Source: a virus | Lineage: Duplodnaviria > Heunggongvirae > Uroviricota > Caudoviricetes | Reading direction: 5' to 3' (one strand) | Length of the DNA stretch: 64,000 nucleotides | Virus record (IMG/VR): IMGVR_UViG_2687453623_000004 | Shown: in pieces, positions 1 to 64,000 of the stretch | Layout: each line of letters begins with the position of its first letter | Numbering within the stretch: the first letter of the stretch is position 1 | Translations under genes and position numbers: made by a program | The notes under the pieces: generated by a model | Databases searched by the model: none | Seen by the model: the letters and a program-made list of their open reading frames with translations, nothing else | Told to the model about the DNA's origin: nothing

Positions 1-10
1 TAATTTAGTA

Positions 11-16
11 TTCTTC
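11..16. repeat. Left copy of 6-bp target-site duplication TTCTTC of the Mu-like prophage
   Basis: TTCTTC immediately precedes the TG terminus at 17; identical hexamer follows the CA terminus at 37061. Confidence 0.6.
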
Positions 17-91
<75 letters not shown>

Positions 92-92
92 T

Positions 93-170
<78 letters not shown>

Positions 171-179
171 TTGCAGATA

Positions 180-569
180 TTACTCTTTTTTCTCCGTATC
201 TGCATCGGGTTCATCAGCAAATAGCTTGCCCTGCATCCGATCCAGTTCTTCTTTTCTTACCCGCTTAACCACGCTGTAGACCCACTGAAGCGAAACACCA
301 AATTTGCGGGCCAGTTCGTGGTGGTTGCGTCCGTTAAACTCCCTGAAGATTTCCCGGTCGCGCTGACTGACCTTCCATACCATGCCCATCGGGAAATAAA
401 CGTTTTGCCCGCCCCAGACCTGCATCATTCGGTTCGCGACGGCCTGACCAATCTGGTCGGCAACTTCGGGCTCAATATCAATAATCTCGCGAACGGTCTC
501 AGAGGTATGCTGTGCCAGTTCCACCAGGAGTTCCGGCCCCTTACTTCGAAACTGATTCAGGTCGCTCAT
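180..569 (-). CDS. mor: Mor/C-family transcription activator
   Basis: 129 aa; motifs GGQNVYFP ... FNGRN ... FGVS ... VY resemble Mu Mor/C family; last gene of the leftward early operon. Confidence 0.65.
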   Translation of the reverse strand: MSDLNQFRSKGPELLVELAQHTSETVREIIDIEPEVADQIGQAVANRMMQVWGGQNVYFPMGMVWKVSQRDREIFREFNGRNHHELARKFGVSLQWVYSVVKRVRKEELDRMQGKLFADEPDADTEKKE

Positions 570-990
570 GTTTGACTCCCGCAGCTCTGCGCTGCCACTT
601 CTTCAGTTTCTCAATAACACTGCTTGCCTGTTCAGTACTGAGCCAGCGCAGGGCGCTGATGCCCGTTTCCCGCTTGATCCACCTCGCTAATGCATTTTCT
701 GAACGGTCACGAACAATGCCGGCAGCAGCCATTTCAAGCCATAGCGCACGAATTTTCCTGGACTGCGGATGGTTATCAAGCGGTAAACCGGAGCTGGCTT
801 TTCTGGCTGGTTTAACGCGAAAGCCTTTCTTTTTCATGGATTCCAGCACGCAGTTTAGTTGTGTGGTATCCATTCCTTTGGTTGAGGCTTTACCGGTCAG
901 CCCCTGTAACATCTGGCGGTAGGTGTCTTCATCCATACCCAGTTCATTACGGGCAATATGGATAAGCTGTATCAGGCGTTTTTTCTGCAT
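541..990 (-). CDS. GemA-like (Mu gp16 family) regulatory protein
   Basis: 149 aa, position immediately upstream of mor as in Mu; family assignment from memory. Confidence 0.5.
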   Translation of the reverse strand: MQKKRLIQLIHIARNELGMDEDTYRQMLQGLTGKASTKGMDTTQLNCVLESMKKKGFRVKPARKASSGLPLDNHPQSRKIRALWLEMAAAGIVRDRSENALARWIKRETGISALRWLSTEQASSVIEKLKKWQRRAAGVKHERPESVSK

Positions 991-991
991 A

Positions 992-1198
992 TCATCTCCT
1001 TTTTTTCAGTCTGTCGGCAACAATGTCGGTTGCAGCTGGCAGGGTGACTGGCCAGAACAACATGACGGCGGTCATGTACAGGATGTAATGCGCGGTGTCG
1101 TAGTGCCTGCCATAGCCCAGGGAACGATGAAGTCTTGCGCTGCATGATCCTGCGTACATATACCAGAAAAGAAAACAGACAATGGTTTCAGTAGTCAT
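992..1198 (-). CDS. Small hydrophobic protein, unknown function (start taken at internal Met of the 120-aa track ORF)
   Basis: MTTETIVCFLFWYMYAG... two predicted membrane helices; overlaps the stop of the upstream gene. Confidence 0.3.
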   Translation of the reverse strand: MTTETIVCFLFWYMYAGSCSARLHRSLGYGRHYDTAHYILYMTAVMLFWPVTLPAATDIVADRLKKRR

Positions 1199-1418
1199 TC
1201 TGAATACCTCCCCATTCGATATGAATATTACGGGCAGCAATGACAGGGTCGTTATTCCACCATGCACCTGACATGTATTTTTCAACCTGTTCGCGTCCGG
1301 CAATAACACCAATTGTGATCCCCGGCCTGACGTTCTTAAAAAAGGCGCGGGCAAAAAGGTATCTGGCAGATATTCGGCAGGCTTTTAATTTCCGGCTTTT
1401 ACCTGATAGCGTAATCAT
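1188..1418 (-). CDS. Hypothetical early protein
   Basis: 76-aa ORF co-oriented in the early operon. Confidence 0.3.
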   Translation of the reverse strand: MITLSGKSRKLKACRISARYLFARAFFKNVRPGITIGVIAGREQVEKYMSGAWWNNDPVIAARNIHIEWGGIQNDY

Positions 1419-2134
1419 CTGGCCTCCAGTTTCTGTTGTTCCTGCCCACTGACCGGGCGGTGCAGTCTGACGTTCTGCCCTTCACGAAACCCCGCATAGC
1501 GCGAGGCGTCGCCATTGCGGCTTCTTCCCGGTTTACGCGCCCTGGTGGTTTGCGTCTGCGGGTATTTATGTTCCAGCCACTGCTGCATCAGTTCACGCTC
1601 ATCATCGGTCAGGGCAAAGGACTGTATTTCACTGATAACGGCCAGCACCCAGCCTTCGGCAAACTGGTCTCCACGGCTGGTGCGGGTGGCGGTTTTTATT
1701 CTTTTGTTCTGTGCACTGATATACTGCTGACGCGCCTTTTTCAGCTGACGGGCCAGCACTTCCCAGGTGTATGCAGCCAGTGCCGCACGTTCCCGGTTGC
1801 CGTAGAACCCCACAGACGGATGCGTGCCGGGGTGAATGATGGAGTTAACACCAAATACCTCGCGGATGATGTTCATCAGGCCCAGCATGTAGCGCGGTGG
1901 ACGGAGACTGCCTGTCGGCCAGTAGTGACTGATGGTTTCATCAATATCACTCATAGCAATGTCGGAATGTGTGATGCCGTGAACATCCATCAGTTTACGG
2001 GCTCGGCGCAGTGCCAGAGCGGCCTCGTGCGGGTTGCCGGATGCGGCCAGCGCCAGCAACTTTTTCAGTTTCTCAATGTGTTTATTCTGGTCTGTCATTG
2101 TTCTGTATCTCCGGTATTTTTCTGCCGTTTCCAT
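1415..2134 (-). CDS. Hypothetical Mu-like early protein
   Basis: 239-aa ORF, tight coupling with neighbours; no family recognised with certainty. Confidence 0.4.
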   Translation of the reverse strand: METAEKYRRYRTMTDQNKHIEKLKKLLALAASGNPHEAALALRRARKLMDVHGITHSDIAMSDIDETISHYWPTGSLRPPRYMLGLMNIIREVFGVNSIIHPGTHPSVGFYGNRERAALAAYTWEVLARQLKKARQQYISAQNKRIKTATRTSRGDQFAEGWVLAVISEIQSFALTDDERELMQQWLEHKYPQTQTTRARKPGRSRNGDASRYAGFREGQNVRLHRPVSGQEQQKLEAR

Positions 2135-2310
2135 GCCCGGACAGCGTCGGACAGCTCTTTCAGGCTGTATGCTGCTTTAAGCTTTTCCCATAACCACTGT
2201 GTTGTTATGTGCATCAGCAGGGCAGCCAGGGCTGCCCCCGCACTGAGGCATGTCGCCAGGCCAGTAAGAATCAGTGTCCATGCGGTGATTTCCCTGAGTA
2301 TGTCAGCCAT
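2095..2310 (-). CDS. Small membrane protein, unknown function
   Basis: 71 aa, hydrophobic core LTGLATCLSAGAALAALLMHI. Confidence 0.3.
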   Translation of the reverse strand: MADILREITAWTLILTGLATCLSAGAALAALLMHITTQWLWEKLKAAYSLKELSDAVRAWKRQKNTGDTEQ

Positions 2311-2324
2311 TGAATGCCTCCCGG

Positions 2325-2621
2325 TTACTCGTTCGTGTAAATCACGCCCAGTCGTGCAGCCAGACGTTCCAGTTTTTTCTGTTTGTGGAAGTCAATCAGC
2401 CGGTCCATCCCCTGAAGGCGCAGTTGCTCTGTCATGATTTCCACGTCTGCCAGCTCTGCCGCGAGGTCACTTTCGCTGCCCTGTCCGTTCAGGTTGCGGG
2501 CGGCACTGGCCGCCAGTTCAGCGGCCTCTTCTGCCAGTTTCAGGGCCTGTGCGTCCGGCCCGAAACGCTGCAGGGCCAGACGGTAGAGGGCGGTGCGGGT
2601 GAGTTCGGTGTTTCGTGTCAT
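2325..2621 (-). CDS. Hypothetical early protein
   Basis: 98-aa ORF in operon context. Confidence 0.35.
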   Translation of the reverse strand: MTRNTELTRTALYRLALQRFGPDAQALKLAEEAAELAASAARNLNGQGSESDLAAELADVEIMTEQLRLQGMDRLIDFHKQKKLERLAARLGVIYTNE

Positions 2622-2630
2622 GCCGCGCCC

Positions 2631-2903
2631 TCAGTGCTTCCGGCTGACGGTGATGTGCAGGCCGCCTTCTGCAGTGGTTTCCATCCGGTACGGCACCTCA
2701 TGCTCTGCCGTGTGGGTGAGTGTGTTCATCAGTACCTGCAGGGCAGCCTCCTTTCCGTTGGTCGCCACAATGGCCTGTGTGGCCATGCTGATTAGCGCCG
2801 TCAGGACGTGCTTCACATCGGTGAGGTCGCGGCATTCACACTCGTTGACATAGTGTTCAACAAGGGTTCGGGTGCGCTGTCGTGCTTCCTGTGGGGTAAT
2901 CAT
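2631..2903 (-). CDS. Hypothetical early protein
   Basis: 90-aa ORF in operon context. Confidence 0.35.
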   Translation of the reverse strand: MITPQEARQRTRTLVEHYVNECECRDLTDVKHVLTALISMATQAIVATNGKEAALQVLMNTLTHTAEHEVPYRMETTAEGGLHITVSRKH

Positions 2904-3094
2904 TGCGAGTCCTCCCTGTCAGGGCGGGAGAATTCCATGACGGGCACGTCTGCCGAAAAATGCTGGCTGCAGTACGGGCAGACCAGGGTGACGCGTACCG
3001 CAGGGATGTGGTATTTACCGGACATCACGGCGATGGCGCTGTGAAAACGCAGGGCTGTTATATCCCTCTCGCACTGAATACATTTAAATATCAT
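2900..3094 (-). CDS. Small Cys-pair (zinc-ribbon-like) protein
   Basis: 64 aa with CxxC ... CPYC motifs. Confidence 0.35.
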   Translation of the reverse strand: MIFKCIQCERDITALRFHSAIAVMSGKYHIPAVRVTLVCPYCSQHFSADVPVMEFSRPDREDSQ

Positions 3095-3191
3095 GATTTA
3101 ATTCTCCTCTGTTTCCGGCGTGCAGAAGCCCGCGGCGCTGACGTCGGAATAAAAAAGAAAATGTTTTTATTAAATAATTAACGTGGTGTGT

Positions 3192-3722
3192 TTACTGCAC
3201 ATCCTGCTCAAAAGGAATTATTGAAAAATCCTCAATGTCGCTTTTAATGGAAATACCGGGAATATTTTTCACGGCCTCTTTTTCATTCAGGATAGCGTCT
3301 TTATTTATTTCCTCTTTTACACGAATAAAGCGCTCAAGCCCCAGACGTCTCAGTAATTCAATAACATTATCCGCCCCACGGATACTGACTGATGGCGGAC
3401 GGTTTCGCCACTGCACCTCGCCGGTGGTGAGGTTAGCGAACTTCACCTTCCCGTTGCCGGTCAGTTCATCACGGTGTGCCTCACACCATGTCTGAATACC
3501 GGACTGCAGTTCGGCCATGCGTTTTTTCAGGCTCTCGGTGAGCGGGGCATAACGTGCGGTGATATCGCCAATGGCGTCATTCATTTCTGTTTCAGCCCTG
3601 ACCAGTTCACGTTGTGCGTCACCGAGTAGTCTGATTCCCTCAATGACCTCTTCACGTGTCCCCGGCACCCAGAGTGCTGCTGCGGCCTTGATACGTTTTG
3701 CACCTTTTGTACTTTTTGCCAT
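3192..3722 (-). CDS. gam: Gam-like host-nuclease inhibitor (DNA end-binding)
   Basis: 176 aa; resembles Mu Gam; position between the B-like gene and the semi-essential small ORFs. Confidence 0.75.
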   Translation of the reverse strand: MAKSTKGAKRIKAAAALWVPGTREEVIEGIRLLGDAQRELVRAETEMNDAIGDITARYAPLTESLKKRMAELQSGIQTWCEAHRDELTGNGKVKFANLTTGEVQWRNRPPSVSIRGADNVIELLRRLGLERFIRVKEEINKDAILNEKEAVKNIPGISIKSDIEDFSIIPFEQDVQ

Positions 3723-3749
3723 TTTTTATGATTTCTCCAGTTGTGCTGA

Positions 3750-4019
3750 TTACCACAAAGATTCCGGCCACACGACGCGACAGCCGTGCAGTTCGAAAAC
3801 GCCCTGACGGAAATATCCCCTGTGGTCATGTCCGGTATACAGATAACAGGCCTTTCCCTGCTCAAGCATGCGCATGCAATGCGCACTCCGGGAAACGCGG
3901 ATGACAGGTTTGTTACCCCTGATGGTGATGCTTTGTACATCCGTGTTCGTCGCCTTAAGCGCCATAATGGCTGACTGCACTTTGCTGATTTGCTGGTTGA
4001 TACCTGTGGTGGATTTCAT
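3750..4019 (-). CDS. Hypothetical early protein
   Basis: 89-aa ORF. Confidence 0.3.
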   Translation of the reverse strand: MKSTTGINQQISKVQSAIMALKATNTDVQSITIRGNKPVIRVSRSAHCMRMLEQGKACYLYTGHDHRGYFRQGVFELHGCRVVWPESLW

Positions 4020-4021
4020 TA

Positions 4022-5227
4022 TTAAACCCCTTTGACAACGTCAGCGTTGACCTGTGGAACCCCGATTTCAGCGGCCAGATTCATGGCGGCTATTACCAGG
4101 TTACTGACGGCCAGCGGATACAGCAGGCTGACCATATTTTTACGGTGACTTCCCGGATTGCTCAGGCGGGCACGTATGGCATCCACTGCACCGGCGTCCA
4201 TAATGTCCGTCAGCTGTTTACCGGCCCGTTGCAGTTTGAACGTCAGAAATTCTTCAAGGTTATTGTCCAGAGGCAGAAGTTCGACCACCTCACAGCGCTG
4301 AACGACTTCACGGACTTCCATATTGCGTTCAGACAGTTTTGTCGCCAGTTCCGGCTGGCCAATCAGCACGATGGACAGCAGTTTTTTGAAACCGGACTCC
4401 AGCTCAAAAAAGCGTTTGAGGTGTTTCAGTGTCGGAATGGGCAGACTGTGGGCCTCCTCAATCACCAGAACGTGGCTGAACCCCGCCTGGCTGCTGTCTT
4501 TCAGGACGCGATGCAACTGGCGAAAACGGGCGTCCTGACTGCGTCTGATGCTTTCCAGTGGTGCGATGGTACTGATAATGGCTTCGGCAATAGCTGCTGC
4601 CTTCAGGGTTTTCCCTTTCACATCGTTGTCTTCCATAGCGATGATGTATGGCTCGATAACAATTACCGGCGCATTCTCGCGGTTGATACGTTCAGTCAGG
4701 TCGCGGCGCAGCGTGGATTTACCCGCACCGGACTCACCGATGACGGCCATAAACCCACCATGACGGGCTGTCTGGTACAGCGCCTCACGCACGTAGCGAA
4801 TGTCCGGGGTGGTGAACACATCATCAGAACCCTGCATGGCTTCGTCGGCGAACGGGTCACGGAAAAGACCAAACGCTTTTTTGGTTGCTGGAAATAACAC
4901 CTGTTTTTTGAGTAACATATTCTCTTCCTCACTGAGGCTCGTTTTATCTGTGGTACCCGCTGTACGGGGCGTGGCCGCGCCCTGTACAGCATCAAAACTC
5001 TTCGTTGTATCAATCCCCTGACTTTCCAGCCAGGACGCAAGACGCCGGCGCACTTCTCCGGGGCTGGTGCGGGGCCACGCGTTATGATTCACAATCTGGG
5101 CCAGCGTGGCCTCAGAAACATCGACAGCTCTCGCCACCACCGCCTGTGGAATACGGGCCTCTTTCAGTTGCTGCTTCAGTACCAGCATGTTTCCCTCCTC
5201 AGTTGCCGTTAACAATGCTGATAACAC
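4022..5227 (-). CDS. Transposition helper ATPase (Mu B / TniB-like P-loop protein)
   Basis: Walker A GESGAGKST; directly downstream of and overlapping the transposase gene; true start may be an internal Met. Confidence 0.7.
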   Translation of the reverse strand: MLSALLTATEEGNMLVLKQQLKEARIPQAVVARAVDVSEATLAQIVNHNAWPRTSPGEVRRRLASWLESQGIDTTKSFDAVQGAATPRTAGTTDKTSLSEEENMLLKKQVLFPATKKAFGLFRDPFADEAMQGSDDVFTTPDIRYVREALYQTARHGGFMAVIGESGAGKSTLRRDLTERINRENAPVIVIEPYIIAMEDNDVKGKTLKAAAIAEAIISTIAPLESIRRSQDARFRQLHRVLKDSSQAGFSHVLVIEEAHSLPIPTLKHLKRFFELESGFKKLLSIVLIGQPELATKLSERNMEVREVVQRCEVVELLPLDNNLEEFLTFKLQRAGKQLTDIMDAGAVDAIRARLSNPGSHRKNMVSLLYPLAVSNLVIAAMNLAAEIGVPQVNADVVKGV

Positions 5228-6968
5228 TGCTGCGGGCCGGTGTGGTCAGCGTGGCCATGACTTCATCCAGTGCGGCTTCCGGTACGCCGTCCGGGTACTG
5301 TGCCGTTAACTGGCGGTAATGTTCCGGCGTCCAGGTAAGGCCGTCGGCGCTGAACTTATCGCGCAGGGCTTTCGCGGCCTCCACATGAGTCATGGGACGT
5401 TGTTCAGTGCGCGGCCCGCGTACGTCAGAGGCCTGACCACGCTTCGGCATATAGGCCGGAAGTGTGGTGTCGTCGATATGTTTATACGGGTCAAGCCGCC
5501 CGCCGAACGGCAGCGCCTTCGCCTTGCGTGCGGCGGCTGCATCTGCGGCGTTGTCTGTACCGGTAACCAGCGCTTCGGTTTCTTTTGCCGCCATCTGTGC
5601 CGGGGTTTCCGGCAGGGCTTTGTAACTTTCGCCAAATACCGCCGCGCCTTCAGCAAAGCCAAACTCGTTCTTTCTGACCTCTTCGACCAGGAAGAACGTC
5701 TCGTGGCCGTCCTCACCGGTCAGAACCACCTGTGCCACATCGCTGCGCCATGGGTTACGGGTAATCATCAGTTTTTCACCAACCAGTACGCCCGGTACCG
5801 TTGATACGTCAAATTCAGTGCCCCGGAACGAGACACGAAGTTTTGGCGTGACTTTGCGGAGTTCTGGTGCCGCCACAGCCAGTTCACGACATACCTCAAC
5901 GGAAGGCGCTTTTTTCAGCTGCTCAGCAGTAATCTTCAGCCAGATATCCGTGCGGGTTTTACCGTGGCGGCTGTGAACAGCCGTGGCGTTAAAGTGGCTG
6001 CGCCATTTCGCGGCCAGCGCGTTGAGTTCTTCCAGACTGTGAACCGGCCGGAACTTCAGACCCGGCTCCAGCTTGCGTTCGATAATGTCACGCGCCTTTT
6101 CCACCTGTCCGGTGGCGCGGGCGTTATGCGGCTTGTGCGCTATCAGGTCGATGCCCAGTGAGCGGCACATGTTTTTCGTCATACCCGCGGTGTTTGCCGA
6201 GCCGGGGTCGAGATAGAGTATTTTCGGCACGCCGTGCAGCACGTCTGCGCCGCCACGCTCCTGCATGGCGTTGATAAGCACAGAACACAGGTTCTCACCT
6301 GATTCCGCGCCCGTCACATACTCAACGTAAATCCAGCCGCTGGCATGGTCGGTAATCTCGTAACTCCACACGCGGTCACTGGCGATACGGGCAAGGTTAG
6401 CGGGCTTGTTCTTGTAGAACTTCGCGCTGTCCATCACCTGCAGCCCTTTATGTCCATTGCTCAGGTAGTAAAGCGTGCAGAGTGAGGCGTCAATCTGCCA
6501 GACATGATTGGGATGCAGACTGGCCACTTCGGTATGTGGTGCAGGGGCATCCAGTTGTTCCGGGTGCAGGCCATAGTTACGCAGAGCACGGCTGATGGCA
6601 TCTTCAGACAACGGGAAAAACTCACTGGTGGTTTCATCTGTTCTGCCTGCGGTGATAAAGCCGTTAGCCCGCAGGGTTTCCACTGCATCTGCGATGGAAT
6701 AGAGACGCTTACCGTTCTTGCGGGTGGCCTCACGCAGTGTGGCAGATATCAGCGCGGCTTCGTCGCGGGTCAGGGCGCTGCGCCCGGCATCGGCGCGTTT
6801 TTTGCGTTTATCAGTCACAGATACCTCCTTCAGCCTGCGCAGCAGAGTGGCGCGGGACATGCCAAGTTCAGCACAGGCAGCGTCGTATATTGCACCGCGT
6901 TTACCATGCCCCGCGTCACGTGCCGCGCGGGCTGTTTCAACCAGTTTTTCAGTCAGTGCCGGGGTCAT
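5199..6968 (-). CDS. DDE transposase of transposable phage (Mu A-like function)
   Basis: 589 aa; N-terminal HTH-like region, catalytic-core-like motifs (WQIDAS, YLDPGS); followed by the B-like ATPase. Confidence 0.8.
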   Translation of the reverse strand: MTPALTEKLVETARAARDAGHGKRGAIYDAACAELGMSRATLLRRLKEVSVTDKRKKRADAGRSALTRDEAALISATLREATRKNGKRLYSIADAVETLRANGFITAGRTDETTSEFFPLSEDAISRALRNYGLHPEQLDAPAPHTEVASLHPNHVWQIDASLCTLYYLSNGHKGLQVMDSAKFYKNKPANLARIASDRVWSYEITDHASGWIYVEYVTGAESGENLCSVLINAMQERGGADVLHGVPKILYLDPGSANTAGMTKNMCRSLGIDLIAHKPHNARATGQVEKARDIIERKLEPGLKFRPVHSLEELNALAAKWRSHFNATAVHSRHGKTRTDIWLKITAEQLKKAPSVEVCRELAVAAPELRKVTPKLRVSFRGTEFDVSTVPGVLVGEKLMITRNPWRSDVAQVVLTGEDGHETFFLVEEVRKNEFGFAEGAAVFGESYKALPETPAQMAAKETEALVTGTDNAADAAAARKAKALPFGGRLDPYKHIDDTTLPAYMPKRGQASDVRGPRTEQRPMTHVEAAKALRDKFSADGLTWTPEHYRQLTAQYPDGVPEAALDEVMATLTTPARSSVISIVNGN

Positions 6969-6983
6969 AGCTTGTCTTCCCTG

Positions 6984-7301
6984 TTATCCGATTCTGGCGG
7001 CAATTTTTCTGGCGAGGTCGCACAGTGTTTCGCCATCGCAGGTTTTCACCACGGTATTTACCGGTTGCGGTGCAACTACCGGGCGTAATGCTGACTGATT
7101 CTGCAGACGTCTTATCTGCTGCATCAGCATCACCTCCATCGTCAGTACAAACGGGTGCGTCTCCTGTGCGGGTACGCAGATTTCACCGGAAGGGGTCACC
7201 ACGCGGAAACCCTGCACCATCTCCGGCAGCAGATTACACAGTGCGTGCCCCAGTGCCTCCGGGCTGTCCATCAGGGTATTTTGTGTGTTATTCGTATTCA
7301 T
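6984..7301 (-). CDS. Hypothetical protein
   Basis: 105-aa ORF between the Ner side and the transposase. Confidence 0.35.
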   Translation of the reverse strand: MNTNNTQNTLMDSPEALGHALCNLLPEMVQGFRVVTPSGEICVPAQETHPFVLTMEVMLMQQIRRLQNQSALRPVVAPQPVNTVVKTCDGETLCDLARKIAARIG

Positions 7302-8221
7302 TACTGCATATCCTCCGGTCGGTTGATTTCAGGTTCCGGTTCGGTCAGCCAGGCGGGGGCATCGTTACCCGATGGAGCGGCCTCAAGGTCAAACGTCTCA
7401 CGTAATGCATGAACACTGCGTTCAATCTGGCAGACCAGACCGGCCATGAAATCTCTGGGGGTATCGATCATGTTTTTGGTGCAGTATTCACACAGGGTCT
7501 CAAAAACACTGGACAGCCGGACGGCGATAGCCGATTCGGCCTCAACCGCTAATGCCGTCACTTCCGCCCGCAATTTTTTCAGTTCTTCGTCTGGCGGCGG
7601 AGGTTGCAGGCGCGATTTCTTCTCCAGTTTTGTGGCCAGTTCGTTGATTTTTTCGTCCTTTCCGGCAAGCACCTGTTGCTGAGCTGCGTTGGTTTCGCGC
7701 GCTTCACGCAGGGCGGCCTTCAGTTCGCGGCTGGTCATGCGATCAATATCATCAAGCGTTGCACCGGCGACGGTTCCACCATCAGCTAATGCGTCGAGTT
7801 CTTCGTCATCCAGAACCATCAGTTCATATAACTTGGTTTTTCCCAAAACGCTCAGCGCTGAGCGTTTTGGCTGTTCATCTCCATTGCCGAGAAATTTCAC
7901 GCTGGCCTGCATCATGCGACGAGCTACCTGTGGTGCTAATCCGAGGTCGTTTTCCAGAATATTTGTGAAATCACCATGCGGTTCATTTTCTTTTAAGATG
8001 ATCAGCCGCTTACCCGCTTCCAACATAGATTCAGCACTCTGCGCCATATAAAAACGTGCTTCGTGAACGATGCGTTCACGTTCATAAGGCAGTCCATCAC
8101 CAAACTGCTGCATGATCTCCATGCGATGCTGTGTCATGGCATTCAGGCTGACGTTGAGATCATCCGACAGCGGTACATCGGCGTTCAGTTCAGTGTTAAT
8201 CGGTGATTTGGTACGTCCCAT
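7301..8221 (-). CDS. Hypothetical coiled-coil protein
   Basis: 306 aa with long charged helical stretch; no family recognised with certainty. Confidence 0.4.
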   Translation of the reverse strand: MGRTKSPINTELNADVPLSDDLNVSLNAMTQHRMEIMQQFGDGLPYERERIVHEARFYMAQSAESMLEAGKRLIILKENEPHGDFTNILENDLGLAPQVARRMMQASVKFLGNGDEQPKRSALSVLGKTKLYELMVLDDEELDALADGGTVAGATLDDIDRMTSRELKAALREARETNAAQQQVLAGKDEKINELATKLEKKSRLQPPPPDEELKKLRAEVTALAVEAESAIAVRLSSVFETLCEYCTKNMIDTPRDFMAGLVCQIERSVHALRETFDLEAAPSGNDAPAWLTEPEPEINRPEDMQ

Positions 8222-8231
8222 TGATTACTCC

Positions 8232-8546
8232 TTACAAACGACTACCTGAAATGACACGTTGGTTAATTTCGTTAATACGATCCTGTGCACGTGCCATCTC
8301 GTTACTGTGGGCCATGGCGATCTGCAGTAACTGGATGCCCGGTGCAAAACGTCCGTTCTCCAGTTTCAGAGCCAGCCCTTCTTCAATGAGGGTGTTGAGT
8401 GCCCGGTTGATGTTTGCCGGTGACTCGTGCAGTGCTGTCGCCAGTTCACCGTTAGAAATACCGTTCAGGGCATGACCGCGCAGCGCTTTGAGTACCCGGA
8501 GGATGCGACTGCCGGAGCTTGAAACATTCGTCTTACTCATCTGCAT
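8232..8546 (-). CDS. Putative winged-helix DNA-binding regulator
   Basis: 104 aa; ILRVLKAL ... ISNGELATALHESPANINRALNTLIEEGL looks like an HTH segment. Confidence 0.4.
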   Translation of the reverse strand: MQMSKTNVSSSGSRILRVLKALRGHALNGISNGELATALHESPANINRALNTLIEEGLALKLENGRFAPGIQLLQIAMAHSNEMARAQDRINEINQRVISGSRL

Positions 8547-8592
8547 ACCTCTTTTGCGATATGTGATAACCTTTTACAAAGACTCAAAATAT

Positions 8593-8781
8593 TTAGGCCG
8601 CCTGAGCTGTTGATTTCAGTCCCAACTTCACGGCGATTTCATGGGATTTACCGTAACGGGCTTTGGTCTGCCCGTTGAGAACGCGGTATACCTCATTGCG
8701 GTTGTAGCCGTTTTCTTCTGCCCAGCGGGTGAAAGTGATCCCGCGCTGGCGGAAGAGAGCTTTGACTTGTTCTGCAGTCAT
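8593..8781 (-). CDS. ner: Ner-like DNA-binding protein (first gene of early operon)
   Basis: 62 aa; resembles Ner/Nlp family; divergent from repressor gene. Confidence 0.7.
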   Translation of the reverse strand: MTAEQVKALFRQRGITFTRWAEENGYNRNEVYRVLNGQTKARYGKSHEIAVKLGLKSTAQAA

Positions 8782-8833
8782 CGTTGTCTCCTTTGTTGAT
8801 GCAATGATGTTTGCCTTATATGTGTTAGATTAT

Positions 8834-8851
8834 TGCTCATAATTATGAGCA
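8834..8851. promoter_or_regulatory. Putative operator: perfect 18-bp palindrome TGCTCATAATTATGAGCA in the ner / repressor divergent region
   Basis: Read directly; an extra TATGAGC half-site overlaps the repressor start codon around 8873-8879. Confidence 0.45.
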
Positions 8852-8874
8852 TATCAAGATAGAGATTCACTTTT

Positions 8875-9231
8875 ATGAGCAAAGATATAGGAGAGCGCGT
8901 TATTTCTGTGAGGAAGAAAGCAGGGTTGAACCAGAGAGAATTTGCAGCTCGTTTAGGTATTTCTAATGGTGGTATCAGTCAGATTGAAAATGGAAAGGCG
9001 ATGCCTGGAGGGGAGTTTCTGTTAAAGATGCATCAAGAGTTTAATGTTGATGTAAATTGGTTGCTCACTGGAATGAGCACAGATGGTATGACTAGAAACC
9101 AGAATCAAATTTCCCCAGAAAAACAAAAACTAATAGATACTTTTGACGACATGACACCAGACCAACAACGCTCATTTCTTGAGATTGGGCGATTCTATAC
9201 TCAGCCAAAACCAGGAAAAATCGCAGGCTGA
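8875..9231 (+). CDS. XRE-family HTH repressor (c-repressor analogue)
   Basis: 118 aa; N-terminal LNQREFAARLGISNGGISQIENGK HTH; divergent from ner. Confidence 0.7.
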   Translation: MSKDIGERVISVRKKAGLNQREFAARLGISNGGISQIENGKAMPGGEFLLKMHQEFNVDVNWLLTGMSTDGMTRNQNQISPEKQKLIDTFDDMTPDQQRSFLEIGRFYTQPKPGKIAG

Positions 9232-9317
9232 TACTGACCCGGACACAAAGGACAGGTGGTTGATCTGGATGCTTTCAGAAAACATCGCCAGTGACATAGT
9301 GGAAGTTGTTTGGTTTA

Positions 9318-9345
9318 CCGGAAAGCATTGTGCTTTCCGGTTTTG
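9318..9345 (+). terminator. Rho-independent terminator after the repressor gene
   Basis: CCGGAAAGC-ATTGT-GCTTTCCGG perfect 9-bp stem followed by TTTTGTTT. Confidence 0.5.
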
Positions 9346-9347
9346 TT

Positions 9348-10112
9348 TCAGAAGTTGCAGATTAGCAGTTCACGGCGCGGCGTGGGTTTACCCGCCAGAC
9401 TGTAGTTGATATTCACTGTCTGTATGTTCAGTCCAGTGAACACCTCGCGCATCTGCGGGATGTCGTTCACCGAAATTATCATTTTTCCTCTGATGCACCG
9501 GGCCAGCTCTGCCAGCCGCGAGTAGTTCCCTTCAGGAAAATCCACACCATAGCCTTCCGTACCCAGGTACGGTGGGTCGCAGTAGAACAGCGTGTGCGGA
9601 CGATCATAACGCTCAATGCACTGTTGCCAGTCCATGTGTTCTATGACTGTTCTGGAAAGCCGCAGGTGTGCCGCTGACAGTTCTTCTTCAATACGTAGCA
9701 GGTTGAAGCGTGGCGGGGATGTGGTGGAGGTACCGAAGCTGTGCTCTGCCACCTTGCCGCCAAACGCCTGCTTCTGAAGGTAGTAGAACCGTGCCGCACG
9801 CTGGATATCCGTCAGTGTTTCTTCCGGGGTGATCTGCAGCCATTTGTAGATCTGACGGCTGACCAGCGCCCATTTGAACTGGCGGACAAATTCTTCCAGG
9901 TGATGCTTTACCACCCGGTACAGATTCACCAGTTCACCGTTGATATCATTGATGACTTCGATCTTGCCGGGTGTCTTAAGAAAATAGAGCGCTGCTGCCC
10001 CACAAAACGGCTCCACATAACATTCATGCGCCGGAAACAGCGGCAGAATGTGTTTTGCAAGGCGGCGTTTGCCACCAATCCACGGCACGATGGGTAATGT
10101 CTGCATTTTCAT
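9348..10112 (-). CDS. dam: Orphan DNA adenine methyltransferase (Dam family)
   Basis: N-terminus MKMQTLPIVPWIGGKRRLAKHILPLF and DPPY motif; start taken at an internal Met of the 284-aa track ORF; no adjacent restriction enzyme. Confidence 0.75.
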   Translation of the reverse strand: MKMQTLPIVPWIGGKRRLAKHILPLFPAHECYVEPFCGAAALYFLKTPGKIEVINDINGELVNLYRVVKHHLEEFVRQFKWALVSRQIYKWLQITPEETLTDIQRAARFYYLQKQAFGGKVAEHSFGTSTTSPPRFNLLRIEEELSAAHLRLSRTVIEHMDWQQCIERYDRPHTLFYCDPPYLGTEGYGVDFPEGNYSRLAELARCIRGKMIISVNDIPQMREVFTGLNIQTVNINYSLAGKPTPRRELLICNF

Positions 10113-10302
10113 AATCTGCAAGCCTTTTACAATTATTAAAAAATATGGCAGTCTGGTCAGGTCTCGCGAGACTGACTGAACCTTGGTCGGCTCACAGCGC
10201 ATTCCTGTGGGGCGATGACCAGCCCGGCTTTCGGGTGCCGGGCTGGTCGTTCTTTCATGATGCGGCAGGGATGGCGGGATTTCTGTTAATGTGGTTTAGG
10301 GA

Positions 10303-10518
10303 TTATCCGGGGCGATTTTCTGACCTTATCCGGTCCAGGGCATAAGTAATACCTTCTGCAAAAACAGAAGTATCAAACTGCTTTTGTATTCCCTGAAAAT
10401 GAAAAGCGGCACGACAGACACTCAGTTCTCCGCGGTATAACCGGATAATATCTTCCAGAACATTGTTCACTGCTTCAGCACGGCGCTGATGTTCTGTTAA
10501 CGTTAATCGGGGATTCAT
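10303..10518 (-). CDS. Hypothetical small protein
   Basis: 71-aa ORF co-oriented with dam. Confidence 0.3.
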   Translation of the reverse strand: MNPRLTLTEHQRRAEAVNNVLEDIIRLYRGELSVCRAAFHFQGIQKQFDTSVFAEGITYALDRIRSENRPG

Positions 10519-10921
10519 GATGCACTCCTTAAATGATGATTTTTATGTACTCACCGGCAAAATATTCTGCCGATTACTGAACACGCATCCGGCACCTCAG
10601 GTTTTGATTTATTCTGGTTTTTTCGATATCCCGGACCAGGTTGATCACGACCAGAAAAAGTGCCGGTGTTTTATTGATACGCTGATATGGCTTCGGGATA
10701 ACAGCTATATTCGTTACTCTCAGTTGCTGGCTGTGGGAGCGGCTGATGTCGTCCTCACGGAAAAAACGCTCTGTCTGCTCAATGCCATGCCGACCTTTCT
10801 GCAGCCCCGGCCCGTACCATTTAAAGAGTCACTTCTGGATGCAGTAAAAACCGGTGAAAATGCAGTCATCGCTGAATGCGTATCCCGGATTATGCGTTAC
10901 GTGTTTAATGAACGTAAGTGA
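10517..10921 (+). CDS. Hypothetical protein on the opposite strand within the accessory block
   Basis: 134-aa ORF filling the gap between two minus-strand genes; weak ribosome-binding site; could be spurious. Confidence 0.25.
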   Translation: MMHSLNDDFYVLTGKIFCRLLNTHPAPQVLIYSGFFDIPDQVDHDQKKCRCFIDTLIWLRDNSYIRYSQLLAVGAADVVLTEKTLCLLNAMPTFLQPRPVPFKESLLDAVKTGENAVIAECVSRIMRYVFNERK

Positions 10922-11625
10922 GGTTTATCCGCTGTCTGCATAATCCCGATAGCCAGTGCGAGGGGAAGTAATTCCGGGGAAACTCTTTCAAACAGCGATG
11001 CCCATTCTCCTCTCGCCATCACTCTGTCCAGCCCGCCCTCCAGTTGCATTTCAGCAATCTTCCTGATTTCCCGGAACAACGCCGCTTTGATCTCTTCATG
11101 CTCAGCTTTATTTTCCGGTGTCAGAAGGTATTCGTCGAAGAACCGGGGAGGCTGGTTAATCGGGATGTGTTCCTGTTTGCCGTACTTCGGGGACGAACAA
11201 CATTCTGTTGACTGACCAGTGAGTTTACGTAACTCCTTCATGAGCAGCTCCTGATCGTAAACTGTCATCAGTGCCGCAATGGTGGCATGCAGTGCATCGG
11301 GCAGTATCCAGGGTTGCCGGCCCGTGGGGCATATAACATCCAGCAGCTCATTCGTCCGACAGATACGCTCCTCGCCGTATGACAACAGGCCCTGTCCCGT
11401 GTATTCCTCCAGCCTGATCACTGTGCCAGCCCGTGGTTTCTGCCATGTGCTCAGATCATCCCCACTCATACGGCGCTCACCGTCCACGTCTGCGGCGTCG
11501 ACAATGACGCTGTTTCCGAATTCCTGTTTCACCACTTCCTCTATTCGCGCCAGTACGTAACTTTTACCGCTGCCCACAGGACCGGACACGGTGACAGTGA
11601 TGACCGGATTCAGTGTCTGCGTCAT
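10897..11625 (-). CDS. P-loop NTPase of unknown function
   Basis: 242 aa; Walker A GPVGSGKSY near the N-terminus; first gene of a leftward accessory block. Confidence 0.45.
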   Translation of the reverse strand: MTQTLNPVITVTVSGPVGSGKSYVLARIEEVVKQEFGNSVIVDAADVDGERRMSGDDLSTWQKPRAGTVIRLEEYTGQGLLSYGEERICRTNELLDVICPTGRQPWILPDALHATIAALMTVYDQELLMKELRKLTGQSTECCSSPKYGKQEHIPINQPPRFFDEYLLTPENKAEHEEIKAALFREIRKIAEMQLEGGLDRVMARGEWASLFERVSPELLPLALAIGIMQTADKPHLRSLNT

Positions 11626-11755
11626 ATCGTATTCTCCTCTGTGAATAATTCATCGTTTATCCTGCACATCCCGTATCCCCGGCTCTCTTAACGCGCTTTA
11701 AAATCCTTCGCGCCCTGTATTTGTGATGCTGTCTCCACCAGATAAGGAGACACAC

Positions 11756-12106
11756 ATGAAAAACCTGAAAAAATTCATTCCCCCTGTTAAAAAACCTCGC
11801 CTCAGCGGCTGGCTGCTGACCTCAGTGCTGTTGCTGGGCACCATCGCTCTGGTCTCACCACAGCAGCTGCCTGTTGTGATCTACAAGCTGGCACTCATCA
11901 CGCTGGCAGCAGTGCTGGGTTACTGGCTTGACCGTTCGCTCTTCCCCAAAGCCCGTCCCGGTCAGTACCTGAAACATGACGACAGGCTGATGGCTGAAGG
12001 GCGTTTCCCGGTACAGACCGGCCTTCACCTGGTGTTTTCTGCTGCGTTAATCCGCCGTGCACTGATTGTTGCAGCGGTCTGCCTGGCTGTTGCGATGGGG
12101 CTTTAA
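11756..12106 (+). CDS. Putative holin (three predicted membrane helices)
   Basis: Start at ATG 11756 preceded by AAGGAGA; immediately upstream of the endolysin. Confidence 0.45.
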   Translation: MKNLKKFIPPVKKPRLSGWLLTSVLLLGTIALVSPQQLPVVIYKLALITLAAVLGYWLDRSLFPKARPGQYLKHDDRLMAEGRFPVQTGLHLVFSAALIRRALIVAAVCLAVAMGL

Positions 12107-12108
12107 TC

Positions 12109-12849
12109 ATGAACTGGCCGCAGATCACCTGGATTGTATGCATGTCCCTGAAACTGGCTTTCGAAGCCTTTCGGGTCTTCATCAGAACCGAACGCCTGTC
12201 AGTCCGCGCCGGGACCTTTCTGGTTCATATGGCATGGGTATTCTTTGTCGCAATGTTGCTCTGGTGTGGCGGCTTTTTCAGCCAGGCATGCGCAGCACAA
12301 CCTCCGCAGGCTGCGCTGCAGTATCGCGATGATGTGATCCGTAATGCCCGGCTTGAATGGGGACTGTCTGCGCCGGTGGCCGATTTCGCCGCGCAACTGC
12401 ATCAGGAAAGCGGCTGGCGACCTGATGCGATCTCGCCGGCTGGCGCTCAGGGACTGGCGCAGTTCATGCCTGCCACTGCCGACTGGATAAGCCAGTTGAT
12501 ACCGATGCTGAGCAGTCGTGAGCCGTTTAATCCGGCATGGGCTATCCGGGCGCTGGTCAGCTATGACCGCTGGCTGTGGCAGCGTGTCAGCGCCGCCAGT
12601 GACTGCGAGCGTATGGCCATGACACTGTCGGGCTATAACGGTGGTCTGGGCTGGGTACAACGGGACAGGCGGCTTGCATCACAGAAAGGTCTGGACAGCA
12701 CCCGCTGGTTCGGACATGTCGCCACGGTGAATGCCGGACGCAATGCGGCCAGCTGGCGGGAGAACCGCCATTATCCGCAGCGCATCCTGCGCGAACTGGC
12801 ACCGCGATATCTCACATGGGGAGGCAGCAGTTGTGTGGCATCTGGTTAA
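12109..12849 (+). CDS. Endolysin, lytic transglycosylase (SLT domain) with N-terminal signal/anchor-like segment
   Basis: AQLHQESGW ... GAQGLAQFMPATA motifs; hydrophobic N-terminal region ending SQACAAQ. Confidence 0.7.
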   Translation: MNWPQITWIVCMSLKLAFEAFRVFIRTERLSVRAGTFLVHMAWVFFVAMLLWCGGFFSQACAAQPPQAALQYRDDVIRNARLEWGLSAPVADFAAQLHQESGWRPDAISPAGAQGLAQFMPATADWISQLIPMLSSREPFNPAWAIRALVSYDRWLWQRVSAASDCERMAMTLSGYNGGLGWVQRDRRLASQKGLDSTRWFGHVATVNAGRNAASWRENRHYPQRILRELAPRYLTWGGSSCVASG

Positions 12850-13483
12850 AAAGCTGCCGTGGCGCGGCATTCTGCTGGCCATTCTTATCAATGCCTTTCT
12901 GGTCGGCCTGTATGCCATGGGATACAGAAGTGGTCATGACTCTGCAAAGCGTGACGGTGATACCGCGCTAAGTCAGTTGCAGTCAGCATTTGACGCGTAC
13001 AAAACGGAGCAGGCAACGCTTGAGAATGCTGCGCTGCGGGCCTGGGCCAGACGGTATCAGGAGCAGGTGGCCGCCGGGCAGCGGGCTGAAGCCGGTTATC
13101 TTGAGCAGATTGCTCAACTGGAGAGCCGGAACAAACAACTACAGGGGCAAATTAACGATGTCACACAGCGCTGGATTGATGAAAAAGGTAAGAGTCATCC
13201 CATTGAGTGCGTGTTTACTCGCGGTTTCGTGCGCCAGTACAACGCCGCACTCGGATATGACAACGCATCCGTCGACACCGGTCATTCAGACTCAGTTGCC
13301 GCCACTGGCACCCGCTCTGGCACAGCGACCGGGCAACCTGAAACCACTGACACCCGGTTACGCGATTCGGGTGTCTCCCAGCGTGACGTTCTCGCCAACA
13401 TCATCGACAACGCATGGCAATGTCGTCGCTGGCGGAACCAGATAAACGCGCTGCTGGATGAACGGGAAGGATTACAGAAATGA
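12833..13483 (+). CDS. i-spanin (Rz-like); start uncertain (possibly GTG)
   Basis: N-terminal membrane helix GILLAILINAFLVGLYAMGY then coiled-coil; contains an embedded ORF in another frame. Confidence 0.5.
   Translation: MWHLVKKLPWRGILLAILINAFLVGLYAMGYRSGHDSAKRDGDTALSQLQSAFDAYKTEQATLENAALRAWARRYQEQVAAGQRAEAGYLEQIAQLESRNKQLQGQINDVTQRWIDEKGKSHPIECVFTRGFVRQYNAALGYDNASVDTGHSDSVAATGTRSGTATGQPETTDTRLRDSGVSQRDVLANIIDNAWQCRRWRNQINALLDEREGLQK
13179..13445 (+). CDS. o-spanin (Rz1-like lipoprotein) embedded in the i-spanin gene
   Basis: MKKVRVIPLSACLLAVSCAS lipoprotein-type signal followed by proline-rich sequence, in the +1 frame inside Rz. Confidence 0.5.
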   Translation: MKKVRVIPLSACLLAVSCASTTPHSDMTTHPSTPVIQTQLPPLAPALAQRPGNLKPLTPGYAIRVSPSVTFSPTSSTTHGNVVAGGTR

Positions 13484-13806
13484 CACTGCAGGTTGAATTC
13501 TGGACGGTGGTGAGTTTTCTGCTCACCTTCATGAGGTTTGTGGGAGGGCTCGCCAAATGGTTGTTCAGTAAAACAGAAGAACGCCAGGCGGCACGATTCG
13601 CCTCCCTTGAACAGGCCCTGCAACAATCCGCCTCCAACTGGGGCGAGCTGGAAAAAGAATTTATGCGATTTAAAGCGGATTTACCGCTGAATTATGTCCG
13701 TCGAGAGGATTATATCCGTGGCCAGACAGTCATTGAGGCCAAACTGGACGCGCTTTATAACAAACTGGAAGTGGTACAGCAGTACCGCAATACCGGAGGT
13801 CAATAA
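13480..13806 (+). CDS. Hypothetical membrane-anchored late protein
   Basis: 108 aa; N-terminal helix; precedes terminase genes. Confidence 0.4.
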   Translation: MTLQVEFWTVVSFLLTFMRFVGGLAKWLFSKTEERQAARFASLEQALQQSASNWGELEKEFMRFKADLPLNYVRREDYIRGQTVIEAKLDALYNKLEVVQQYRNTGGQ

Positions 13807-14117
13807 TGGTCGATATTACCCGGGTACGCCGCGAATCCCTGCGCTGGAGTCTGCTGGTTGCCCTGAACAAGACCCGCCCTTACACCGCCAGCGAGACGCT
13901 GCTGCTGGATGTGTCCCGTGCCATCTACCCGGACACCACACCGCTGGAACTGCGCCGCGAACTGGATTATCTGGCTGACCGTAAAATGGTTGAGCTGGAG
14001 AAAAAACCTTCTGGCGACTGGTTTGCTGACCTGACCCGCCTCGGCGTAGACCTGGTGGAATACACCGTGGAATGTGGTCCGGGTATTGCCCGCCCGGAAA
14101 AGTACTGGAGTGAATAA
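13806..14117 (+). CDS. Hypothetical late protein
   Basis: 103-aa ORF, translationally coupled. Confidence 0.4.
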   Translation: MVDITRVRRESLRWSLLVALNKTRPYTASETLLLDVSRAIYPDTTPLELRRELDYLADRKMVELEKKPSGDWFADLTRLGVDLVEYTVECGPGIARPEKYWSE

Positions 14118-14662
14118 TGGCCAGACGCAGCACAATAGAAAAGCTGCCGGAAGACGTGCGCCGCTGGCTTGAACGGGCGCTGACTGAATCCGGCTTCAGC
14201 GGGTATAACGAGCTGGAGTCACTGTTGCGTGAGCGGGGGTACGTCATCAGCAAATCCGCTATCCATCGCTATGGACAGAAGATTGAGCGCCGCTATGGTG
14301 CTATCCGTGCGGCAACAGAAGCGGCCCGCATGCTGACCGAAGGCGCAGCAGACGATCAGGATGCGCGTTCGGAGGCTGTGATAGCCCTTATTCAGACCGA
14401 GCTGTTCGAGAGTATTGTCCAGTTGCAGGAGGCGGAAGAAGGCGAAGTCGATCCTAAAGAACGCGTGGCCCTGCTGTCGAAGGTGGCGAAGAATGTGGCT
14501 ACGCTGTCCCGCGCGTCCGTCAACCTCAAAAAGTTCCAGTCTGAAGTACGGGCCAGAGCGCAGCAGGCAGCCAGCAACGCCGAGAAAATTGCCCGTAAGG
14601 GGGGACTGTCAAGCGACGCAGTACAGGCGCTTCGTCGCGAGATTCTGGGGATTGCCACATGA
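14117..14662 (+). CDS. Putative terminase small subunit (Mu gp27-like)
   Basis: 181 aa directly upstream of the large terminase gene; family from memory. Confidence 0.5.
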   Translation: MARRSTIEKLPEDVRRWLERALTESGFSGYNELESLLRERGYVISKSAIHRYGQKIERRYGAIRAATEAARMLTEGAADDQDARSEAVIALIQTELFESIVQLQEAEEGEVDPKERVALLSKVAKNVATLSRASVNLKKFQSEVRARAQQAASNAEKIARKGGLSSDAVQALRREILGIAT

Positions 14663-16254
14663 CAAAATCATCCGGAGTGATTTTAAACGCCGCTGGCGGC
14701 GGCCCCGAAGGGATGAGTCCCATGGACGGGAGGAATAACCTTGCTCCCGTTTTGCCTGATACCTCGGCGCTGGATGCCCCTCCCGTTCTGTTGCCTTACC
14801 AGCAGCGCTGGGTGGCAGACACCTCTCCGCTTAAGGTGATAGAAAAGAGCCGTCGTACCGGTATTACATGGGCTGAGGCATCCGATAACGTACTGACCGC
14901 CGCCTCTTCTGCGCCAGCAGGCGGGATGAATGTGTATTACATCGCTTATAACCAGGACATGACCGTCGAATACATTCAGGCGTGTGCGATGTGGGCACGG
15001 GCATTCAACTATGCGGCCAGTGAAATTGAAGAAGGATTCTGGGAAGAGGACGACGACGACAAACACATCAGGACTTACACCATCAAATTTCCTGACTCCG
15101 GCTTTCGTATTGTTGCGCTCTCCAGCCGCCCGTCTAACCTGCGTGGCCGTCAGGGTATTATTGTTATCGACGAAGCGGCGTTCCATGAGCAACTGGACGA
15201 ACTGCTGAAAGCGGCGCTGGCGATGCTTATCTGGGGGGGAAAGGTACGCGTTATCTCCACCCATGACGGTGACGACAATCCGTTCAATACGCTTATCGGG
15301 GATATCCGTGCCGGACGTCAGGGAGGCAGCATACATCGCATCACTTTCCGGGAAGCCGTATCTGAGGGGCTGTTCCGGCGCGTCTGTCTGCGCACCGGGA
15401 AGGAATGGTCGGAGGCATCCGAGCAGGCCTGGATGGCATCGGTGTACAAATTCTACGGTGCCGGCGCATCCGAAGAGCTTGACTGTATTCCGGCCAACGG
15501 TGGCGGTGCCTGGCTGTCCCGTGCCCTGATAGAGTCCCGCATGTCCGCTGATACGCCGGTATTGCGTCTGACCTGCAAGGAAGGTTATGAACTGCTGTCT
15601 GATGAGGTTCGCTTCCGCGAGACGCAGGACTGGCTTGATGAGTATCTGAAACCATTGCTGGAGGCACTCCCCACTGATGCCCGCTCTTTCCTGGGGCGCG
15701 ACTTTGGCCGTAGCGGTGATTTGTCGGTGGACTATCCCCTGCTGCAGGAGAAGAACCTGGTACGACGCGTGCCATTCGTACTGGAGCTGCGTAACGTGCC
15801 GTTCAGACAGCAGGAGCAAATCACCTGGTATCTGATGGATGGCCTGCCCGGTCTGCTGGGTGCAGCGTTTGATGCCCGTGGTAATGGTGCCTATCTGGCT
15901 GAATACGCCATGCAGCGCTACGGCTCCGGCCGGGTTCAGCAGGTGATGCCAACCGAAGGCTGGTACCGGGAGCATATGCCTCCGGTCAAAGCTGCACTGG
16001 AAGACGGCAACCTGGTGGACTTACCAAAGGATGAAGACACACTGGATGACCTGCGGGCCGTTCAGGTGGTGAACGGTGTCCCCCGCGTACCGGAGCAACG
16101 CTCAAAAGCAAAGGCTGACGGTGGTAAACGCCACGGGGATTCAGCCATCGCACTGGCGCTGGCGTATTTCGCCAGCCGTGAAATTAACAAAGGGCCGGTG
16201 AAGGCAAGCTCACGCCGTCGTCGTCAGGCGGCCCGTATGCTGGAGGGATTCTGA
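14659..16254 (+). CDS. Terminase large subunit
   Basis: 531 aa; position and size typical of Mu gp28-like terminase. Confidence 0.7.
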   Translation: MTKSSGVILNAAGGGPEGMSPMDGRNNLAPVLPDTSALDAPPVLLPYQQRWVADTSPLKVIEKSRRTGITWAEASDNVLTAASSAPAGGMNVYYIAYNQDMTVEYIQACAMWARAFNYAASEIEEGFWEEDDDDKHIRTYTIKFPDSGFRIVALSSRPSNLRGRQGIIVIDEAAFHEQLDELLKAALAMLIWGGKVRVISTHDGDDNPFNTLIGDIRAGRQGGSIHRITFREAVSEGLFRRVCLRTGKEWSEASEQAWMASVYKFYGAGASEELDCIPANGGGAWLSRALIESRMSADTPVLRLTCKEGYELLSDEVRFRETQDWLDEYLKPLLEALPTDARSFLGRDFGRSGDLSVDYPLLQEKNLVRRVPFVLELRNVPFRQQEQITWYLMDGLPGLLGAAFDARGNGAYLAEYAMQRYGSGRVQQVMPTEGWYREHMPPVKAALEDGNLVDLPKDEDTLDDLRAVQVVNGVPRVPEQRSKAKADGGKRHGDSAIALALAYFASREINKGPVKASSRRRRQAARMLEGF

Positions 16255-17750
16255 TGGCGAGGGGTATCTGGGTTTCACCCGATGAATTTGTTGCTTTTTC
16301 TGAGCCTCAGAAATCACTGACCGCGCAGATTGCCTCCCGCAGCCGCGCGATCGACTTTTACGGACTGGGCATGTATCTGCCCAATCCTGATCCCATTCTC
16401 AAGGCTCAGGGACGGGATATCCGTATCTACCGCGAACTGCGCACCGACCCGCTGGTCGGGGGCTGTATCCGCAGACGTAAAGCAGCGCTCAAATCGCTGG
16501 AGCGTGGACTGGAGCGTGGTCACGCCTCTGCCCGGGTCTTCCGTTTCATCCGCGACATGCTCGACGATCTGGATCTGTCCCGCATCATCGGTGAAATGAG
16601 CGATGCCGTGCTCTACGGGTATCAGCCCTGTGAAATCATGTGGGGCCGTTCGGTCAGGTCGTGGGCGGTGACGGATATTGTCGGCAAACCGCCTGAGTGG
16701 TTTCAGTTTGATACGGACAACTGCCTGCGCTTTCGGGCGCGTGATGCGGGTGTGGAGGGTGAGCTGCTGTCACCGTCAAAATTCGTGGTGCCGGCACAGG
16801 ATGCCTCGTATGACAATCCTTACGGTTTCCCGGACCTGTCCATGTGCTTCTGGCCGGTCGCCTTCAAGAAAGGCGGGATGAAATTCTGGCTCCGCTTTGC
16901 CGAAAAGTTTGGCTCCCCGTGGGTGATCGGTAAGCACCCGAGGGGCGCAAATGATGCAGAGATTGAAAAACTGCTGGACTCCATGGAGCAGATGGTGGAG
17001 GACGCGGTGGCCGCCATCCCCGATGACAGCAGTATTGAGCTCAGGGCAGCGGATGGCAAGGCAGACAGCAGCGAGGTATTTCGCGAGCTGATCACACTGT
17101 CACGCAGTGAGATCTCCATTGCATTACTCGGTCAGAATCAGACCACGGAAGCGAACAGTAACAAGGCCTCTGCACAGGCCGGGCTGGAGGTAACGGCTGA
17201 TATCCGCGATGCGGATGCGGACATCATTCAGGCGGCAGTGAATCAGGTCATCAGAACGGTGGTCACCCTGAACTTCGGCGATGTGCCGTGTCCGGTCTGG
17301 GCCATGTGGGAACAGGAGGCCATTGATGACACCCGTGCCACCCGCGACGAAAAACTCACCCGGGCGGGTCTGCGTCTGACCCCGCAGTACTTCAAGCGTG
17401 AGTACCAACTGCAGGACGGCGATATTGACGAGACACCACCGTCGGAACGCCAGAATAACATGCTGCCGCTGTCATTTGCCGAGGCGATTGATGCTGATAT
17501 TCAGGCTCAGCAGCAGCTTGACGACGCGCTGGACATTCTGATGAACGGAGGCGCGTTAAATGGCACGCTGGAACCCGTCCTGGCACCTCTGTTCAGGCGG
17601 GTCGAAAACGGGGTTAACCCGTCTGAGCTGCTGGGCGAACTGGCGGAGCTCTACCCTCAGATGAACACGGACGATCTGCAGGAGCGGCTGGCCCGCATTC
17701 TCTTTGTGGCAAATATCCGGGGACGTCTGCATGAGCGTGACAACGGCTGA
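16254..17750 (+). CDS. Portal protein (Mu gp29-like)
   Basis: 498 aa following the terminase. Confidence 0.7.
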   Translation: MARGIWVSPDEFVAFSEPQKSLTAQIASRSRAIDFYGLGMYLPNPDPILKAQGRDIRIYRELRTDPLVGGCIRRRKAALKSLERGLERGHASARVFRFIRDMLDDLDLSRIIGEMSDAVLYGYQPCEIMWGRSVRSWAVTDIVGKPPEWFQFDTDNCLRFRARDAGVEGELLSPSKFVVPAQDASYDNPYGFPDLSMCFWPVAFKKGGMKFWLRFAEKFGSPWVIGKHPRGANDAEIEKLLDSMEQMVEDAVAAIPDDSSIELRAADGKADSSEVFRELITLSRSEISIALLGQNQTTEANSNKASAQAGLEVTADIRDADADIIQAAVNQVIRTVVTLNFGDVPCPVWAMWEQEAIDDTRATRDEKLTRAGLRLTPQYFKREYQLQDGDIDETPPSERQNNMLPLSFAEAIDADIQAQQQLDDALDILMNGGALNGTLEPVLAPLFRRVENGVNPSELLGELAELYPQMNTDDLQERLARILFVANIRGRLHERDNG

Positions 17751-18552
17751 ACTGGCGTACTGCATGACGCTTCCCCCGAAGCGGGCAATCAACTACCTGA
17801 AGTCCAAAGGATATCAGATTACCTGGGACTGGGAAGAAATGTGGCAGGAGGCCCATGCCCGCGCCTTTACCGTTGCTAAAGTGACCCGCCTGGATATCCT
17901 GGAAGATATTCGCGGGGCACTGCAGCAGGCTGTCGATGAAGGAAAAACCGATCGCTGGTTCCGGCAGGAGCTGGAGCCGGTGCTGAAGCGTAAGGGATGG
18001 TGGGGACCACGTGACACGACTGACCCGGTAACGGGTGAGCCGGTCACCATTCAGCAGGGCAGTCCGTGGCGGCTCGATACCATCTTTCGCACCAATATGT
18101 CCGTACTCTACAGCGCCGGTCGTTGGGCGGAACAGATGGAAAACGTCGACGACAGGCCGTACTGGATGTATACCGGCATCAACGACAGCCATACCCGCAG
18201 GAGCCATCTGGCGCTGCATGGTCTGGTGCTGCGCTGGGATGACCCGTTCTGGCAGGCATTTTACCCGCCGAACGGCTGGCGCTGCCGCTGTAGTGTTATT
18301 GCCCTGAGTGCGGCGGATGTACGTGCCCGTGGCCTGAAGGTTATCAGCTCCGGCTCTGCCATGGGCCAGGAACTGAAACTGGTCTCAGAGAAAACCGGCG
18401 AAATGCGGAACGTGGCCACCTTTAATACCGGCACCACGAAGGTGACCACCGACGTCGGCTGGTCTTATGCTCCGGGGGCAGCATACCGTCCCGACCTGGC
18501 CCGCTATCAGGGTACGCTTCAGCCACTGGCACAACAGGAACTGAGAGGATAA
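17731..18552 (+). CDS. Head morphogenesis protein (Mu F-like)
   Basis: Start taken at internal ATG 17731 of the track ORF; follows the portal gene. Confidence 0.6.
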   Translation: MSVTTAELAYCMTLPPKRAINYLKSKGYQITWDWEEMWQEAHARAFTVAKVTRLDILEDIRGALQQAVDEGKTDRWFRQELEPVLKRKGWWGPRDTTDPVTGEPVTIQQGSPWRLDTIFRTNMSVLYSAGRWAEQMENVDDRPYWMYTGINDSHTRRSHLALHGLVLRWDDPFWQAFYPPNGWRCRCSVIALSAADVRARGLKVISSGSAMGQELKLVSEKTGEMRNVATFNTGTTKVTTDVGWSYAPGAAYRPDLARYQGTLQPLAQQELRG

Positions 18553-18554
18553 CA

Positions 18555-19013
18555 ATGGCTTCCGATAACCTGGTCAGTATCACCATTAACGATAAGTCCC
18601 TGCGCCGGAGCCTCCGTGCGCTGGATCTTGCTGCCACAGACCTGGAGCCCGCGATGCGCAAAATCGCCGGAACCCTGCTGGCGGAAACACAGTTTAACTT
18701 TCTTGATGAGGGGCGTCCGGGGTGGATGCCCTCGCTGGCAGCGGAAGAACGTGACGGGCAGACACTGCAGGATACCGGGCGTCTGATGGGGTCAGTATCA
18801 ACCGACCATGACGACCGGCAGGCTGTTGTGGGGACCAACGTTGTTTACGGTGCCATTCACCAGTTCGGGGGTAAAACGGGGCGTAATGAGTCTGTTGAAC
18901 TTCCGGCCCGCCCGTTCCTGCCGGTGACGGGGGATGGAGAACTACAGCCTGAAGTGGTAATCCCCATCCTCGATACCATTGTCCGCCATCTTGAATCAGC
19001 GGCCCGTCGCTGA
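18555..19013 (+). CDS. Virion morphogenesis protein (Mu G-like)
   Basis: 152 aa; order F-G-I as in Mu. Confidence 0.55.
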   Translation: MASDNLVSITINDKSLRRSLRALDLAATDLEPAMRKIAGTLLAETQFNFLDEGRPGWMPSLAAEERDGQTLQDTGRLMGSVSTDHDDRQAVVGTNVVYGAIHQFGGKTGRNESVELPARPFLPVTGDGELQPEVVIPILDTIVRHLESAARR

Positions 19014-19227
19014 GTTTTCTCTCTTCAGGCGGGTGATTTATCATTGCCAGCGAATGAGGGGCTGTATTACCTTTATAAAGGCTTTACAGCCTCTGTTTTA
19101 TAACCGCCTCCGGTTCACCGCATTGCTTTCCCTGTCCTTCTCCCCTGATGTTTTCTAAAGCAGATTAAAATCGCCGGGCCTGCATTTCTCACAAACTGTC
19201 TCCGACAACATAACGCGGGACAGCAAA

Positions 19228-20343
19228 ATGTCAGCCATTCACATTTTTAAAGCCGGTACTCATACCGATATGCACGGCAAAAAACTGCCGTTCACGCCAG
19301 ACGATCTTGCCGCCTGCGTGAAAGCCTATGACCCGTCCGTCCATGAAGCACCACTCGTGATTGGTCATCCCAGAACGGAAGACCCGGCGTGGGGCTGGGT
19401 GAAAGCCCTGTCGCTCAGCGGCGTCGATCTGATGGCAGAGCCTGCCCAGCTGGACCCGCAGTTTGCTGAGATGGTCACCGACGGACGATTCAAAAAAGTG
19501 TCCGCCTCTTTCTACCTCCCGGATTCACCGTCCAATCCGAAGCCCGGCGTGCTCTACCTTCGCCATGTGGGCTTTCTCGGGGCACAGCCACCTTCCGTCA
19601 AGGGGCTGAAACAGGTGTCCTTCAGTGAGCAGGAAGAAGGTGTGGTGGAGTTCGCCGACTGGCAGGCCATCACGAATGCCTCCCTGTGGGGAAAGCTGCG
19701 CGATTTTCTGATCGCCCGCTTCAGTCTGGACGAGGCAGAAAAAGTCCTGCCGGAATGGCAGCTCAACAGTCTGCGCGAAGAGGCGTACCGCGACACACTG
19801 TCGCAGGATGCAGCAGGTGCACAATTCAGTGAGACAGGCCCGGGGCCGTCTTCCGCAAGTAACGAGGAATCATCGATGACAAAAGAAGAGATTGAAGCCC
19901 TTCAGGAGGAGAACCGCCGCCTGAAGCAGCAGGCTGCTGATCGCGATGCGCGTGATGCACAGGTCAGACAGGAGCAACTGCATAAGGACAATGTGGCCTT
20001 TGCAGAAAAACTGGTCGCAGAGGGCCGTCTGGCTCCCCGCGCCTCCTCCGTGGTGGTTGCCCTGCTGGATGCCGTCGCCGGTGGCGACAAGCCGGTGGAG
20101 TTTGCTGAGGGGGAAAGCCGCACACCGCTGGCCACCGCCTTTCGTTCATTGCTCTCCGACGGGGAGCCGGTGATGAATTTCGCCGAACAGGCCACAAAAG
20201 AGCGTGTCGGCGACACGGTGAAGGTGGATGTGGCAGAGTTTGCGGAAGCCGATCCTGAGCGTCTGGCCCTGCATCAGAAAGCAGTGGCCCTGTCCAAAAA
20301 AGAAGGCATCAGCTATGAGGCTGCTGTCGCACGCTGCCTGTAA
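19228..20343 (+). CDS. Head protease / scaffold (Mu I-like)
   Basis: 371 aa; acidic coiled-coil C-terminal half; precedes the major capsid gene. Confidence 0.65.
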   Translation: MSAIHIFKAGTHTDMHGKKLPFTPDDLAACVKAYDPSVHEAPLVIGHPRTEDPAWGWVKALSLSGVDLMAEPAQLDPQFAEMVTDGRFKKVSASFYLPDSPSNPKPGVLYLRHVGFLGAQPPSVKGLKQVSFSEQEEGVVEFADWQAITNASLWGKLRDFLIARFSLDEAEKVLPEWQLNSLREEAYRDTLSQDAAGAQFSETGPGPSSASNEESSMTKEEIEALQEENRRLKQQAADRDARDAQVRQEQLHKDNVAFAEKLVAEGRLAPRASSVVVALLDAVAGGDKPVEFAEGESRTPLATAFRSLLSDGEPVMNFAEQATKERVGDTVKVDVAEFAEADPERLALHQKAVALSKKEGISYEAAVARCL

Positions 20344-20357
20344 TTTAAGGAGAGAGC

Positions 20358-21311
20358 ATGTCTGATTACTTAAAAGGTAAACGTGTCGTTGATCCGGTAC
20401 TGACCAGTATCGCCCGTGGCTATAAAAATGCCGCATTCATCGGCGAACGTATTTTCCCCGTCGTGCTGACGGACAAGGAAGGCGTGCGTGTACCGACCTT
20501 CGGGAAAACCGCCTTTGTGGAATATGACACCGAGCGTGCCGTCGGGGCGGACAGCAATGTTCTGGTCCGTGAAAAAACAGGCACGCTGGACCTGGTGCTG
20601 GGTGAACACGATCTGGCTGCGCCGGTGGACTATCGCGAGCAGGCGGAGTCCATGTTTAACGAAGAGAGCAAGGCCATCCGTCGCGCCACGAATGGCGTGA
20701 ACCTGCGCCGTGAACTTATCGCTGCCCGTCTGGCTCAGGATGAAAAGGTCTACCGTACCGGGCACGTCAAAAAACTGACAGCCAGTGATCGCTGGGCCGG
20801 TGGTAAGGGGGACCCCATCGGGGTGATTGAAGCCGGTATGGAAGCGGTCCGTACGGCCACGGGGCTGCGTCCTAACCTGATGACCATGGGGGCCGGCGTG
20901 ATGGCGCTGCTGAAGTTCCACCCGGCGATTCAGGCCGCCATCGGAGCCAACGAACGCAAGCGCATCACCACAGAAATCCTGCAGGACCTCTTTCAGATCG
21001 AAGAGATCGTCATCGGTGCCCCAGTCTCCCTGCCGTCCATGAAAGCGGCAATGGATAAGAACAGCGTGCCGGCGGATATCTGGGGAGACAATCTGATGCT
21101 GCACTATGTCGGCAAACCGCAGCCGGGGGCGGACAGCGCGGACGAGAACGAGCCGTCCTTCGGCTACACCCTGCGTCGTAAGGGGATGCCTGTTGCCGAC
21201 AAATACGACGGAGCCGGTGGCAAGGTGAAGTACTGCCGTTATACCGATATCTACAAAGTCGCCGTGGTTGGTGGCGATGCCGGGTATCTCATTACCGGTA
21301 TCAGTAAATAA
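20358..21311 (+). CDS. Major capsid protein (Mu T-like)
   Basis: 317 aa; strong RBS GGAGAGA; order and size match the Mu head module. Confidence 0.7.
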   Translation: MSDYLKGKRVVDPVLTSIARGYKNAAFIGERIFPVVLTDKEGVRVPTFGKTAFVEYDTERAVGADSNVLVREKTGTLDLVLGEHDLAAPVDYREQAESMFNEESKAIRRATNGVNLRRELIAARLAQDEKVYRTGHVKKLTASDRWAGGKGDPIGVIEAGMEAVRTATGLRPNLMTMGAGVMALLKFHPAIQAAIGANERKRITTEILQDLFQIEEIVIGAPVSLPSMKAAMDKNSVPADIWGDNLMLHYVGKPQPGADSADENEPSFGYTLRRKGMPVADKYDGAGGKVKYCRYTDIYKVAVVGGDAGYLITGISK

Positions 21312-21320
21312 GGAGGCGTT

Positions 21321-21659
21321 ATGGGAACCACTCAGCAGGTCATTCTGATCACAACCGTAACGGCAGGGGCAGCACTGGCACAGCAGCGTTTTGTCGGGGC
21401 AGATAATACCCCCTGTAAAGCCGGTGCCGCAGCGCTCGGGGTTGCCGAAGTGGATGCTGTTACCGGCGACAGCACGCCGGTGAGCGTTCTGGGCATTATT
21501 GCTGTCGAGGCCGGGGCCGCTGTCAGCCGTGGTGTGGCTGTTCAGTCAGATGCTCAGGCCAGAGCCGTGCCGCAGTCCGGCGACGGTAAATCCTGTGGTA
21601 TTGCACTTGATGAAGCCGGGGGTGAAGGCGACGTCATTCGTATCCTGCGCGGGGTGTGA
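21321..21659 (+). CDS. Small Ala/Gly/Val-rich head-associated protein (decoration/cement-like)
   Basis: 112 aa directly after the capsid gene. Confidence 0.4.
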   Translation: MGTTQQVILITTVTAGAALAQQRFVGADNTPCKAGAAALGVAEVDAVTGDSTPVSVLGIIAVEAGAAVSRGVAVQSDAQARAVPQSGDGKSCGIALDEAGGEGDVIRILRGV

Positions 21660-21660
21660 C

Positions 21661-22107
21661 ATGTACTGCACCCTGGAGGATTTGCTTGCGCAGGTGCCGG
21701 AGCGGACGCTTATCGAGCTCACCAGTGAAGAGATGGACTTCGACTCACCTGCAACAGTGAATACCCGTGTGGTGGACAGCTGTATCCGCTATGCCGACGA
21801 GCTGATTGATGCCCATCTGCGCGGACGCTATATCCTGCCACTGGCAGAGATACCGACTGTTCTGCGGGACATTGCCATCACGCTGGTCCGTTACCGGCTC
21901 TACGCCCGCCGCCCGGAAGGTGACCTCCCGGATACGGTGAAGGATGACCACAAAGAAGCGCTGCGGCAACTCAGGGAGTTACGTGATAACAGGCTCACGC
22001 TGGGGCTGCCGTCCACTCAGAAAGATGTGCCTGAGCCTGGCGAGTTTCGTGTACGCAGTCGCCCGGCCACTTTCGGCGGTCGTGACGGTTTACTGGAGAA
22101 ATACTGA
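21661..22107 (+). CDS. Head-tail connector protein (Mu gp36-like)
   Basis: Start taken at internal Met (MYCTLEDLL); follows the head genes. Confidence 0.45.
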   Translation: MYCTLEDLLAQVPERTLIELTSEEMDFDSPATVNTRVVDSCIRYADELIDAHLRGRYILPLAEIPTVLRDIAITLVRYRLYARRPEGDLPDTVKDDHKEALRQLRELRDNRLTLGLPSTQKDVPEPGEFRVRSRPATFGGRDGLLEKY

Positions 22108-22571
22108 TGAACGTTCTGCCCGTCCTTGATGCGGTACTGGCCCGGTTACGCGAGAAGCTGCCGCAACTGCAGGTGGAGTACTTCCCGGAGAAACCGGCTG
22201 AATATCGCCTGAACCATCCGGTTGGCGCGTTGCTGTTGAGCTATGCCGGTTCGCGCTTTGACAGGCCGGATGATACCGGTGCGGTGATCCAGTCTCAGAC
22301 TATCCAGCTCTGCGTCACGGTGGTCTTCCGCCAGCTCAACGGTAAAAAAGGGGCGATTAATGTCCTGGATGCTGTCCGCCGCATTCTCGGTGGCCACACC
22401 CCGCCCGGCTGCCGCCGCCGTATCTGGCTGACCCGCGAGGTGTTTATCGGTGAAGTCAGGGGGCTGTGGCAGTACGCCCTCGACTTCGCGACTGAAAGCG
22501 TCTTTATCGAAGACAGCGATTTACCGTCCGGCCCGCTGTTAACCGAAGTGAACTATGAGGAAAGCGAGTGA
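22107..22571 (+). CDS. Head-tail joining protein (Mu gp37-like)
   Basis: 154-aa ORF, coupled. Confidence 0.45.
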   Translation: MNVLPVLDAVLARLREKLPQLQVEYFPEKPAEYRLNHPVGALLLSYAGSRFDRPDDTGAVIQSQTIQLCVTVVFRQLNGKKGAINVLDAVRRILGGHTPPGCRRRIWLTREVFIGEVRGLWQYALDFATESVFIEDSDLPSGPLLTEVNYEESE

Positions 22572-22822
22572 TGAAAGAATACCGCTATTCCGGCCCGGCC
22601 AGCGGCGTCACGCTGTCGGACGGAACCGAAATCCTGCTCTGGCCGGGGAAGACGGTTTCCCTGCCGGAGGAGCATGACTACGTGAAGGTACTGGTGGCGC
22701 TGAAACATCTGACGCCGGTACCTGAAGAGACTAAACCCGCCGGCACACCGGCTGTGCAGTCACCAAAGCGCAGAAGCAGCAGTGACAGCGAAGTGAAAAC
22801 GGAGGACACCCATGGCAGCTAA
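22568..22822 (+). CDS. Small tail-associated protein (Mu gp38-like)
   Basis: 84-aa ORF preceding the sheath gene. Confidence 0.4.
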   Translation: MMKEYRYSGPASGVTLSDGTEILLWPGKTVSLPEEHDYVKVLVALKHLTPVPEETKPAGTPAVQSPKRRSSSDSEVKTEDTHGS

Positions 22823-24239
22823 CTATCTGCATGGTCCCGAAACCATTGAGGTGGAAAACGGTGCCCGCCCGGTTAAAACGGTGAAATCTGCCGTTATTGG
22901 CCTGATTGGTACCGCCCCGATGGGGGATGTCAATACGCTGGTACAGTGCCTGTCTGAGAAAGACGCAGCGGCATTTGGCAGCCAGTTCACCGGCTTTACC
23001 ATTCCGCAGGCGCTGGATGCGATTTATGACCATGGTGCAGGCACCGTTCTGGTCATTAACGTCCTCGACCCGGCGAAACATAAAACGGCGATCGAGGATG
23101 AGGTGGTTACCTTTGACAAATCGACAGGGCAGGCCAGACTGGCGCATCCGGTTGTCGCTAATGTGGTGGTGAAAAACAGTGAAGGCAGCACCACCCACAC
23201 GGCGAACACGGACTACCGTGTTGATGCGCAGGCGGGTGTGCTCACGAACCTGGGCAAGGCTATTGAGGCCGGTGGCAGCGTGAAGGTGAGCTATGAGTAC
23301 GCGGACCCGTCGAAGGTGACTGCGGCGGACATCATCGGCGGGGTGAACAGCGCCGGAAACCGAACCGGCATGAAGCTGCTTAACGACAGCTTCAACCTGT
23401 ACGGCTATTTCGCCAAAATTCTGATTGCGCCGGTGTTCTGCACCCAGAAGAGTGTCGCAGTTGAGCTTATCGCCATGGCAGAGAAGCTGGGCGCGGTAAC
23501 CTACATTGATGCGCCTGTCGGTACCACCTTTGCACAGGCTCTGGCAGGTCGTGGCCCGGAAGGCACCATCAACTTCAATACCAGCTCCGACCGCGTCCGT
23601 CTGTGCTATCCGCATGTGAAGGTATATGACCCGGTGACAAACACAGAGCGTCTGGAGCCGCTCAGCCAGCGTGCAGCAGGTCTGCGTGCCAGAGTCGATC
23701 TGGACAAGGGCTACTGGTGGTCATCCTCCAATCAGGAGATTCTGGGGATCACCGGCGTGGAGCGCCAGCTGTCCGCGATGATTGATGACCCGCAGAGTGA
23801 GGTGAACCTGCTTAACGAACAGGGGATCACCACGGTATTCAGCAGTTACGGCAGCGGCCTTCGTCTGTGGGGTAACCGGACGGCAGCATGGCCAACGGTC
23901 ACCCATATGCGTAACTTTGAGAACGTTCGCCGCACCGGTGATGTGATCAACGAGTCCATTCGTTATTTCAGCCAGCAGTACATCGACATGCCGATTACTC
24001 AGGCGCTGATTGATGCACTGACGGAGTCGGTCAACGCCTACGGTCGCAAAATGACTGGTGATGGTGCGGTACTGGGCTTCCGTTGCTGGTTTGATCCGGC
24101 CCGCAATCCGGAGACGGAGCTGGCCGCCGGGCACCTGTTGCTGAGCTACAAATATACGCCACCACCGCCGCTGGAGCGACTGACGTTTGAGACTGAGATC
24201 ACCTCGGAATACCTGTTAACCCTGAAAGGGGGCAACTGA
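22812..24239 (+). CDS. Contractile tail sheath protein
   Basis: 475 aa; followed by the tube gene. Confidence 0.75.
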   Translation: MAANYLHGPETIEVENGARPVKTVKSAVIGLIGTAPMGDVNTLVQCLSEKDAAAFGSQFTGFTIPQALDAIYDHGAGTVLVINVLDPAKHKTAIEDEVVTFDKSTGQARLAHPVVANVVVKNSEGSTTHTANTDYRVDAQAGVLTNLGKAIEAGGSVKVSYEYADPSKVTAADIIGGVNSAGNRTGMKLLNDSFNLYGYFAKILIAPVFCTQKSVAVELIAMAEKLGAVTYIDAPVGTTFAQALAGRGPEGTINFNTSSDRVRLCYPHVKVYDPVTNTERLEPLSQRAAGLRARVDLDKGYWWSSSNQEILGITGVERQLSAMIDDPQSEVNLLNEQGITTVFSSYGSGLRLWGNRTAAWPTVTHMRNFENVRRTGDVINESIRYFSQQYIDMPITQALIDALTESVNAYGRKMTGDGAVLGFRCWFDPARNPETELAAGHLLLSYKYTPPPPLERLTFETEITSEYLLTLKGGN

Positions 24240-24760
24240 TGTCAAAGATTGAGATAAACCGCATCACGAATGCCAACATCTATCTGGATGGTACTAACCT
24301 GCTGGGACGGGCTGAGGAAGTTAAACTCCCCGATGTCTCCATGATTATGCAGGAACACAAGGCGCTGGGGATGGTGGGTAAGGTGGAACTCCCGGCTGGT
24401 TTTGACAAACTGGAAGGCGAAATCAAATGGAACAGCTTTTACCGCGATGCGATGCTGTCTGCCGCGAACCCGTACAGGTCGCTGGCACTGCAGTGTCGTT
24501 CCAGCGTCCAGCGCTACAGCTCGCAGGGGCTGATTGACGAAATCCCGCTGGTCACCTTCCTGACGATTATGTTCAAGAAGAACCCGCTGGGGACGTTCAA
24601 ACAGCACGAGAACGCCGAGTTCTCCAGTAGCTTCACCTGCACGTATATCAGACAGGTACTGGATGGTGAAGAGCTGCTGCAACTGGACTATCTGGCCAAC
24701 ATCTTCCGGGTCGGCGGTGTTGATCAACTGACTGACTACCGTATCAATATCGGGGGCTGA
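24239..24760 (+). CDS. Tail tube protein
   Basis: 173 aa immediately after the sheath gene. Confidence 0.7.
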   Translation: MSKIEINRITNANIYLDGTNLLGRAEEVKLPDVSMIMQEHKALGMVGKVELPAGFDKLEGEIKWNSFYRDAMLSAANPYRSLALQCRSSVQRYSSQGLIDEIPLVTFLTIMFKKNPLGTFKQHENAEFSSSFTCTYIRQVLDGEELLQLDYLANIFRVGGVDQLTDYRINIGG

Positions 24761-24762
24761 CG

Positions 24763-25044
24763 GTGAGTGTTGAACTGACGGATAAAGGAGGACGATGTGC
24801 GGCACTGGGCATGTCAAATGGTACGTGGTTTACCCTCCTTGATATTCCGGGGGTGGAAACCCTTTTTAATACCCGTAAAACCAATGACCCGATTGACTGC
24901 ACACGTTCAAAGGCCCGCAAACTGGCGGATTTGATTGAAGCATGGGAGCCTCCCGACCACTGGTTCTCCGGCATCGGCAAATCTGAGGGAAAGACGCTTC
25001 TCATCGCTTTCCTGCGTAACTGCAAGGGGTTTCGCACTTGCTGA
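24763..25044 (+). CDS. Hypothetical protein (GTG start)
   Basis: 93-aa ORF after the tube gene. Confidence 0.3.
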   Translation: MSVELTDKGGRCAALGMSNGTWFTLLDIPGVETLFNTRKTNDPIDCTRSKARKLADLIEAWEPPDHWFSGIGKSEGKTLLIAFLRNCKGFRTC

Positions 25045-25141
25045 CATCACAGGGGCTCCGGCCCCTTCTTCTTAATCTCCTTTAATATCCGTCACGCGCT
25101 TCTCCCGACATACTGCCCTGAACTTACACAGGAGCACAATC

Positions 25142-25477
25142 ATGTCACAGACCCCATCCGATACTTTTAAATTGTCTTATCCCTTCACCACTGCTGCAGG
25201 CACCAGAATTGAGCTGGTTGAACTGAAACGCCTGACGGTAAAAGACCTGAAGCAGGTGCGCAAAATCAGCAAAAACCCGGCAGACTGGGACGAACCGCTG
25301 ATTGCCCGCAGTACTGGTCTTCTCCCGGAGGATCTCGACAATATGGATCTGGCTGATTACCTGCAGTTACAGAAACGATTTCAGCTCATCACGGGGATGG
25401 GTGAGAGCAACCAGGGCGCTGACGCAGGCGCAGGGGCTGCTGGCGAGATGGTTCCGGTTTCAGCCGGGGGAGATTGA
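25142..25477 (+). CDS. Putative tail assembly chaperone
   Basis: 111-aa ORF between tube and tape measure, overlapped by an 85-aa ORF in another frame (25302-25559). Confidence 0.4.
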   Translation: MSQTPSDTFKLSYPFTTAAGTRIELVELKRLTVKDLKQVRKISKNPADWDEPLIARSTGLLPEDLDNMDLADYLQLQKRFQLITGMGESNQGADAGAGAAGEMVPVSAGGD

Positions 25478-25634
25478 TGCCCTCGATACTGACGATCTGG
25501 AGATGTGGCTGGAGCAGGCTGAAGAGCAAATCAAAAGCGAGTACGGCGACAAATCATAGTACAGACAGCCGCCAGTAGCGGCTGTTCTGCGTTATCCCCT
25601 CACGTCTTTTCACCTTCCCCGGAGGTTAACCACT

Positions 25635-28586
25635 ATGTCGGGACAGTTTTCAGTCGGCGTTGTTATCGGCGGGATGATTGGCAGCACATTCCGTTCTGCA
25701 ATGAGCGGTACCCGCCGTGCGCTTGATTCCCTGAGCGATACCTCACGCCGCCTGCAGGAACGTCAGAACGCTTTAACCCGTGCAACAGAACGTTATGGTC
25801 AACTGGGTTCTTCCCGGATGCAGCATCTCAACAGCGAGCTGCTGCGGGTAAGCCGCACCATGGAGCAAATTGAGCGCCAGCAGCGCCGTCTGTCAGCGGC
25901 ATCCGCTACCAGTGATGCGCTGAAAGCTAACCGCATGGCGCTGTATGGTCAGGGGATTGAAGCGTATGGCATGGCACAGACTGTTTATCATACGGTTTCC
26001 CCTGCCGTTCAGCAGTCCATGTCTTTTCAGGACAAAATGATTGATATGTCGATCACCGCAAAATATGACAATAAAACGCGGGATGCACTTGCCGGACAGA
26101 TAAAAGGCTGGGCGCTTAAATACAATCAGTATCAGGATGAGCTGCAGGAGGCGATGGGTTCACTCATCAGCGACAATATTGATAATGTGTCAGATATCGG
26201 TTTTCTGATGCCGGATATTGCCCGCGCGGCAACGGCAACACGCACGTCTGCTCAGGACTGGGCAAAAGTGGCCGCAGTCTGGCAAAACTCCCTGAAAGGC
26301 GCGGCCAGAGATTTTGGTGCCGTTCAGAATATTATGGCTTATGCCGGTGACCAGGGGTCATTTGAAATCCCGGATCAGGTCAAGTGGATGCAGTCCCTGG
26401 CCCCAATGATGGCGGGTATTGCCAGTGGAAAAGAGGCTGTTGCTGAAATCGGGGCCAGTCTCCAGATAGCAAAAATCGGTGCAGGTTCCACCGACGAAGC
26501 AGCCAATAATTTTAAAAACTTTCTTACCAAAATTTTTGCCCGCGATACTCAGAAACAGTTTGCTGATCTGGGTATTGATTTGCAGGGATCTATTGCGAGT
26601 TATAAAGCTGCGGGGATCTCTCCGATTGAAGGGATGTTGAGTGTTATAGAACGTTACCTCAATGCCAAAAGCCCCGAAGCGCTGGCCGGCTTCAAATCAG
26701 CCATGAAAATAAAGAATGATACGGCAAGAGATGAGGCACTTCAGGCTCTGGCGAAAAACTTTGGTCTGGGCGATATGTTCGCGGATATGCAGGTCATGGC
26801 ATTTATCCGCCCGATGCTGGCCAACATGGACAGATATCGAGAGATCCGTGCCGGTGCTCTCAGGGCTGCGGATAACGATTTGCTTGCCAGTGCTTATGAT
26901 CAGCGGCTGAAATCTCCCCTTGAAGCCACTAAAACACTTATGGTCAGCAGTCGCGATCTGGCAATTACGCTGGGCGATCAATTAGCTCCATCTTTTATTT
27001 CTCTGACTCAGGACTTGCTCCCACTCATTCAGGGGACAAAACACTGGGTGGCGACTCACCCGCAATTTGTCAGTGGGGCTTTTAAGCTCATCAGTGCGCT
27101 CCTTGCGATTAAGATAGCGACTGTTGGTCTCAAACTGGGGCTGAATCTCCTTATTTCCCCCTTTGTGAACGTCTGGAAAACTGCTGTTTTACTCCGGACC
27201 AACTGGCATCGACTGACTACCGCACTCGGAGAAGGTGGCAAATTACGCTGGCTTGTCACTGGATTCAGCCGACTGACCAGCGGAGGACTGAAACTCAGCA
27301 AAGTTCTGGCGGGCAGCCTCGTTCGCGGTTTTATGAGCGCTGCACGTGCCGTTCTCTGGATTGGGCGAGCGCTGATGATGAATCCCATCGGTCTCGTTAT
27401 CACCGCTGTCGCGGCAGCAGCTTACCTTATCTACCGCAACTGGGGGGCAGTCAGTGGCTGGTTTAAACAGCGCTGGGCTGACATTCAGGAAGCCTTTAAC
27501 GGCGGTATCGCGGGAACTGGTAAGCTGCTGATTAACTGGTCGCCGGCAGGCCTGCTCTATAAAGCCTTTGCGGCTGCGCTGAAATATTTCGGCGTTACTC
27601 TGCCGGCAAAGTTCACCGACTTCGGTGGCCATCTTATCGACGGTTTGATTAACGGTATCAAAAACAAATGGGGGTCGCTCAAATCCAGTGTAACCGGAAT
27701 GGGTGACAGCATCAGTAGCTGGTTTAAACAATGCTGGGCTGACATTCAGGAAGCCTTTAACGGCGGTATCGCGGGAACTGGTAAGCTGCTGATTAACTGG
27801 TCGCCGGCAGGTCTGCTCTATAAAGCCTTTGCAGCTGCGCTGAAATATCTTGGTGTTGATCTGCCGGCAAAGTTTACCGACTTCGGTGGCCATCTTGTCG
27901 ATGGTCTGATTAACGGTATCAAAAACAAATGGGAGTCGCTCAAATCCAGTGTAACCGGAATGGGCGACAGCATCAGTGGCTGGTTCAGCGAAAAGCTGGG
28001 CATTCATTCGCCGAGCCGCGTGTTTATGGGCTTTGGTGACAATATCGCGCAGGGGGCCGCCATTGGCCTGCAGCGGACCACTCCGCTTGCAGCTCTGGCC
28101 GGGCAGCGAATGGCCAGTGAACTGCTCCCCAGAATGCCCGTGAGCATTCAGGGGCCAGAAATACGGGATAACACTTCAGGTGTTCGCTTCAGTATGCCGT
28201 TGCCCGATATCAATGGGTTTATGTCGTCTGCTAAAAATGCGATCGGAGCCGTAATCAATAGTTTGTCTTCCATGCCCGCTATTCCGCTCTCCACCCGGGC
28301 ATCGATTTTACCAGGGCAACGTCTGGCAAATGAGATGACACCGGATGTTCCCCGTATCCCCTCGCCTGAAATCCTGGCTGCCGGATATTCAGGCCGTGGT
28401 GCAGCTGCAACCGGCGGTGGAACGTCTGGTGGTATCCAGGTCAGCTTTAATCCTCAGTTTTTCCTCAATGGCAGGGAAACCACAGCGCCTGCAGGACTGA
28501 CTGGTGCCCTGAATATGAGTCTGCATGAGCTGGAAAAAATGCTGGAGCGTCTGCTGGCTCAGAAACAACGTAAGGAGTACCGCTGA
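25635..28586 (+). CDS. Tail tape measure protein carrying an internal in-frame tandem duplication
   Basis: 983 aa; helical N-terminal half, hydrophobic segments; 87-aa unit repeated twice. Confidence 0.75.
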   Translation: MSGQFSVGVVIGGMIGSTFRSAMSGTRRALDSLSDTSRRLQERQNALTRATERYGQLGSSRMQHLNSELLRVSRTMEQIERQQRRLSAASATSDALKANRMALYGQGIEAYGMAQTVYHTVSPAVQQSMSFQDKMIDMSITAKYDNKTRDALAGQIKGWALKYNQYQDELQEAMGSLISDNIDNVSDIGFLMPDIARAATATRTSAQDWAKVAAVWQNSLKGAARDFGAVQNIMAYAGDQGSFEIPDQVKWMQSLAPMMAGIASGKEAVAEIGASLQIAKIGAGSTDEAANNFKNFLTKIFARDTQKQFADLGIDLQGSIASYKAAGISPIEGMLSVIERYLNAKSPEALAGFKSAMKIKNDTARDEALQALAKNFGLGDMFADMQVMAFIRPMLANMDRYREIRAGALRAADNDLLASAYDQRLKSPLEATKTLMVSSRDLAITLGDQLAPSFISLTQDLLPLIQGTKHWVATHPQFVSGAFKLISALLAIKIATVGLKLGLNLLISPFVNVWKTAVLLRTNWHRLTTALGEGGKLRWLVTGFSRLTSGGLKLSKVLAGSLVRGFMSAARAVLWIGRALMMNPIGLVITAVAAAAYLIYRNWGAVSGWFKQRWADIQEAFNGGIAGTGKLLINWSPAGLLYKAFAAALKYFGVTLPAKFTDFGGHLIDGLINGIKNKWGSLKSSVTGMGDSISSWFKQCWADIQEAFNGGIAGTGKLLINWSPAGLLYKAFAAALKYLGVDLPAKFTDFGGHLVDGLINGIKNKWESLKSSVTGMGDSISGWFSEKLGIHSPSRVFMGFGDNIAQGAAIGLQRTTPLAALAGQRMASELLPRMPVSIQGPEIRDNTSGVRFSMPLPDINGFMSSAKNAIGAVINSLSSMPAIPLSTRASILPGQRLANEMTPDVPRIPSPEILAAGYSGRGAAATGGGTSGGIQVSFNPQFFLNGRETTAPAGLTGALNMSLHELEKMLERLLAQKQRKEYR
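27446..27967 (+). repeat. Two tandem 261-bp near-identical units inside the tape measure gene
   Basis: Unit boundaries GCTGGTTTAAACAGCGCTGGGC at 27457 and GCTGGTTTAAACAATGCTGGGC at 27718; protein repeat SWFKQ(R/C)WADIQEAFNGGIAGTGKLLINWSPAGLLYKAFAAALKY... Confidence 0.8.
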
Positions 28587-29470
28587 TGTTTGCCGTACTG
28601 GGTGATATTGAGTTTGAGCTGATTACCTACTGGGACGGCTTCGAGGCCACGTTCGGCGTCGATTATGCGGAGCATGCCCGCATCGGGGGTAAGCCTGGTC
28701 TGCAGTTCGTCGGCGACAGGCTGGACGAAATCCAGATAACTCTGGTTTTCCATCAGCATTATTGTGTACCCGATGTGGAGCTGGCGAGACTGCGAACAGC
28801 CATGAAAGCCCATCAGGCACTGGCGCTGGTCTTCGGCAACGGTGACTATCGCGGCTGGTTCGTGATCACCGATGTGACTGCAACCAGCGAGCAGACTGAC
28901 AGTACCGGCAACGTGCTGGCTGTCAGTGCCACCGTGTCTCTCCGGGAATACACCGGTGACCCGAAAAATCCTCTGCAACCACCGGCAATACGCACGAAGC
29001 TCCCGGGTGTCGGGGCGGTCTCCGGTGCCATACCTTCACCTTCAGGGGTGGCGCAGTTCATCCGCAACGGCGTCAACTATGCGAAACAGGCGCAGTCTGT
29101 ACTCCAGACCACTATCAGCGCCGTTCGGGTGACACAGAAAATGAAGGATAACCCCGTTGTCGCACTGACCCGTGTGCCGGGGCTGATGAGCGGACTGGGT
29201 AATATCTCCGGGGCTCTGGGGAAAAGTGTTCCGGCGTTTAACGCACTCTCTGAATCCATGCCCGATGCCATCAGTCTGGCCAGAACAGCCAGCGAAGCAG
29301 CCACGTATGTACAGCAGGCACAGTCTGCGCTGAGTGGTGTGGACAAAAGAAATATTGCAGGTGCTCTGGATACCGTTTCCGGGCAGCTTAACGCCGTCGG
29401 CACAGCATTCAACCGCATGTCTCCGGGATTAAGTGCAATGGCCGCCAGAATACTGACGAGGAGTGTGTGA
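28586..29470 (+). CDS. DNA circularisation protein (Mu N-like)
   Basis: 294 aa directly after the tape measure. Confidence 0.6.
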   Translation: MFAVLGDIEFELITYWDGFEATFGVDYAEHARIGGKPGLQFVGDRLDEIQITLVFHQHYCVPDVELARLRTAMKAHQALALVFGNGDYRGWFVITDVTATSEQTDSTGNVLAVSATVSLREYTGDPKNPLQPPAIRTKLPGVGAVSGAIPSPSGVAQFIRNGVNYAKQAQSVLQTTISAVRVTQKMKDNPVVALTRVPGLMSGLGNISGALGKSVPAFNALSESMPDAISLARTASEAATYVQQAQSALSGVDKRNIAGALDTVSGQLNAVGTAFNRMSPGLSAMAARILTRSV

Positions 29471-29682
29471 TGTTTCTTGAACATGTTACCCGTGACGGAG
29501 AGCGCTGGGATTCGCTGGCATGGCAGTACTACGGTGACCCGCTGGGCTATCCCCGGATTATTGCCGCCAATCCGCACGTGGCCATCACGCCGGTGCTGCC
29601 CTCCGGGCTGTTGTTACTGATCCCGGTGATTGAGGCTGAAGAAGCCCGTACAGAAGAGGATATTGCCCCATGGCTGAGATAA
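29467..29682 (+). CDS. Small tail protein (P2 gpX-like)
   Basis: 71 aa, coupled. Confidence 0.4.
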   Translation: MMFLEHVTRDGERWDSLAWQYYGDPLGYPRIIAANPHVAITPVLPSGLLLLIPVIEAEEARTEEDIAPWLR

Positions 29683-30824
29683 ACAGCACTGCGCAAGTCA
29701 CATCAGCGTTAACCGGCGTCAGCGATGTGCTGACACCGGTGTTCACTCTGTGGTATCTGCAGAAAAACATCACCTCTGATATCGCGCCTTATGTCACCCG
29801 TGTGACCTGGAGCGATAACATCAAAAATGAGTCCGATACCATTGAGGTGGAGCTGGACGACACCGATGGCCGCTGGCTGGATAAATGGTATCCGGGCAAG
29901 GGTGACACGCTGACGCTGAAAATGGGCTATCAGGGCGAGAAGCTGCTGTCCTGCGGTACGTTCTCTATAGACGAGATCGAAGTGAGTTCGCCCGCTTCCG
30001 TTGTTTCTATCCGTGGGGTGGCCACCTCGGTTAACAGTGCCCTGCGGACTAAAACCAGTCGTGGTTTTGAGAACACCACGCTGGCAGCTGTTGCGGGGCG
30101 GATTGCCAGAAAGCACCGGCTGAAACTGGTGGGCAGCATTGAGTCCATCAGAATCGACCGGGTGACCCAGTATGCTGAAACCGACGTGGGTTTTCTGCGC
30201 CGGCTGGCCAGCGAGTATGGTTATGCAGTGAAAGTGGTCAGTGACCAGCTGATTTTTTCTCATCTGGCCACACTGCGCAGTCAGGAGCCGGTCAGGCAGT
30301 TAAAACCGCAGGATGTGGCCCGCTTTTCCCTGCGTGACACCATCAACCGGGTCTATAAATCTGCAAAGGTAAAACACCAGAAAAGCAGCAGTAAAAAACT
30401 GATCGTCTACGAAGCTGATGGTGGTACCCGTGAAAGCGACAAAAAGCTCAAAGGTGGTAAGGTTACCAGCGCTGACTCACTTAAAGTTAACAGCCGCGTC
30501 AGCGACCCGGACAGTGCCCGGATTAAAGCGGATTCAGCACTGGCCAGACATAACGAATACCAGCAGAACGGCTCCCTGACGCTGACGGGAACACCTCAAC
30601 TGACAGCAGGCAACAAAATTGAACTGGTGAGTTTTGGGCAGTTATCCGGGCCATGGCTCATAACCACTGCCCGCCATGCGTTTGACCGTAACAGCGGCTA
30701 CACCACAGAGCTGGAAGTGGCACGGGGGCCAGTCACAAGAGGGAAAAAACAAAAAACTCAGAAACTCACGGTTTATCACCCGGATGGCAGTACATCGACG
30801 GTGATTAAGGAGAAGAAAAAATGA
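29670..30824 (+). CDS. Baseplate hub / tail protein (Mu P, P2 gpD-like)
   Basis: 384 aa in baseplate module. Confidence 0.6.
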   Translation: MAEINSTAQVTSALTGVSDVLTPVFTLWYLQKNITSDIAPYVTRVTWSDNIKNESDTIEVELDDTDGRWLDKWYPGKGDTLTLKMGYQGEKLLSCGTFSIDEIEVSSPASVVSIRGVATSVNSALRTKTSRGFENTTLAAVAGRIARKHRLKLVGSIESIRIDRVTQYAETDVGFLRRLASEYGYAVKVVSDQLIFSHLATLRSQEPVRQLKPQDVARFSLRDTINRVYKSAKVKHQKSSSKKLIVYEADGGTRESDKKLKGGKVTSADSLKVNSRVSDPDSARIKADSALARHNEYQQNGSLTLTGTPQLTAGNKIELVSFGQLSGPWLITTARHAFDRNSGYTTELEVARGPVTRGKKQKTQKLTVYHPDGSTSTVIKEKKK

Positions 30825-31417
30825 CTGGTGTCACTCGTCAGGTCGGTACGGTCAGTGCCGTTGATGCCGACAGGGTTCAGGCCCGCGTTCGTCTGCCTGA
30901 ATGCGATAACCTGCGCACAAACTGGCTTAACGTGCTGCAGCGCAATACCCAGGATAACAAAGATTACTGGCTCCCTGACGTGGGGGAGCAGGTTGAGGTG
31001 CTGCTCGATGCCAACGGCGAGGATGGTGTTATTCTGGGCGCGGTGTATTCAGACGTCGATAAACCACCGTTCAGTGACAAAAATATCCGGGGAACCCGGT
31101 TTGCTGATGGTGCAGAGTACAGCTACAACCGGAAGACGCACACTCTGATCATCCGGGGCGGCATTGAGCATATTGTCATTGAGTGTGGTGCTGATGTGGT
31201 ATTGAAAACACAGAAAGCCACGATTGACGCACCGGAAACCGAACTTACCGGAGATCTGCGTGTCAGGGGTAAGCTGATTTACGAAGGAGGCATGGCGGGT
31301 TCTGGTGGTGAAGGTGTTACCGCGACCATCCATGGCAATATCGAGATTAAAGGGAATGTCCATGCCACGGGCAGTATGTTGTCTGATGGCGAAAACTCCA
31401 GCCACCACTCCCACTGA
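30821..31417 (+). CDS. Baseplate spike protein (gpV-like)
   Basis: 198 aa; glycine-rich C-terminus. Confidence 0.6.
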   Translation: MTGVTRQVGTVSAVDADRVQARVRLPECDNLRTNWLNVLQRNTQDNKDYWLPDVGEQVEVLLDANGEDGVILGAVYSDVDKPPFSDKNIRGTRFADGAEYSYNRKTHTLIIRGGIEHIVIECGADVVLKTQKATIDAPETELTGDLRVRGKLIYEGGMAGSGGEGVTATIHGNIEIKGNVHATGSMLSDGENSSHHSH

Positions 31418-31471
31418 GCTTTTTAAACGCCTTTAATATCAGCGTTCCCGCACGGGGGCAATACTGCCCCC

Positions 31472-31819
31472 ATGAAAACAACCTCAGTATTCTGGCAACC
31501 AGCCCTGCAGGCTCCCGGCGAAATTGTCCGGGGGCTGGATGATATCCGGCAGGCGATTCAAATTATCCTGCGGACTCCCCGCGGCAGCGACCCGCATCGC
31601 CCGGAGTTCGGCAGCAATCTGCATCTTTATATCGACTGGCCTGTAGACCGGGCCATTCCGCATGTGGTGCGCGAATCCGTCGATGCCATCCGGCGCTGGG
31701 AGCCCCGCTGCCAGCTTATGTCAGTTAAACCCGCCGTCGACGGCGAACATCTTACGCTCCGGGTGAGCTGGAAAGGCTCAGACGGACAGACCCGGACTCA
31801 GGAGCTGCTATGGCGCTGA
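31472..31819 (+). CDS. Baseplate wedge protein (gpW / gp25-like)
   Basis: 115 aa; precedes the J-like gene. Confidence 0.6.
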   Translation: MKTTSVFWQPALQAPGEIVRGLDDIRQAIQIILRTPRGSDPHRPEFGSNLHLYIDWPVDRAIPHVVRESVDAIRRWEPRCQLMSVKPAVDGEHLTLRVSWKGSDGQTRTQELLWR

Positions 31820-32913
31820 CAGAACCCGATTTTATTGAACGCGATGCCGACAAAATCACGGCAGAAATGATTGCGAAGTATGAAGCGGATACCGGCAAAA
31901 CGCTGTACCCGGCACAGGCAGAACGTCTGCTGATTGATCTGTGGGCCTATCGCGAAATGCTGGTCAGGGTTGCGGTACAGGAGGCAGCAAAGCAGAATCT
32001 GGTCGCCTTTGCCCGTGAGCCGATGATTGATTACCTCGGTGAACTGGTCGGTGTATACCGTCTTGCCGCGCAGCCTGCCACCACCACGCTCCAGTTCTCC
32101 GTAGATGAGGCACTGGCCATTGATGTGCTGATCCCGGCAGGCACCCGCGTCAGCGCTTCCGACAGCGTTATTTTTGCCACCGATACAGATGTGGTACTGA
32201 AGGCCGGATTGCTGCTGGTCAATGTCACGGCCACCTGTACCGAACCCGGTACCGCTGGTAACGGCTGGCAACCTGCGCAGGTCAGTCAGTTACTCGATGA
32301 GATTGATAACGTTAACCTGCTGGTGAGCAATCTGATGGCCAGTTCCGGCGGTTCAGAACAGGAAGACGATGACAGGCTCCGGGAGCGTATCAGGCTGGCC
32401 CCGGAGTCATTCACCAATGCCGGAAGCCGTGGCGCATACCGCTTTCATGCCATGCAGGCCCATCCCAACATTGTCGATGTTGCTGTGCTTTCCCCGGTTC
32501 CCGGGACCGTAGATCTGTATCCGCTGCTCAGTACCGGTCTGCCGGACGGCGGTGTTCTCACGCTGGTAGAGAGTTTCTGCTCTGATGAGAAAGTCAGGCC
32601 ACTCACTGATACAGTGCGGGCTAAAACACCAGTGAAGGTGGATTACACCATTGAAGCCAGGATTACGATCTATCGTGATCAGGATGCCAGGTCTGTAAAA
32701 GATGCCGCTAACAGCGCCATACAGAACTGGGTGGCATCACGTGCCGCCACGCTGGGGCGCGATATTGTCCCCAGCCAGATTATCAGTGCATTGTCCGTTT
32801 CCGGGGTGTACCAGGTTGAACTGGTGACACCGGCACTGCGGGTGGTGGCAGAAAACGAATGGGCAAACTGTACGGCAATCACTCTTAACATGACTGGAGT
32901 GTCTGATGACTGA
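31810..32913 (+). CDS. Baseplate protein J-like
   Basis: 367 aa. Confidence 0.7.
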   Translation: MALTEPDFIERDADKITAEMIAKYEADTGKTLYPAQAERLLIDLWAYREMLVRVAVQEAAKQNLVAFAREPMIDYLGELVGVYRLAAQPATTTLQFSVDEALAIDVLIPAGTRVSASDSVIFATDTDVVLKAGLLLVNVTATCTEPGTAGNGWQPAQVSQLLDEIDNVNLLVSNLMASSGGSEQEDDDRLRERIRLAPESFTNAGSRGAYRFHAMQAHPNIVDVAVLSPVPGTVDLYPLLSTGLPDGGVLTLVESFCSDEKVRPLTDTVRAKTPVKVDYTIEARITIYRDQDARSVKDAANSAIQNWVASRAATLGRDIVPSQIISALSVSGVYQVELVTPALRVVAENEWANCTAITLNMTGVSDD

Positions 32914-33484
32914 GCCATTACAACTCCCGCCACCGCTTGAGGGTGATATCAGTCTCAGGACGCTGGGAAGACTGGCAGGACGGCTGGATAACATCGACCT
33001 GAGCGTACTGATGGTCTTTCTCGTCGATATCGTCGACAGTTCCGCGCTGCCATGGCTGGGCGAGCAGTTCTCACTGTCTGGCGATGGCTGGGAGCTGGCG
33101 GAATCGGACGATGTTCGCCGCATGCTTATAAAAGCAGCCATCGAACTGCACCGGTATAAAGGGACGCCGTGGTCAATCCGGGAAGTTATCCGCCGTTTTG
33201 GCTTTGGTGAAGTGGATCTGATTGAAGGCACAGGTCGTCTCAGTTACGACGGCAATCGCAGCTATAACGGACTGTTTGTTCATGGAGATGCAGCCGCCTG
33301 GGCAGTTTATCGCGTTATTCTGAAACAGCCCATTACTAACGATCAGGCCGCGATGCTGCGTCAGACGCTGGCTGCATTTGCACCGGCCCGCTGCCATCTG
33401 GCCAGCCTGGAGTATCAGTCTGTGGCCATTCGCTATAACAATACCGCCATCCATGATGGCAGTTATAACCACGGGAGCAGTTGA
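32906..33484 (+). CDS. Baseplate protein (gpI-like)
   Basis: 192 aa, coupled to the tail-fibre gene. Confidence 0.6.
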   Translation: MTEPLQLPPPLEGDISLRTLGRLAGRLDNIDLSVLMVFLVDIVDSSALPWLGEQFSLSGDGWELAESDDVRRMLIKAAIELHRYKGTPWSIREVIRRFGFGEVDLIEGTGRLSYDGNRSYNGLFVHGDAAAWAVYRVILKQPITNDQAAMLRQTLAAFAPARCHLASLEYQSVAIRYNNTAIHDGSYNHGSS

Positions 33485-34734
33485 TTATGGGAAACCTGAA
33501 TGAAACAGAAAAGTGGGAAGAAAATATCTATCAACTGGAGACATCAGATCCGGTTCTGGGTGGTGCAGACGGGATATCAAATCGAGCCCCCCGGCAACTG
33601 GCAAACAGGACGAAATGGCTGAAGAAGAAAACGGAGGAAGCCGCACAGTCACTGGCTGAACACGTACGTTCCCGTAACCACCCGGACGCGACACTGACAG
33701 CTAAGGGGTTCACCCAACTGAGCAGTGCCACCAACAGCACCTCTGAAACGCTGGCCGCCACACCAAAAGCGGTCAAGGCTGCATACGACCTGGCAGCCGG
33801 CAAGGCGCCTGCCAGCCACACTCACCCGTGGAGTCAGATAACGGGAGTGCCTGCGGCTTCACTGACGGCAAAAGGCACCGTACAACTGAGCAGCGCCACG
33901 GACAGTCAATCAGAAACTGAGGCTGCCACGCCGAAGGCGGTCAAGGCTGCATACGACCTTGCAGCCGGCAAGGCGCCCGTCAGCCACACTCACCCGTGGA
34001 GTCAGATAACGGGAGTGCCTGCTGCCTCGCTGACGGCAAAAGGCACCGTACAATTGAGCAGTGCCATCAACAGCACGTCTGAAATACTGGCCGCCACACC
34101 GAAAGCGGTCAAGGCTGCATACGATCTGGCAAACGGAAAACAACCGGCAGATGCCACGCTCACTGCTCTGGCAGGACTTGCCACTGCAGCAGATCGGTTG
34201 CCTTATTTTACCGGAGCAGACCGCGCAGAGCTGGCAACCCTTACAGCTATTGGTCGCGCTATTATCGCTAAGGGCAGTATAAAAGATGTCCTCAATTACC
34301 TTGGTTTGGGGGAAGGCTCGGCGCTGCCCGTTGGTGTACCTGTTCCGTGGCCCACTGCCACACCGCCAGCAGGCTGGTTAAAGTGCGACGGGCGCGCCTT
34401 TACAAAAGAACAATATCCTGTTCTGGCCAGAGTCTACCCGACCCTCCGTCTTCCCGATTTACGCGGTGAGTTTATCCGTGGATGGGACGACGGGCGAAAA
34501 GTGGATACAGGGCGCGATCTGCTTTCACGGCAGGATGGTACAAGTTTTTCTCATTACGCAGGTAATTTTGACATTGGGTCTGGTCATTCAATCAATAACT
34601 ATGACCAAATCGTTGACAACCAACCTGGATTCTCCCGTTTTTCATTTGCAGGTCCTTCGCGAGGCGATGGGGTTAATTATGTGACCATTCGTCCCCGTAA
34701 CATTGCGTTTAATTACATCGTAAGGGCGGCATAG
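33481..34734 (+). CDS. Tail fibre protein S (constant part plus currently expressed C-terminal cassette Sv1)
   Basis: 417 aa; repeated TAKGxxQLSSAxxSxSE...[16 protein letters not shown] units; C-terminus ...[14 protein letters not shown]. Confidence 0.75.
   Translation: MIMGNLNETEKWEENIYQLETSDPVLGGADGISNRAPRQLANRTKWLKKKTEEAAQSLAEHVRSRNHPDATLTAKGFTQLSSATNSTSETLAATPKAVKAAYDLAAGKAPASHTHPWSQITGVPAASLTAKGTVQLSSATDSQSETEAATPKAVKAAYDLAAGKAPVSHTHPWSQITGVPAASLTAKGTVQLSSAINSTSEILAATPKAVKAAYDLANGKQPADATLTALAGLATAADRLPYFTGADRAELATLTAIGRAIIAKGSIKDVLNYLGLGEGSALPVGVPVPWPTATPPAGWLKCDGRAFTKEQYPVLARVYPTLRLPDLRGEFIRGWDDGRKVDTGRDLLSRQDGTSFSHYAGNFDIGSGHSINNYDQIVDNQPGFSRFSFAGPSRGDGVNYVTIRPRNIAFNYIVRAA
34289..34314 (+). 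promoter_or_regulatory. Putative Gin/Hin-type crossover site A inside S
   Basis: TCCTCAATTACC-TT-GGTTTGGGGGAA resembles hix/gix half-sites (ACC-TT-GGTTT core); begins a ~210-bp segment repeated at 34740 and, inverted, at 36130-36346. Confidence 0.45.
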
Positions 34735-34753
34735 AAACGTTGGTTTGGGGGAA
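34730..34753 (+). promoter_or_regulatory. Putative crossover site B (direct) immediately after the S stop codon
   Basis: CATAGAAACG-TT-GGTTTGGGGGAA. Confidence 0.4.
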
Positions 34754-35206
34754 GGCTCTGCATTGCCTGTTGGTGTACCGGTTCCATGGCCCACCGCCAC
34801 ACCGCCAGCAGGCTGGTTACAGTGCAACGGAGCTACGTTCACCAAAGAACAATATCCTGTTCTGGTCAGAGTCTACCCGACCCTCCGTCTTCCCGATTTG
34901 CGCGGTGAGTTTATCCGTGGATGGGACGGTGGTCGCAAGGTTGATACCGGGCGTGCGCTACTTTCATTTCAGGAAGGGACTATCGTATCCGGTTTTGATG
35001 ATAATGATACCGGAGATATCAGTTCGCTCGGCTCTACACAATACGGATTTGGTGACGCTTTAACCTCTAATCAACTGGGGGTCTTAAATGGCAAAAAGTG
35101 GATATTTGATGCATCCTCTAAAGGTGCACAAAGATATGACTGGTGGGCTTATGTATCAGCTCGCCCCCGCAATATCGCATTTAACTATATCGTGAGGGCG
35201 GCGTGA
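34745..35206 (+). other. Silent alternative tail-fibre C-terminal cassette (Sv2), no upstream constant region in frame
   Basis: Homologous to the S C-terminal region (PVGVPVPWPTATPPAGWL ... [14 protein letters not shown]) but diverged in the middle; lacks an independent start context. Confidence 0.5.
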
Positions 35207-35212
35207 TACCGT

Positions 35213-35827
35213 TCAGCCGGCAAGCGCCAGTGGCGCTTCCGGCCAGCTGATTTCAGGTGCCTTGCTGATATCCAGTGCGTTCAGCTCGTCGATATAATCC
35301 AGCACGGCGTTCAGTTTTGCCGTTTCTTCTGGTTTCAGACTGCGACCAGCACGCAGTTTGAGGTTGATAAGATCGACGGACGCCATCGCCTGTTTCACCC
35401 GTTGCTGGCGTTGCTGTCTGGCAACCTCCAGTTCTGCGGCTCGCTGCCGTTCAGTATCGGTTACCCACGCCTCACCGTTCCAGGTATCCCATGGCGTGGC
35501 TGGCTGTTTTGTGGTGGTGTCCGCCGGGTAATCACCCGGTTGGGTAATCAGAACGGGGTTACCGTTCTCCGTGCTGTATACCGTCTCGCCGCGGTGATCA
35601 GGCACATGCTCCCACCCGTTCAGCGTGGCAGTCCGGCAAACCACGTAACCCGAAATTGCTTCCGGCGGTGCATCGGCGCACGAATGTGCCGGAGTACCCA
35701 CCCCAAGGGCGAGATACTCCACAGAGGATGAGGTGTATTCCCGGGTTTCCTCGTCATAGTGATATACAGTGATATCGCCCGCTACAGTGGCGATACCGTT
35801 TTCATCCAGAACTGCAGTGTTACTCAT
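35213..35827 (-). CDS. Tail fibre assembly protein (U'-like), inverted orientation
   Basis: 204 aa; C-terminus ...ISWPEAPLALAG typical of Tfa family. Confidence 0.6.
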   Translation of the reverse strand: MSNTAVLDENGIATVAGDITVYHYDEETREYTSSSVEYLALGVGTPAHSCADAPPEAISGYVVCRTATLNGWEHVPDHRGETVYSTENGNPVLITQPGDYPADTTTKQPATPWDTWNGEAWVTDTERQRAAELEVARQQRQQRVKQAMASVDLINLKLRAGRSLKPEETAKLNAVLDYIDELNALDISKAPEISWPEAPLALAG

Positions 35828-36309
35828 TAAACTGCCCTCACAATGTAATTAAGTGCAATGCTACGGGGTCTGACAGTGATACCCTTCGCATACCCGCTTC
35901 TGATAGAGGTCAGAATAGTAGCCTGCATACCATTGTCTGACATTGCCACGACAGGATCGCTGAATGTTGTCCCGTCCGGCATTTTAAAGCTGCCCTCACG
36001 AAGGTCTGTAATGGAATCTTCATTGTTGAATCCCATGCCGACTATCCCCGAGGTTCCCGTAGTGTCCTGGTTATAATAATCCAGCATTGCTGTTCTTAAC
36101 AGCGTTGCCCCTTGTGCGGACAGCAACTTACGTCCTGTATCAACTTTGCGCCCGTCGTCCCATCCACGGATAAACTCACCGCGTAAATCGGGAAGACGGA
36201 GGGTCGGGTAGACTCTGGCCAGAACAGGATATTGTTCTTTTGTAAAGGCGCGCCCGTCGCACTTTAACCAGCCTGCTGGCGGTGTGGCGGTGGGCCACGG
36301 AACAGGCAC
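35827..36309 (-). other. Inverted alternative tail-fibre C-terminal cassette (Sv3)
   Basis: Begins PVPWPTATPPAGWLKCDGRAF..., ends ...RPRSIALNYIVRAV; its 5' ~210 bp is almost identical to S at 34301-34512 in inverted orientation. Confidence 0.6.
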
Positions 36310-36320
36310 ACCAACGGGTA

Positions 36321-36346
36321 GCGCCGAGCCTTCTCCTAAACCAACG
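36321..36346 (-). promoter_or_regulatory. Putative crossover site C (inverted)
   Basis: Reverse complement GATAAACG-TT-GGTTTAGGAGAA. Confidence 0.4.
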
Positions 36347-36407
36347 TTTATCTCTCAAATCCTCCCCACATTATCTCAGTACTTTAACCACTCAAAAGGG
36401 AGTATTT

Positions 36408-36983
36408 TTAATGCTGATTGGCTACATACGTGTGTCAACAAATGACCAAAACACAGATTTGCAACGCAATGCATTAATGTGCGCAGGATGTGAACAGATT
36501 TTTGAGGACAAAATGAGCGGAACCAAGTCGGAACGACCAGGCCTGAAACGCGCTTTAAAGTGCCTTAAAAGAGGGGATACATTGGTGGTCTGGAAGCTGG
36601 ATCGGTTGGGTAGAAGAATGAAACACCTCATTGCTCTCACAGAAGAGCTACGCGCAAAAGGTGTCAATTTTCGCAGTCTGACGGATTCAATCGATACCAG
36701 CACTCCGATGGGAAGGTTCTTTTTTCATATGATGGGTGCACTGGCAGAAATGGAGCGTGAACTGATAGTTGAGCGCACGCTGGCTGGACTGGCTGCTGCG
36801 CGAGCACAAGGAAGAGTTGGAGGACGTCGCCCGAAACTGACGAAGGAGCAGCATGAGCAGATCGCAAGATTGCTCCAGAAAGGGTATGACAGAAAGCGGC
36901 TGGCAATTATCTATGATATTGGACTGTCAACGATCTACCGCTATCACCCTGTTGGGACTGTCATAACGCAACCTGAAATGTAA
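36408..36983 (+). CDS. gin: Serine DNA invertase (Gin/Hin/Pin family)
   Basis: MLIGYIRVSTNDQNTDLQ ... catalytic Ser motif and C-terminal HTH; start at internal Met of the track ORF. Confidence 0.85.
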   Translation, partial: LMLIGYIRVSTNDQNTDLQRNALMCAGCEQIFEDKMSGTKSERPGLKRALKCLKRGDTLVVWKLDRLGRRMKHLIALTEELRAKGVNFRSLTDSIDTSTPMGRFFFHMMGALAEMERELIVERTLAGLAAARAQGRVGGRRPKLTKEQHEQIARLLQKGYDRKRLAIIYDIGLSTIYRYHPVGTVITQPEM

Positions 36984-37011
36984 TTCTTTTTCAAATAATG
37001 AAACGCCGCGT

Positions 37012-37061
37012 GGATGCCATTTATCGCACAAGATAGAGTGCATTTATCGCGCGGCGCATCA
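37012..37061 (-). repeat. Right terminal inverted repeat with two CATTTATCGC motifs
   Basis: CCATTTATCGCACAAG and GCATTTATCGCGCGGCGCATCA; resembles Mu attR-type repeated A-protein binding sites (from memory). Confidence 0.55.
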
Positions 37062-37067
37062 TTCTTC
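37062..37067. repeat. Right copy of 6-bp target-site duplication TTCTTC
   Basis: Read directly after the prophage end ...GCGCATCA. Confidence 0.6.
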
Positions 37068-37165
37068 ATGTGAATCATCCGTTGATTAATTATATATAAA
37101 CATTATGTATCAACAAGTTACATTGATAATTAACGCTACCATTAATAAAAATACCCCACAAGGTC

Positions 37166-37194
37166 CGAAAAAAAACGCCGGCAATGTGCCGACG
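37166..37194 (-). terminator. Rho-independent terminator downstream of aroA
   Basis: Hairpin CGTCGGCA-CAT-TGCCGGCG followed by a T-run on the minus strand. Confidence 0.5.
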
Positions 37195-37238
37195 TCTTTG
37201 AAAAGAAAGGATTGTCTATGTTATCGCCCGTTATTCAT

Positions 37239-38522
37239 TCAGCCGGGTTGACTTATCCGCGCCAATTGCTCGAAATAGTCTGGAAAAGTTTTAGCGGTAC
37301 ATTTTGGATCAAGAATCGTCACAGGCGTATCTGATAATGCGACCAGCGAGAAACACATCGCCATCCGGTGATCATTATAAGTGGCGATCTCAGCAAATTT
37401 CAGTTTTTCCGGTGGCGTAATGCGAATGAAATCATGCCCCTCTTCGACTTCCGCACCGACTTTACGCAGTTCTGTTGCCATCGCAAACAGGCGATCGGTC
37501 TCTTTAACACGCCAGTTATAGATATTGCGCAGCGTGGTGGTGCCTTTTGCAAATAACGCCGCGGTGGCAATGGTCATCGCCGCATCGGGAATATGGTTCA
37601 TATCCATATCAATGGCGTTCAGTTCACCACGCGTGCAGGAAATATAATCATCGCCCCAGCAAATGGTCGCGCCCATTTTTTCCAGAACATCAGCAAAGCG
37701 AATATCACCCTGCATACTGTTGCGTCCAATGCCGGTCACTTTTACAGTGCCGCCTCTGATTGCTGCTGCTGCCAGGAAATAAGAAGCCGAAGATGCATCG
37801 CCTTCAACCAAATAAGTGCCCGGAGACTGGTAAGACTGCCCCCCTTTTACGACAAATTGTTGATAGTGCTGATTTTCAATTTCAACACCAAACGTCTTCA
37901 TCAGATTGAGGGTGATATCGATATAAGGTTTAGAAACCAGATCGCCTTTAATACGAATCACCGTATCTTCCGGCGCAAGAGGCGCAGTCATTAACAGTGC
38001 GGTGAGGAACTGGCTGGAAACGGAGCCATCAACATCAACGTTGCCGCCAGTAAAGCCGCCCTGTAAACGCAATGGCGGATAATTTTCTTGTTCCAGGTAA
38101 GTGATCTTCGCCCCGCCCTGGCGCAGCGCATCCACCAGATGACCAATCGGGCGTTCTTTCATTCGCGGTTCACCGCTCAGTACAATATCATTGCTACCCA
38201 GGCAAAGTGCTGCCGCCAGCGGACGCATTGCCGTTCCGGCGTTACCGAGGAACAACTCCCGGGCACTTTCTGCGTGTAATGGACCACCGTTACCGATAAT
38301 TTCGCAACGCGTACGATCGGCTGAAAGCGTATAGCTTACCCCTAACGCTGTTAATGCATTCAGCATATGGCGCACGTCATCGCTATCCAGCAGATTGGTT
38401 AATACTGTTTTGCCGTGTGCTAATGCCGCCAGCAATAAAGCGCGGTTAGAAACGCTCTTGGAACCGGGCAGATTAATAGTGCCATCGACACGAGCGATGG
38501 GTTGTAACGTTAGGGATTCCAT
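37239..38522 (-). CDS. aroA: 3-phosphoshikimate 1-carboxyvinyltransferase (EPSP synthase)
   Basis: 427 aa, near-identical to E. coli AroA as I remember it. Confidence 0.95.
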
Positions 38523-38592
38523 GAACTCAACTCTCTACAACAGAAATAAAAACCCCACAGGCTGGCTGTGGGGATTATGCAAAATTTCGACA

Positions 38593-39681
38593 TTAGCCGT
38601 GACGACGTTCGAACTCAACCATGAAGTCTGTCAGTGCTTTAACACCTTCCAGCGGCATGGCGTTATAAATAGACGCACGCATTCCGCCGACCACTCGGTG
38701 ACCTTTCAGCGCATGTAAGCCCGCAGCGAAAGACTCTTCGAGGAACAATTTATCAAGCGCGCTATCCGCCAACTGGAACGGCACGTTCATCCGCGAACGG
38801 TTAGCTTTCGCCACATCATTGCGGTAGAAATCGCTGTTATCAATCACCCCATACAGCAGTTCTGCTTTTTGCTGATTGATCTTATCCATTGCAGCCACAC
38901 CGCCGTTCGCTTTCAGCCATTTGAAGACCAGGCCAGATAAGTACCAGGCAAATGTCGGCGGCGTGTTGAACATGGAATCGTTATCGTTGAGGATGGAGTA
39001 ATCCAGAATCGATGGGCAGGCGATATTCGCTTTGCCCAGCAAATCTTCACGAACGATGACGATTGTCAGGCCAGCCGGGCCGATATTTTTCTGCGCGCCA
39101 GCGTAAATTACACCATAACGGCTGACATCAATCGGACGGGAAAGAATGGTTGAAGAGAAGTCAGCGGCGACCACCACGTCTTTACCGAAGTCTGGTGTTT
39201 CATCGATAGCGATACCATCGATGGTTTCGTTCGGGCAGTAATGCATATAAGCAGCATTATCAGAGAGTTGCCATTCACTCATTGGCTTAACTGCGCGAAG
39301 ACCATCAACGGTCACTTTCGCATCAAACACATTTGGTGTGCAGTATTTTTTCGCTTCTTTGATAGCACTTGCTGCCCAGTAACCCGCATCAACATAATCT
39401 GCAGTGGTTTTATCACCAAGAATATTCAACGGTACTGCAGCAAATTGACCGCGACCACCGCCATGGCAGAACAATACTTTGTAGTTGGAGGGGACGTTAA
39501 GAAGATCGCGAAAATCCTTCTCGGCTTCCTCTGCAACCTGAATGAACTCTTTGCCACGGTGACTCACTTCCATCACCGACGTACCAAGACCGTTCCAGTC
39601 GCGCAGTTCCTGTTGAGCCTGTTTAAGCACCTCTGCCGGTAGCATTGCCGGACCAGAACTAAAATTGAAGATTTGAGCCAT
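38593..39681 (-). CDS. serC: Phosphoserine aminotransferase
   Basis: 362 aa; serC-aroA operon arrangement. Confidence 0.95.
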
Positions 39682-39879
39682 TTCCCCTCACCACGTTGCG
39701 TTGCTATTAACCCGCGGTCAATCGATTGCGACCACAGGTAATACATTATTCCAGTGGCTATCGGTTTTATCATTCAGTGACACACATCGCAATGAGTAAA
39801 ACCGTTGAGGGCAAAAATGTGGCTTGCATCACACAAAAGAATCTCTCGGATTATTAGCAAAAAGCCGATGTTTTTGCTG

Positions 39880-40572
39880 TCAGGTCACCCGTTTAGCTCG
39901 ACTTGCCTTCGTCCATTCTGGATTTGCACAGCGCGGACATAATTGTTTTTCCCCCGCGTTCATATGAATGATTTCACTGCAACGGATGCAGGCATAGTCC
40001 GCCGACTCCGGCACCACTTTGTAACGCTGAGTACAGTCACTGGGTAAAATAAGTAACCCCGGTTTCACCTTGTCATCTTCAAAGAAATAAACACTGATTT
40101 GCCCGTTGGTTTCGAGAATCGCCAGACGTACCTGCCCCAACTGCTCTACACCGCGCAATCGTAGCTCCATAAAGAACTCAAATTCCGTCATGTTGGAGTT
40201 ATTGAGTTTCGACCAGGCCAGCTCGCCGTCTTCAATAATGACAACCGGCTTGCCTTCCAGAAGATCTTCCAGTTTTTCACTGTGCGCCATCAACCACATT
40301 ACCAGGCGGTATAACAACGCCAGAGTAATAAAGACGATAAGTACCGGGACCATCGGCACATCATCATAAAACGCCACATCTCCCGCCGCTGAACCCAGTG
40401 TCAGAATGATTAACACTTCAAACAGCGACATCTGCCGCACACCGCGTCTTCCGGTCATTTTGAGGAACAAAAAAACCAGTACAAAGGTATAAAGACTACG
40501 TAGTGCAACTTCGCCAAGGAAATCAAAAGGCACTTTATCAAATGCCATACGGTGGAGATCGAACGCCTTCAT
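39880..40572 (-). CDS. ycaP: Inner membrane protein YcaP (DUF421 family)
   Basis: 230 aa; position between serC and ycaO as in E. coli. Confidence 0.8.
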   Translation of the reverse strand: MKAFDLHRMAFDKVPFDFLGEVALRSLYTFVLVFLFLKMTGRRGVRQMSLFEVLIILTLGSAAGDVAFYDDVPMVPVLIVFITLALLYRLVMWLMAHSEKLEDLLEGKPVVIIEDGELAWSKLNNSNMTEFEFFMELRLRGVEQLGQVRLAILETNGQISVYFFEDDKVKPGLLILPSDCTQRYKVVPESADYACIRCSEIIHMNAGEKQLCPRCANPEWTKASRAKRVT

Positions 40573-40701
40573 TTTTATGCTCTTATCGTGGTTTATCCGC
40601 TAAAAGCATAGCCAACAGTTCATCGGCATGGCGGCGGTGATAGCGCCTTTGAGATAAAACCCGTATTATTGCGCGCTTTCCGTACGACTAAAGTGATTTT
40701 C

Positions 40702-42462
40702 ATGACGCAAACATTTATCCCCGGCAAAGATGCCGCTCTGGAAGATTCCATCGCTCGCTTCCAGCAAAAACTTTCAGACCTCGGTTTTCAGATTGAAGAG
40801 GCCTCCTGGCTGAATCCCGTGCCTAATGTCTGGTCTGTACATATTCGCGACAAAGAGTGCGCACTGTGTTTTACCAACGGTAAAGGCGCAACCAAAAAAG
40901 CGGCGCTGGCTTCTGCCCTCGGTGAATATTTCGAGCGTCTCTCAACCAACTACTTTTTTGCGGACTTCTGGCTGGGCGAAACCATCGCCAACGGCCCATT
41001 CGTGCATTATCCCAACGAAAAATGGTTCCCACTGACCGAAAATGACGATGTACCAGAAGGGCTGCTCGATGACCGTCTGCGCGCATTTTACGATCCGGAG
41101 AATGAACTGACCGGTAGTATGCTGATTGACCTGCAATCCGGTAACGAAGATCGTGGTATTTGCGGTCTACCGTTTACGCGCCAGTCCGACAATCAGACCA
41201 TTTATATTCCGATGAATATCATTGGTAACTTGTACGTTTCTAACGGTATGTCTGCTGGCAATACCCGTAACGAAGCACGCGTTCAGGGGTTATCCGAAGT
41301 TTTCGAACGTTACGTGAAAAACCGCATTATTGCTGAAAGCATCAGCTTGCCGGAAATCCCGGCAGACGTGCTGGCACGTTATCCAGCAGTAGTTGAAGCG
41401 ATCGAAACGCTGGAAGCGGAAGGTTTCCCGATCTTCGCTTATGACGGTTCGCTTGGCGGCCAGTATCCGGTGATTTGCGTGGTACTGTTCAATCCTGCTA
41501 ACGGTACCTGCTTTGCCTCATTCGGTGCGCATCCTGATTTTGGCGTTGCACTGGAACGTACCGTGACCGAGTTGCTGCAAGGTCGTGGCCTGAAAGATCT
41601 GGATGTGTTTACTCCACCAACCTTCGATGATGAAGAAGTCGCTGAACATACCAACCTCGAAACGCACTTTATCGATTCCAGCGGTTTAATCTCCTGGGAC
41701 CTGTTCAAGCAGGATGCCGATTATCCGTTTGTTGACTGGAGCTTCTCCGGCACCACGGAAGAAGAGTTCGCCACGCTGATGGCTATCTTCAAAAAGGAAG
41801 ATAAAGAAGTTTATATTGCCGATTACGAGCATCTGGGTGTCTACTCTTGCCGTATTATCGTACCTGGCATGTCCGATATTTATCCGGCTGAAGATCTGTG
41901 GTTGGCGAATAACAGTATGGGCAGCCATTTACGTGAAACGATTCTGTCACTGCCCGGTAGCGAGTGGGAAAAGGAAGATTACCTGAACCTCATCGAGCAA
42001 CTGGATGAAGAAGGTTTTGATGACTTTACCCGCGTGCGTGAACTGTTGGGCCTGGCGACCGGGTCGGATAACGGCTGGTACACTCTGCGTATCGGTGAAT
42101 TAAAAGCCATGCTGGCGCTGGCTGGTGGCGATCTGGAACAGGCTCTGGTCTGGACCGAATGGACGATGGAGTTTAACTCATCAGTATTCAGCCCGGAACG
42201 CGCCAATTATTATCGCTGCCTGCAAACATTGTTATTACTGGCGCAGGAAGAAGATCGCCAGCCGCTGCAATATCTGAATGCGTTTGTTCGCATGTACGGC
42301 GCAGATGCCGTGGAAGCCGCCAGTGCAGCAATGAGCGGCGAAGCGGCGTTTTATGGCTTGCAACCAGTAGATAGCGATCTGCACGCGTTTGCTGCACATC
42401 AGTCGTTGTTGAAGGCCTACGAAAAGCTGCAACGCGCCAAAGCAGCATTCTGGGCAAAATAA
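40702..42462 (+). CDS. ycaO: YcaO (ribosomal protein S12 methylthiolation accessory factor)
   Basis: Start taken at MTQTFIPGKDAALE (track ORF has an 11-aa N-terminal extension). Confidence 0.9.
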   Translation: MTQTFIPGKDAALEDSIARFQQKLSDLGFQIEEASWLNPVPNVWSVHIRDKECALCFTNGKGATKKAALASALGEYFERLSTNYFFADFWLGETIANGPFVHYPNEKWFPLTENDDVPEGLLDDRLRAFYDPENELTGSMLIDLQSGNEDRGICGLPFTRQSDNQTIYIPMNIIGNLYVSNGMSAGNTRNEARVQGLSEVFERYVKNRIIAESISLPEIPADVLARYPAVVEAIETLEAEGFPIFAYDGSLGGQYPVICVVLFNPANGTCFASFGAHPDFGVALERTVTELLQGRGLKDLDVFTPPTFDDEEVAEHTNLETHFIDSSGLISWDLFKQDADYPFVDWSFSGTTEEEFATLMAIFKKEDKEVYIADYEHLGVYSCRIIVPGMSDIYPAEDLWLANNSMGSHLRETILSLPGSEWEKEDYLNLIEQLDEEGFDDFTRVRELLGLATGSDNGWYTLRIGELKAMLALAGGDLEQALVWTEWTMEFNSSVFSPERANYYRCLQTLLLLAQEEDRQPLQYLNAFVRMYGADAVEAASAAMSGEAAFYGLQPVDSDLHAFAAHQSLLKAYEKLQRAKAAFWAK

Positions 42463-42795
42463 AATCAAATAGCCTACGCAATGTAGGCTTAATGATTCGT
42501 CTGAGTTATATTACGGGGCGTTTTTTTAATGCCCCGCTTTACATATATTTGCATTAATAAAATAATTGTAATTATAAGGTTAAATATCGGTAATTCGTAT
42601 TTAATAAATACGATCGATATTGTTACTTTATTCGCCAGGTGCTCCCTTTTAATTAACTGTTTTAGCGGAGGATGCGGAAAAAATTCAACTCATTTGTTAA
42701 TTTTTAAAATTTATTTTTATTTGGATAATCAAATATTTACTCCGTATTTGCATAAAAACCATGCGAGTTACGGGCCTATAAGCCAGGCGAGATAT

Positions 42796-42821
42796 GATCT
42801 ATATCAATTTCTCATCTATAA
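42796..42821 (+). promoter_or_regulatory. Putative FNR-dependent promoter upstream of focA
   Basis: TGATCTATATCAA (FNR consensus TTGAT-N4-ATCAA) followed by TATAAT at 42816-42821. Confidence 0.4.
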
Positions 42822-42867
42822 TGCTTTGTTAGTATCTCGTCGCCGACTTAATAAAGAGAGAGTTAGT

Positions 42868-43725
42868 GTGAAAGCTGACAACCCTTTTGATCTTTTACTT
42901 CCTGCTGCAATGGCCAAAGTGGCCGAAGAGGCAGGTGTCTATAAAGCAACGAAACATCCGCTTAAGACTTTCTATCTGGCGATTACCGCCGGTGTTTTCA
43001 TCTCAATCGCATTCGTCTTCTATATCACAGCAACCACTGGCACAGGTACAATGCCCTTCGGCATGGCAAAACTGATTGGCGGCATTTGCTTCTCTCTGGG
43101 GTTGATTCTTTGTGTTGTCTGCGGAGCCGATCTCTTTACTTCCACAGTGTTGATTGTTGTTGCCAAGGCGAGTGGGCGCATCACCTGGGGTCAGTTGGCG
43201 AAAAACTGGCTAAATGTTTATTTTGGCAACCTGGTCGGCGCACTGCTGTTTGTACTTTTAATGTGGCTTTCCGGCGAGTATATGACCGCAAATGGTCAAT
43301 GGGGACTAAACGTCCTACAAACCGCCGACCACAAAGTGCACCATACTTTTATTGAGGCCGTCTGTCTTGGTATCCTGGCAAACCTGATGGTATGTCTGGC
43401 AGTATGGATGAGTTATTCTGGCCGCAGCCTGATGGACAAAGCGTTCATTATGGTGCTGCCGGTCGCGATGTTTGTTGCCAGCGGTTTTGAGCACAGTATC
43501 GCAAACATGTTTATGATCCCGATGGGTATTGTAATCCGCGACTTCGCATCTCCGGAATTCTGGACCGCTGTCGGTTCTGCACCGGAAAATTTTTCTCACC
43601 TGACCGTGATGAACTTCATCACTGATAACCTGATTCCGGTTACGATCGGTAATATTATCGGCGGTGGTTTGTTGGTTGGGTTGACATACTGGGTCATTTA
43701 CCTGCGTGAAAACGATCACCATTAA
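42868..43725 (+). CDS. focA: Formate channel FocA (GTG start)
   Basis: Start at GTG 42868 giving (M)KADNPFDLLLPAAMAKV...; track ORF extends spuriously upstream. Confidence 0.9.
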   Translation: MKADNPFDLLLPAAMAKVAEEAGVYKATKHPLKTFYLAITAGVFISIAFVFYITATTGTGTMPFGMAKLIGGICFSLGLILCVVCGADLFTSTVLIVVAKASGRITWGQLAKNWLNVYFGNLVGALLFVLLMWLSGEYMTANGQWGLNVLQTADHKVHHTFIEAVCLGILANLMVCLAVWMSYSGRSLMDKAFIMVLPVAMFVASGFEHSIANMFMIPMGIVIRDFASPEFWTAVGSAPENFSHLTVMNFITDNLIPVTIGNIIGGGLLVGLTYWVIYLRENDHH

Positions 43726-43779
43726 TGGTTGTCGAAGTACGCAGTAAATAAAAAATCCACTTAAGAAGGTAGGTGTTAC

Positions 43780-46062
43780 ATGTCCGAGCTTAATGAAAAG
43801 TTAGCCACAGCCTGGGAAGGTTTTACCAAAGGTGACTGGCAGAATGAAGTAAACGTCCGTGACTTCATTCAGAAAAACTACACTCCGTACGAGGGTGACG
43901 AGTCCTTCCTGGCTGGCGCTACTGAAGCGACCACCACCCTGTGGGACAAAGTAATGGAAGGCGTTAAACTGGAAAACCGCACTCACGCGCCAGTTGACTT
44001 TGACACCGCTGTTGCTTCCACCATCACCTCTCACGACGCTGGTTACATCAACAAGCAGCTTGAGAAAATCGTTGGTCTGCAGACTGAAGCTCCGCTGAAA
44101 CGTGCTCTTATCCCGTTCGGTGGTATCAAAATGATCGAAGGTTCCTGCAAAGCGTACAACCGCGAACTGGACCCGATGATCAAAAAAATCTTCACTGAAT
44201 ACCGTAAAACTCACAACCAGGGCGTGTTCGACGTTTACACTCCGGACATCCTGCGTTGCCGTAAATCCGGTGTTCTGACCGGTCTGCCAGATGCTTATGG
44301 CCGTGGTCGTATCATCGGTGACTACCGTCGCGTTGCACTGTACGGTATCGACTACCTGATGAAAGACAAACTTGCACAGTTCACCTCTCTGCAGGCTGAT
44401 CTGGAAAACGGCGTAAACCTGGAACAGACTATCCGTCTGCGCGAAGAAATCGCTGAACAGCACCGCGCTCTGGGTCAGATGAAAGAAATGGCTGCGAAAT
44501 ACGGCTACGACATCTCTGGTCCGGCTACTAACGCTCAGGAAGCTATCCAGTGGACTTACTTCGGCTACCTGGCTGCTGTTAAGTCTCAGAACGGTGCTGC
44601 AATGTCCTTCGGTCGTACCTCCACCTTCCTGGATGTGTACATCGAACGTGACCTGAAAGCTGGCAAGATCACCGAACAAGAAGCGCAGGAAATGGTTGAC
44701 CACCTGGTCATGAAACTGCGTATGGTTCGCTTCCTGCGTACTCCGGAATACGATGAACTGTTCTCTGGCGACCCGATCTGGGCAACCGAATCTATCGGTG
44801 GTATGGGCCTCGACGGTCGTACCCTGGTTACCAAAAACAGCTTCCGTTTCCTGAACACCCTGTACACCATGGGTCCGTCTCCGGAACCGAACATGACCAT
44901 TCTGTGGTCTGAAAAACTGCCGCTGAACTTCAAGAAATTCGCCGCTAAAGTGTCCATCGACACCTCTTCTCTGCAGTATGAGAACGATGACCTGATGCGT
45001 CCGGACTTCAACAACGATGACTACGCTATTGCTTGCTGCGTAAGCCCGATGATCGTTGGTAAACAAATGCAGTTCTTCGGTGCGCGTGCAAACCTGGCGA
45101 AAACCATGCTGTACGCAATCAACGGTGGCGTTGACGAAAAACTGAAAATGCAGGTTGGTCCGAAATCTGAGCCGATCAAAGGCGATGTCCTGAACTATGA
45201 TGAAGTGATGGAGCGCATGGATCACTTCATGGACTGGCTGGCTAAACAGTACATCACTGCACTGAACATCATCCACTACATGCACGACAAGTACAGCTAC
45301 GAAGCCTCTCTGATGGCGCTGCACGACCGTGACGTTATCCGCACCATGGCGTGTGGTATCGCTGGTCTGTCCGTTGCTGCTGACTCCCTGTCTGCAATCA
45401 AATATGCGAAAGTTAAACCGATTCGTGATGAAGACGGTCTGGCTATCGACTTCGAAATCGAAGGCGAATACCCGCAGTTTGGTAACAACGATCCGCGTGT
45501 AGATGACCTGGCTGTTGACCTGGTAGAACGTTTCATGAAGAAAATTCAGAAACTGCACACCTACCGTGACGCTATCCCGACTCAGTCTGTTCTGACCATC
45601 ACTTCTAACGTTGTGTATGGTAAGAAAACTGGTAACACCCCAGACGGTCGTCGTGCTGGCGCGCCGTTCGGACCGGGTGCTAACCCGATGCACGGTCGTG
45701 ACCAGAAAGGTGCTGTAGCGTCTCTGACTTCCGTTGCTAAACTGCCGTTTGCTTACGCTAAAGATGGTATCTCCTACACCTTCTCTATCGTTCCGAACGC
45801 ACTGGGTAAAGACGACGAAGTTCGTAAGACCAACCTGGCTGGTCTGATGGATGGTTACTTCCACCACGAAGCATCCATCGAAGGTGGTCAGCACCTGAAC
45901 GTTAACGTGATGAACCGTGAAATGCTGCTCGACGCGATGGAAAACCCGGAAAAATATCCGCAGCTGACCATCCGTGTATCTGGCTACGCAGTACGTTTCA
46001 ACTCGCTGACTAAAGAACAGCAGCAGGACGTTATTACTCGTACCTTCACTCAATCTATGTAA
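43780..46062 (+). CDS. pflB: Pyruvate formate-lyase
   Basis: 760 aa; glycyl-radical motif region near the C-terminus. Confidence 0.95.
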
Positions 46063-46103
46063 TTAGATTTGACTGAAATCGTACAGTAAAAAGCGTACAA
46101 TAA

Positions 46104-46130
46104 AGGCTCCACGAAAGTGGGGCCTTTTTT
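46104..46130 (+). terminator. Rho-independent terminator after pflB
   Basis: GGCTCCAC-GAAA-GTGGGGCC followed by TTTTTT. Confidence 0.5.
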
Positions 46131-46253
46131 AGCACGAGAGCCTTTTTTGTCAGCTATCTATACTTTAAGGTGACTGCCAAAACAGACTCGACGTAGCCTT
46201 CGAGCTGCGCACCAACACGGCCTCAGATGGGCCACATCTGGAGAAACACCGCA

Positions 46254-46280
46254 ATGTCAGTTATTGGTGACATTTTTTGA
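46254..46280 (+). pseudogene. pflA: 5' end of pflA (first five codons MSVIG) fused to prophage DNA; reads MSVIGDIF-stop
   Basis: ATGTCAGTTATTGGT preceded by GGAGAAACACC about 190 bp after pflB; sequence diverges from what I recall of pflA (cgcattcac...) at 46269. Confidence 0.55.
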
Positions 46281-46343
46281 TATCTAATCACATGAAATAA
46301 AAGGATTTATTTCTGGTCACGTCCACACATTGACCACATCGAC

Positions 46344-46368
46344 AAAAAAAGCCCCTCGACTGAGGGGC
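46344..46368 (-). terminator. Rho-independent terminator downstream of ogr
   Basis: GCCCCTC-AGTC-GAGGGGC followed by TTTTTTT on the minus strand. Confidence 0.5.
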
Positions 46369-46381
46369 TTTCCATTTGTAA

Positions 46382-46600
46382 TTACATCCACATAATTTGC
46401 TGCCCTGACGGCAACGGGTGCGGCCTTACGGCGTGGACTTCTCCCGGCTTCACGATGTATCGCTGTACCGACTCATAGGTGATGAACGTGGCGCTGCAAT
46501 TCACGTTCTGACACTGGTGATAACGCTCTTTTGTCGTGTCAGTGATATAGCGGCTTGTACGCGCATGTGCGGCATGCTGGCATAAAGGACAATGAAACAT
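46382..46600 (-). CDS. ogr: Ogr/Delta zinc-finger late-gene activator
   Basis: MFHCPLCQHAAHARTSRYITDTTKERYHQCQNVNCSATF... 72 aa from the internal Met; four Cys. Confidence 0.85.
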   Translation of the reverse strand: MFHCPLCQHAAHARTSRYITDTTKERYHQCQNVNCSATFITYESVQRYIVKPGEVHAVRPHPLPSGQQIMWM

Positions 46601-46681
46601 CGCGAGCACCTCTTCCGGTTTTGTTGACGGTGCCATTTTAGTTAATTTATCCTTACAAAACAAACAGATAAATAAAACACA

Positions 46682-47845
46682 TCACTCATCACCTTCTGTT
46701 TCGTACTCCACATCAGAAAGCCTGACCTCAAGCTCTAAGGACGTCGTGAAGCCGCTATTATTCAGAAAATGTGTCACCTTAGTGATTGTCCAGTCCTGCT
46801 CGTCTATGACGCGCTTAAAGCCTGACACTTTGACCGGCGTTTCCGTGTAAATATCTGCCCGACCGGTAGCCAGACTGATGGAGAACTCCGCAACGCCCCG
46901 TTGCAGTTTATCCCACTTCGCCTGAGCGGCACGCATGGCCTGCGCTTTCGTGGCATATACCGTGGTCAGGGCAAAAACGTTGTCAGCCTCACCGGCCATG
47001 TATTCACCTTCACGCGCTTCCGGTACTTTAGGCGCTTTCTTCTGCCTGACCGGTTTCGCTTTCGGGTGCTCCAGTGCGCGCAGGTGTTTCTCTTTCTTTT
47101 TGCGTTTCAGTTTTACCTTCTGCTTTTGCGGTTTCGGGTCTTTGGTGTGTAACCACTTTGCCGTTACGCCTGTATAGGCTCCGCGGTCAGCAATCGCAAA
47201 ATGATGACGGTCGCCGTCGCTGCGGGTGATGGTAATCTGCGGGATTTTTTTACCGCTGGCCGTCACCCCCTGCCCCGCTTTGAGAAACAGCAGTTTTCCC
47301 ATTTTTACCGACACCTCACCGCCGTTGCGTTCAGCAAGACGGGTCAGGAATTTCGCATCAGACTCCTGCGACTGGTCGATGTGCGGGATTTTAATTCCTG
47401 CCAGTGACGGCGCGACACTGGCTTCCAGCCTGTTACGGGAGGCTATCGCCTCAACAATCGCACCGAGCGTGGTGTCATGCCATGAGCCTTCACGGCGGGA
47501 ATTGAGCGTCCCGCGAAAATCTGCACTCCGGGCGCGGATGGTGACCACATCCGGTGCGCCCCGGTGTTCAACCTCATCAACGGTGAATTTCCCTTTGCAT
47601 ACCAGGGCAAAACCTTTCCAGCCGATATACACCGTCAGGACAGCGCCACGAACCGGCAGCTCGACCTGCCCGTCGGCATCGTTCAGTTCAATATCAAGCT
47701 GGTCAGCCTCAAAGCCCCGGTTATCCGTCAGGGTCATGCTCATCAGACGGTCGCTGATATTGCCGGTAATATCCCTGCTGTCGAGCACCAGCATGTAATC
47801 CGGCGTCAGCGTACTGCCTGCATCAAATGTCAGTGCATCCAGCAT
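46682..47845 (-). CDS. D: Tail protein D
   Basis: 387 aa, same size and position as P2 gpD. Confidence 0.8.
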   Translation of the reverse strand: MLDALTFDAGSTLTPDYMLVLDSRDITGNISDRLMSMTLTDNRGFEADQLDIELNDADGQVELPVRGAVLTVYIGWKGFALVCKGKFTVDEVEHRGAPDVVTIRARSADFRGTLNSRREGSWHDTTLGAIVEAIASRNRLEASVAPSLAGIKIPHIDQSQESDAKFLTRLAERNGGEVSVKMGKLLFLKAGQGVTASGKKIPQITITRSDGDRHHFAIADRGAYTGVTAKWLHTKDPKPQKQKVKLKRKKKEKHLRALEHPKAKPVRQKKAPKVPEAREGEYMAGEADNVFALTTVYATKAQAMRAAQAKWDKLQRGVAEFSISLATGRADIYTETPVKVSGFKRVIDEQDWTITKVTHFLNNSGFTTSLELEVRLSDVEYETEGDE

Positions 47846-48324
47846 TATCCCGCCCCCGTCATACCCGTGAATTTAGTCGCCATACTGCCAGCCTTACCGA
47901 TGAGCGATTCCGCCTGTTTACCGATATCGCCATAAAGCGCGGCCAGTGATTCATCAACGCGGGTGAGCGACAGCGTAAAATCAATTTTCCGGGGTGTGCC
48001 GTCTGCAAAGAAAATACTCCCTGTTTCACTCACCTTGCTGATGACATACATGCCGTAAATCATGCCGGTGCCATCCAGCAACGGCCACGCCCGCCCCTCC
48101 TCTGCCATCAGCCTGAGCGTGGTCATCGTCAGCTTGCCGCCGGTCAGTTCGGGATAAAGCACACCGGCAAGCGTCATGTTTTCCTCACCCACACCGAGAA
48201 ACTGGTAGGCATCCCGTTTACCGATACGGGAATTTGACGGCCAGCGATAATCTGATTCACGCTGCATGGTCTGGTGTGGCAGCGTCTGGCGCATAAAAAC
48301 AAACATACCTAACGCGAGCATCAT
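47845..48324 (-). CDS. U: Tail protein U
   Basis: 159 aa. Confidence 0.8.
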   Translation of the reverse strand: MMLALGMFVFMRQTLPHQTMQRESDYRWPSNSRIGKRDAYQFLGVGEENMTLAGVLYPELTGGKLTMTTLRLMAEEGRAWPLLDGTGMIYGMYVISKVSETGSIFFADGTPRKIDFTLSLTRVDESLAALYGDIGKQAESLIGKAGSMATKFTGMTGAG

Positions 48325-48338
48325 TTTTCGTCACCTCC

Positions 48339-50785
48339 TTAACCGTCATGCATCATGCTGGCACGGGCGCGCGCTCGTTTATCCCGCTCGTATTTTTCGA
48401 GCGCATCCTGTAACTGGCGGTCGAGCTGTGTCCCCGGCGCAGTACCACCCGTCAGGCTGATGTGATATTCGTTTTTACTCTGGTCTACATAAGAGCGGCC
48501 AGCCGGTGCCGTGACCGGCTGATAAGCCTGATAACCTGCATAAGAGCTGGTCGCCGGAATATAACCACCGCTGCCATACGTGGCGGCTTGAGTTCTGGCG
48601 GCGGTCTGGTCAAGTGTGTCTGACTCTTTGTTGATAACACCGAGTTTTTCCAGTACCCAGTCAATACCACTGCGCAGTTTGTTGAACGCATTAAGCGGCA
48701 GCATCAGCGCGTCAGCCAGTGCCTGCCCGAACATGACGCCCGTGTCACGGCAACGGTTCAGGGTGTCCTGGGTGGCTTTGACCGGGGCAATCAGGTTTTT
48801 AAACCACTGCCACGCGGCCTGTAACTTTTCACCCAGCCAGTCAAACACCGGTTTAAGTGGCGTGAACAGTTCCCCCACCGGCGTAAATGCCGCTTTCAGC
48901 CCTTCCACCACACCGCCAAAGAATGCGCTGACAGGCTCCCAGTATTTACGGATAAGCAACGCCCCGGCGACAATGGCGGCCACCACGGCCACAACCGGCC
49001 AGCTAATCGCCCCGATGGCGGTCATAACAGCACTGCCAACCGTCGTGAAGATTGCCCCCATTGCGCCTGCTGCCGCGATGATGGCATTGATGCCGGTGAT
49101 AACCGGCCAGGCTACGAGGCCAATGGCACCGATGACACCAATCAGTGCCAGTGCACCACCGACAATGATGCCGATGGTTGACGCCAGTGATTTGTTTTTC
49201 TGGATCCAGCCGTCGAGTTTTAACACATACTTTGTGGCCGTCTGCGTGAGATTACGCAGTGCGCCTTCCTGCTGGTCAAACAGGTCAGTCCCCACCGCCT
49301 CATAAGCGGACTGAAACTCCTTAAAGTCACCGCCGAGGTTATCCTGCATGATTTTAACCAGCTCTTCCGTTTTACCGTCCGAGGCTTTCAGCGTGGCGGT
49401 CAGCTTATCCAGTTTTCCGCTTGCTGCCGCTGCCAGTAAAACGTTCGCTGATTTCAGGGCTTCCTCACCAAAAATGGTTTTAAGGTATTCCCCCTTCTGA
49501 GACGTTCCCAGCTTGTGTTTATCAAAGCTGGCCTGAATCTCTTTCAGAATGGTGAACAACGGACGCATATTTCCCTTTTTGTCCGAGGTTTTAACGCCAA
49601 GCTCTTTGAGTGCATCCCATGCTTTTCCAGTCGGTGCCTGTAATCGGGTGACAACGGCACTACTACCCGTACCCGCCATTGACCCCCTGATGTTATTGTC
49701 ATGCAGCACACCTGTCATGGCCGCTGCCTGCTCAAGACTTACGCCTGCCGTCCTCGCAACCGGCCCGAGGTAAGTCAGTGCATCACTGAGTCCCTGAAAA
49801 TCAGCGCCGACTTATTCATCGTTGCAGACAACACGTCGCCCACATGGCTGACATCATCATTTGACAGTTGAAAGGATGCCTTAGTCCCCAGCAACAGTTG
49901 CGCGTTTTCTTCCATCGACCGCTGATTCGCCAGTGCCATATTCAGCGTGACCGGCGTTGCCGCCTGAATAGCCGCAGCATCTCCACCCGCTTTCGCAATG
50001 ATAATCTGCGCACCGGCCGCATCATCCGCCGAGGCGGCTGTGTTGTCACCGAGCTGGCGCGCCTGTTTGCGGAGTGCGGTCATTTCGGCGGAGTCTTTTG
50101 CCACTCCGAGCACGGCCTGCAATTCTGAGTTTTTCTGCGCAAACTCATAACCGGGCATCAGCAGCTTAACTCCGGCCATCGTTCCCGCAGCAGCAATCCC
50201 CGCACCGGCAGCGCCCACTGAGGCCATATTTCCGGCCAGTTCCTTTCCTGCCTGATAACGCTGTTTGACTGCGTTAAGTTTTGCCTGTTGTACACTGACA
50301 CGCGCCAGCGCGTCACGCTGACGGTTAAGCTGTGCGGTGGTTTCACTGATACGGTTTTTCAGTCCCTGCTCATCATGTGCAAGATTGCGGGTATTAATTC
50401 CCACAGCGGCCAGTTCTCGCTGCTGGCGTTTAACGGAATCTGTCAGGCGGTTATATTTCGCCTGTAAGTCCTCCGCCGCACGCTTTGCGGATTCCAGCAC
50501 TTTCGCCTGAGCACGGGTCGGACGTTCGGTGTTTTTAAACTGTGTGGCAAGGGCTTCGGCTTCCTGTCGAGCCTTTTCAAATGCATGACCAGTCACGGCG
50601 AGCTGTGCACTGGTCTTGCGGAATCCCTCAATACGGGATGCGTGACCGTTCAGCTCGCGCAGTGATTTTTGTGTTTCCCGGATATCCCCCGACAGCGACT
50701 TGCTCGCTGTACGGATGGATTTAAACGGGCGGGATGCCTGGTCAACAGCCCTGAGCAATACCTGTAATTTTACATTGTTACTCAT
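48339..50785 (-). pseudogene. T: Tail tape measure gene T, split by a frameshift into 336-aa and about 487-aa reading frames
   Basis: Two minus-strand ORFs in different frames overlapping only at 49778-49811, which contains an AAAA run; combined length about 812 aa versus roughly 815 aa for P2 T (from memory). Confidence 0.6.
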
Positions 50786-51205
50786 TCGTGTTTCCGCTTC
50801 GCCGGAGCGCCTTTTCGCGCCATGTGATGAGTTCGGTCAGGCTCATGGGATACAGTTCTGATGGCGGCCAGTGAAATATCACTGCCACATCCGCCATCAG
50901 GTCATCGACCGAGAGATTTTTCGGAAACGTTACTGCACCGAGTTCGGCGACAAAAAACCGACCACCTTACCGGCCAGCGCCACAAGGTCAGGCAGCTCCA
51001 GCGCGGCGACCTCCTGCTCAGTCAGCATCGGTGCCGTCATGCGCGGCAGCACTTTAATCAGTGCATCGACTTCGGAGTTCGCGACCGCAGCCAGACTGAC
51101 ACCGCGCAGCGTCCCGGCATTGGGTTTCATCAGCGTGACCTGTTCGATAACCTGCTCACCACGCTTGACCGGATTGTCCAGGGTAATCACATTTTCTTTG
51201 TTCAT
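50781..51205 (-). CDS. E+E' frameshift product (programmed -1 shift at the T-TTT-TTG slippery run)
   Basis: Minus-strand G GTT TTT TGT at 50951-50957; the -1 frame continues to a TAA overlapping the T start (AATGAGTAA). Confidence 0.55.
50930..51205 (-). CDS. E: Tail assembly chaperone E
   Basis: 91 aa; ends ...GKVVGFLSPNSVQ. Confidence 0.8.
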   Translation of the reverse strand: MNKENVITLDNPVKRGEQVIEQVTLMKPNAGTLRGVSLAAVANSEVDALIKVLPRMTAPMLTEQEVAALELPDLVALAGKVVGFLSPNSVQ

Positions 51206-51261
51206 GGTTTTCTCACTTCTGAATCAGGGTTAACCGGTCAGCCTGGCTGACCGGATGAAAA

Positions 51262-51780
51262 TCACAGGCCGATATTGCGGCGGTGTTGCTCCAGCCGGTC
51301 GACGCCGTTCACCTTCTCAATCATGTTGATGGTGTCGATTTCGACCAGCTCCTTACCGTCCATCGTCAGCCGGAAATAGGTGCAGACCACGGAGATTTTC
51401 GACTCGGTGTCTTCTCCCTGTTTACCCTCTCCGGTGTCGATTTCTTTCTGACGTCCACGCATGACCACTTCGACGGCCACCGTTTCGCCGGTATCGTCAC
51501 GCTGGTAAGAGCCTGCAAAACGAATCGGCACGGCATCCACGCCGGTTGCGGCGTAAAGCTCCCAGATAACCGAATCCGGGAAGCCCCCGAGCGACCACTC
51601 CATTGACAGCGCATCGTCATCAAGGCCGAGGTCTACCGGTGCGCTGCCGTTCATCCCCGCACCGCGATAGTTTTCGAGCTTACGGGTCAGTTTTGGCAGC
51701 GTGACGGACTTTGCAACGCCCTGATAGCTGTAGCCGTTCAGAAAGACGTTCATTAACTTGAGTTTGCGCGGCATTGCCAT
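51262..51780 (-). CDS. FII: Tail tube protein FII
   Basis: 172 aa. Confidence 0.85.
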   Translation of the reverse strand: MAMPRKLKLMNVFLNGYSYQGVAKSVTLPKLTRKLENYRGAGMNGSAPVDLGLDDDALSMEWSLGGFPDSVIWELYAATGVDAVPIRFAGSYQRDDTGETVAVEVVMRGRQKEIDTGEGKQGEDTESKISVVCTYFRLTMDGKELVEIDTINMIEKVNGVDRLEQHRRNIGL

Positions 51781-51792
51781 CGGTCAGGCTCC

Positions 51793-52983
51793 TTAATTGC
51801 TGTTAACCGAGGTGACCAGATTTGCCAGGTATTTATCGGTAATACGCTGGCGCAGGGTCAGGTTTTCAAGAGGAGGCACCGGTGTATAGTCGTAGTCGAT
51901 ATACAGTTTTCCGGCCTTGAGGGTTTCCGCATCGTTGGATTCTTCGCTGAACCAGCAGGTCGCATCCACGATATAGCCGTTTGTTTTCAGCTCACGGAAT
52001 TTGGCATTGATGCCGTCAACGATGTCGCGAATCAGCGTTGCGGTGATGGGCTTGTCCACCGCCCACATGTGCGCCTCAGCCATCGTGTCGGCAAGCACCT
52101 GCGCGGTGCGGGTGTAGTTTTCAAAGAGGAACAGCGGGTCATCAGAGCAGGTACGGTTACCCCAGAAGCGGAAACCGTCACGGCGAATCAGCGTTGTGAC
52201 GCCTGACTCGTTAAGCAGGTCAGCATCGGTACCGGACTCCTGCAAATCCCAGAATACAGAGGCGCTGATGCCGGTAACACCGCTTACCCCGACGTTGGAC
52301 AGCGTTTTATGCCAGCCCTGCTCCTGGTCGATTTTAGCACGCAGGCCCAGTGCACGAGCGGTGGCATACGCGGTGGCGGTGGTACTGGCGACCGTATCCC
52401 ATGCGAGGAAATCCGGCCAGATGACCATCAGCTCACGCTGGCTGAAATTCTGGCGGTAGGCTTTCACCTCGGAAATGGTCTTACAGCCCCATGCGCTGAT
52501 ATACCCGAAAGCGCGCAGCTTCTGACAGACTGATGCCAGTGCGACGGCAACCTCTTTGGTGTCCAGTCCCGGCACACCAAGAATACGCGGTTTAACACCG
52601 GTTACCGACTCCGCCGCCAGCAGGGCTTTCAGTCCGGTGTACTGACCGTTTTCGTCGGTGGTGCCGATGATATTGGAAATGGTCTGCGCAAGTTTCGTTT
52701 CTTCGTCGTCGCCGGTGCCGTCTTCCACACGCACGACAACGGTGACCGGTTTTGACTGGTCGGCGATGGCCTGCAACGATGCCGCCAGCGTGCCTTTTTT
52801 ACCGGCCTTTGCAATTGCGCTCTGCACATTGGTTATCAGCACCGGTTTATTGAGGGGGAAGGTTTCCGCATCCGCATCGCTGGCCGTGCAGACCATGCCG
52901 ACAATGGCCGTGGATACGGTGGAAATGACGCGGGTGCCGTCGTTAATCTCCAGCACCTGCACGCCGTGATGATAGTCACTCAT
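51793..52983 (-). CDS. FI: Tail sheath protein FI
   Basis: 396 aa. Confidence 0.85.
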   Translation of the reverse strand: MSDYHHGVQVLEINDGTRVISTVSTAIVGMVCTASDADAETFPLNKPVLITNVQSAIAKAGKKGTLAASLQAIADQSKPVTVVVRVEDGTGDDEETKLAQTISNIIGTTDENGQYTGLKALLAAESVTGVKPRILGVPGLDTKEVAVALASVCQKLRAFGYISAWGCKTISEVKAYRQNFSQRELMVIWPDFLAWDTVASTTATAYATARALGLRAKIDQEQGWHKTLSNVGVSGVTGISASVFWDLQESGTDADLLNESGVTTLIRRDGFRFWGNRTCSDDPLFLFENYTRTAQVLADTMAEAHMWAVDKPITATLIRDIVDGINAKFRELKTNGYIVDATCWFSEESNDAETLKAGKLYIDYDYTPVPPLENLTLRQRITDKYLANLVTSVNSN

Positions 52984-53070
52984 CCGTTTAACTCCGTGGT
53001 TAATGGGTGCAACTATTTTCTGTTGTGCAGAGCATGAGACGCTATTTGACCTGGCTGGCCAGTGGATGAA

Positions 53071-53106
53071 ACAACAAATAAAGAAAAGGCGGGCAATCAG
53101 CCCGCC
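53071..53106 (-). terminator. Rho-independent terminator upstream of FI, terminating the cargo gene transcript
   Basis: GGCGGGC-AATCA-GCCCGCC perfect stem followed by TTTTCTTTATTT on the minus strand. Confidence 0.5.
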
Positions 53107-53294
53107 TGCCTTGATTTGTTCTCACTCAGCTTCCAACTGACAAGTTACATAATCAAAACGCTATTAAATCTGACAGTCTGCTTTGAGCGATGAACGGACA
53201 TAACGACTCACTAATGACTAATTTGCTAACCGCTTCCGACCCAAAACTGTCGGTTGCATGATAATTAATCCAGCAAGCAAATTCATAGTCATTG

Positions 53295-53771
53295 CTATAT
53301 GTTACTGGGATTATTAAAAGGGATAATACTGGCCAATCCGTCATCAACATCAAGACCATAGGTAACCGCTATTTCTGCCAGAGAGTTACCACACTTTTGT
53401 CGCAGTTTAAAAAGGGCTCGCTCAAGTATGGATATTTGAACAGGATGATCAAGTTGGATAAAGTGAGGGGAGCCAACGCTGTCACAGAATTCTTGGCATG
53501 CTTTTCTCATTTTCCTTAATTGTTTTGCTAAATGTGAATCGCTCGGCAAACCTTGTAGGACTTTAGTCAATTCAGATCTAATGTTGATAACACTCGAAGT
53601 GCAATGACTAGCACCCTCCATGTCGACAGGATTGAAAAGAACGCGCTTGTCCTCAAGAAAAATGACGATCTTCTTCGCTTCGTCAGTTTCTATTATTGGA
53701 GCATTCCACTGAATCCCGAATATGGGACAGCTAAGGCCAGTAATATTTTTATAGATTTGTTCAAATTTCAA
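53295..53771 (-). CDS. Cargo protein of unknown function (158 aa) in the G/FI hotspot
   Basis: AT-rich; apparent TTG start 7 nt after a strong AAGGAG; own terminator; no family recognised. Start codon position by my count is 53770-53772 (one-nt discrepancy with the track). Confidence 0.5.
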   Translation of the reverse strand: MKFEQIYKNITGLSCPIFGIQWNAPIIETDEAKKIVIFLEDKRVLFNPVDMEGASHCTSSVINIRSELTKVLQGLPSDSHLAKQLRKMRKACQEFCDSVGSPHFIQLDHPVQISILERALFKLRQKCGNSLAEIAVTYGLDVDDGLASIIPFNNPSNI

Positions 53772-54030
53772 AAGTCACTCCTTGGATGGACTCTGAGCAT
53801 ATAAAACGCCATACTGATAAACGGACTCGGTTCAAGTAATCTGTTAGATAGCATAACTCGGAACCACTGTAAAAATAGTTGTTAACATACCTAAAAGTGA
53901 CAGCGGAGGCAAGATTCCCTCAGCCGGAGCGATAAATTAGGCATAAGTTATACACACATTAGTAATAATCACTAAAGATATTCTAATTTTTTATGCCGAC
54001 TTAATATGATTTCCCGTCAATCAGGTTAGC

Positions 54031-54054
54031 GTCCGCTCCTGGCACAAAGCGGAC
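54031..54054 (+). repeat. 24-bp hairpin repeat copy 1 (GTCCGCT-CCTGGCACAA-AGCGGAC)
   Basis: Perfect 7-bp stem; second copy at 54954-54977 with 21/24 identity. Confidence 0.6.
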
Positions 54055-54159
54055 GAGGTAACTGAGCTAAAGGTCCGCTGTGAGCGAAAAGTGGACATTA
54101 GAGTTACAAAAGTAAGTTTAAATCATCCAAAATATTACAATATCCTTATCTATCTGATA

Positions 54160-54189
54160 TTGTTATGATAAAAAGTTCCTGAATATAAT
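54160..54189 (+). promoter_or_regulatory. Sigma70-like promoter for the membrane-protein gene
   Basis: TTGTTA, 18-bp spacer, TATAAT; AGGTGG ribosome-binding site 9 nt before ATG 54212. Confidence 0.45.
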
Positions 54190-54211
54190 CGATAGTAGGT
54201 GGTTATTTTCC

Positions 54212-54589
54212 ATGAAATCAATTTTAGAGGTTTTTACTCAAGGAAATACTAAAGAAAAACTGGCTGTTATCGCTGATCTCACAACCATTGCGGGAATATC
54301 GATAGCAACTATTATTGCTGGTTTGTTAACCCTAGTTGCAAAAACAGATAAACTAGATGTTGGAAATCTGTTTGGAGTTGTCATAATATCTCTGCTCGGA
54401 TTGGCTGGTGTTTGCTGTTTTATGGCCCTATTTATTTGGGTTATAACCCAAATGTCTAAACCATGGGGAACACCTCGGGGGATTCAGTCCTTAGTTAAGT
54501 GTGCTATTTCCCTTATCTTTATCTGTATTTTTTTGCTGGCTGTCTTTACATTTTATGAGGTTATTTCTTCGATGAGAATACTCTATTGA
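54212..54589 (+). CDS. Small membrane protein (125 aa, three predicted helices), unknown function
   Basis: AT-rich; hydrophobic stretches IAGISIATIIAGLLTLVA, VVIISLLGLAGVCCFMALFIWVI, AISLIFICIFLLAVFTF; own promoter and terminator. Confidence 0.5.
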   Translation: MKSILEVFTQGNTKEKLAVIADLTTIAGISIATIIAGLLTLVAKTDKLDVGNLFGVVIISLLGLAGVCCFMALFIWVITQMSKPWGTPRGIQSLVKCAISLIFICIFLLAVFTFYEVISSMRILY

Positions 54590-54614
54590 ATATAAAATCA
54601 GCTCTCATAACTTA

Positions 54615-54643
54615 AAAGAGGCCTTCTATAAGGTCTCTTTTAA
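54615..54643 (+). terminator. Rho-independent terminator after the membrane-protein gene
   Basis: AAAGAGGCCTT-CTAT-AAGGTCTCTTT followed by TAATTG. Confidence 0.5.
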
Positions 54644-54953
54644 TTGAATTACCATCCTATTAATCCAGAGAATCTTTATCATCACAAAATAACAAACATT
54701 GGAGATAATTAATAAACTAATCATCCTCAAGATCATCTTTATCTTTACAAAGCGAGTGTCAGTATTCATCCTAACATCAAGTGCAGAATGGAGTATTTTA
54801 TGTATCTTCATGCCGCTTGCACGCTTTATCTCGTTTTTTGTAGGTGGTGTACTATCTCTAAATGACCATTTATATGGTGTAAGACTACTGACTTTAGAGG
54901 GCTATGATCTACATAGTTCTTCTAACCATTATTCTCCAAATAAACTTTACAAC

Positions 54954-54977
54954 GTCCGCTCCTGGCACGGAACGGAC
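54954..54977 (+). repeat. 24-bp hairpin repeat copy 2 (GTCCGCT-CCTGGCACGG-AACGGAC)
   Basis: Same orientation as copy 1; an AATCAGG-like flank lies on the opposite side (CCTGATTAGG). Confidence 0.6.
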
Positions 54978-55642
54978 AGCCTGATTAGGTTTTACTCTGT
55001 GCCATAGATGAGTAATCTCATACCAGAGCTAATACGATTTATTGCGGCATTTCTGGCCATTCTATATCCGGAGCATTTTCCGGCTGAACGCGATTCAGTA
55101 GCACACGGTATTTTTTCCAGTGTGTCAGGCTTAACTTTTCTTCCTCGGTAGCCATATCTAAATCGACAGCATCCTGCAGAGTGCCAATAATTTCACCGGC
55201 ATATGCAATCTGCTCTTTCTTCTGAGACTCCGCCGCTCTGACAAGTGCATCATGCTCTGCATTCTCATCATTCACCCACGCATTTCCGTTCCATTTCTGA
55301 TAATCCCCATCCGGGGAAATGGCTGTCACGTCTGGAGGTAATGCACCAAGTTCAGAAATATAAATGGCTGCTCCCGTTTTCGTTTCGTAGACAGTCTTTC
55401 CGCGATGATCTTCCATCAACTCCCATTTCATTTCATCTGCATTGAAAACGGCTGCATAACCAGCAGGAATATCAGGTGGTGCAATATCTGTACTGTTTGC
55501 AGGCAGACCTGTATGCGGCGGAATATATGCATCACTTTCGCCAATAAACTCATTGGTTGCGTATTACCGTGAAGGAGATCGGTGAGTAACATCGATGGAG
55601 ATCGGTTCGTGTCACTTTCACAGAACCGTTTTTAAATTACCT

Positions 55643-56392
55643 TCACTGATCTCCTTCGGTCAACGGAGATTGTATTTTCCGCATTGATTCTCCTTTAAGT
55701 TCGATCTTGATACTGCCATGAACCAGTCGATCTAGGATGGCATCCGCATGTGTGGAGTCTCCGATCATTTTGTACCAGTTTTCCACCGGCAACTGGCTCA
55801 CTACGATGATTGAGCCTCGTTGGTACATCAGATCCACTATTTCCAGCAGGTCGCTACGCTGTTCTGATGAGAGAGGTTCCAGCCCCCAGTCATCCAGAAG
55901 CAGCAGATCGCTATTATTCAGCCTGGTCAAAAGTTTGCTGTATCTTCCATCAGCATGCCCCTGATAGCACTGTTCCATCAGCGCTTTAAGGCGATAATAG
56001 TAGACCTTGTATCCCTGTCGGCAGGCATTATGACCAAGTGCACATGCCAGGAACGTTTTACCGCTGCCGGTGGCCCCGGTCAGTAAAATATTTTGTTTCA
56101 GGGTTAACCAGTTTCCCTGACTGAGTGAACGGATGAGGGCCCTGTCCAGCCCTCTATTGTTACGATAATCCAGCTTTGATAACTCAGCATTAAGTCTGAA
56201 CCGTGCATGTTTGATCAGACGCTCTGCCTTCCTGTTTTCACGGCAGGTTAGTTCTTCTGCTGTCAGTAATGACAGGCGTTCTTCGAAGCCCAGCTCCTGG
56301 TATGTGCCCGGTTGAGCAAGTTGCTTTTTAAGCGCATCACGGAAGCCGGTGAGTTTAAGTGCGGTCAGTTGTTCGTAAAGATGATTCATCAT
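55643..56392 (-). CDS. istB: IS21-family helper ATPase IstB
   Basis: 249 aa; Walker A LTGATGSGKTF. Confidence 0.85.
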   Translation of the reverse strand: MMNHLYEQLTALKLTGFRDALKKQLAQPGTYQELGFEERLSLLTAEELTCRENRKAERLIKHARFRLNAELSKLDYRNNRGLDRALIRSLSQGNWLTLKQNILLTGATGSGKTFLACALGHNACRQGYKVYYYRLKALMEQCYQGHADGRYSKLLTRLNNSDLLLLDDWGLEPLSSEQRSDLLEIVDLMYQRGSIIVVSQLPVENWYKMIGDSTHADAILDRLVHGSIKIELKGESMRKIQSPLTEGDQ

Positions 56393-56403
56393 TGGATCCC
56401 GTA

Positions 56404-57945
56404 TCAGTGGTAATACTCACTGCCGCGTACGTTTTCGTGTTCCATCGTGGATAACAGATCTGGTTTTGGATCCTGAACAGGTTGTTTATCCAGACCTTTT
56501 TCCAGGATCGATTTAATACCTGACAGACGCCATACCTTTGTTTTCAGAGCTCTTGCACATGCTGCATTAAGTCTGGCTTTACTGTATTTTTTATGAAGGT
56601 TCAGGAGTCCAAGGCAGAAGCGATAGCTTTGTTCCGGATGTGGACGAGAGTTCAGTATATGAAGCACATAACTATGAGTTTCACTGCCTATGTGCCCCGC
56701 CCATTCCAGAAGACGCTCTGGCGTCCAGGTGGCATGCTGTCGATGAGCTTCAGGCATGTGCTCGTTGCGGGTACTGTAGCCATAAGTACGCTTGCGCGGG
56801 TGCACAGCAACCTCCTGCCCCTGATTGAAGAGTCTTACCAGTTCTCCGGAGATCCATGCTTCCAGTTGCTGGCCTAACAGCGAACATGGAACCGAGTAGT
56901 AATGTTTGTCGATTTCCACGTGGTAATCGGCATGAACTCTGACTTTCTTCACCAGGGTGTAACTGTAACTGGCTTCAGGAAGAGGCTTCAGTGCGGGTTT
57001 ATCAAGCTGGATGAAGAGTTCTGCACGTGAATAACCCAACTTCTGCATTATTTTGTTATTCAGTCTTTCCAGCAACTCCCGAATGCGCTGATTAAGCGAT
57101 GCAAGGCTGTAGAAGATCTCATGCCTGATTCGGGCCATGATCCAGCGTTCAACAACCTGAACGCCAACTTCAGCTTTGGCTTTATCTTTCGGTTTACGTG
57201 GCCGCGCAGGCAAAACTGCGACATTATAATGCTCAAGCATCTGCTGGTAGGTAGGGTTAACGTCAGGATCATACTTACATGCCCTGGATGTGGCGCTTTT
57301 CAGATTGTCCGGAACAACAAGTTCAGGAACGCCACCCAACCACTGGAAGCAGCGAACATGACTCATCACCCAGTCTTCAAGCTGCTGAGACCAGGTGGCC
57401 TCTGCCCATGTGTAACTTGATGCCCCGAGAACAGCTACGATGACCTGAGCAGTTCTTATTTCTCCGGTCTCAGGGTCGGTAACGCCAACGGTAGGTCCAC
57501 AGTAATCAACGAAAAGTTTTTCGCCAGCTTTATGTACCTGACGCATTGATGGTGAAGTGGTTTTGAGCCATTCACGGTACATCCGGCAGTAATGGTTATA
57601 GCTGTAAAAACCGCCTGGATTACGCTCACAGTATTCTTCCCAGAGTAGCTGCAGCGTCACGCATTTATTACGCAGTTCCCGGTGTACTGTAGCCCAGTCA
57701 GGCAGAGAGTGCTTCTTCATCTTAACCTGGGTCTGAAGGAACGCATGTTTTAGTTTTGTATCATCCCATCCTGTAGGTAAGGGCCACTGCTTTATGCCAA
57801 GTTGAGCCGCCCGATTAGCATATCTGGATACAACGGAAGGGGAGATTGCAAGACTACGACCAATTTGTCGATGGCTGAGTCCAACACCGTATTTAAGCCT
57901 AAGAATTTCTTTAAGTTTTCTCATAGAAATTGGAACTGTTGGCAT
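56404..57945 (-). CDS. istA: IS21-family transposase IstA
   Basis: 513 aa; N-terminal HTH; upstream of istB. Confidence 0.85.
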   Translation of the reverse strand: MPTVPISMRKLKEILRLKYGVGLSHRQIGRSLAISPSVVSRYANRAAQLGIKQWPLPTGWDDTKLKHAFLQTQVKMKKHSLPDWATVHRELRNKCVTLQLLWEEYCERNPGGFYSYNHYCRMYREWLKTTSPSMRQVHKAGEKLFVDYCGPTVGVTDPETGEIRTAQVIVAVLGASSYTWAEATWSQQLEDWVMSHVRCFQWLGGVPELVVPDNLKSATSRACKYDPDVNPTYQQMLEHYNVAVLPARPRKPKDKAKAEVGVQVVERWIMARIRHEIFYSLASLNQRIRELLERLNNKIMQKLGYSRAELFIQLDKPALKPLPEASYSYTLVKKVRVHADYHVEIDKHYYSVPCSLLGQQLEAWISGELVRLFNQGQEVAVHPRKRTYGYSTRNEHMPEAHRQHATWTPERLLEWAGHIGSETHSYVLHILNSRPHPEQSYRFCLGLLNLHKKYSKARLNAACARALKTKVWRLSGIKSILEKGLDKQPVQDPKPDLLSTMEHENVRGSEYYH

Positions 57946-58204
57946 AGGTATCCTTTACCGGAATGGCAAAAGATACAGATCAACACACCTGTGAAGTTCC
58001 AATAACATTGATGGAGATCACTGAATAACAAAATGAGTCAAAAGTGATCTCCATCGATGTTATTCAGCGATCTGTTCAAATGTTATTACCCGATCTCGAT
58101 GGAAGTTATTGAGTGATCTCCTTTCATGAAAATACGCACATTGGTTCCATCAAGTAAATTGAAAACGCGGATAGTTTGTGCTTCTGCACTCATTCTGAAA
58201 GCCA

Positions 58205-60829
58205 TTATGCAAGCCTCACAATATAGTTAAATGCGATGTTTTTGACGGTGTTTTCTGTATTACCTGTAGCATTAACGGTAATAGAGTGCCCGTGTGAGCC
58301 AATAGCAACCGTGTGTGAATGTGCACCAATACCAACCGTATGATTATGTGCACCAATATCTACCGTGTGGGCATGATTCCCGGCAGCTCCTGATGTGCCA
58401 TTAAACGATGGGTTGTCAAAGCCTGTTTTACCGGTTTCACCATTAGTATTGGCATTCCCTCTGTAAATGGTATGTGTATGGTTACCAGTGGTATTAGTGG
58501 TTTTTGTTCCGTAGTTAAACGTACTGACTGTCTTCGTCCCGTAATCAAACGAACTGGTTGTTTTCGTTCCCAAATCCGTATTTGACGCACTGGCACTGTG
58601 AGTATGCGATTTAATCCCGTCCTGTTCCTGTGACAATACGGCACGCCCACTGGCGGGTTTGCCCTTGATTGTCCAGCCGCGCATATCAGGAATAACACCA
58701 GAAGGATAGGCTATAGCCAGTTTCGGATATGCTGCCTTATCAAACGTCTGCCCCTGCATGATTGCATAGCCTGCAGGTGGTGTATCTGATGGCCACGGCA
58801 GCGGAACACCAGGCGGAAACGCTTCAATATTTGCCGAGCCGTCAAATTTTACGCCGTTAATTGTCCTTGCCGTTTTCAGCTTTGTTGCTGTAGCCGCATT
58901 GCCGGACAGTTCACCAGAAAGGCCTGCACTGAATGTCTGTTTTGCCTCCCATGTCTGGGCTTCGTCGATAATTGGTAGCCGACGAATATTGAAGCTACGC
59001 TCCCCAGGATTGCCATATAAGCGGACTGTAAAAAAACGATAGTTGGTTTTGTTTGAAGTGCTGCGCCATACCTGCATTGAACGGGCGACACCTCCGCCTT
59101 CACTGGGGCCAACAGTGATATTTATCAGGTTAGTATCAATGACGCCCCATTCCATCCCATCGGGAATATTGGTCATATCTGAAAGCCTGACAGTTATCAT
59201 GCTGCCCGGTATAAAGTCGTAGGTCTGCCAGTCCAGACTGGATAACCTGTCGGTAACACCGCCGACACCTAATTTAGTGAGTAATGATTTTGAGTTGTAT
59301 ACTTCCGCCCATTCCCCCCAGTCAGTTTCACCGCTGGCGCGGGTTCGCTGAAATGTCCGGTTTTTATAGGCATCCGTTGCTGAAACAGTCGTATATGTCT
59401 GGATATACGATTCAATATCACAACGTTTTTTCACCTCAACTATTGAGCCAACAGCAAGATCTTTAGAGTCGGTGACAGGTGCATTTGTGGCCTGTTTCGT
59501 GACGCTATAAATACCAGGCTTTAAAAGGTCATCAAGATCCCCTGAATAAGTCCATCCCGTGGACTGATACCCAACAGCAATCCAGTCCTCCCATTGTGGA
59601 TTTTCTGCATCCCATGAGGCTGTCAGTCCGCGAATGTACATAGTCCCACTACGGGTGGTATAACGTTGCATCCTCCCATACAGACCGCCTTCAAAGACTT
59701 CCAGAATACCCTGTCCAAAACTCCCTTCCTCCGGGAAATGACGGTCAAATGAGGCTATTGATGTACTGCTATTGCGCCATATTCCCAGGTGTTCCGCACC
59801 ACCTAAAGAATTCAGGTCAATTGACGTGCTTAATGGGCGAGTCCCGCTTGTAATAGCTCTCCATGCACTCCATACAGGACTGACAGGGTTCCATTCTGCA
59901 TCAAGCATCCGAATGTAAATATTACCGGTTCGGGTGGTGTAGCGTTGTGTGCAGTGAAAGCGACCAGCATTGAATACTTCCAGAACCCCATTGCCTTTAT
60001 CTTCAGGGTAACCAGACTCTGGTTTTGCAGTGGATTGTGACGGACATGACCACGTTCCAAGATATTTTTCTTCTGGGCCATAGGAATCAAGATTGTCAGT
60101 GGTTGGAATCATTCCATTGTGTTTCATAAACGTCAGGCTGGTAACGCCAATATTGTCCAGAAAAGCGCCCTTATCTGGAATATCGCCACCGTTCTGGTCT
60201 TTCTGCAGACGTTTCTCAGCATTGTCATAGGCTGCTTTTACTGCCTTTGGCGTTGCTGCCAGCTTTTCACTGGTGCTGTTTGTTGCACTGCTTAACTGAG
60301 TAAAACCTTTTTCTGTCAGCGTGGCGTCAGGATGGCGGCGGGACTGCTCATGCTCTGCGATTTTGTCATCGACGTAATCCTGCGTCGCCATCACTGTGCT
60401 GGCATCAATACTCAGCTCAACAGACGCCACGTTACTGACAATAATGACCATGCGGCAGGTCTGCGCACGCCCGGAGCCTTCAGCCAGTTCAGGCTTATAG
60501 CTTTCTGCCATGTTAGCGACCGCAATCAGTGTTCCGGCATCATCATACAGACCAAGTTCACGCATCCAGAAGCCGCCCACTTCTGGCGGTACAACCAGTT
60601 CAGCCACGATATAGTTTTTATTCTTGTTATCCACGCTGACTTTATTCAGAGCGTGACGCCAGACCTCATGCACCAGTTTCGTCTGACCGGCATCCGGCAC
60701 CGGCAATTTGCCATTACCGTCACCCACGGCCATTGCAGACAGGTTTACTTTTTTCCCGCCGGGGACAGTGGCGGCTGCCAGCTTTGCGGCTCCGGCAGTA
60801 GTGATAACGGTTTTAAATTTCGTGCTCAT
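58205..60829 (-). CDS. H: Tail fibre protein H (mosaic, longer than P2 H)
   Basis: 874 aa; P2-like N-terminus; C-terminal region with GAHxHTV repeats and ...[12 protein letters not shown] end shared with the Mu-like fibre cassettes. Confidence 0.8.
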
Positions 60830-60839
60830 TGTTTCTCAC

Positions 60840-61370
60840 TTATCCGGGATAAACAGTAATAACATCACCATCACAGACCACACCGCCTGTATACAGATAG
60901 CCGGGAATGTCCTGGATAATGTTCAGACCGATAAGGTGGCGACTTGCGGGTTTGGCATCGGCAATCAGCCGTTCCATTTCCAGATACATCTCCTCCGTGA
61001 TGCCGCTTTCCAGTACGCCGATATCAAGGCGGAAGGTTCCTGGCGGGTCGTTTGTCTCCCACCATTCCTTTACGTTAATGAGATAGCCGAGCGGCTCCAC
61101 CACACGCCGGATTGCGCCGACAGTGCCTTTATGACAATGAATGAAATAGGCATCGCGGATAACGGCGCGTTTTGTCGCTTCCGGCCACTTTTCATCCCAG
61201 CGGTCAACCGAAAATGACCACGCCAGCCACGGCAGTAGATTTGCCGGGCAGGTGTCCGGGTTCCACAGCTCACGAATACTGACCGGCGTTTTTTCAATTT
61301 CCGCACAGGCTTTTGCGGCGGCGACTTCAAGCGGTGATGAGCCAGTCGGCAGCAGTCGCGAATCACTCAT
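60840..61370 (-). CDS. I: Baseplate protein I
   Basis: 176 aa. Confidence 0.8.
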   Translation of the reverse strand: MSDSRLLPTGSSPLEVAAAKACAEIEKTPVSIRELWNPDTCPANLLPWLAWSFSVDRWDEKWPEATKRAVIRDAYFIHCHKGTVGAIRRVVEPLGYLINVKEWWETNDPPGTFRLDIGVLESGITEEMYLEMERLIADAKPASRHLIGLNIIQDIPGYLYTGGVVCDGDVITVYPG

Positions 61371-62271
61371 CCGAGCCTCCGGTCACGACGCTGTATTCGG
61401 TGCAGAAAGACGCCTGCGTACTGTTGAGCACAATGTCGGCCAGTGGTGCGGCCAGCTCGACACGCTGCACGCCTTCCACATGCAAAGCGGCATAAATGGC
61501 AGACAGACGGATGTCGCGCCCCAGCCGGTGCTGTGCCGTGATGTACGCTTCCAGTTTTTTCACGGCAGCAGCGCGGATGGGTTCGCTTTCGGGACCAGGG
61601 TAAAGGTAAAGCGTGGCGTTTATCTGGTATTCAACAATGGCGGCAGACTGCACGGTCACGCGGTCGGCCACCGGCCTGACGTCCTCGCCATTAAGGGCGT
61701 TACGCACCACCGCCAGCAGGTCTTCGGATGCCACACCGTTATTTTCACGTGACAGCACAGAGATGGTGACGCAGGCCGGAGACGGACTGGTGACAGAGAT
61801 ATCCGCGACACGCCCATCGGCACTGCGACCATGATACTGATAGGCTCCCACCGACCCGGCGACGCTTAAACCTTCAAACGCCTGCTGAATACGCAGACGA
61901 TAATCGGTGTCAGACTCCATCACTGCCGGTGTCGGCGGGATGGTCGAATCATCTGCCGGGGTGATAGTCAGGCGCGTGGTGTTGTAATTGGCACCAATCA
62001 CATCAAGGTCATTACCGGCTGCACAGGCCAGCATCACCGCCCGTGCAGCCTCATTCACACGCTGACGCCAGATAAGCTCACGATAAGCATTTTCCTCCAG
62101 CAGTTTGACGAGAGGCTCAGATTCCAGCGTCAGGGTACGGGCGACCGCCTCCTGCTGGTCTTCCGGGTAAAGGGAAATCAGTGTCGCCTTGCGTTCAGCG
62201 AGAATGGTTTCAAAGTCCAGCTCCTCGACCACATCCGGTGCGGGTAGCTGGTTCAGGTCGATAATCGGCAT
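61363..62271 (-). CDS. J: Baseplate assembly protein J
   Basis: 302 aa. Confidence 0.85.
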   Translation of the reverse strand: MPIIDLNQLPAPDVVEELDFETILAERKATLISLYPEDQQEAVARTLTLESEPLVKLLEENAYRELIWRQRVNEAARAVMLACAAGNDLDVIGANYNTTRLTITPADDSTIPPTPAVMESDTDYRLRIQQAFEGLSVAGSVGAYQYHGRSADGRVADISVTSPSPACVTISVLSRENNGVASEDLLAVVRNALNGEDVRPVADRVTVQSAAIVEYQINATLYLYPGPESEPIRAAAVKKLEAYITAQHRLGRDIRLSAIYAALHVEGVQRVELAAPLADIVLNSTQASFCTEYSVVTGGSDE

Positions 62272-62275
62272 GGTT

Positions 62276-62623
62276 TCAACTCACAGGGATGGTTAACGAA
62301 AGTGGCTGGCCGGTGTCGTTGTGCTGGCCGGTTAACGTGACCGTCATTCGCCCGTCAAAACTGCGCGCCGTAGTGACGGATGACAGGGTGACGCGGGGTT
62401 CCCATTTCAGCACGGCCATGTAACAGGCGACCTTAATCTGCAACTCAAGCGCCGGGGTCTGCGGCTGGTCAATCATTGACGCCAGCAACGAGCCGTAATC
62501 ACGACGCATCACCCGTGAGCCGACCGGTGTGCGCAGGATATCGCCGATACTCTGGCTGATATGCTCAAGGTCAGTGACAGTCAGGCCATCACTGCGATTC
62601 ATTCCGAGATAACGCGCTGTCAT
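62276..62623 (-). CDS. W: Baseplate wedge protein W
   Basis: 115 aa. Confidence 0.8.
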   Translation of the reverse strand: MTARYLGMNRSDGLTVTDLEHISQSIGDILRTPVGSRVMRRDYGSLLASMIDQPQTPALELQIKVACYMAVLKWEPRVTLSSVTTARSFDGRMTVTLTGQHNDTGQPLSLTIPVS

Positions 62624-63255
62624 AGAGGACTCCCGGTTGTGCCGCCGCTGTCGCCGGGGTGTTTATGGGTATGCAGTACCTTACCGTTTGATGAGAGTTC
62701 ACCGCCGGTGTGTTCAATGTTGCCGCGCATCGTCCCGCCCTTCTGCACTTTCAGCGTGCCGGTAATCAGCCTGTTGGTGCAGACCACCTCCGGTGTGTCC
62801 AGGGTGATGCGGGTTGATGCTTTCACCATGACCACCGGCACCGTGGCAGTAACAGAATCAGAAGCCGTCACGCTGGCCGTTTTAATTCCGCTTACCGTGA
62901 GTGCACTGGTTTCGGGTTCATACTCAATCACCGCCCCGTCAGGGAAACGGATATGCAGGGCATCAGCCGACGCAGACGGCGCGGGGTTATCGCCGGAATA
63001 AATCCCCGGCAGAACAAACGCCGTGTCAAGTTCACCACCCACGGCCAGAATCAGCACCTGTTCCCCCACGGAAGGTGCCCACCATGTGCGCGAACGTCCT
63101 GCGCGATGGGTCAGCCACTGAAGCCAGTCGGTGCACATGCCGCCGGTCTGCACACGGCAGCGACCGGCGTTAAGGTCGGTTTCGACGATAATGCCGGTGC
63201 GGATCATGTTGCGCAGTGCGCGCGCGAGTTCCTGAATATTTGCGAGAGTGTTCAT
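62620..63255 (-). CDS. V: Baseplate spike protein V
   Basis: 211 aa. Confidence 0.8.
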   Translation of the reverse strand: MNTLANIQELARALRNMIRTGIIVETDLNAGRCRVQTGGMCTDWLQWLTHRAGRSRTWWAPSVGEQVLILAVGGELDTAFVLPGIYSGDNPAPSASADALHIRFPDGAVIEYEPETSALTVSGIKTASVTASDSVTATVPVVMVKASTRITLDTPEVVCTNRLITGTLKVQKGGTMRGNIEHTGGELSSNGKVLHTHKHPGDSGGTTGSPL

Positions 63256-63321
63256 AACGGGAAGGATGCCGCCGGGTCATACCGGCGGCAATGTGACGAT
63301 GAGGTGTCGGGAATGGCACAA

Positions 63322-63774
63322 CTAACGGTCGAGGTGAGCCAGAATAATCTCTTCAATCATCTGCACATCCTCACCGGTAAAGCCGAGCAGAGGACGCGCC
63401 GGATAATCAATTTTCTTACCGTCTTTCCGGGTTTCTTCCGACAGACCGAACTGATGCACACTGGCGATTTTCGGCGACTTCCCGCCGTAAAATTCCATTG
63501 ATGCCTGTTCCGGGCTGGCGCGGATATGCAAAAAACGACTGGTGATAAGTTTCGCAAACATTTTTCGCTTAACACGACCGGTCTTTTTTCTGGCGCTCTG
63601 CTGCTGGCGTGGCGCGTAGGGTGTGCCGTCCGGGGCTTTCTGTGCCATCACCCGACGCTGCTGACTCTGCCGCAGACGCTTCGCCAGCTCTGCACTCAGC
63701 CGCCGACGCCCTGACGGTGACAGCGACTCAATCAGTCCGGTCAGCCGGTCTTCAAAACGCTTAAACTCATTCAT
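63322..63774 (-). CDS. S: Tail completion protein S
   Basis: 150 aa. Confidence 0.75.
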   Translation of the reverse strand: MNEFKRFEDRLTGLIESLSPSGRRRLSAELAKRLRQSQQRRVMAQKAPDGTPYAPRQQQSARKKTGRVKRKMFAKLITSRFLHIRASPEQASMEFYGGKSPKIASVHQFGLSEETRKDGKKIDYPARPLLGFTGEDVQMIEEIILAHLDR

Positions 63775-64000
63775 CCCACTTGCTCACCAGTTCGCCATTG
63801 ATATAAAGCTCCATCGGGCGGGTGACCGGCTCCGGCGGCGGGGGTTCCGGGATATTCTTCACATGCAGTGCGCCGTCCACCTCACTGACCAGCGTTCGCT
63901 CGGTCAGCATCAGGCTGATGCTGATATCAAAACTGCTGTCATTGTTGATGTCTGCATAAAACGTGAAGCCCTTTTTCTGGCCTGCGTCGGTGGTCATGAT
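63767..64000 (-). CDS. R: Tail completion protein R, C-terminal part (gene continues beyond the window)
   Basis: Position upstream of S; the track Met at 63997 is probably internal. Confidence 0.55.
   Translation of the reverse strand: MMTTDAGQKKGFTFYADINNDSSFDISISLMLTERTLVSEVDGALHVKNIPEPPPPEPVTRPMELYINGELVSKWDE

Follow-up and report, generated by a model that had tools for sequence, protein, structure and literature searches.

The switches of phages P2 and 186 consist of divergent small regulator genes with overlapping transcripts. In their face-to-face promoter arrangements (C-Cox and CI-Apl), two small proteins, one of them of the winged-helix type, are encoded divergently and the transcripts overlap in antisense. 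Also relevant to what follows are natural P-loop NTPases, in which the core is built on five strands and takes up at least about 150 residues. The P2 old/tin locus holds known defence genes as a variable cargo (Rousset et al. 2022, PMC9122126). Finally, an orphan type II methylase of prophage Phi2, M.EcoMIV (EC958_1101), was termed a Dam homologue by Forde et al. 2015 (PMC4659465). According to that study, it is transcribed at a very low level in the lysogen (its RT-PCR signal, which comes from one growth condition only, is far below that of dam) and no methylation motif was attributed to it in the SMRT data for EC958.

The locus compared here with these systems is a block at positions 9348-11625 of a 64,000-nucleotide stretch of viral DNA (the window). 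It contains the genes for a methylase, for a 71-aa protein ('small'), for a 134-aa protein (D) and for a 242-aa protein with a Walker A motif (P). The methylase is M.EcoMIV itself, the same gene without any sequence difference; it is already known and adds little. The three-gene cassette formed by D, 'small' and the C-terminal domain of P is uncharacterised, and a literature search found the accessions and PHROG identifiers of its proteins in no paper. The main feature of the block, missed in a previous sequence-only reading, is a head-to-head overlap of the start codons of D and 'small' which is conserved across two unrelated phage families. The pair resembles C-Cox and CI-Apl in comprising two small divergent proteins, one of them winged-helix, whose transcripts would have to overlap in antisense; it differs in that the two coding regions meet at a single CATG and no operator region separates them, in that D is acidic, and in that searches gave no sequence similarity to Cox or Apl. 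The P2 old/tin locus also has homologues of D and 'small' among its known defence genes. However, they are constant there while the cargo varies and they lack a recognised defence domain, and the pair of the window is located in another phage family and in another slot.

The prophage and its accessory slot

The window carries a BcepMu-like prophage that is 100% identical to phage PhiKM. It corresponds to prophage Phi2 of the ST131 strain EC958, since the window contains the two invertase crossover sites of Phi2 at a distance of 2,067 bp from each other. The EC958 copy of the block is 99.8-100% identical, and of 5,426 complete E. coli genomes 583 (EC958 among them) have the block. The four ORFs proposed for the block in the sequence-only reading are all real, each at the position given for it, and its view of the block as accessory was borne out as well: the repressor-to-holin interval is filled by other genes in relatives (gp18-20 in BcepMu, DUF2441 in KP12 and membrane proteins in Eco889). 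The region is mosaic among these relatives.

On the left side, the block is bordered by a c-type HTH repressor gene (8875..9231, plus strand, 118 aa; PF01381 HTH_3, 4.6e-15; phrog_8/phrog_4 repressor families). This gene is annotated by RefSeq in EC958 and is absent from the annotation of the PhiKM record. A terminator-like hairpin of 11 pairs followed by TTTTGTTT (9317..9341, plus strand; consensus scan and the sequence itself) sits between it and the 3' end of the methylase gene. A second hairpin, GC-rich and of 12 bp (GACCAGCCCGGC / GCCGGGCTGGTC, then GTTCTTTC on the plus strand; 10217..10248, read from the sequence), is found within the 190-nt spacer that goes from the 71-aa gene to the methylase gene. 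The sequence flanking this second hairpin is also kept upstream of the methylase in KP12, Ec1117 and Serratia, as judged from a spurious ORF (MKERPARC...) shared by all three. On the right side, a divergent intergenic region of 130 nt (11626..11755, from the ORF layout) separates P from the holin gene (11756..12106, plus strand; PF13272, 1.5e-41). A scan for consensus sigma-70 promoters gave no consistent or convincing one in the P-holin spacer or inside the D/small pair.

The proteins encoded in the slot

The methylase ORF (9348..10202, minus strand) has 284 codons. Its start is most likely M31, because the family profiles begin there and because RefSeq and relatives annotate proteins of 254-256 aa; the gene so defined (9348..10112, minus strand) codes for a 254-aa orphan D12-class (alpha) N6-adenine DNA methyltransferase. 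The protein scores 101.4 bits against PF02086 (cut-off 22, E = 8.7e-29) and 116.6 bits against TIGR00571 (cut-off 114.85), and it matches the PADLOC model MTase_II with an E-value of 9.4e-112. E. coli Dam and M.DpnII (PDB 2g1p and 2dpm) belong to the same fold family (phmmer E = 5.5e-14 and 6.5e-17), with the same motif order and matching catalytic motifs: the DPPY motif (FYCDPPYLG) and the FxGxG SAM-binding motif (EPFCGAAALYF) are intact and align to their counterparts in DpnIIA and EcoDam. The designation 'Dam' used in the sequence-only reading holds as regards the D12 class and the catalytic motifs; GATC specificity is not supported. The EcoDam residues contacting GATC (K9, L122, R124 and P134) are replaced by P, K, A and S in the phmmer alignment to 2g1p; where GATC-specific alpha-class enzymes have an NGL(C/Y)R recognition hairpin, the window methylase has FGGKVA, besides the proline at the K9 position; and the Dam equivalog model NF008152 reaches 67 bits for a cut-off of 441. 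As had been noted, no cognate restriction gene adjoins the methylase gene, its neighbours being the HTH repressor gene and the 71-aa gene, which have no nuclease domain. M.EcoGII was considered as a relative and rejected, since it is a beta-class enzyme.

D is encoded on the plus strand (10517..10921; phrog_2266, 2.6e-44). The 134-aa 'antisense' ORF of the sequence-only reading thus exists but is not antisense noise, given the phrog_2266 match, a 53%-identical homologue in Serratia and a large family (191 clusters at 50% identity). The predicted structure (AF2; pLDDT 90.8 with a 116-sequence alignment, as against 52.6 with a 4-sequence one) has an H1-strand-H3-beta-hairpin wing topology, with two C-terminal helices. 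D is a genuine gene and, judging from this model, its product has a winged-helix fold. Searches for a more precise assignment were negative: none of 77 family members matches a Pfam HTH family, there is no Pfam model for the family itself, and Foldseek against PDB and BFVD returned nothing below E = 0.02. The family profile weakly matches YjcQ, AspA and MarR over the recognition-helix/wing segment 'LTeKGL', with PDB E-values of 0.28 or worse. DNA binding by D is doubtful because the family is acidic (pI below 6 in 86% of members) and has no conserved basic recognition helix, K83 being the sole conserved charged residue. Assignment of D to the MarR/PadR-type DNA-binding regulators was rejected, as there is no family profile match and no basic reading surface (median pI 5.1). 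The label 'DUF2513' carried by the Serratia homologue was also discarded: the model gave no hit at E <= 1 with the Serratia, window or Midge proteins and none at E <= 0.01 among the 77 family members, and a literature search on DUF2513 was also empty. D is dispensable, since some copies that are intact in other respects (Ec1117 and locus L026) have a frameshift in the 134-aa gene.

The opposite strand codes for 'small' (10303..10518, minus strand), a helical protein of 71 aa that matches phrog_4490 (7.2e-53) and has a 31%-identical homologue in Serratia. Since this ORF and the 242-aa one match phrog_4490 and phrog_3787, respectively, both recur in other phage genomes.

P (10897..11625, minus strand; phrog_3787) is a modular protein. 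Alignments delineate an N-terminal Walker-A mini-domain (residues 1 to about 75), a variable middle part and a C-terminal domain of about 70 aa. The Walker A motif GPVGSGKS (GxxGxGKS; residues 15-22) is invariant among P homologues, and a candidate Walker B motif of the hhhhD type (VIVDAAD) follows helix 1; conservation is limited to about 75 aa. The previous label of 'P-loop NTPase' is accurate in so far as a Walker A motif is present; however, only this segment of about 75 aa supports it, as compared with the core of about 150 residues or more of natural P-loop NTPases. All hits in Pfam and NCBIfam are below cut-off and confined to the P-loop segment, PDB profile hits do not exceed about 50 residues, and the P-loop hits in PADLOC are weak (E = 0.003 or worse). 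The N-domain profile matches the beta1-P-loop-alpha1 element (about 40 residues) of ABC, PilT and AAA ATPases (PDB 6c2u and 9jix) and nothing beyond it; minimal 'phosphate-loop' proteins are the other close comparison. P is not a known kinase or housekeeping factor.

The two ends of P behave differently. The N-domain is 54-58% identical in the L077 and L099 loci, as against only 33% for D. The L093 and L099-L102 loci lack both D and 'small' and have the P N-domain gene next to the holin gene, as the first one that diverges from it; in L099, L101 and L102 the methylase gene is located downstream of the P N-domain gene on the same strand, with different genes or none between. The C-domain co-occurs with D and 'small', and an 89-aa protein of Serratia is made of this domain alone. 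Other size variants of P are a 182-aa form without residues 52-124 and a 68-aa homologue. There is a weak similarity between 'small' and the P C-domain (hhalign 51%, E = 1.5e-4), and hhalign did not link the P2-type 'small' to the neighbouring small ORF clusters 20, 26 and 14.

The start-codon overlap of D and 'small'

D and 'small' are on opposite strands and their start codons overlap by 2 nt, the two ATGs being read from a single CATG tetranucleotide. Each gene contains the translation signal of the other: an AAGGAG ribosome-binding site for 'small' is found within codons 4-6 of D, and a GGGGA site for D within codons 2-4 of 'small' (both read from the sequence). The 2-nt overlap is kept in all of the 56 loci compared, a set made up of P2-like phages and of the E. 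coli and Serratia types of BcepMu-like prophage, and also in the L077-type BcepMu-like prophage, which was retrieved separately. Over the loci that keep it, identity between the D proteins goes down to about 30%. At the other end, the 3' end of D overlaps that of the 242-aa gene by 25 nt, and an overlap with the third gene is retained elsewhere (37 and 4 nt). In the P2-like set, synonymous variation is reduced in codons 1-16 and 37-52 of D, which fits with the existence of an embedded signal for the opposite strand. The head-to-head layout is specific to the enterobacterial phage subfamily, as distant D homologues are either solitary or co-directional with their neighbour.

In the leftward unit, the untranslated spacer is occupied exactly by D. 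Together with the shared CATG and the embedded ribosome-binding sites, this means that any transcript capable of expressing 'small' and the methylase from upstream would have to be fully antisense to D; the shared CATG and the embedded sites also imply that any transcript of D has a 5' leader that is antisense to 'small'.

Among P2-like phages, about 45 loci have homologues of D and 'small' inside the gpA-gpQ defence hotspot, where the PADLOC-recognised defence genes found next to them include a retron, Fic, HEC-06, AriA-like and NsnA. In these phages 'small' without exception shares its strand with replication gene A, D being encoded on the other one. The pair is constant when the adjacent cargo is variable, a behaviour that suits a framework or regulatory function at least as well as one in defence.

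Expression and possible roles of the cassette

Our preferred reading, to which we give a probability of about 0.4, is that the accessory slot combines a leftward backbone, from P to the methylase gene, with an inserted antisense-coupled cassette (P C-domain, D and 'small') whose expression would be of the either-or type. The backbone, which has the repressor gene on one side and the lysis/late operon on the other in this BcepMu-like transposable prophage (EC958 Phi2 / PhiKM type), would be a leftward unit starting beside the holin gene with the small Walker-A gene P and ending, in many relatives, with an orphan D12 adenine methyltransferase gene, here that of M.EcoMIV. This enzyme, silent in the lysogen, would most plausibly be produced in the lytic cycle, phage DNA being its substrate. 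The cassette may be a mobile element set between P and the methylase gene, contributing 'small', D (encoded on the other strand) and a C-terminal domain that has become fused to P. D would be expressed in one state and P, 'small' and the methylase in the other; 'small', and perhaps the P C-domain as its possible paralogue, would bind D as a partner or act as its antagonist. The data establish that the genes are real, the fold, the geometry and its conservation, the location in the hotspot and the silence of the methylase in lysogens; we infer that the leftward genes are transcribed together, that expression is coupled in antisense and that the proteins are partners, as well as any part played in defence or anti-defence. 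The leftward transcription and the anti-defence or host-modulation role suggested in the sequence-only reading have the same putative status. Several observations speak against our reading: no convincing sigma-70 promoter was found in the P-holin spacer or inside the pair, D is frameshifted in some copies, the pair stays constant amid variable cargo in P2-like phages, the D family is acidic, the head-to-head layout is confined to the enterobacterial phage subfamily, and the low RT-PCR signal of M.EcoMIV comes from a single growth condition.

Could the tight packing simply reflect the compaction of phage genomes, the genes being unrelated recombination leftovers that act independently? Short gene overlaps are frequent in compact phage genomes, the region is mosaic, and in L093 and L099-L102 P is found but neither D nor 'small'. 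We nevertheless regard this as very unlikely: the CATG overlap is retained in 56/56 loci and in L077 despite the low identity and the change of phage family, the ribosome-binding sites are reciprocally placed within the codons of the partner, and the P C-domain accompanies the pair. A toxin-antitoxin-like addiction module stabilising the prophage or the hotspot cargo is, in our opinion, highly doubtful too. The genes are divergent with overlapping starts instead of co-directional as in type II modules, and domain searches detected no known toxin or antitoxin domain, even though the cassette comprises small proteins (63-147 aa) that move jointly between phage families and the antisense overlap recalls the RNA-based control of type I/III-like toxins. 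The loss of one partner by frameshift while the other is kept also recalls such modules, but it is the larger partner, the winged-helix protein, that carries the frameshift, and cells tolerate its loss.

Two other readings give the pair a more specific role. It could be, with P in Mu-like phages, an anti-phage exclusion or abortive-infection system of the prophage comparable to old/tin and composed of an effector and an inhibitor. The presence of the pair beside defence genes in the gpA-gpQ hotspot is suggestive of this, as are the lipoprotein or membrane 'moron' genes that occupy the BcepMu-like slot in relatives and the fact that the cassette is non-essential and variably present among close relatives. 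Nevertheless, none of the PADLOC 2.0 models matches D or 'small', the ATPase hits of P are sub-threshold, the domain searches revealed no enzymatic or membrane domain in D or 'small', and the pair is invariant amid variable cargo. Moreover, its peptides are absent from the systems cloned and tabulated by Rousset et al. 2022 (PMC9122126), so that a three-gene 'hypothetical protein' system validated there against P1 was rejected as a match. We consider this proposal rather unlikely. The same applies, with a similar degree of doubt, to a local switch like C/Cox or CI/Apl controlling the methylase or the hotspot cargo, in which D would be a winged-helix transcription factor and 'small' an anti-repressor or co-regulator. 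Its design would be that of the P2/186 switches (divergent small regulators, overlapping transcripts), the pair remains constant while the neighbouring cargo changes, and the profile of D has weak matches to YjcQ, AspA and MarR in the recognition-helix/wing segment. On the other hand, the acidity of the family, the conservation of a single charged residue, the negative Pfam results, a Foldseek search with no match better than E = 0.03 and the fact that no repeated operator-like sequence was identified all argue against it.

Our preferred reading, that of a backbone with an antisense-coupled cassette, can be extended into a toggle, previously undescribed and common to P2-like and Mu-like phages. 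D would be a winged-helix effector or sensor belonging to the lysogenic state; whenever the lytic transcription of the phage itself passes through the obligatory start overlap, D would be silenced as RNA, while 'small' and the C-domain would neutralise it as protein, a self-immunity design for prophage exclusion or anti-defence; this extension is speculative and we think it distinctly unlikely.

Among complete E. coli genomes, about one in nine has the block, the pandemic ST131 lineage included, and a related pair lies in the middle of P2 gpA-gpQ, the prophage defence hotspot that has been studied best. The N-domain of P is a natural Walker-A mini-domain of about 70 aa, which bears on ideas about minimal P-loop proteins. 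If the CATG layout does enforce either-or expression, it would offer prophages a compact and transferable means of separating lysogenic from lytic functions, and it would provide a handle on three protein families that are without annotation.

The source prophage and its accessory interval

Positions 8800-12200 of the window match Escherichia phage PhiKM (genus Bcepmuvirus) at 100% identity. For Phi2, a prophage of the ST131 strain EC958, two 26-bp invertase crossover sites and a segment length of 2,067 bp have been published; both sites were found in the window (34289-34314 and 36331-36356) at exactly that spacing, and the prophage is therefore of the Phi2 or PhiKM type. Since the half-sites are exchanged, the invertible segment is opposite in orientation to that of the EC958 reference. 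This segment (34289-36356) belongs to the tail-fibre gene, and within it lie a tail-fibre assembly gene and the coding sequence for an alternative C-terminus (Collar domain) of the tail fibre; the serine invertase gene (36282-36983, + strand) lies just outside it. Other landmarks are a Mor-family activator gene (180-569, − strand) and, immediately beyond the right end of the prophage, the host aroA gene (EPSP synthase; 37239-38522, − strand), so that in this strain the Mu-like prophage is inserted beside the serC-aroA region. The PhiKM GenBank record leaves the HTH repressor gene (8875-9231, + strand) unannotated, while RefSeq genomes annotate it; a 41-aa reverse-strand ORF (9172-9297), overlapping the repressor 3' end and probably spurious, is given instead.

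The block between the repressor and holin genes (9348-11625) contains a methylase ORF (284 aa; 9348..10202, −), a 71-aa gene ('small'; 10303..10518, −), a 134-aa gene (D; 10517..10921, +) and a 242-aa gene (P; 10897..11625, −) with the motif GPVGSGKS at residues 15-22, all four being where the sequence-only reading had placed them. The last three match PHROG families without assigned function (phrog_4490, phrog_2266 and phrog_3787, respectively; E 7e-53 to 5e-170), hence none of them is a chance ORF, and all four ORFs are genuine genes. Of 5,426 complete E. coli genomes, 583 carry the 1.5-kb core of the block, EC958 among them, and every copy is chromosomal. That the block is accessory, as had been proposed, was borne out by relatives, whose repressor-to-holin interval holds other genes: gp18-gp20, all on the + strand, in BcepMu; a lipoprotein gene, the methylase and a DUF2441 gene in Klebsiella phage KP12; two membrane proteins and a P truncated to 158 aa in E. 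coli Eco889; and further gene contents elsewhere. In sister prophages (retrieved loci L003, 3293-4951; L002, 4361-4894; L077, 3000-3677) the repressor is followed by same-strand lipoprotein or membrane-protein genes, among them the gene of a DUF7424 lipoprotein and that of a lipoprotein of 177 aa which is related to the C-terminal end of a membrane protein of 328 aa. Genes of this sort are typically suspected of roles in lysogenic conversion or superinfection exclusion. The window prophage has no such gene after its repressor, and a terminator-like hairpin lies directly behind the repressor gene.

Head-to-head geometry of D and 'small'

'small' and D lie in divergent orientation, and a CATG tetranucleotide (10516-10519) is common to both start codons; the GGGGA ribosome-binding site of D lies inside codons 2-4 of 'small', and the AAGGAG site of 'small' inside codons 4-6 of D. 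The 3' ends of D and P overlap by 25 nt. On the opposite strand, D thus occupies exactly the 378 nt that are left untranslated from P to 'small'. The same layout was found in Serratia BcepMu-like prophages (genes of 73, 139 and 89 aa; D 53% identical) and in a third BcepMu-like lineage, L077 (69, 147 and 258 aa; D 33% identical). In the P2-like Midge, ST147-VIM1phi7.1 and FSL SP-004, a 63-64-aa gene (phrog_2454) is head-to-head with a 143-aa D (~31% identical to that of the window). In scans of viral and genome collections, 56 loci with a D homologue could be scored, and every one has the 2-nt start overlap. Variation among the 'small' proteins follows a protein-like pattern. The head-to-head and tail-overlap geometry is conserved across two phage families. 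The head-to-head layout is absent from distant D homologues (L073, L075, L076 and L078), so it defines an enterobacterial phage subfamily and not the whole D family.

In P2-like phages the pair is located in the interval from portal gene Q to replication gene A (gpA-gpQ), which is the cos-proximal defence hotspot described by Rousset et al. (PMC9122126); the tables of systems cloned in that study contain none of the pair's peptides. The pair is constant, with 'small' always on the gene A strand and D on the portal/terminase strand, and the cargo on both sides is variable, matching PADLOC models for retron RT type VI, Fic/PDC-S04, PDC-M48B, HEC-06/Orf5, AriA-like ATPases and NsnA. The cassette of D, 'small' and the P C-domain sits in accessory or defence slots. 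In P2-like D genes (L029-L072) synonymous variation is lowered in codons 1-16 and 37-52 (minimum 0.06 vs a mean of 0.35), the dip in codons 37-52 being sharp and amino-acid variation there not low. Signals serving the opposite strand may lie in these segments; consensus scans found only a weak promoter-like match there and nothing convincing.

The encoded proteins

The D family comprises 191 clusters at 50% identity (E <= 1e-3), every member being about 125-170 aa long, and none of 77 members had a Pfam match at E <= 0.01. Structure modelling gives D a winged-helix fold, and its family is unannotated. Members are acidic (median pI 5.1, 86% of members below pI 6; median 4.7 in P2-like D proteins) and K83 is the only well-conserved charged residue of the family, so DNA binding is possible but not indicated. 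A 'DUF2513' label on a Serratia homologue was not reproduced.

Alignments divide P into an N-terminal domain of ~75 residues (strand / P-loop / helix / strand / loop / strand), a variable middle, deleted in a 182-aa variant, and ~70 C-terminal residues, which alone make up the 89-aa Serratia protein. The N-domain is 54-58% identical between lineages whose D is only 33% identical. In the relatives L093 and L099-L102, with or without D and 'small', the first gene in divergent orientation to holin is that of the N-domain, and in L099, L101 and L102 it is followed downstream by the methylase on the same strand. Among the lineages examined, the C-domain occurs together with D and 'small', except in the BcepMu-like L100: there, without D, a 311-aa P (3929-4864, + strand) carries C-domain-like and 'small'-like segments in tandem, and it looks as if either D had been deleted and its flanking genes fused or an ancestral state preserved. 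'small' and the P C-domain may be paralogues, on evidence that is only suggestive (hhalign probability 51%, E 1.5e-4; BLAST against a tiny database, E 4e-4 to 5e-3).

Profile matches of the N-domain are confined to the ~40-residue P-loop element of ABC, PilT and AAA proteins and to designed 'phosphate-loop' proteins, and every Pfam match was below cut-off. A 68-aa homologue on a high-GC phage contig (L103, 2340-2546, + strand; also L104-L106) comprises little beyond the Walker A mini-domain (MITVTVSGPVGVGKS...), which suggests that natural P-loop proteins of very small size form a broader family in phages. P therefore does not belong to any known kinase or housekeeping enzyme. Of its earlier description as a P-loop NTPase, the Walker A motif stands and membership of a named P-loop family does not; P is at most a putative NTPase.

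The methylase almost certainly begins at M31 (9348..10112, 254 aa), where family profiles begin; RefSeq and relatives annotate it at 254-256 aa. It matches PF02086 (8.7e-29) and, narrowly over cut-off, TIGR00571, with motifs DPPY and FxGxG intact, which assigns it to the D12-class (alpha) N6-adenine methyltransferases. Because the prophage is Phi2, the enzyme is M.EcoMIV (EC958_1101), described by Forde et al. (PMC4659465) as a D12 orphan enzyme on Phi2; they could assign no SMRT motif to it, the recognition site was known for no homologue, and in LB cultures at mid-log phase its transcription was far below that of dam. As regards the methylase, the finding was already on record: it is M.EcoMIV, silent in the lysogen as judged from those cultures. 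M.EcoGII, considered as a relative, was rejected as an unrelated beta-class enzyme. The enzyme had been called a Dam-family orphan. Its orphan status holds, no nuclease gene being found among the block neighbours, but 'Dam' as a GATC-specific name is unsupported since the contact residues K9, L122, R124 and P134 of E. coli Dam align with P, K, A and S, and FGGKVA replaces the NGLxR hairpin common to Dam and M.DpnII. The 190-nt spacer upstream of the gene contains a perfect 12-bp GC-rich hairpin (10217-10248), followed by a T-rich run on the + strand only, which might terminate transcription running antisense to the methylase or might stabilise RNA; the sequence around it seems to accompany this gene in prophages of Klebsiella and Serratia and in other prophages of E. 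coli.

A possible antisense-coupled cassette

The earlier observation is confirmed, and its interpretation is partly supported. We propose that P, 'small' and the methylase would be on one leftward transcript, necessarily antisense to D, so that expression would alternate between D and the leftward genes, and that 'small' and the P C-domain would be protein partners of D. This composite explanation is tentative, with a probability of roughly 0.4; candidate roles for the cassette are exclusion, anti-defence or a local regulatory switch. Several points speak against a strong claim. No clear promoters for the cassette were found in consensus scans, D is frameshifted in some copies, and the constancy of the pair in P2-like phages suits a framework gene no less than a defence gene. 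As a form of prophage accessory gene organisation the cassette is an undescribed variant, and its architecture is unusual and strongly conserved.

Follow-up and report, generated by a model that had tools for sequence, protein, structure and literature searches.

A copy-variable 87-residue tandem repeat in the tape measure gene of a Mu-like Escherichia coli prophage

Introduction

The gene that encodes the tape measure protein (TMP) of a contractile-tailed prophage contains two long, similar segments in direct succession. What does such an array represent: a recent duplication that lengthened the tail of one phage, an error of assembly, variation in a part of the protein that has no bearing on tail length, or one state of a module whose copy number differs among relatives? 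We addressed this question in a 64,000-nt stretch of DNA (the window) that holds Phi2, a Mu-like prophage of the pandemic Escherichia coli ST131. The inversion sites of Phi2 have been described (PMC4134206); we found no description of the repeat in the literature on the Mu-like prophages of EC958. With a probability of about 0.75, we read the array as the two-copy state of a copy-variable 87-residue module in the ruler part of the TMP of a Mu-like contractile-tail prophage.

Results

The EC958 annotation of Phi2 includes the features of a Mu/BcepMu-like transposable prophage, namely a DDE transposase, a DUF935 portal, a virion morphogenesis protein, a P2-like contractile tail and an invertible tail-fibre segment. 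Because PhiKM, a phage record classified as Bcepmuvirus, is 99.3% identical to the window in the TMP gene, comparison with it suggests that Phi2-type elements form virions. The TMP reading frame is open throughout (983 aa, 2952 nt), and its product matches the Pfam family PF10145 (PhageMin_Tail; aa 159–340, 74.6 bits against a gathering cut-off of 33.2) and the NCBIfam family TIGR01760 (tape_meas_TP901; aa 119–493, 59.9 bits against a cut-off of 28.8). The gene follows those for the sheath, tube and tail chaperone and precedes gpU/X/D-like genes, both among the ORFs of the window and in the PhiKM and EC958 annotations, which name it 'Mup42' and 'phage tail tape measure protein', respectively.

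Tandem Repeats Finder (TRF) reported one array (27451–27985; period 261, 2.0 copies, 93% matches, no indels, score 958), and a map of matches at an offset of 261 gave the same limits, with matching that begins at 27451 and ends at 27724 (27985 after adding the offset). The period corresponds to 87 codons, and the two units lie head to tail, in frame and without a spacer (Table 1). In register, 244 of the 261 positions match, which excludes a chance origin of the repeat; the other 17 (93.5% identity) are accompanied by differences at 7 of the 87 residues. The preliminary description of this DNA had proposed an in-frame tandem duplication of 261 nt inside a tape measure gene, and the TRF array, the open frame, the two family signatures and the position of the gene all bear this out. 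The span that it gave, 27446–27967, covers the same array with an offset of ~5 nt, and its wording of near-identical units with a 'few' differences understated their divergence.

Table 1. Positions in the window of the tape measure gene, its repeat array and neighbouring features.
Feature	Coordinates	Strand	Evidence
Tail sheath gene	22812..24239	+	ORF; WP_000729834.1 annotated in E30, ZH063, SCU-101, AVS0973, EC958
Tail tube gene	24239..24760	+	ORF; WP_162832341.1 annotated in E30, ZH063, SCU-101, AVS0973, EC958
TMP gene, 983 aa, of the Mu/BcepMu-like prophage EC958 Phi2	25635..28586	+	ORF listing, translation, PF10145, TIGR01760, annotations
Second hydrophobic segment of TMP, aa about 579–600, directly upstream of array	27369..27434	+	Kyte–Doolittle scan
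Repeat unit 1, type A, TMP aa 606–692	27450..27710	+	TRF, pairwise alignment
Left copy of 13-nt direct repeat TCAGTGGCTGGTT, encoding SGWF, at array start	27451..27463	+	Read from sequence
79-nt stretch of unit 1, identical to its partner in unit 2	27472..27550	+	Identical runs between units
Repeat unit 2, type B, TMP aa 693–779	27711..27971	+	TRF, pairwise alignment
Partner of the 79-nt stretch, in unit 2	27733..27811	+	Identical runs between units
Partial third copy, 14 nt, directly after unit 2; right copy of short direct repeat (ATCAGTGGCTGGTT)	27972..27985	+	TRF array end, offset-261 map, context listing
Conserved IHSPSR motif, just downstream of array	28002..28019	+	Family alignment; gp57 match
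71-aa segment missing from 821–825-aa outgroup TMPs	28101..28313	+	C-terminal protein alignment

The outer borders of the array share a short homology, the 13-nt sequence TCAGTGGCTGGTT, found at 27451 and 27973. Between the two units, perfect homology extends furthest in the 79-nt stretch, a likely crossover substrate. The unit is glycine-rich, and its aromatic residues are irregularly spaced. Periods of 42–50 aa in distant relatives hinted that it might itself consist of two ~43-aa sub-repeats, a possibility that we rejected when a profile–profile comparison showed no significant similarity between the halves (hhalign probability about 2.3%, P 0.02).

Further features lie on either side of the array. 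A Kyte–Doolittle scan placed 19-residue windows scoring above 1.6 at starts of aa 478–490 and 579–582, and in an alignment of 25 family members the S, P and S of the IHSPSR motif are invariant and its I and R nearly so. The sequence downstream of the array measures 612 nt in the window versus 399 nt in outgroups, and the 71-aa segment, bounded on each side by a GQR[ML]A...PEI motif, is by protein alignment a second, older length difference of the TMP. No repeat was detectable behind this indel in DNA and protein self-comparisons of the C-terminal part of the TMP, and a blastp self-comparison of the protein gave nothing useful on further weak repeats.

Relatives differ in the number of units that they carry. 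The gene search matched 635 genomes and joins pieces across the repeat, so its coverage does not separate copy classes; class shares come from an evenly spaced sample of 60, with the three-unit state directly confirmed in four. Two units are the commonest state (42 of the 60 sampled records), seen in the window and in MS1494, EE72d, FORC_031 and HN68, while the complete genomes E30, IAL7250 and JNEC-KY180 have one unit and the complete genomes ZH063, SCU-101, AVS0973 and EC32 have three. In the three of these last that we checked (ZH063, SCU-101 and AVS0973), the ORF is intact at 1070 aa. Among other strains, TUM14759, AVS0947 and IPCEC48 have one unit, and EC958 and JJ1886 have two. The protein database holds the corresponding discrete classes, with TMPs of 896 aa (one unit), 983 aa (two) and 1070 aa (three). 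The single-unit relatives assumed in the preliminary description thus exist, and the uniform two-unit state among orthologues, which it had named as evidence against its own reading, was not seen. Sheath and tube proteins are identical across one-, two- and three-unit prophages (the same accessions in five genomes). In the wider family, 552 representative protein clusters contain the module (E ≤1e-3); among the 150 best clusters, full-length proteins have one (56), two (23), three (8) or four (3) copies, with median lengths of 868, 929 and 998 aa for one to three copies and of 958 aa, off the trend, for the four-copy proteins (n=3).

What might such variation do? If the TMP sets the number of tube and sheath rings that are polymerised, each unit would add about 13 nm (87 aa at ~0.15 nm per residue), or about 3 tube rings, and the 896-, 983- and 1070-aa alleles would specify three discrete tail lengths built from identical sheath and tube proteins. 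This step size is extrapolated, mostly from siphophage data. Removing 347 aa from the TMP of TP901-1 shortens the tail from 118 to 65 nm (0.153 nm per residue), and with a 29% insertion or deletion the tail differs in length by 30%; by analogy, a longer tail from 87 extra residues is a reasonable prediction.

To compare the module with solved structures, we used a profile of the hydrophobic segment, the unit and the IHSPSR region, which matched the TMP chains 9m8o_M (Gp14, E 5e-18), 6v8i_CF (80alpha gp57, E 3e-13), 8kea_G (E 1e-5) and 9d93_Na (E 0.025). Because the profile matches Gp14 in three stretches, Gp14 also repeats part of the module; these proteins are nevertheless distant sequence relatives, and none has the 87-aa tandem arrangement. 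As a separate observation, and only a lead towards a TMP trimer in the tube lumen, of the five PDB entries that the profile hits, four contain three chains of the TMP sequence each, and the 80alpha sequence accounts for six chains in two entries.

The gp57 match also bears on an alternative in which the module, though copy-variable, lies outside the ruler, in a folded part, a baseplate or tip part, or a trans-envelope channel part, so that additional copies would alter infection properties instead of tail length. In keeping with such a location, the array sits directly between a hydrophobic segment and the conserved IHSPSR region, the second half of the unit together with that region matches gp57 in its C-terminal, baseplate-proximal part, and no confident extended-helix model was obtained, the single-sequence AlphaFold (AF2) model of aa 560–830 being mostly helical and of low confidence (mean pLDDT 40.8). 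However, deletions in the repeat region and in the hydrophobic region of the TP901-1 TMP both shortened the tail proportionally, removal of an embedded motif from the TMP of mycobacteriophage TM4 reportedly made the tail shorter as well, and median length in the family grows from one to three copies, as if copies were simply added to the rod. We therefore consider a position outside the ruler unlikely and retain the ruler reading. The unit, which is rich in glycine and directly follows a hydrophobic segment, could have a role in the portion of the TMP that is ejected or inserted into the membrane, besides or instead of acting in the ruler.

The flanks and internal structure of the units show how the copy-number classes arose. 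The closest outgroup lineages have one unit, with a short direct repeat that encodes [VI]S[SGD]WF at either end, and the junction between units 1 and 2 of the window (ATCAGT/AGCTGGTT, with the slash at the junction) is a hybrid of the motif downstream and the one upstream. We conclude that a single unit underwent one tandem duplication through a crossover inside the short flanking repeat, that the two copies, while under purifying selection, then diverged into types A (in first position) and B (in last position), and that repeated homologous unequal crossing-over has since generated alleles with one unit, an A/B chimera, and alleles with three, namely A, a B/A chimera and B. The units themselves have the expected composition: that of E30 is A(1–102)+B(123–261), the middle unit of AVS0973 and EC32 is B(1–68)+A(76–261), and that of ZH063 and SCU-101 is B(1–7)+A(21–261). 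In the ST131-derived one-unit allele, carried by only three complete genomes, the crossover falls inside the 79-nt identical stretch, and a synthetic chimera joined there aligned to these three genomes at 100% as one piece. Altogether the chimeric units have four different breakpoints at the DNA level, with many mosaic haplotypes at the protein level, and it is the occurrence of such units, with different breakpoints, in one- and three-unit alleles that points to repeated unequal crossing-over.

In its head-to-tail units, its chimeras at crossovers and its several independent gains and losses, the array resembles the repeats of bacterial surface-protein genes that evolve by unequal crossing-over. 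The Phi2 units differ from those in being long (261 nt) and 6.5% diverged, for which reason the rate of expansion and contraction is probably low; we saw no sign of programmed or high-frequency switching in the Phi2 repeat.

When did the duplication occur? We compared the window with eight other E. coli prophage alleles, which diverge from it by as much as 4% in their upstream flanks. Units differ at 0–9 positions within type A or B, at 13–22 between the types, and at 26–36 from outgroup units. Unit 1 of the window is 4–9 nt from the first units of the eight other alleles and 13–17 nt from type-B units, and unit 2 is 1–6 nt from their last units. The inter-unit dS of 0.167 (dN 0.041, ratio 0.24) is above the dS of every allele-to-allele flank comparison (≤0.10) and below that to the single-unit outgroup lineages (0.29 for the flanks of IAL7250), values in which gene conversion between units blurs ages and the use of about 60 synonymous sites makes dS imprecise. 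Because the units have diverged more than the flanks of the alleles, the duplication predates the diversification of this prophage group. Across divergent alleles, units in first position are orthologous to one another, as are those in last position, and the duplication is old, contrary to the 'recent recombination event' of the preliminary description.

The contrary reading, that a single ancestral unit was duplicated recently in this phage and gave it a longer tail than its otherwise single-unit relatives, draws on the direct adjacency and high identity of the units and on one-unit alleles that match the window perfectly or almost perfectly in their flanks (P0103, 896 aa, and three complete genomes). 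Yet these alleles have A/B chimeric units, which makes them secondary deletions instead of ancestral forms. Together with the constant positions of types A and B, the excess of inter-unit over flank dS and the prevalence of the two-unit state, this renders a recent origin very improbable.

Least credible of all is that an assembler wrongly doubled a single unit, the other objection that the preliminary description had raised against itself: although assemblers do struggle with repeats of such length, a sequencing gap of 100 N interrupts the PhiKM record at precisely this repeat, and the NCBI pipeline (PGAP) mis-calls three-unit genes as partial, the 17 differences between the units allow reads to be placed uniquely, purifying selection acts on both units, and the full-length gene is found at 100% identity, in a single alignment piece, in all 60 best-listed complete E. 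coli genomes, which come from many laboratories, with the same identity in 29 further records of the evenly spaced sample (at least 89 in total) and matches at ≥99% in 370 records. Some one-unit chimeric alleles, for their part, could result from collapse of the repeat in the de Bruijn graph of a short-read or hybrid assembly and not from real deletion.

Discussion

The Phi2 TMP resembles the established rulers lambda gpH, TP901-1 TMP and T4 gp29 in its PF10145/TIGR01760 signatures and in the position of its gene, and in those systems an in-frame internal duplication or deletion preserves the ORF and scales the tail by ~0.15 nm per residue. Those changes were made in constructs, whereas the changes in Phi2 are natural prophage alleles, belong to a contractile P2/Mu-type tail, and have predicted lengths. 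Natural variation in TMP repeats has also been described: Belcaid, Bergeron and Poisson (2011; PMC3271669) reported tandem repeats of 11 or 18 residues with aromatic periodicity, variable in copy number, in TP901-1 and phage p2. As in Phi2, these occupy a repeat-prone region downstream of hydrophobic segments, differ in copy number between related phages, and have a history of duplication and loss that can be reconstructed from unit sequences; in contrast, the Phi2 unit is 87 aa long, with no fixed spacing of Trp or Phe. A 2026 survey found myovirus TMPs to be mostly without tandem repeats, which makes a clean array of this sort somewhat less usual for the TMP of a contractile tail. The kind of feature is nonetheless already known and ordinary, and involves no new mechanism.

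The array exposes problems in the databases. In PGAP annotation, intact TMP genes with three units appear as partial genes or pseudogenes, the PhiKM phage record breaks at the repeat, and one-unit 'alleles' from short-read assemblies may be collapsed repeats.

A further possibility, which we regard as unlikely, is that the series of one, two and three units is a maintained tail-length polymorphism, with the repeat acting as a slow 'contingency' locus that offers three discrete lengths within one lineage. If that were true, tail length could match the thickness of capsule or O-antigen layers while sheath, tube and baseplate proteins remained unchanged. With three TMP alleles that differ in whole-unit steps and work with the same sheath and tube, these prophages provide a natural test case for the ruler model in a contractile tail of the Mu/P2 type.

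A two-unit tandem array in the tape measure gene of Phi2

The only tandem array found by Tandem Repeats Finder between 25000 and 31000 lies at 27451-27985 (period 261, 2.0 copies, 93% matches, 0 indels, score 958), and in a base-by-base comparison the match at an offset of 261 spanned 27451 to 27724, the latter corresponding to 27985 in the second copy. This is the array that the preliminary description had placed, about 5 nt out of phase, at 27446-27967; both its location and its reading frame within the gene for the tape measure protein (TMP) hold, as it occupies aa 606-779 in frame within the 983-aa ORF. Set in codon register, its two 87-aa units differ at 17 of 261 nucleotides and 7 of 87 amino acids, share a longest identical run of 79 nt (unit positions 23-101), and are followed directly by a 14-nt partial third copy. 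The conserved N-terminal TMP domain does not include the array, which sits immediately downstream of the second hydrophobic segment of the protein (aa about 579-600) and upstream of a conserved IHSPSR motif.

Because each unit can be mapped on its own by the 17 differences, and because the 2952-nt gene was 100% identical, in a single alignment piece, in all 60 of the best-listed complete genomes and likewise 100% identical in 29 more records from a sample taken at even spacing, we rejected an assembly artefact as the source of the array. Matches at 99% identity or above numbered 370 records, and any match was found in 635 of 5426 genomes.

Two family models hit the TMP above their cut-offs: PF10145 at aa 159-340 (74.6 bits; cut-off 33.2) and TIGR01760 at aa 119-493 (59.9 bits; cut-off 28.8). 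The TMP gene is preceded by sheath, tube and tail-chaperone genes and followed by gpU/X/D-like genes. Across 28.9 kb the window and E. coli ST131 strain EC958 share 99.96% identity. In the EC958 annotation the element is a Mu/BcepMu-like prophage adjoining aroA, with a DDE transposase, head genes of the Mu type, a P2-like tail and a tail-fibre segment that can invert; it was named Phi2 by Forde et al. 2014 (PMC4134206). The TMP gene of phage PhiKM (Bcepmuvirus) is 99.3% identical to that of the window; the PhiKM record (PQ738613) gives the TMP as two CDS and has a 100-N sequencing gap at about 4915-5014 that falls exactly within the 261-nt repeat.

Two overlapping ORFs upstream of the TMP gene are arranged as expected for a programmed -1 frameshift tail chaperone pair; relatives have them labelled 'phage tail assembly protein' and 'GpE family phage tail protein'. 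Downstream, a tail-fibre segment has the opposite orientation to that in the EC958 reference, which it matches in reverse at 99.95% identity, and adjoins a recombinase gene; it is the known Phi2 host-range switch, a 2067-bp invertible segment (Forde et al. 2014, PMC4134206), of which the window holds the other orientation.

Coordinates of features, in window positions unless otherwise stated
Feature	Coordinates	Remark
Sheath gene	22812-24239	
Tube gene	24239-24760	
Overlapping ORFs upstream of TMP	25142-25477; 25302-25559	different frames
TMP gene	25635-28586	+ strand
Unit 1 (type A)	27450-27710	codon register
Unit 2 (type B)	27711-27971	codon register
71-aa segment	about 28101-28313	TMP aa about 823-893
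Inverted tail-fibre segment	34298-36344	~2.05 kb
Recombinase (invertase) gene	about 36411-36983	
PGAP-miscalled three-unit TMP genes, loci L003, L004, L007	2501-5713	locus positions
PGAP-miscalled three-unit TMP gene, locus L012	1201-4413	locus positions
E30 single unit	A(1-102)+B(123-261)	unit positions
AVS0973 and EC32 middle unit	B(1-68)+A(76-261)	unit positions
ZH063 and SCU-101 middle unit	B(1-7)+A(21-261)	unit positions

Natural alleles carry one, two or three units

Among complete genomes, one unit is present in E30 (896 aa), IAL7250 (825 aa), JNEC-KY180 (821 aa), phage KP12, Phi06_2974 B and a circular element of JCH8249 (40.5 kb), two in the window, MS1494, EE72d, FORC_031 and HN68, and three in ZH063, SCU-101, AVS0973 and EC32. 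When 60 of the 635 matching records were sampled at even spacing, 42 had the two-unit pattern, 11 the three-unit-type pattern (three units being confirmed in the 4 cases checked) and about 6 a single unit, and discrete TMP classes of 896, 983 and 1070 aa were also found in a large protein collection. The three-unit genes that we checked, those of ZH063, SCU-101 and AVS0973, encode 1070 aa in intact ORFs, and these three strains share one sheath protein (WP_000729834.1) and one tube protein (WP_162832341.1) with E30 and EC958.

The three-unit allele of ZH063 lies at about 1.03 Mb and the two-unit Phi2 of EC958 at about 1.01 Mb; with similar coordinates and identical sheath and tube, one prophage insertion may carry different copy numbers across lineages. 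PGAP/RefSeq calls three-unit TMP genes 'incomplete / partial in the middle of a contig' pseudogenes, and in some records splits the gene in two, apparently because the additional unit breaks the protein-alignment-based gene call. Two length variants of this TMP from other isolates, each on a single contig, could be real events or assembly errors: P0006 (1084 aa) has a different, 101-aa duplication with other end points (EGGKLRW...GTGKLL), and P0053 (995 aa) repeats 12 aa (GDSISSWFKQCW) where the units join. The JCH8249 'plasmid unnamed' (NZ_CP132021.1, 40,540 bp, circular) carries a related phage's tail module with a single-unit 821-aa TMP; instead of a conventional plasmid, it may represent a phage-plasmid or the circular genome of a phage.

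The duplication predates the diversification of the E. coli alleles

The duplication had been described as recent, a dating that the divergence of its units contradicts. The first unit is type A and the last type B; units differ by 0-9 nt within a type across alleles, by 13-22 nt between types, and by 26-36 nt from the outgroup single units. Because differences within types are smaller than those between types, the units are orthologous by position. Between the units of the window dS is 0.167 and dN 0.041 (ratio 0.24; Nei-Gojobori), and four more alleles with two units give comparable figures; the flanks of the TMP gene differ from the window's by a dS of at most 0.10 among ingroup alleles and by 0.29 in IAL7250. 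The inter-unit dS thus falls between the two flank values, which places the duplication after the split from the 821-825-aa lineage and before the diversification of the E. coli 896-, 983- and 1070-aa alleles.

In the single-unit outgroups, short direct repeats encoding [VI]S[SGD]WF flank the unit. The internal array junction (ATCAGT joined to AGCTGGTT) is a hybrid, combining the downstream motif with the upstream one, and both outer motifs in the window are TCAGTGGCTGGTT. These sequences are consistent with the duplication having arisen by crossover or slippage at the short flanking repeat. The events that followed were ordinary unequal homologous exchanges, each with a separate breakpoint, which yielded chimeric units (Table).

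P0103, an ST131-derived one-unit allele, has flanks identical to the window's and a crossover within the 79-nt identical stretch, and a synthetic chimera joined in that stretch matched TUM14759, AVS0947 and IPCEC48 (H124-H126) at 100% in one piece. This allele, found in 3 complete genomes versus 435 contigs of a mixed-source protein collection, is also the exact product that de Bruijn-graph collapse would be expected to give. Further mosaic haplotypes are numerous at the protein level.

A recurrent site of length change in the TMP family

A one-unit query searched against 1.84 billion representative proteins matched 552 clusters at E <=1e-3 and 319 at E <=1e-10. Among the best 150 of the 552, full-length proteins carried one (56), two (23), three (8) or four (3) copies, with median lengths of 868, 929, 998 and 958 aa, respectively. 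In other lineages it is other parts of the module that recur, at periods of 42-44, 49-50, 76 or 113 aa; these varied copy numbers and periods mark the region after the hydrophobic segment as one where length has changed repeatedly in this family. Solved TMP chains matched by a profile of the array region were Gp14 (9m8o_M), in three stretches at E 5e-18; gp57 of 80alpha (6v8i), in its C-terminal part at E 3e-13; 8kea_G; and 9d93_Na.

A 71-aa segment present in the 896-, 983- and 1070-aa alleles and absent from the 821-825-aa outgroups has a GQR[ML]A..E..P..P.I..PEI motif at each of its two borders. It may have originated as a duplication that is older and has since diverged, or as an insertion at a short repeat; we detected no residual internal similarity within it.

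Predicted effect on tail length

That TMP length sets tail length is established in other phages. In TP901-1, the tail fell from 118 nm to 65 nm when the TMP lost 347 aa (0.153 nm per residue), and insertions or deletions of 29% altered tail length by 30%; lambda gpH and T4 gp29 are cited alongside. By our analysis the logic linking the duplication to a longer tail holds, and each 87-aa unit would add about 13 nm. The discs of an extended contractile tail rise about 4 nm each, so a unit would correspond to about 3 extra tube and sheath rings. The main rival reading, that the module does not serve as a ruler but belongs to a part of the TMP that is ejected or lies near the tip, seems to us improbable. 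A single-sequence AlphaFold2 model of aa 560-830 was mostly helical, at low confidence (pLDDT 40.8).

Tandem repeats with histories of duplication or loss were already known in TMPs (Belcaid et al. 2011, PMC3271669; TP901-1), but the 87-aa unit is of a different type from those 11/18-residue aromatic repeats, and repeats are uncommon in myovirus TMPs (2026 survey). Our literature search found no published description of this repeat in Phi2. The locus is a warning about annotation and assembly errors, and its one-, two- and three-unit alleles form a natural series with which to test the ruler model in a contractile tail.

Follow-up and report, generated by a model that had tools for sequence, protein, structure and literature searches.

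The switch region described here comes from E. coli ST131, a pandemic clone, in which it forms the right end of a transposable, BcepMu-like prophage named Phi2 in strain EC958. This region is very probably a DNA-inversion switch of the Gin/Pin (Din) family with three crossover sites, which changes the tip of the prophage tail fibre and gives four isomers and three tips. The elements of the switch, with their coordinates in the window (the whole stretch of 64,000 nucleotides that was analysed), are listed below.

33487..34302, + strand: Sc, the constant 5′ part of S; open reading frame (Pfam PF03406, 4.7e-56)
34289..34314, + strand: site A, inside S; L tail TCCTCAATTACC, core TT at 34301-34302, head GGTTTGGGGGAA
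34300..34734, + strand: Sv1 cassette, 144 aa, now fused to Sc; Collar (PF07484); inside segment X
34728..34753, + strand: site B; X tail GGCATAGAAACG, core TT at 34740-34741, head GGTTTGGGGGAA
34739..35206, + strand: Sv2 cassette, 155 aa, silent, direct; Collar (PF07484); at the left end of segment Y
35213..35827, - strand: U′, tail-fibre assembly (chaperone) gene; Caudo_TAP (PF02413, 5.6e-27)
35827..36345, - strand: Sv3 cassette, 172 aa, inverted, silent; Collar (PF07484)
36331..36356, - strand: site C; R tail GAGAGATAAACG, core TT (AA on the + strand, 36343-36344), head GGTTTAGGAGAA
36411..36983, + strand: Gin-family serine DNA invertase, 190 aa; Resolvase (PF00239, 8e-51) and HTH_7 (PF02796, 1e-12)
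36432..36495, + strand: putative recombinational enhancer, with the 15-mers GTGTCAACAAATGAC (36432-36446) and GCGCAGGATGTGAAC (36481-36495)
36984..37061, + strand: prophage right end, ...GGCGCATCA; homology with copies of the same prophage elsewhere ends here

The same prophage is inserted at fliZ in L011 and at an NRPS gene in L007, and the homology with both copies breaks off at 36984..37061. By this comparison, the switch is the final module of the prophage.

Each of the three crossover sites is 26 bp long and consists of a 12-nt ‘tail’, a TT core and a conserved ‘head’, GGTTTRGGRGAA. Two half-sites are arranged around the common TT core in all three sites, and the GGTTTRGGRGAA half-site is found in every one of them. 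The 21-nt core pattern has three occurrences in the 64 kb, compared to 0.00 expected (100 shuffles). The arrangement proposed in an earlier note, with site A within S, site B at the S stop in the same orientation and site C inverted next to the invertase, is confirmed by the coordinates. The S stop codon (TAG, 34732-34734) is located in the left half of site B, and this half-site is the most degenerate among the three. Sites A and B are direct, and the inverted site C precedes the start of the invertase by 54 nt. In their length of 26 bp, TT core and imperfect half-sites, the sites agree with the consensus of the invertase family, and Table 3 of Forde 2014 (PMC4134206) marks A and C as matching this consensus. 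The halves of site A match halves of the EC958 sites Phi2_5prime and Phi2_3prime in the same table.

A homology block of ~230 bp starts at each site and encodes the head of the tail collar. The arms at A and C (229 nt) are 94% complementary, and their earlier description as nearly identical is correct. The direct repeat at A and B is 244 nt long (85%), and the arms at B and C are 231 nt long (86%). The block length of roughly 210 bp suggested before is therefore slightly short of the measured 229-244 nt.

Sc contains three 168-nt Phage_fiber_2 repeats (33692-34195) and is an in-frame repeat-number variant of the S genes of relatives (542-611 aa). The three receptor-binding cassettes expected from the earlier note (Sv1 fused, Sv2 silent and direct, Sv3 inverted) are all present, each with a Collar domain and each read in frame from the core. 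The collar of Sv1 is homologous to T4 gp37 (PDB 2xgf). U′ had been named as the only assembly gene, located after the inverted Sv3, and a single Caudo_TAP gene is indeed found, the start of which overlaps the Sv3 stop (TAATG). The region thus has three cassettes and one tfa, which belongs to Sv3. The statement that the expressed variant has no co-oriented assembly gene holds for the isomer in the window. A solved structure matching U′ by sequence was not found. The protein names of the source are generic in this region, and the PGAP annotation gives S as a pseudogene and the silent cassettes as separate ‘phage tail proteins’.

The assignment of the invertase to the Gin type is borne out by its two domains and by the match of residues 1-181 to the Mu Gin structures 4m6f and 3uj3 (E = 2e-93). 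It is ~80% identical to Mu Gin. The putative enhancer consists of two G-N13-C 15-mers located 49 bp apart, at nt 22-36 and 71-85 of gin, which are candidate Fis sites of the kind known from the Hin and Gin enhancers. Both 15-mers are kept across four invertase genes (including Mu gin and two from P2-like phages), also at synonymous positions, and the longest invariant run in the alignment of these genes is nt 73-85. Fis and the enhancer are probably needed for switching. Sites A and B, which are in direct orientation, are stably retained together, and the system presumably has a strong preference for inversion over deletion. Other Din invertases are also present in ST131, and the isomers may owe to one of these acting in the same cell. 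For Phi4, action in trans is argued in Forde 2014 (PMC4134206).

In the proposed mechanism, one serine invertase would act on any pair of inverted sites among the three 26-bp sites, with strand exchange at the TT core. Each site is made up of a variable tail half and a conserved head half, the latter providing the first codons of a cassette. Two segments are invertible: segment X (34303-34739) carries Sv1, and segment Y (34742-36342) carries Sv2 on one strand and U′ and Sv3 on the other. Isomer 1, L-X+Y+-R, the state of the window, has Sc-Sv1; isomer 2, L-Y-X--R, Sc-Sv3 followed by U′; isomer 3, L-X+Y--R, Sc-Sv1 with U′ co-oriented downstream; and isomer 4, L-Y+X--R, Sc-Sv2. A single inversion takes each isomer to two others. 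A population of lysogens could then release virions with three alternative collar-domain tips, presumably for different receptors, as a form of bet-hedging. The three fibre tips probably differ in host range or receptor.

The three sites allow four arrangements, and all four are found at the same aroA locus. The predicted isomers, 4301-nt products generated in silico by cutting at the TT cores, were compared with real genomes. The prediction for isomer 2 matches strain 4/1-1 at 4301/4301 positions (100.000%), that for isomer 3 matches AR_451 at 4301/4301 (100.000%), and that for isomer 4 matches LS4 at 4300/4301 (99.977%). The inversion isomers expected from the earlier note are therefore seen in public genomes, as three non-parental arrangements matched at 99.98-100%. 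Isomer 1 is represented by the window and at least 30 genomes. Paired junction positions add H105, AR_0055 and AR_0058 for isomer 4, Ecol_542 for isomer 3, and 2/0 and 81009 for isomer 2. In all the fetched loci, every junction has an intact tail-TT-head, and only the four permitted arrangements are observed. The A×C inversion (2042 bp, core to core) overlaps the B×C inversion (1603 bp). The idea that successive inversions give three variants is likewise upheld: Sv3 is reached by A×C, and Sv2 by A×C followed by A×B, or by B×C followed by A×C. The Sc-Sv3 fusion occurs in strain 4/1-1 and the Sc-Sv2 fusion in strain LS4. A recent preprint interpreted one of the isomers as a ‘translocation’.

The junctions were also counted in 5,426 complete genomes, using 120-nt probes and identity bands, with records taken at at least 99% identity. 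The L tail is joined to the Sv1 head in 160 records, to the Sv2-type head in 196 and to the Sv3 head in 201; for the R tail the corresponding numbers are 275, 153 and 107. These counts pool related modules of P2-like prophages and P1-like plasmids, the Sv2-type head is common to the Sv4 cassette of two-site relatives, and the 99% bands include some partial matches (an estimated 30 records or so), which makes the counts approximate. The X tail is present in the parental B junction in ~245 records and in the recombined B junction (X|C-head) in ~233. For the junction of the X tail with the Sv1 head, which is impossible by inversion, no exact full-length match was found among the 5,426 genomes. 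About one in ten complete E. coli genomes has the three-site (X-type) module. An exact number of genomes for each isomer was not derived from the junction counts, as the equations disagree by ~43 records. This mismatch is due to modules with other tails, multi-copy prophages, Sv4 with its Sv2-type head, and partial matches. Whole-region queries were also rejected for counting isomers, as pieces on the same strand are joined and isomers 1/4 and 2/3 both pass 80% coverage.

In Mu and P1, each S variant is paired with its own U. The layout here is different, with Tfa accompanying only Sv3, and a search for sigma-70-like promoters for independent expression of U′ predicts none inside the invertible region, with total counts below the shuffle expectation. 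These observations would be consistent with a switch that is real but in which Sc-Sv3 with U′ is the sole state to provide a functional fibre, Sv1 and Sv2 being non-infective ‘off’ states or decaying remnants. We consider this unlikely. The one-Tfa layout is kept at ~75% nucleotide identity in the P2-like module of EPEC, and is also found in a P2-like prophage, in P1-like plasmids and in two-site relatives. Moreover, the Tfa-less cassettes Sv1, Sv2, Sv4 and Sv5 are all intact open reading frames, and the pN/pS ratio of Sv1 is ~0.27 (from 11 substitutions only). Sv1 is expressed with U′ co-oriented downstream in isomer 3. In comparison, Sv2 is never co-oriented with U′, because both converge inside one segment. 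The tips with Sv1 and Sv2 probably fold without a cis-encoded Tfa.

The repeats at the three sites, with lengths of 229-244 nt and identities of 85-94%, are adequate substrates for homologous recombination, and RecA-dependent exchange between these ~230-bp blocks, instead of site-specific exchange, could be considered as the origin of the isomers. Such an origin is very improbable. Crossovers made by homologous recombination would be spread over the block and give chimeric heads, but the recombinant heads keep all the diagnostic SNPs, which begin 6 nt from the core and number five within 56 nt. The tails have essentially no homology, and the exchange is therefore confined to ~7-13 nt at the edge of the block. 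Exchange takes place at the core or within a few bases of it. In addition, the sites fit the 26-bp consensus of the invertase family, and the X|Sv1 junction, the product expected from unequal exchange, is the one that has no exact match in the genomes.

The activity of site B distinguishes the three-site switch from a two-site (A×C), Mu-like one, in which B would be a dead relic of cassette duplication and Sv2 would never be expressed. Forde 2014 (PMC4134206) describes Phi2 with two sites and one 2067-bp invertible segment, and the degenerate left half of B could be read in the same way. On the other hand, isomers 3 and 4 require B, and they match the core-cut products at 100% and 99.98%; site B is therefore active. 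The recombined B junction is also about as frequent as the parental one (233 vs 245 records). The matches of isomers 3 and 4 already refute a dead site B, an extremely improbable reading of the locus. B is the only one of the three sites at Phi2 that is unpublished.

Assembly artefacts of a repeat-rich locus, in which short-read assemblies break and the record of phage PhiKM is misjoined after the A head, can be dismissed as the source of the isomers, as each junction is found in hundreds of complete genomes, the fetched loci have only the four permitted arrangements, the forbidden junction has no exact match, and independent evidence comes from PacBio reads (Forde 2014, PMC4134206) and PCR (Goldberg 2014, PMC4272514). 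PhiKM was not accepted as a different isomer, as its record is a partial, misjoined assembly. The two-site relatives AR_0086, AR_0067 and phage 503046 were rejected as products of A×B deletion, as they carry Sv4 instead of Sv2 and a longer Sc.

The locus in EC958 (Forde 2014, PLoS One, PMC4134206) is the same as that in the window, in the same clone. In an EC958 culture, the two orientations related by A×C were both seen among the PacBio reads, with an inversion of 2067 bp. The 26-bp sites reported there correspond to A and C in recombined form, one with the L tail and the Sv3 head, the other with the R tail and the Sv1 head. The model has two sites and two mirror-image alleles, and site B, Sv2 and isomers 3 and 4 are not found in the part of that paper available to us.

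A close precedent is the P2-like prophage of EPEC E2348/69, with three repeats, a choice of three C-termini and four variants that PCR confirmed to exist side by side (Goldberg 2014, Genome Med, PMC4272514). In both modules, Sc is followed by a site, a 144-aa Sv1-type cassette with its stop, a second site and a second cassette, and then by tfa and the third cassette, both of opposite orientation, a site and the invertase (NC_011601.1, 1891695-1893703 in EPEC). Both have the TT core and the GGTTTGGGGGAA head, and they have almost the same variable part of Sv1. Of the 190 residues of the invertases, 160 are shared, and the nucleotide identity of the modules is ~75%. The modules differ in the type of phage (P2-like in EPEC, BcepMu-like here), in the second and third cassettes, and in the tail half-sites.

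Related multi-cassette modules occur on P1-like plasmids of ~90-98 kb. The Min system of p15B has six (mix) sites and many more isomers. It is an older precedent for a multi-site switch (Sandmeier, Iida, Arber 1990-1992), with a serine invertase of the Din family, more than two sites, overlapping segments and alternative 3′ ends of a tail-fibre gene (PMC6109161). As in the Min and Goldberg systems, more than two sites are used in Phi2 and in-frame cassettes are joined to one Sc; the module is homologous to that of EPEC.

The G segment of Mu with Gin (and also P1 Cin and e14 Pin) has 26-bp sites with a GGTTT..GGAA head half, as observed here, and in Mu the switch is likewise at the right end of a transposable phage, adjoining the invertase gene and producing an Sc-Sv fusion. 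Mu has two sites, a TC core (TTATCCAAAACC TC GGTTTACAGGAA for gix), 34-bp repeats and an S/U and S′/U′ pair, with a U for each Sv. In comparison, Phi2 has three sites, a TT core, ~230-bp repeats and three cassettes with one U. The TT core is also present in the e14 site (Goldberg 2014, Table S1, PMC4272514). The R64 shufflon similarly selects C-termini of an adhesin-like protein by multi-site inversion, but it uses the tyrosine recombinase Rci and acts on PilV at the pilus tip, whereas the Phi2 enzyme is a serine invertase.

BcepMu-like, P2-like and P1-like elements all carry this module, and it is possible, although we suggest this with some reserve, that its crossover sites also recombine from one prophage to another. 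Strain 4/0 has a P2-like prophage with the module, and its Sc-side site seems to have been joined by recombination to the site on the invertase side of Phi2. This would have inverted 43.7 kb of the chromosome, aroA-serC included. After the inversion, two unrelated prophages (P2-like H and BcepMu-like S) appear to face each other and to take their fibre tips from a common cassette pool, and the other pool seems to be silent, with an invertase gene on either side. Should this hold more widely, the sites of phage invertases would be a driving force both for large inversions of the chromosome and for phage lineages exchanging host-range cassettes.

The three-site design is not novel, as Goldberg 2014 (PMC4272514) and Min of p15B precede it, and nothing is added to the mechanism beyond these systems. 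The states of the locus are relevant to genome assembly and annotation. The three-site switch corrects the published two-site account of a prophage in the most widespread multidrug-resistant E. coli clone; the locus has four states and three tips. In predicting host range for ST131 prophages, or for phage-plasmids with the same module, these extra states must be counted.

The three homology blocks described in the earlier note are borne out by the sequence. The arms at crossover sites A and C (229 nt) are 94% complementary, those at B and C are 231 nt long (86%), and A and B form a direct repeat of 244 nt (85%). Each block has a 26-bp site at its outer edge, in which a TT core separates a 12-nt variable half-site (the tail) from a 12-nt conserved half-site (the head) that opens the cassette. 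The 21-nt core pattern has exactly 3 occurrences in the 64 kb and 0 in 100 shuffles, and all junctions of all fetched comparison loci are intact tail-TT-head.

Features of the switch region
33487-34734, tail-fibre gene S (constant 5′ part Sc), Phage_fiber_2 repeats and Collar domain
34289-34314, site A, TCCTCAATTACC TT GGTTTGGGGGAA
34303-34739, segment X, with cassette Sv1
34728-34753, site B, same direction as A, GGCATAGAAACG TT GGTTTGGGGGAA, left half contains the S stop codon
34742-36342, segment Y, with Sv2 on one strand and U′ and Sv3 on the other
36331-36356, site C, inverted, GAGAGATAAACG TT GGTTTAGGAGAA
Sv2 and Sv3, Collar-domain cassettes
U′ (tfa), Caudo_TAP assembly protein
Last gene, invertase, Resolvase and HTH_7, matching Mu Gin structures (E = 2e-93)

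Sv1, Sv2, and Sv3 share a near-identical 76-aa head, homologous to the T4 gp37 collar, and a common 14-aa C-terminus, with a variable core of 55-85 aa in between. In ST131, S is marked as a pseudogene by PGAP in RefSeq ('incomplete; missing N-terminus'), and the silent cassettes are labeled as separate 'phage tail proteins'. Alignment with relatives shows that S is an intact, in-frame repeat-number variant, with three 56-aa Phage_fiber_2 repeats as compared to five or six. The wider cassette pool (loci L002, L007, L008, L011, and L012) includes Sv4 (159 aa), which two-site relatives have opposite tfa in the place of Sv2, and Sv5 (155 aa), from the X′ segment of a P2-like prophage. Head blocks form mosaics across lineages, as in L008, where an Sv3 body has an A-type head start. 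The A and C heads of the window (34303-34495 and 36150-36342) have 5 differences in the first 56 nt past the core and are then identical over ~137 nt, a patchiness suggestive of gene conversion among the heads. Immediately past the stop codon of Sv2 (35196-35216), GGCGTGATACCG TT CAGCC resembles the half-site GGCATAGAAACG TT without the head half, and may be a vestige of an ancestral tandem cassette array.

As each site has one tail and one head, and A and B run in the same direction and C in the opposite one, inversions alone allow four arrangements of X and Y between the L tail (Sc side) and the R tail (invertase side). Isomers 3 and 4 depend on site B.

Predicted isomers
Isomer 1, L X+ Y+ R, the window, Sv1 expressed
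Isomer 2, L Y- X- R, Sv3 with U′ expressed
Isomer 3, L X+ Y- R, Sv1 expressed
Isomer 4, L Y+ X- R, Sv2 expressed

The window was cut in silico at its TT cores and rejoined into the four 4301-nt isomer sequences, which were then compared with aroA loci taken from fetched genomes. Isomer 2 is identical to strain 4/1-1 (4301/4301), isomer 3 to AR_451 (4301/4301), and isomer 4 matches LS4 at 4300/4301 positions. The inversion isomers that the earlier note proposed to look for are thus present in public genomes. The note's observation of an invertible tail-fibre region is confirmed, and its interpretation is supported. Paired junction-match positions place 2/0 and 81009 with isomer 2, Ecol_542 with isomer 3, and H105, AR_0055, and AR_0058 with isomer 4.

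Junctions were counted with 120-nt probes (60-nt tail and 60-nt head) against 5,426 complete genomes, a record being counted if its best place was at least 99% identical. The heads differ from each other at 5-10 positions within these 60 nt.

Records per junction (partial matches are included, which makes the counts upper bounds, by about 30 records; related modules are pooled)
L tail: Sv1 head 160, Sv2-type head 196, Sv3 head 201
R tail: Sv1 head 275, Sv2-type head 153, Sv3 head 107
X tail (after the Sv1 stop): Sv2-type head 245 (parental B), Sv3 head 233 (recombined B)

Qualitatively, it is clear that site B is recombined about as often as it is parental. The control junction of X tail and Sv1 head, impossible by inversion, has no exact full-length match in the 5,426 complete genomes. 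Its best matches are three records at 99.2%, and their one mismatch would fit a variant X′ tail as in strain 4/0. R-tail/Sv3 junctions in AR_0081 (NZ_CP027534.1, ~47,350) and DA33135 (NZ_CP029576.1, ~19,226) are megabases away from the L-tail junctions of the same genomes, and could be extra transposable-prophage copies or further large site-mediated rearrangements.

The assembly gene tfa follows only Sv3, which it overlaps (TAATG). Sv2 and U′ converge within one segment, and therefore are never co-oriented. U′ is antisense in isomer 1, and is co-oriented downstream of Sc-Sv1 in isomer 3. No promoter-like sites were predicted within the switch region. The Tfa-less arrangements of Sv1 and Sv2 may, less probably, be dead 'off' states. 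However, all of the examined relatives keep the one-tfa layout: two-site BcepMu-like prophages (Sv4 replacing Sv2), a P2-like prophage (Sv5, Sv3 with tfa, Sv4), P1-like phage-plasmids, and the three-repeat, four-variant module of a P2-like prophage in EPEC E2348/69 (Goldberg 2014, PMC4272514), at ~75% nucleotide identity. Moreover, every Tfa-less cassette is intact, and Sv1 has a pN/pS of about 0.27, an estimate based on few substitutions. This recurrence and intactness favor tips that would fold without a cis-encoded Tfa, or would use Tfa supplied in trans. The conserved Tfa-less cassettes may deserve follow-up.

All recombinants keep the diagnostic SNPs of the heads as close as 6 nt to the core, and the tails have essentially no mutual homology, so that exchange is limited to about 7-13 nt at the repeat edge. 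RecA crossovers between the repeats would instead be spread over 230 bp, and the narrow zone has the expected signature of exchange at the 26-bp sites. Two G-N13-C 15-mers near the start of the invertase gene (within nt 1-85) are shared with Mu gin and with a pair of P2-like invertase genes; the longest invariant run of the alignment, synonymous positions included, is nt 73-85. The 15-mers are a putative recombinational enhancer, in which they would be the counterparts of the Fis sites known from Hin and Gin. In the Hin enhancer, AT-rich ATTTA and TAATG segments lie between the Fis sites (McLean 2013), and the matching interval here is ...GATTTGCAACGCAATGCATTAATG...

The window is from E. coli ST131. 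JJ1886, O25b:H4, and many other genomes match region 33400-37100 from end to end at 100% identity. A transposable prophage adjoining aroA and serC has the switch at its right end, and this prophage is 'Phi2' of EC958 (Forde 2014). The partial phage record PhiKM, classed as Bcepmuvirus and annotated with transposase and Mu-like genes, is 100% identical over the shared part. In other strains the same prophage is inserted at fliZ and at an NRPS gene. Homology to these copies ends at 37061 (...GGCGCATCA), and the element therefore has the switch as its final module.

P1-like phage-plasmids of E. coli and Salmonella also carry the switch module (L012 and L013; NZ_CP032875.1, a 92.5-kb plasmid), and their invertase protein is identical (WP_000904922.1). 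Two 92,538-bp plasmid records have the module in different isomers. Plasmid homology stops exactly at the prophage right end (37061), which suggests that the module came to the plasmid along with the end of a BcepMu-like phage. P1-like plasmids of ~90-98 kb commonly have related multi-cassette modules.

Strain 4/0 (L003, NZ_CP023849.1 996354-1006473; L008, 950000-964000) has both Phi2 and a P2-like prophage with the same kind of module, which has its own invertase, an R1 tail (AAAACGAAAACG), and an X′ tail (GGCATAAAAACG). The Sc-side site of the P2-like prophage and the invertase-side site of Phi2 appear to have recombined, giving a 43.7-kb inversion with aroA-serC inside it. The two tail-fibre genes now point at a single cassette pool; the second pool lies between the invertase genes and is silent. 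This rearrangement, in which every junction is an intact tail-TT-head, comes from one assembly only and may deserve follow-up.

The EPEC locus (NC_011601.1 1891695-1893703) resembles the window in gene order, TT core, and GGTTTGGGGGAA head; the Sv1-type cassette is near-identical, and the invertases share 160/190 residues. Goldberg 2014 describes three alternative C-termini there, and four variants whose co-existence was validated by PCR. The older p15B Min system is another multi-site precedent with a serine invertase. The switch is an ordinary example of a kind of system described before. In the part of Forde 2014 (PMC4134206) available to us, both A×C orientations of the locus are seen in PacBio reads, and two sites and a 2067-bp segment are listed, with site B unmentioned. 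A 2026 preprint on ST131 wound isolates has an unexplained 'translocation' in a 'Burkho_phiE255' prophage; we take this prophage to be Phi2, and read the event as an isomer change. The present analysis exceeds the published annotation of the locus because the third site, B, is active.

Follow-up and report, generated by a model that had tools for sequence, protein, structure and literature searches.

In E. coli lysogens of a P2-like prophage, pflA, whose first codons are interrupted by the integration, is very probably rebuilt from a phage start codon, a phage-encoded leader and phage-side transcription, and this design, as read from the sequences, is conserved across genera. The stretch of DNA analysed (64,000 nucleotides, referred to as the window) contains the junction between pflB and the ogr end of such a prophage. 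Prophages of this type have been described before, as has the attachment site they use, and the novelty of the junction itself is accordingly low; the result added here concerns the fate of the host gene.

On the host side of the junction, pflB is the last intact host gene ahead of the prophage. It is followed by its intrinsic terminator (-18.9 kcal/mol, z = -5.9, for the fold of 46095-46135) and by the native pflB-pflA spacer, which corresponds to window positions 46063-46268. Positions 46240-46268 read GGAGAAACACCGCAATGTCAGTTATTGGT, with a Shine-Dalgarno GGAG at 46240-46243 and ATG TCA GTT ATT GGT at 46254-46268. The earlier note on this DNA, made from the letters alone, had taken this stretch for the native pflA start together with its ribosome-binding site, and the MG1655 annotation (b0902) bears it out; the crystallised mature PflA, which begins SVIGRIHSF, agrees with the same start. 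Alignment with the prophage-free pflB-pflA region of MG1655 (fetched as L002) showed identity from the pflB stop through 46268, with the exception of one spacer substitution near 46124 (A in the window, G in MG1655), and complete divergence from 46269 on, where the first phage bases are GAC ATT TTT TGA. The break point proposed at 46269 is thereby fixed to the base. What follows it was also read correctly, as the ogr terminator hairpin and then ogr are found beyond the junction, and annotation and matches to Peduovirus agree on a P2-like prophage whose ogr end adjoins pflB. The upstream region of pflA that stays behind (46131-46253), in which, after Sauter and Sawers 1990, we take the pflA promoter to lie, is severed from its gene. 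The orphaned start codon would yield at most the peptide MSVIGDIF*, judged by its reading frame, and transcripts passing it would then meet the hairpin at 46350-46369. This hairpin folds with -21.4 kcal/mol on the minus strand (z = -3.9) and with -20.6 kcal/mol on the plus strand (z = -5.2); since it also folds on the plus strand, it could stop transcripts from the orphaned pflA promoter. A search of the spacer for known RNA families gave none above threshold and sub-threshold matches on the terminators only. The features of the junction and of the adjoining prophage are collected in Table 1.

Table 1. Features at the pflB-prophage junction and in the part of the prophage contained in the window (window coordinates).
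Feature	Position	Strand	Basis
pflB (formate C-acetyltransferase), 760-aa ORF	43780..46062	+	annotated pflB in near-identical NZ_CP024717.1
pflB intrinsic terminator, GGCUCCAC-GAAA-GUGGGGCC then UUUUUU	46105..46130	+	fold; identical in MG1655
native pflA upstream region, severed from pflA	46131..46253	+	identical to MG1655 spacer
remnant ORF at attL, MSVIGDIF*: native ATG and pflA codons 2-5, three phage codons, stop	46254..46280	+	sequence read; attB alignment
attL core GTCAGTTATTGGT	46256-46268		13-bp block identical in attB, attP, attL and attR
phage P arm	46269..46381		identical in free-phage attP
ogr terminator hairpin AGCCCCUC/GAGGGGCU, then U7 on minus strand	46350..46369	-	folds
ogr, P2 late-gene activator (zinc finger)	46382..46600	-	Pfam Ogr_Delta, E 1.1e-21; annotated ogrK
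gpD, late control / baseplate hub protein	46682..47845	-	Pfam Phage_GPD, E 3.7e-26
left 17.7 kb of prophage (ogr, D, U, T, E, tail tube and sheath, cargo, tail fibre and baseplate genes)	46269..64000	-	annotation of E. coli LS4 (locus L001)

The core of the attachment site was defined from attB (MG1655), attL (the window), attR (E. coli LS4, locus L001) and attP (P24A7b, Yersinia phage vB_YpM_46 and OU784746). It corresponds to nucleotides 3-15 of pflA in the MG1655 alignment, and the overlap of the att core with the 5′ end of pflA, suspected from the window, is placed by these alignments in codons 1-5. The identities between attB and attP (17/19) comprise the 13-bp core and, beyond two mismatches, four further common bases. 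In free phages attP is intact, and a 27-codon ORF spans the core there; the C-int-attP module is 93-98% identical to 20 Peduovirus phage records. The integrase contains the Pfam domains Phage_integrase and Int_N. Direct repeats GTCCACA (46321-46327) and GACCACA (46332-46338), 11 bp apart, are found in the P arm. Their common form, GWCCAYA, has four matches in the 3.8-kb free-phage locus, all of them in attP, arranged as two pairs that flank the core, each pair spaced 11 bp; one pair overlaps the last int codons and the other is located about 55-70 bp off on the ogr side (window 46321-46338). Read on the other strand, the repeats fit the P2-type Int arm-site consensus tgTGGaCa (PMC3448106) and may be regarded as putative Int binding sites.

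The earlier note had expected the fate of pflA to be decided at the other junction, and this is where it is decided. The far junction is located beyond the window and was read in E. coli LS4 (NZ_CP024717.1, locus L001), not in the window DNA itself; window 42439-64000 matches L001 1-21562 with 99.995% identity over 21,562 bases, and the prophage in L001 is about 36 kb long. At its far end cox is encoded on the minus strand, followed on the plus strand by C, int (39025-40020) and pflA (40052-40849), the product of the latter having 265 aa versus 246 in the native form. In the int-pflA sequence, ...gcgatATGagtaatttaactaattgtaatacaacagaaaataccgctacggcgggggctaccaaGTCAGTTATTGGTcgcattcac..., the leader ATG is found 31 nt past the int stop; the phage gives this ATG and 19 further codons, MSNLTNCNTTENTATAGATK, and the distance from the int stop to the junction is 91 bp. 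The leader of 20 codons continues without a frame change into pflA from codon 2 on, and AAG takes the place of the native ATG. Residues 21-265 of the chimera are 100% identical to the crystallised mature PflA (3c8f chain A, residues 1-245), and the change of PflA in the lysogen is limited to Met1, which is swapped for the 20-residue leader. Read in this way, the gene is probably rebuilt by the phage start codon and leader and not destroyed. RefSeq already carries the annotation of the 265-aa product. The structure prediction, made on the Salmonella version of the chimera, gave mean confidence of 47 for residues 1-10 and 60 for residues 11-20 of the leader, with no secondary structure, and mostly high confidence for the rest of the protein; the 20-residue leader is thus predicted to be disordered. 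The predicted tryptic peptide of the leader is SNLTNCNTTENTATAGATK. An intact pflA elsewhere, which the earlier note had named as an observation that would speak against its reading, was not found: there is one place of pflA in each of three listed lysogens, and these genomes therefore contain no intact second copy.

We lean towards the explanation that the window contains attL of a PhiD145-type P2-like prophage, that the phage repairs the pflA it cuts by replacing the signals for transcription and translation, and that the chimera is functional. It assumes that a tyrosine integrase recombines attP with attB within nucleotides 3-15 of pflA. What remains of pflA at attL is its start codon and four further codons, preceded by the ribosome-binding site and the presumed promoter; a stop comes after three phage codons, and the two-strand hairpin is next. 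At attR the phage arm between int and the core supplies an ATG and 19 codons in the pflA frame, so that a PflA of 265 aa is encoded. Transcripts of the chimera would come from the repressor-integrase operon (Pc) by read-through, or else start at a promoter-like site at the int end, and the chimeric PflA would still activate pyruvate formate-lyase. The arrangement found is that of gene-restoring integration, with the core inside coding sequence and the phage arm giving the displaced gene end in frame. Points against the repair are the weak Shine-Dalgarno sequence, a promoter site at chance level, the lack of a third-position excess in leader variation, and the occurrence of rare truncated chimeras in Salmonella.

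The same arrangement is frequent. The pflB-ogr junction (801-bp query, full coverage) recurs in 402 of the 5426 complete E. coli genomes searched, and the int-leader-pflA query, also with full coverage, in 404 of them (7.4%); one O25:H4 strain and one APEC O18 strain are among the junction matches listed. Together with the finding that GTCAGTTATTGGT is unique within the 64-kb window (0 expected in shuffles), this rules out the coincidental resemblance to pflA for which the earlier note had allowed. The exact chimeric protein is present on at least 1000 contigs. The protein cluster to which it belongs has 6565 members, a figure that is no count of chimeras because native 246-aa and chimeric 265-aa proteins are held there together; searching proteins with residues 1-80 of the chimera as query returned short fragments only and was of little use. 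In Klebsiella pneumoniae the E. coli leader is found on the species’ own PflA (336 contigs), further leader variants occur in Salmonella, and the chimeras of both have 265 aa. In the sampled lysogens pflA is of full length and annotated as intact. Truncated chimeric PflA proteins are rare and are represented by P0121 and P0123 of Salmonella enterica, with 114 and 131 aa, in which the leader is followed by a frameshift. They are encoded on long contigs, of 4.7 Mb and 1.2 Mb, and could stem either from errors in sequencing or from a pflA that is decaying in a small number of lysogens.

Integrase homologues with 64-99% identity are present in many Enterobacterales. Scanning one genome per species, with the alignment of integrase homologues as query, revealed 12 int-pflA loci of constant spacing, in E. 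albertii, three Scandinavium, Pseudescherichia vulneris, Pectobacterium, two Serratia, Rahnella and three Yersinia; in all 12 the int-adjacent pflA aligns over its full length in a single piece. With the LS4 locus and that of P. atrosepticum added, 14 loci from eight genera were read, including Escherichia, Scandinavium, Pseudescherichia, Pectobacterium, Serratia, Rahnella and Yersinia. Each of the 14 has an in-frame ATG upstream of pflA codon 2, at a distance of 20 codons or, in the two Serratia loci, 18, and this difference of 6 nt is the sole change of leader length among them. The leaders contain no stop in the pflA frame versus 0-5 (mostly 2-4) in the other frames. Their DNA is 48-78% identical, and each would be open in 13-42% of shuffles. 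The presence of an ATG and a stop-free frame in 14/14 loci argues that the phage has been selected for keeping pflA translatable. No third-position excess of change was found in the leader. A single peptide feature, T-[N/D]-C, is conserved, and it is encoded where the DNA carries the motif TAACTNATTGT, which is present but non-coding in sister phages of the pyrE type. Peptide-level selection on the leader was considered and rejected, given the lack of a third-position excess and a seemingly conserved cysteine that is explained by this motif, common to the non-coding sister arms; part of the leader conservation is that of a DNA motif and not of coding sequence. In our reading of these alignments, what selection keeps would be the ATG and the open frame of the leader rather than any given peptide, and recombination proteins would otherwise constrain the arm.

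The debatable issue is the expression of the chimera. The genes C and int and the chimera are co-oriented on the plus strand, and no plus-strand terminator-like sites were detected among C, int and pflA by a scanner that also missed the evident ogr and pflB terminators. In P2 the genes C and int share a transcript that starts at Pc, a promoter active in lysogens. Given the co-orientation and the lack of a terminator-like site, read-through from Pc would be the simplest source of the transcript. A promoter-like site, TTAACC-16-CATAAT, is also found at the int end (L001 39983-40010); the promoter scan gave no excess over chance (2 found vs 3.7 expected). A -10-like hexamer is kept 39-45 nt ahead of the leader ATG in 10/12 loci, with weak matches to -35, and it is a perfect TATAAT in 8/12 divergent loci (L001 position; equivalents in L010-L015 and L086). 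The hexamer is located exactly between the two arm repeats at the int end and may belong either to a promoter, which integrase would cover when bound, or to mere spacer. The Shine-Dalgarno sequence ahead of the leader ATG is a weak purine run in every variant.

One rival explanation is that of a plain disruption, in which the promoter, the ribosome-binding site and the start of pflA are removed, the 265-aa ORF is an unexpressed by-product of annotation, and lysogens are left without active pyruvate formate-lyase. The stranding of the native expression signals at attL, 36 kb from pflA, fits this explanation, as do the weak Shine-Dalgarno sequence and promoter-like sites no more numerous than in shuffles, and ECA29 has been described as disrupting pflA (PMC13492144). 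It does not account, however, for a stop-free leader with an in-frame ATG in every one of the 14 loci of eight genera, at a DNA identity of just 48-78%, nor for a sole length change that is a multiple of three. A prophage that is carried by 7.4% of complete E. coli genomes, with pflA of full length and annotated intact in the sampled lysogens, and the single-piece alignment of pflA in 12/12 int-adjacent loci also speak against it. We therefore consider disruption unlikely.

A further explanation, to which we give slightly less credit than to disruption, accepts a functional pflA and denies the translation of the leader. The open frame would then be a by-product of the protein-binding sites of the arm, and translation would start at or near the native position, at a kept ATG or at a rare ATT at codon 4. 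In the variants of Serratia proteamaculans and Rahnella ecdela an ATG is indeed kept there with a G-rich run before it, and both the non-coding occurrence of TAACTNATTGT in pyrE-type sister phages and the lack of a third-position excess agree with an untranslated leader. In the variants of E. coli, Klebsiella, Salmonella, Scandinavium, Pectobacterium and Yersinia, however, the native position is occupied by AAG, AAA or GTT, none of which is a usual start codon (GTT comes from one Logan metagenome-assembly protein, P0243). Moreover, a constraint of DNA binding explains neither the absence of stops in one frame only nor the 6-nt indel. An assembly error or a one-off rearrangement, as opposed to site-specific integration, has nothing in its favour and a negligible probability. 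It is refuted by the recurrence of both junctions in independent complete genomes (attL in 402, attR in 404), by the matching attP in free phages and by the published position of attB.

The rebuilding of pflA that we favour can be set against what is known of the phages using this site. The viable P2-like coliphages PhiD145 and PhiD160 have their site at MG1655 coordinate 950293 (PMC3448106, Table 1, Nilsson et al. 2011), and the prophage ECA29 is given the same site identity as PhiD145 (PMC3448106). The prophage at pflA resembles PhiD145 and PhiD160 in its P2-type C-Cox-Int module, its attB coordinate and its P2-type arm repeats. If the offset between the old and the current MG1655 numbering is 777, as we assume, and the old pflA end is presumably at about 950303, then coordinate 950293 falls within the 13-bp core, some 11 nt past the beginning of pflA. 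The assignment to the PhiD145 type is made here by the published attB coordinate and not by the partial records of PhiD145 (AM158280, AM159077), and no member of the protein cluster carries the name PhiD145. The recombination system of PhiD145 was reportedly characterised by Mandali et al. in 2010 (Virology 408:64), and the work of Karlsson et al. from 2006 (J Bacteriol 188:3923) is said to be a source on PhiD145 and PhiD160. Neither pflA nor a rebuilt frame is mentioned in the account of PhiD145 in PMC3448106. The full-text search of the literature on pflA with P2-like phage, prophage or integration site gave no paper on the E. coli site, which surfaced via ECA29 and PhiD145 only. In the accessible literature, Evans 2010, Karlsson 2006 and Mandali 2010 apart, no description of a phage-encoded leader or a chimeric PflA was found, and no report of expression or activity of the chimera was found in the accessible literature either.

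ECA29 of Pectobacterium atrosepticum SCRI1043 is also a P2-like prophage in pflA, with an integrase 74% identical to the one described here (P0028), the same int-pflA layout and a 265-aa product. According to a passage of a 2026 review (PMC13492144), which cites Evans et al. 2010 (FEMS Microbiol Lett 304:195), ECA29 disrupts pflA. Although it is reported as a disruption, the P. atrosepticum locus that was read has the in-frame leader MNNSNTCFSTEKPDIAEAVK joined to pflA codon 2, and with an in-frame chimera in this organism the “disruption” by ECA29 may be an over-reading.

Integration into the 5′ end of a gene had been called unusual in the earlier note, and this has to be qualified, as a studied precedent for the 5′ side exists in HK022 at torS, where a mapped phage promoter drives torS and alters host anaerobic physiology (Carey et al. 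2019, eLife, PMC6814406). In both cases the prophage is located 5′ of a host gene, int points towards the gene and the native promoter is cut off, and the distance from the int stop to the junction is 73 bp in HK022 versus 91 bp here. The two differ in the crossover, which in HK022 is upstream of the start codon and at pflA is inside the coding sequence, with the phage supplying the start and an N-terminal extension; the phage promoter, mapped in HK022, is at pflA a candidate site recognised from sequence alone. Intragenic att sites at which the phage restores the 3′ end of the gene are used by phage 21 and e14 in icd and by 186, P4 and P22 in tRNA genes. These share with the prophage at pflA a core inside the gene, a phage-borne substitute for the gene end and the survival of the gene after integration. 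However, in the icd and tRNA phages the 3′ end is replaced while promoter, ribosome-binding site and start are untouched, whereas at pflA it is the 5′ end that the phage replaces, along with every expression signal. P2 itself (locI, locH and others) has the same gene order, Ogr, Cox-C switch and, on either side of a short core, paired arm sites for its integrase, but its integration sites are mostly intergenic (PMC3448106).

Sister integrases (70-72% identical) of Yersinia and Erwinia are encoded directly upstream of pyrE (L016, L017 and L018, about 4990-5240). In the arm of these pyrE-type phages a short ORF (ATGACAACCCCTATCATTGCTGGGGTTGTCAAG...) leads into a run of T immediately ahead of pyrE and may be a phage stand-in for the rph 3′ end governing pyrE attenuation. 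In two Rahnella loci (L019, L020) the integrases are 67% identical to the window type, and neither pflA nor pyrE is found downstream.

As for the prophage itself, its relatives include pro147, pro483, P24A7b and Yersinia phage vB_YpM_46. The gene order of P2 is found in the full prophage of LS4, with ogr-D-U-T-E-tube-sheath, fibres and baseplate, lysis, L-M-N-O / P-Q, A, B and cox / C, int; cox, C, int and the rebuilt pflA are all past the end of the window. The tape-measure gene (gpT, window 48339-50785, minus strand) is broken into ORFs of 336 and 459 aa, one base having apparently been lost near the codons for ...MNKSA(A)DF..., and RefSeq tags gpT as “frameshifted” in the 99.995% identical LS4 genome. 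Placing the frameshift by nucleotide alignment with P24A7b was tried and abandoned as too noisy (88% identity, many gaps), and the frames were read instead. Barring a shared sequencing error, this copy of the prophage is probably unable to build tails. In addition, the tail-fibre assembly gene is broken up by an insertion of ISEc12, of the IS21 family (55643-57945, minus strand; istB 55643-56392, istA 56404-57945). As a second lesion this would likewise keep the prophage grounded, and the copy in the window looks defective. A cargo island of low GC (36-40%) is located at about 53000-55100, in the gap between tail sheath and tail-fibre genes that is the Z/fun position in P2, and encodes a DUF6650 protein (53295-53771, minus strand) and two small ORFs. 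These two ORFs gave no Pfam or PADLOC match, and the defence-system models had no match in the low-GC cargo.

In hundreds of E. coli genomes, and in several other enterobacterial genera, the sole copy of the pyruvate formate-lyase activase gene is a phage-host chimera. In lysogens the start codon and first 20 residues of pflA are phage-derived, as the promoter and ribosome-binding site would be, and for annotation this means a pflA product of 265 aa in lysogens versus 246 aa elsewhere. The finding also matters where the integrase of PhiD145 is to be used as a tool. An active chimera would be a case of 5′-end restoration by a phage combined with takeover of the promoter, and the view of ECA29 as a knockout would have to be corrected. 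An inactive one would mean that pyruvate formate-lyase activity is missing from a sizeable share of E. coli, an even more surprising outcome. A broader proposal, which we hold to be evenly balanced between true and false, is that the whole integrase lineage carries in its att arm a portable 5′ gene end, possibly with a promoter, a start codon and an open leader, resulting in a phage-controlled chimeric pflA in E. coli, Klebsiella, Salmonella, Yersinia, Serratia, Pectobacterium and their relatives. Were it true, the published disruption of pflA by ECA29 would be wrong, the pyrE sister phages may do likewise with the rph-pyrE attenuator, and in about 7% of E. coli, strains of the ST131 type among them, phage signals would govern the activation of pyruvate formate-lyase, the key step of mixed-acid fermentation.
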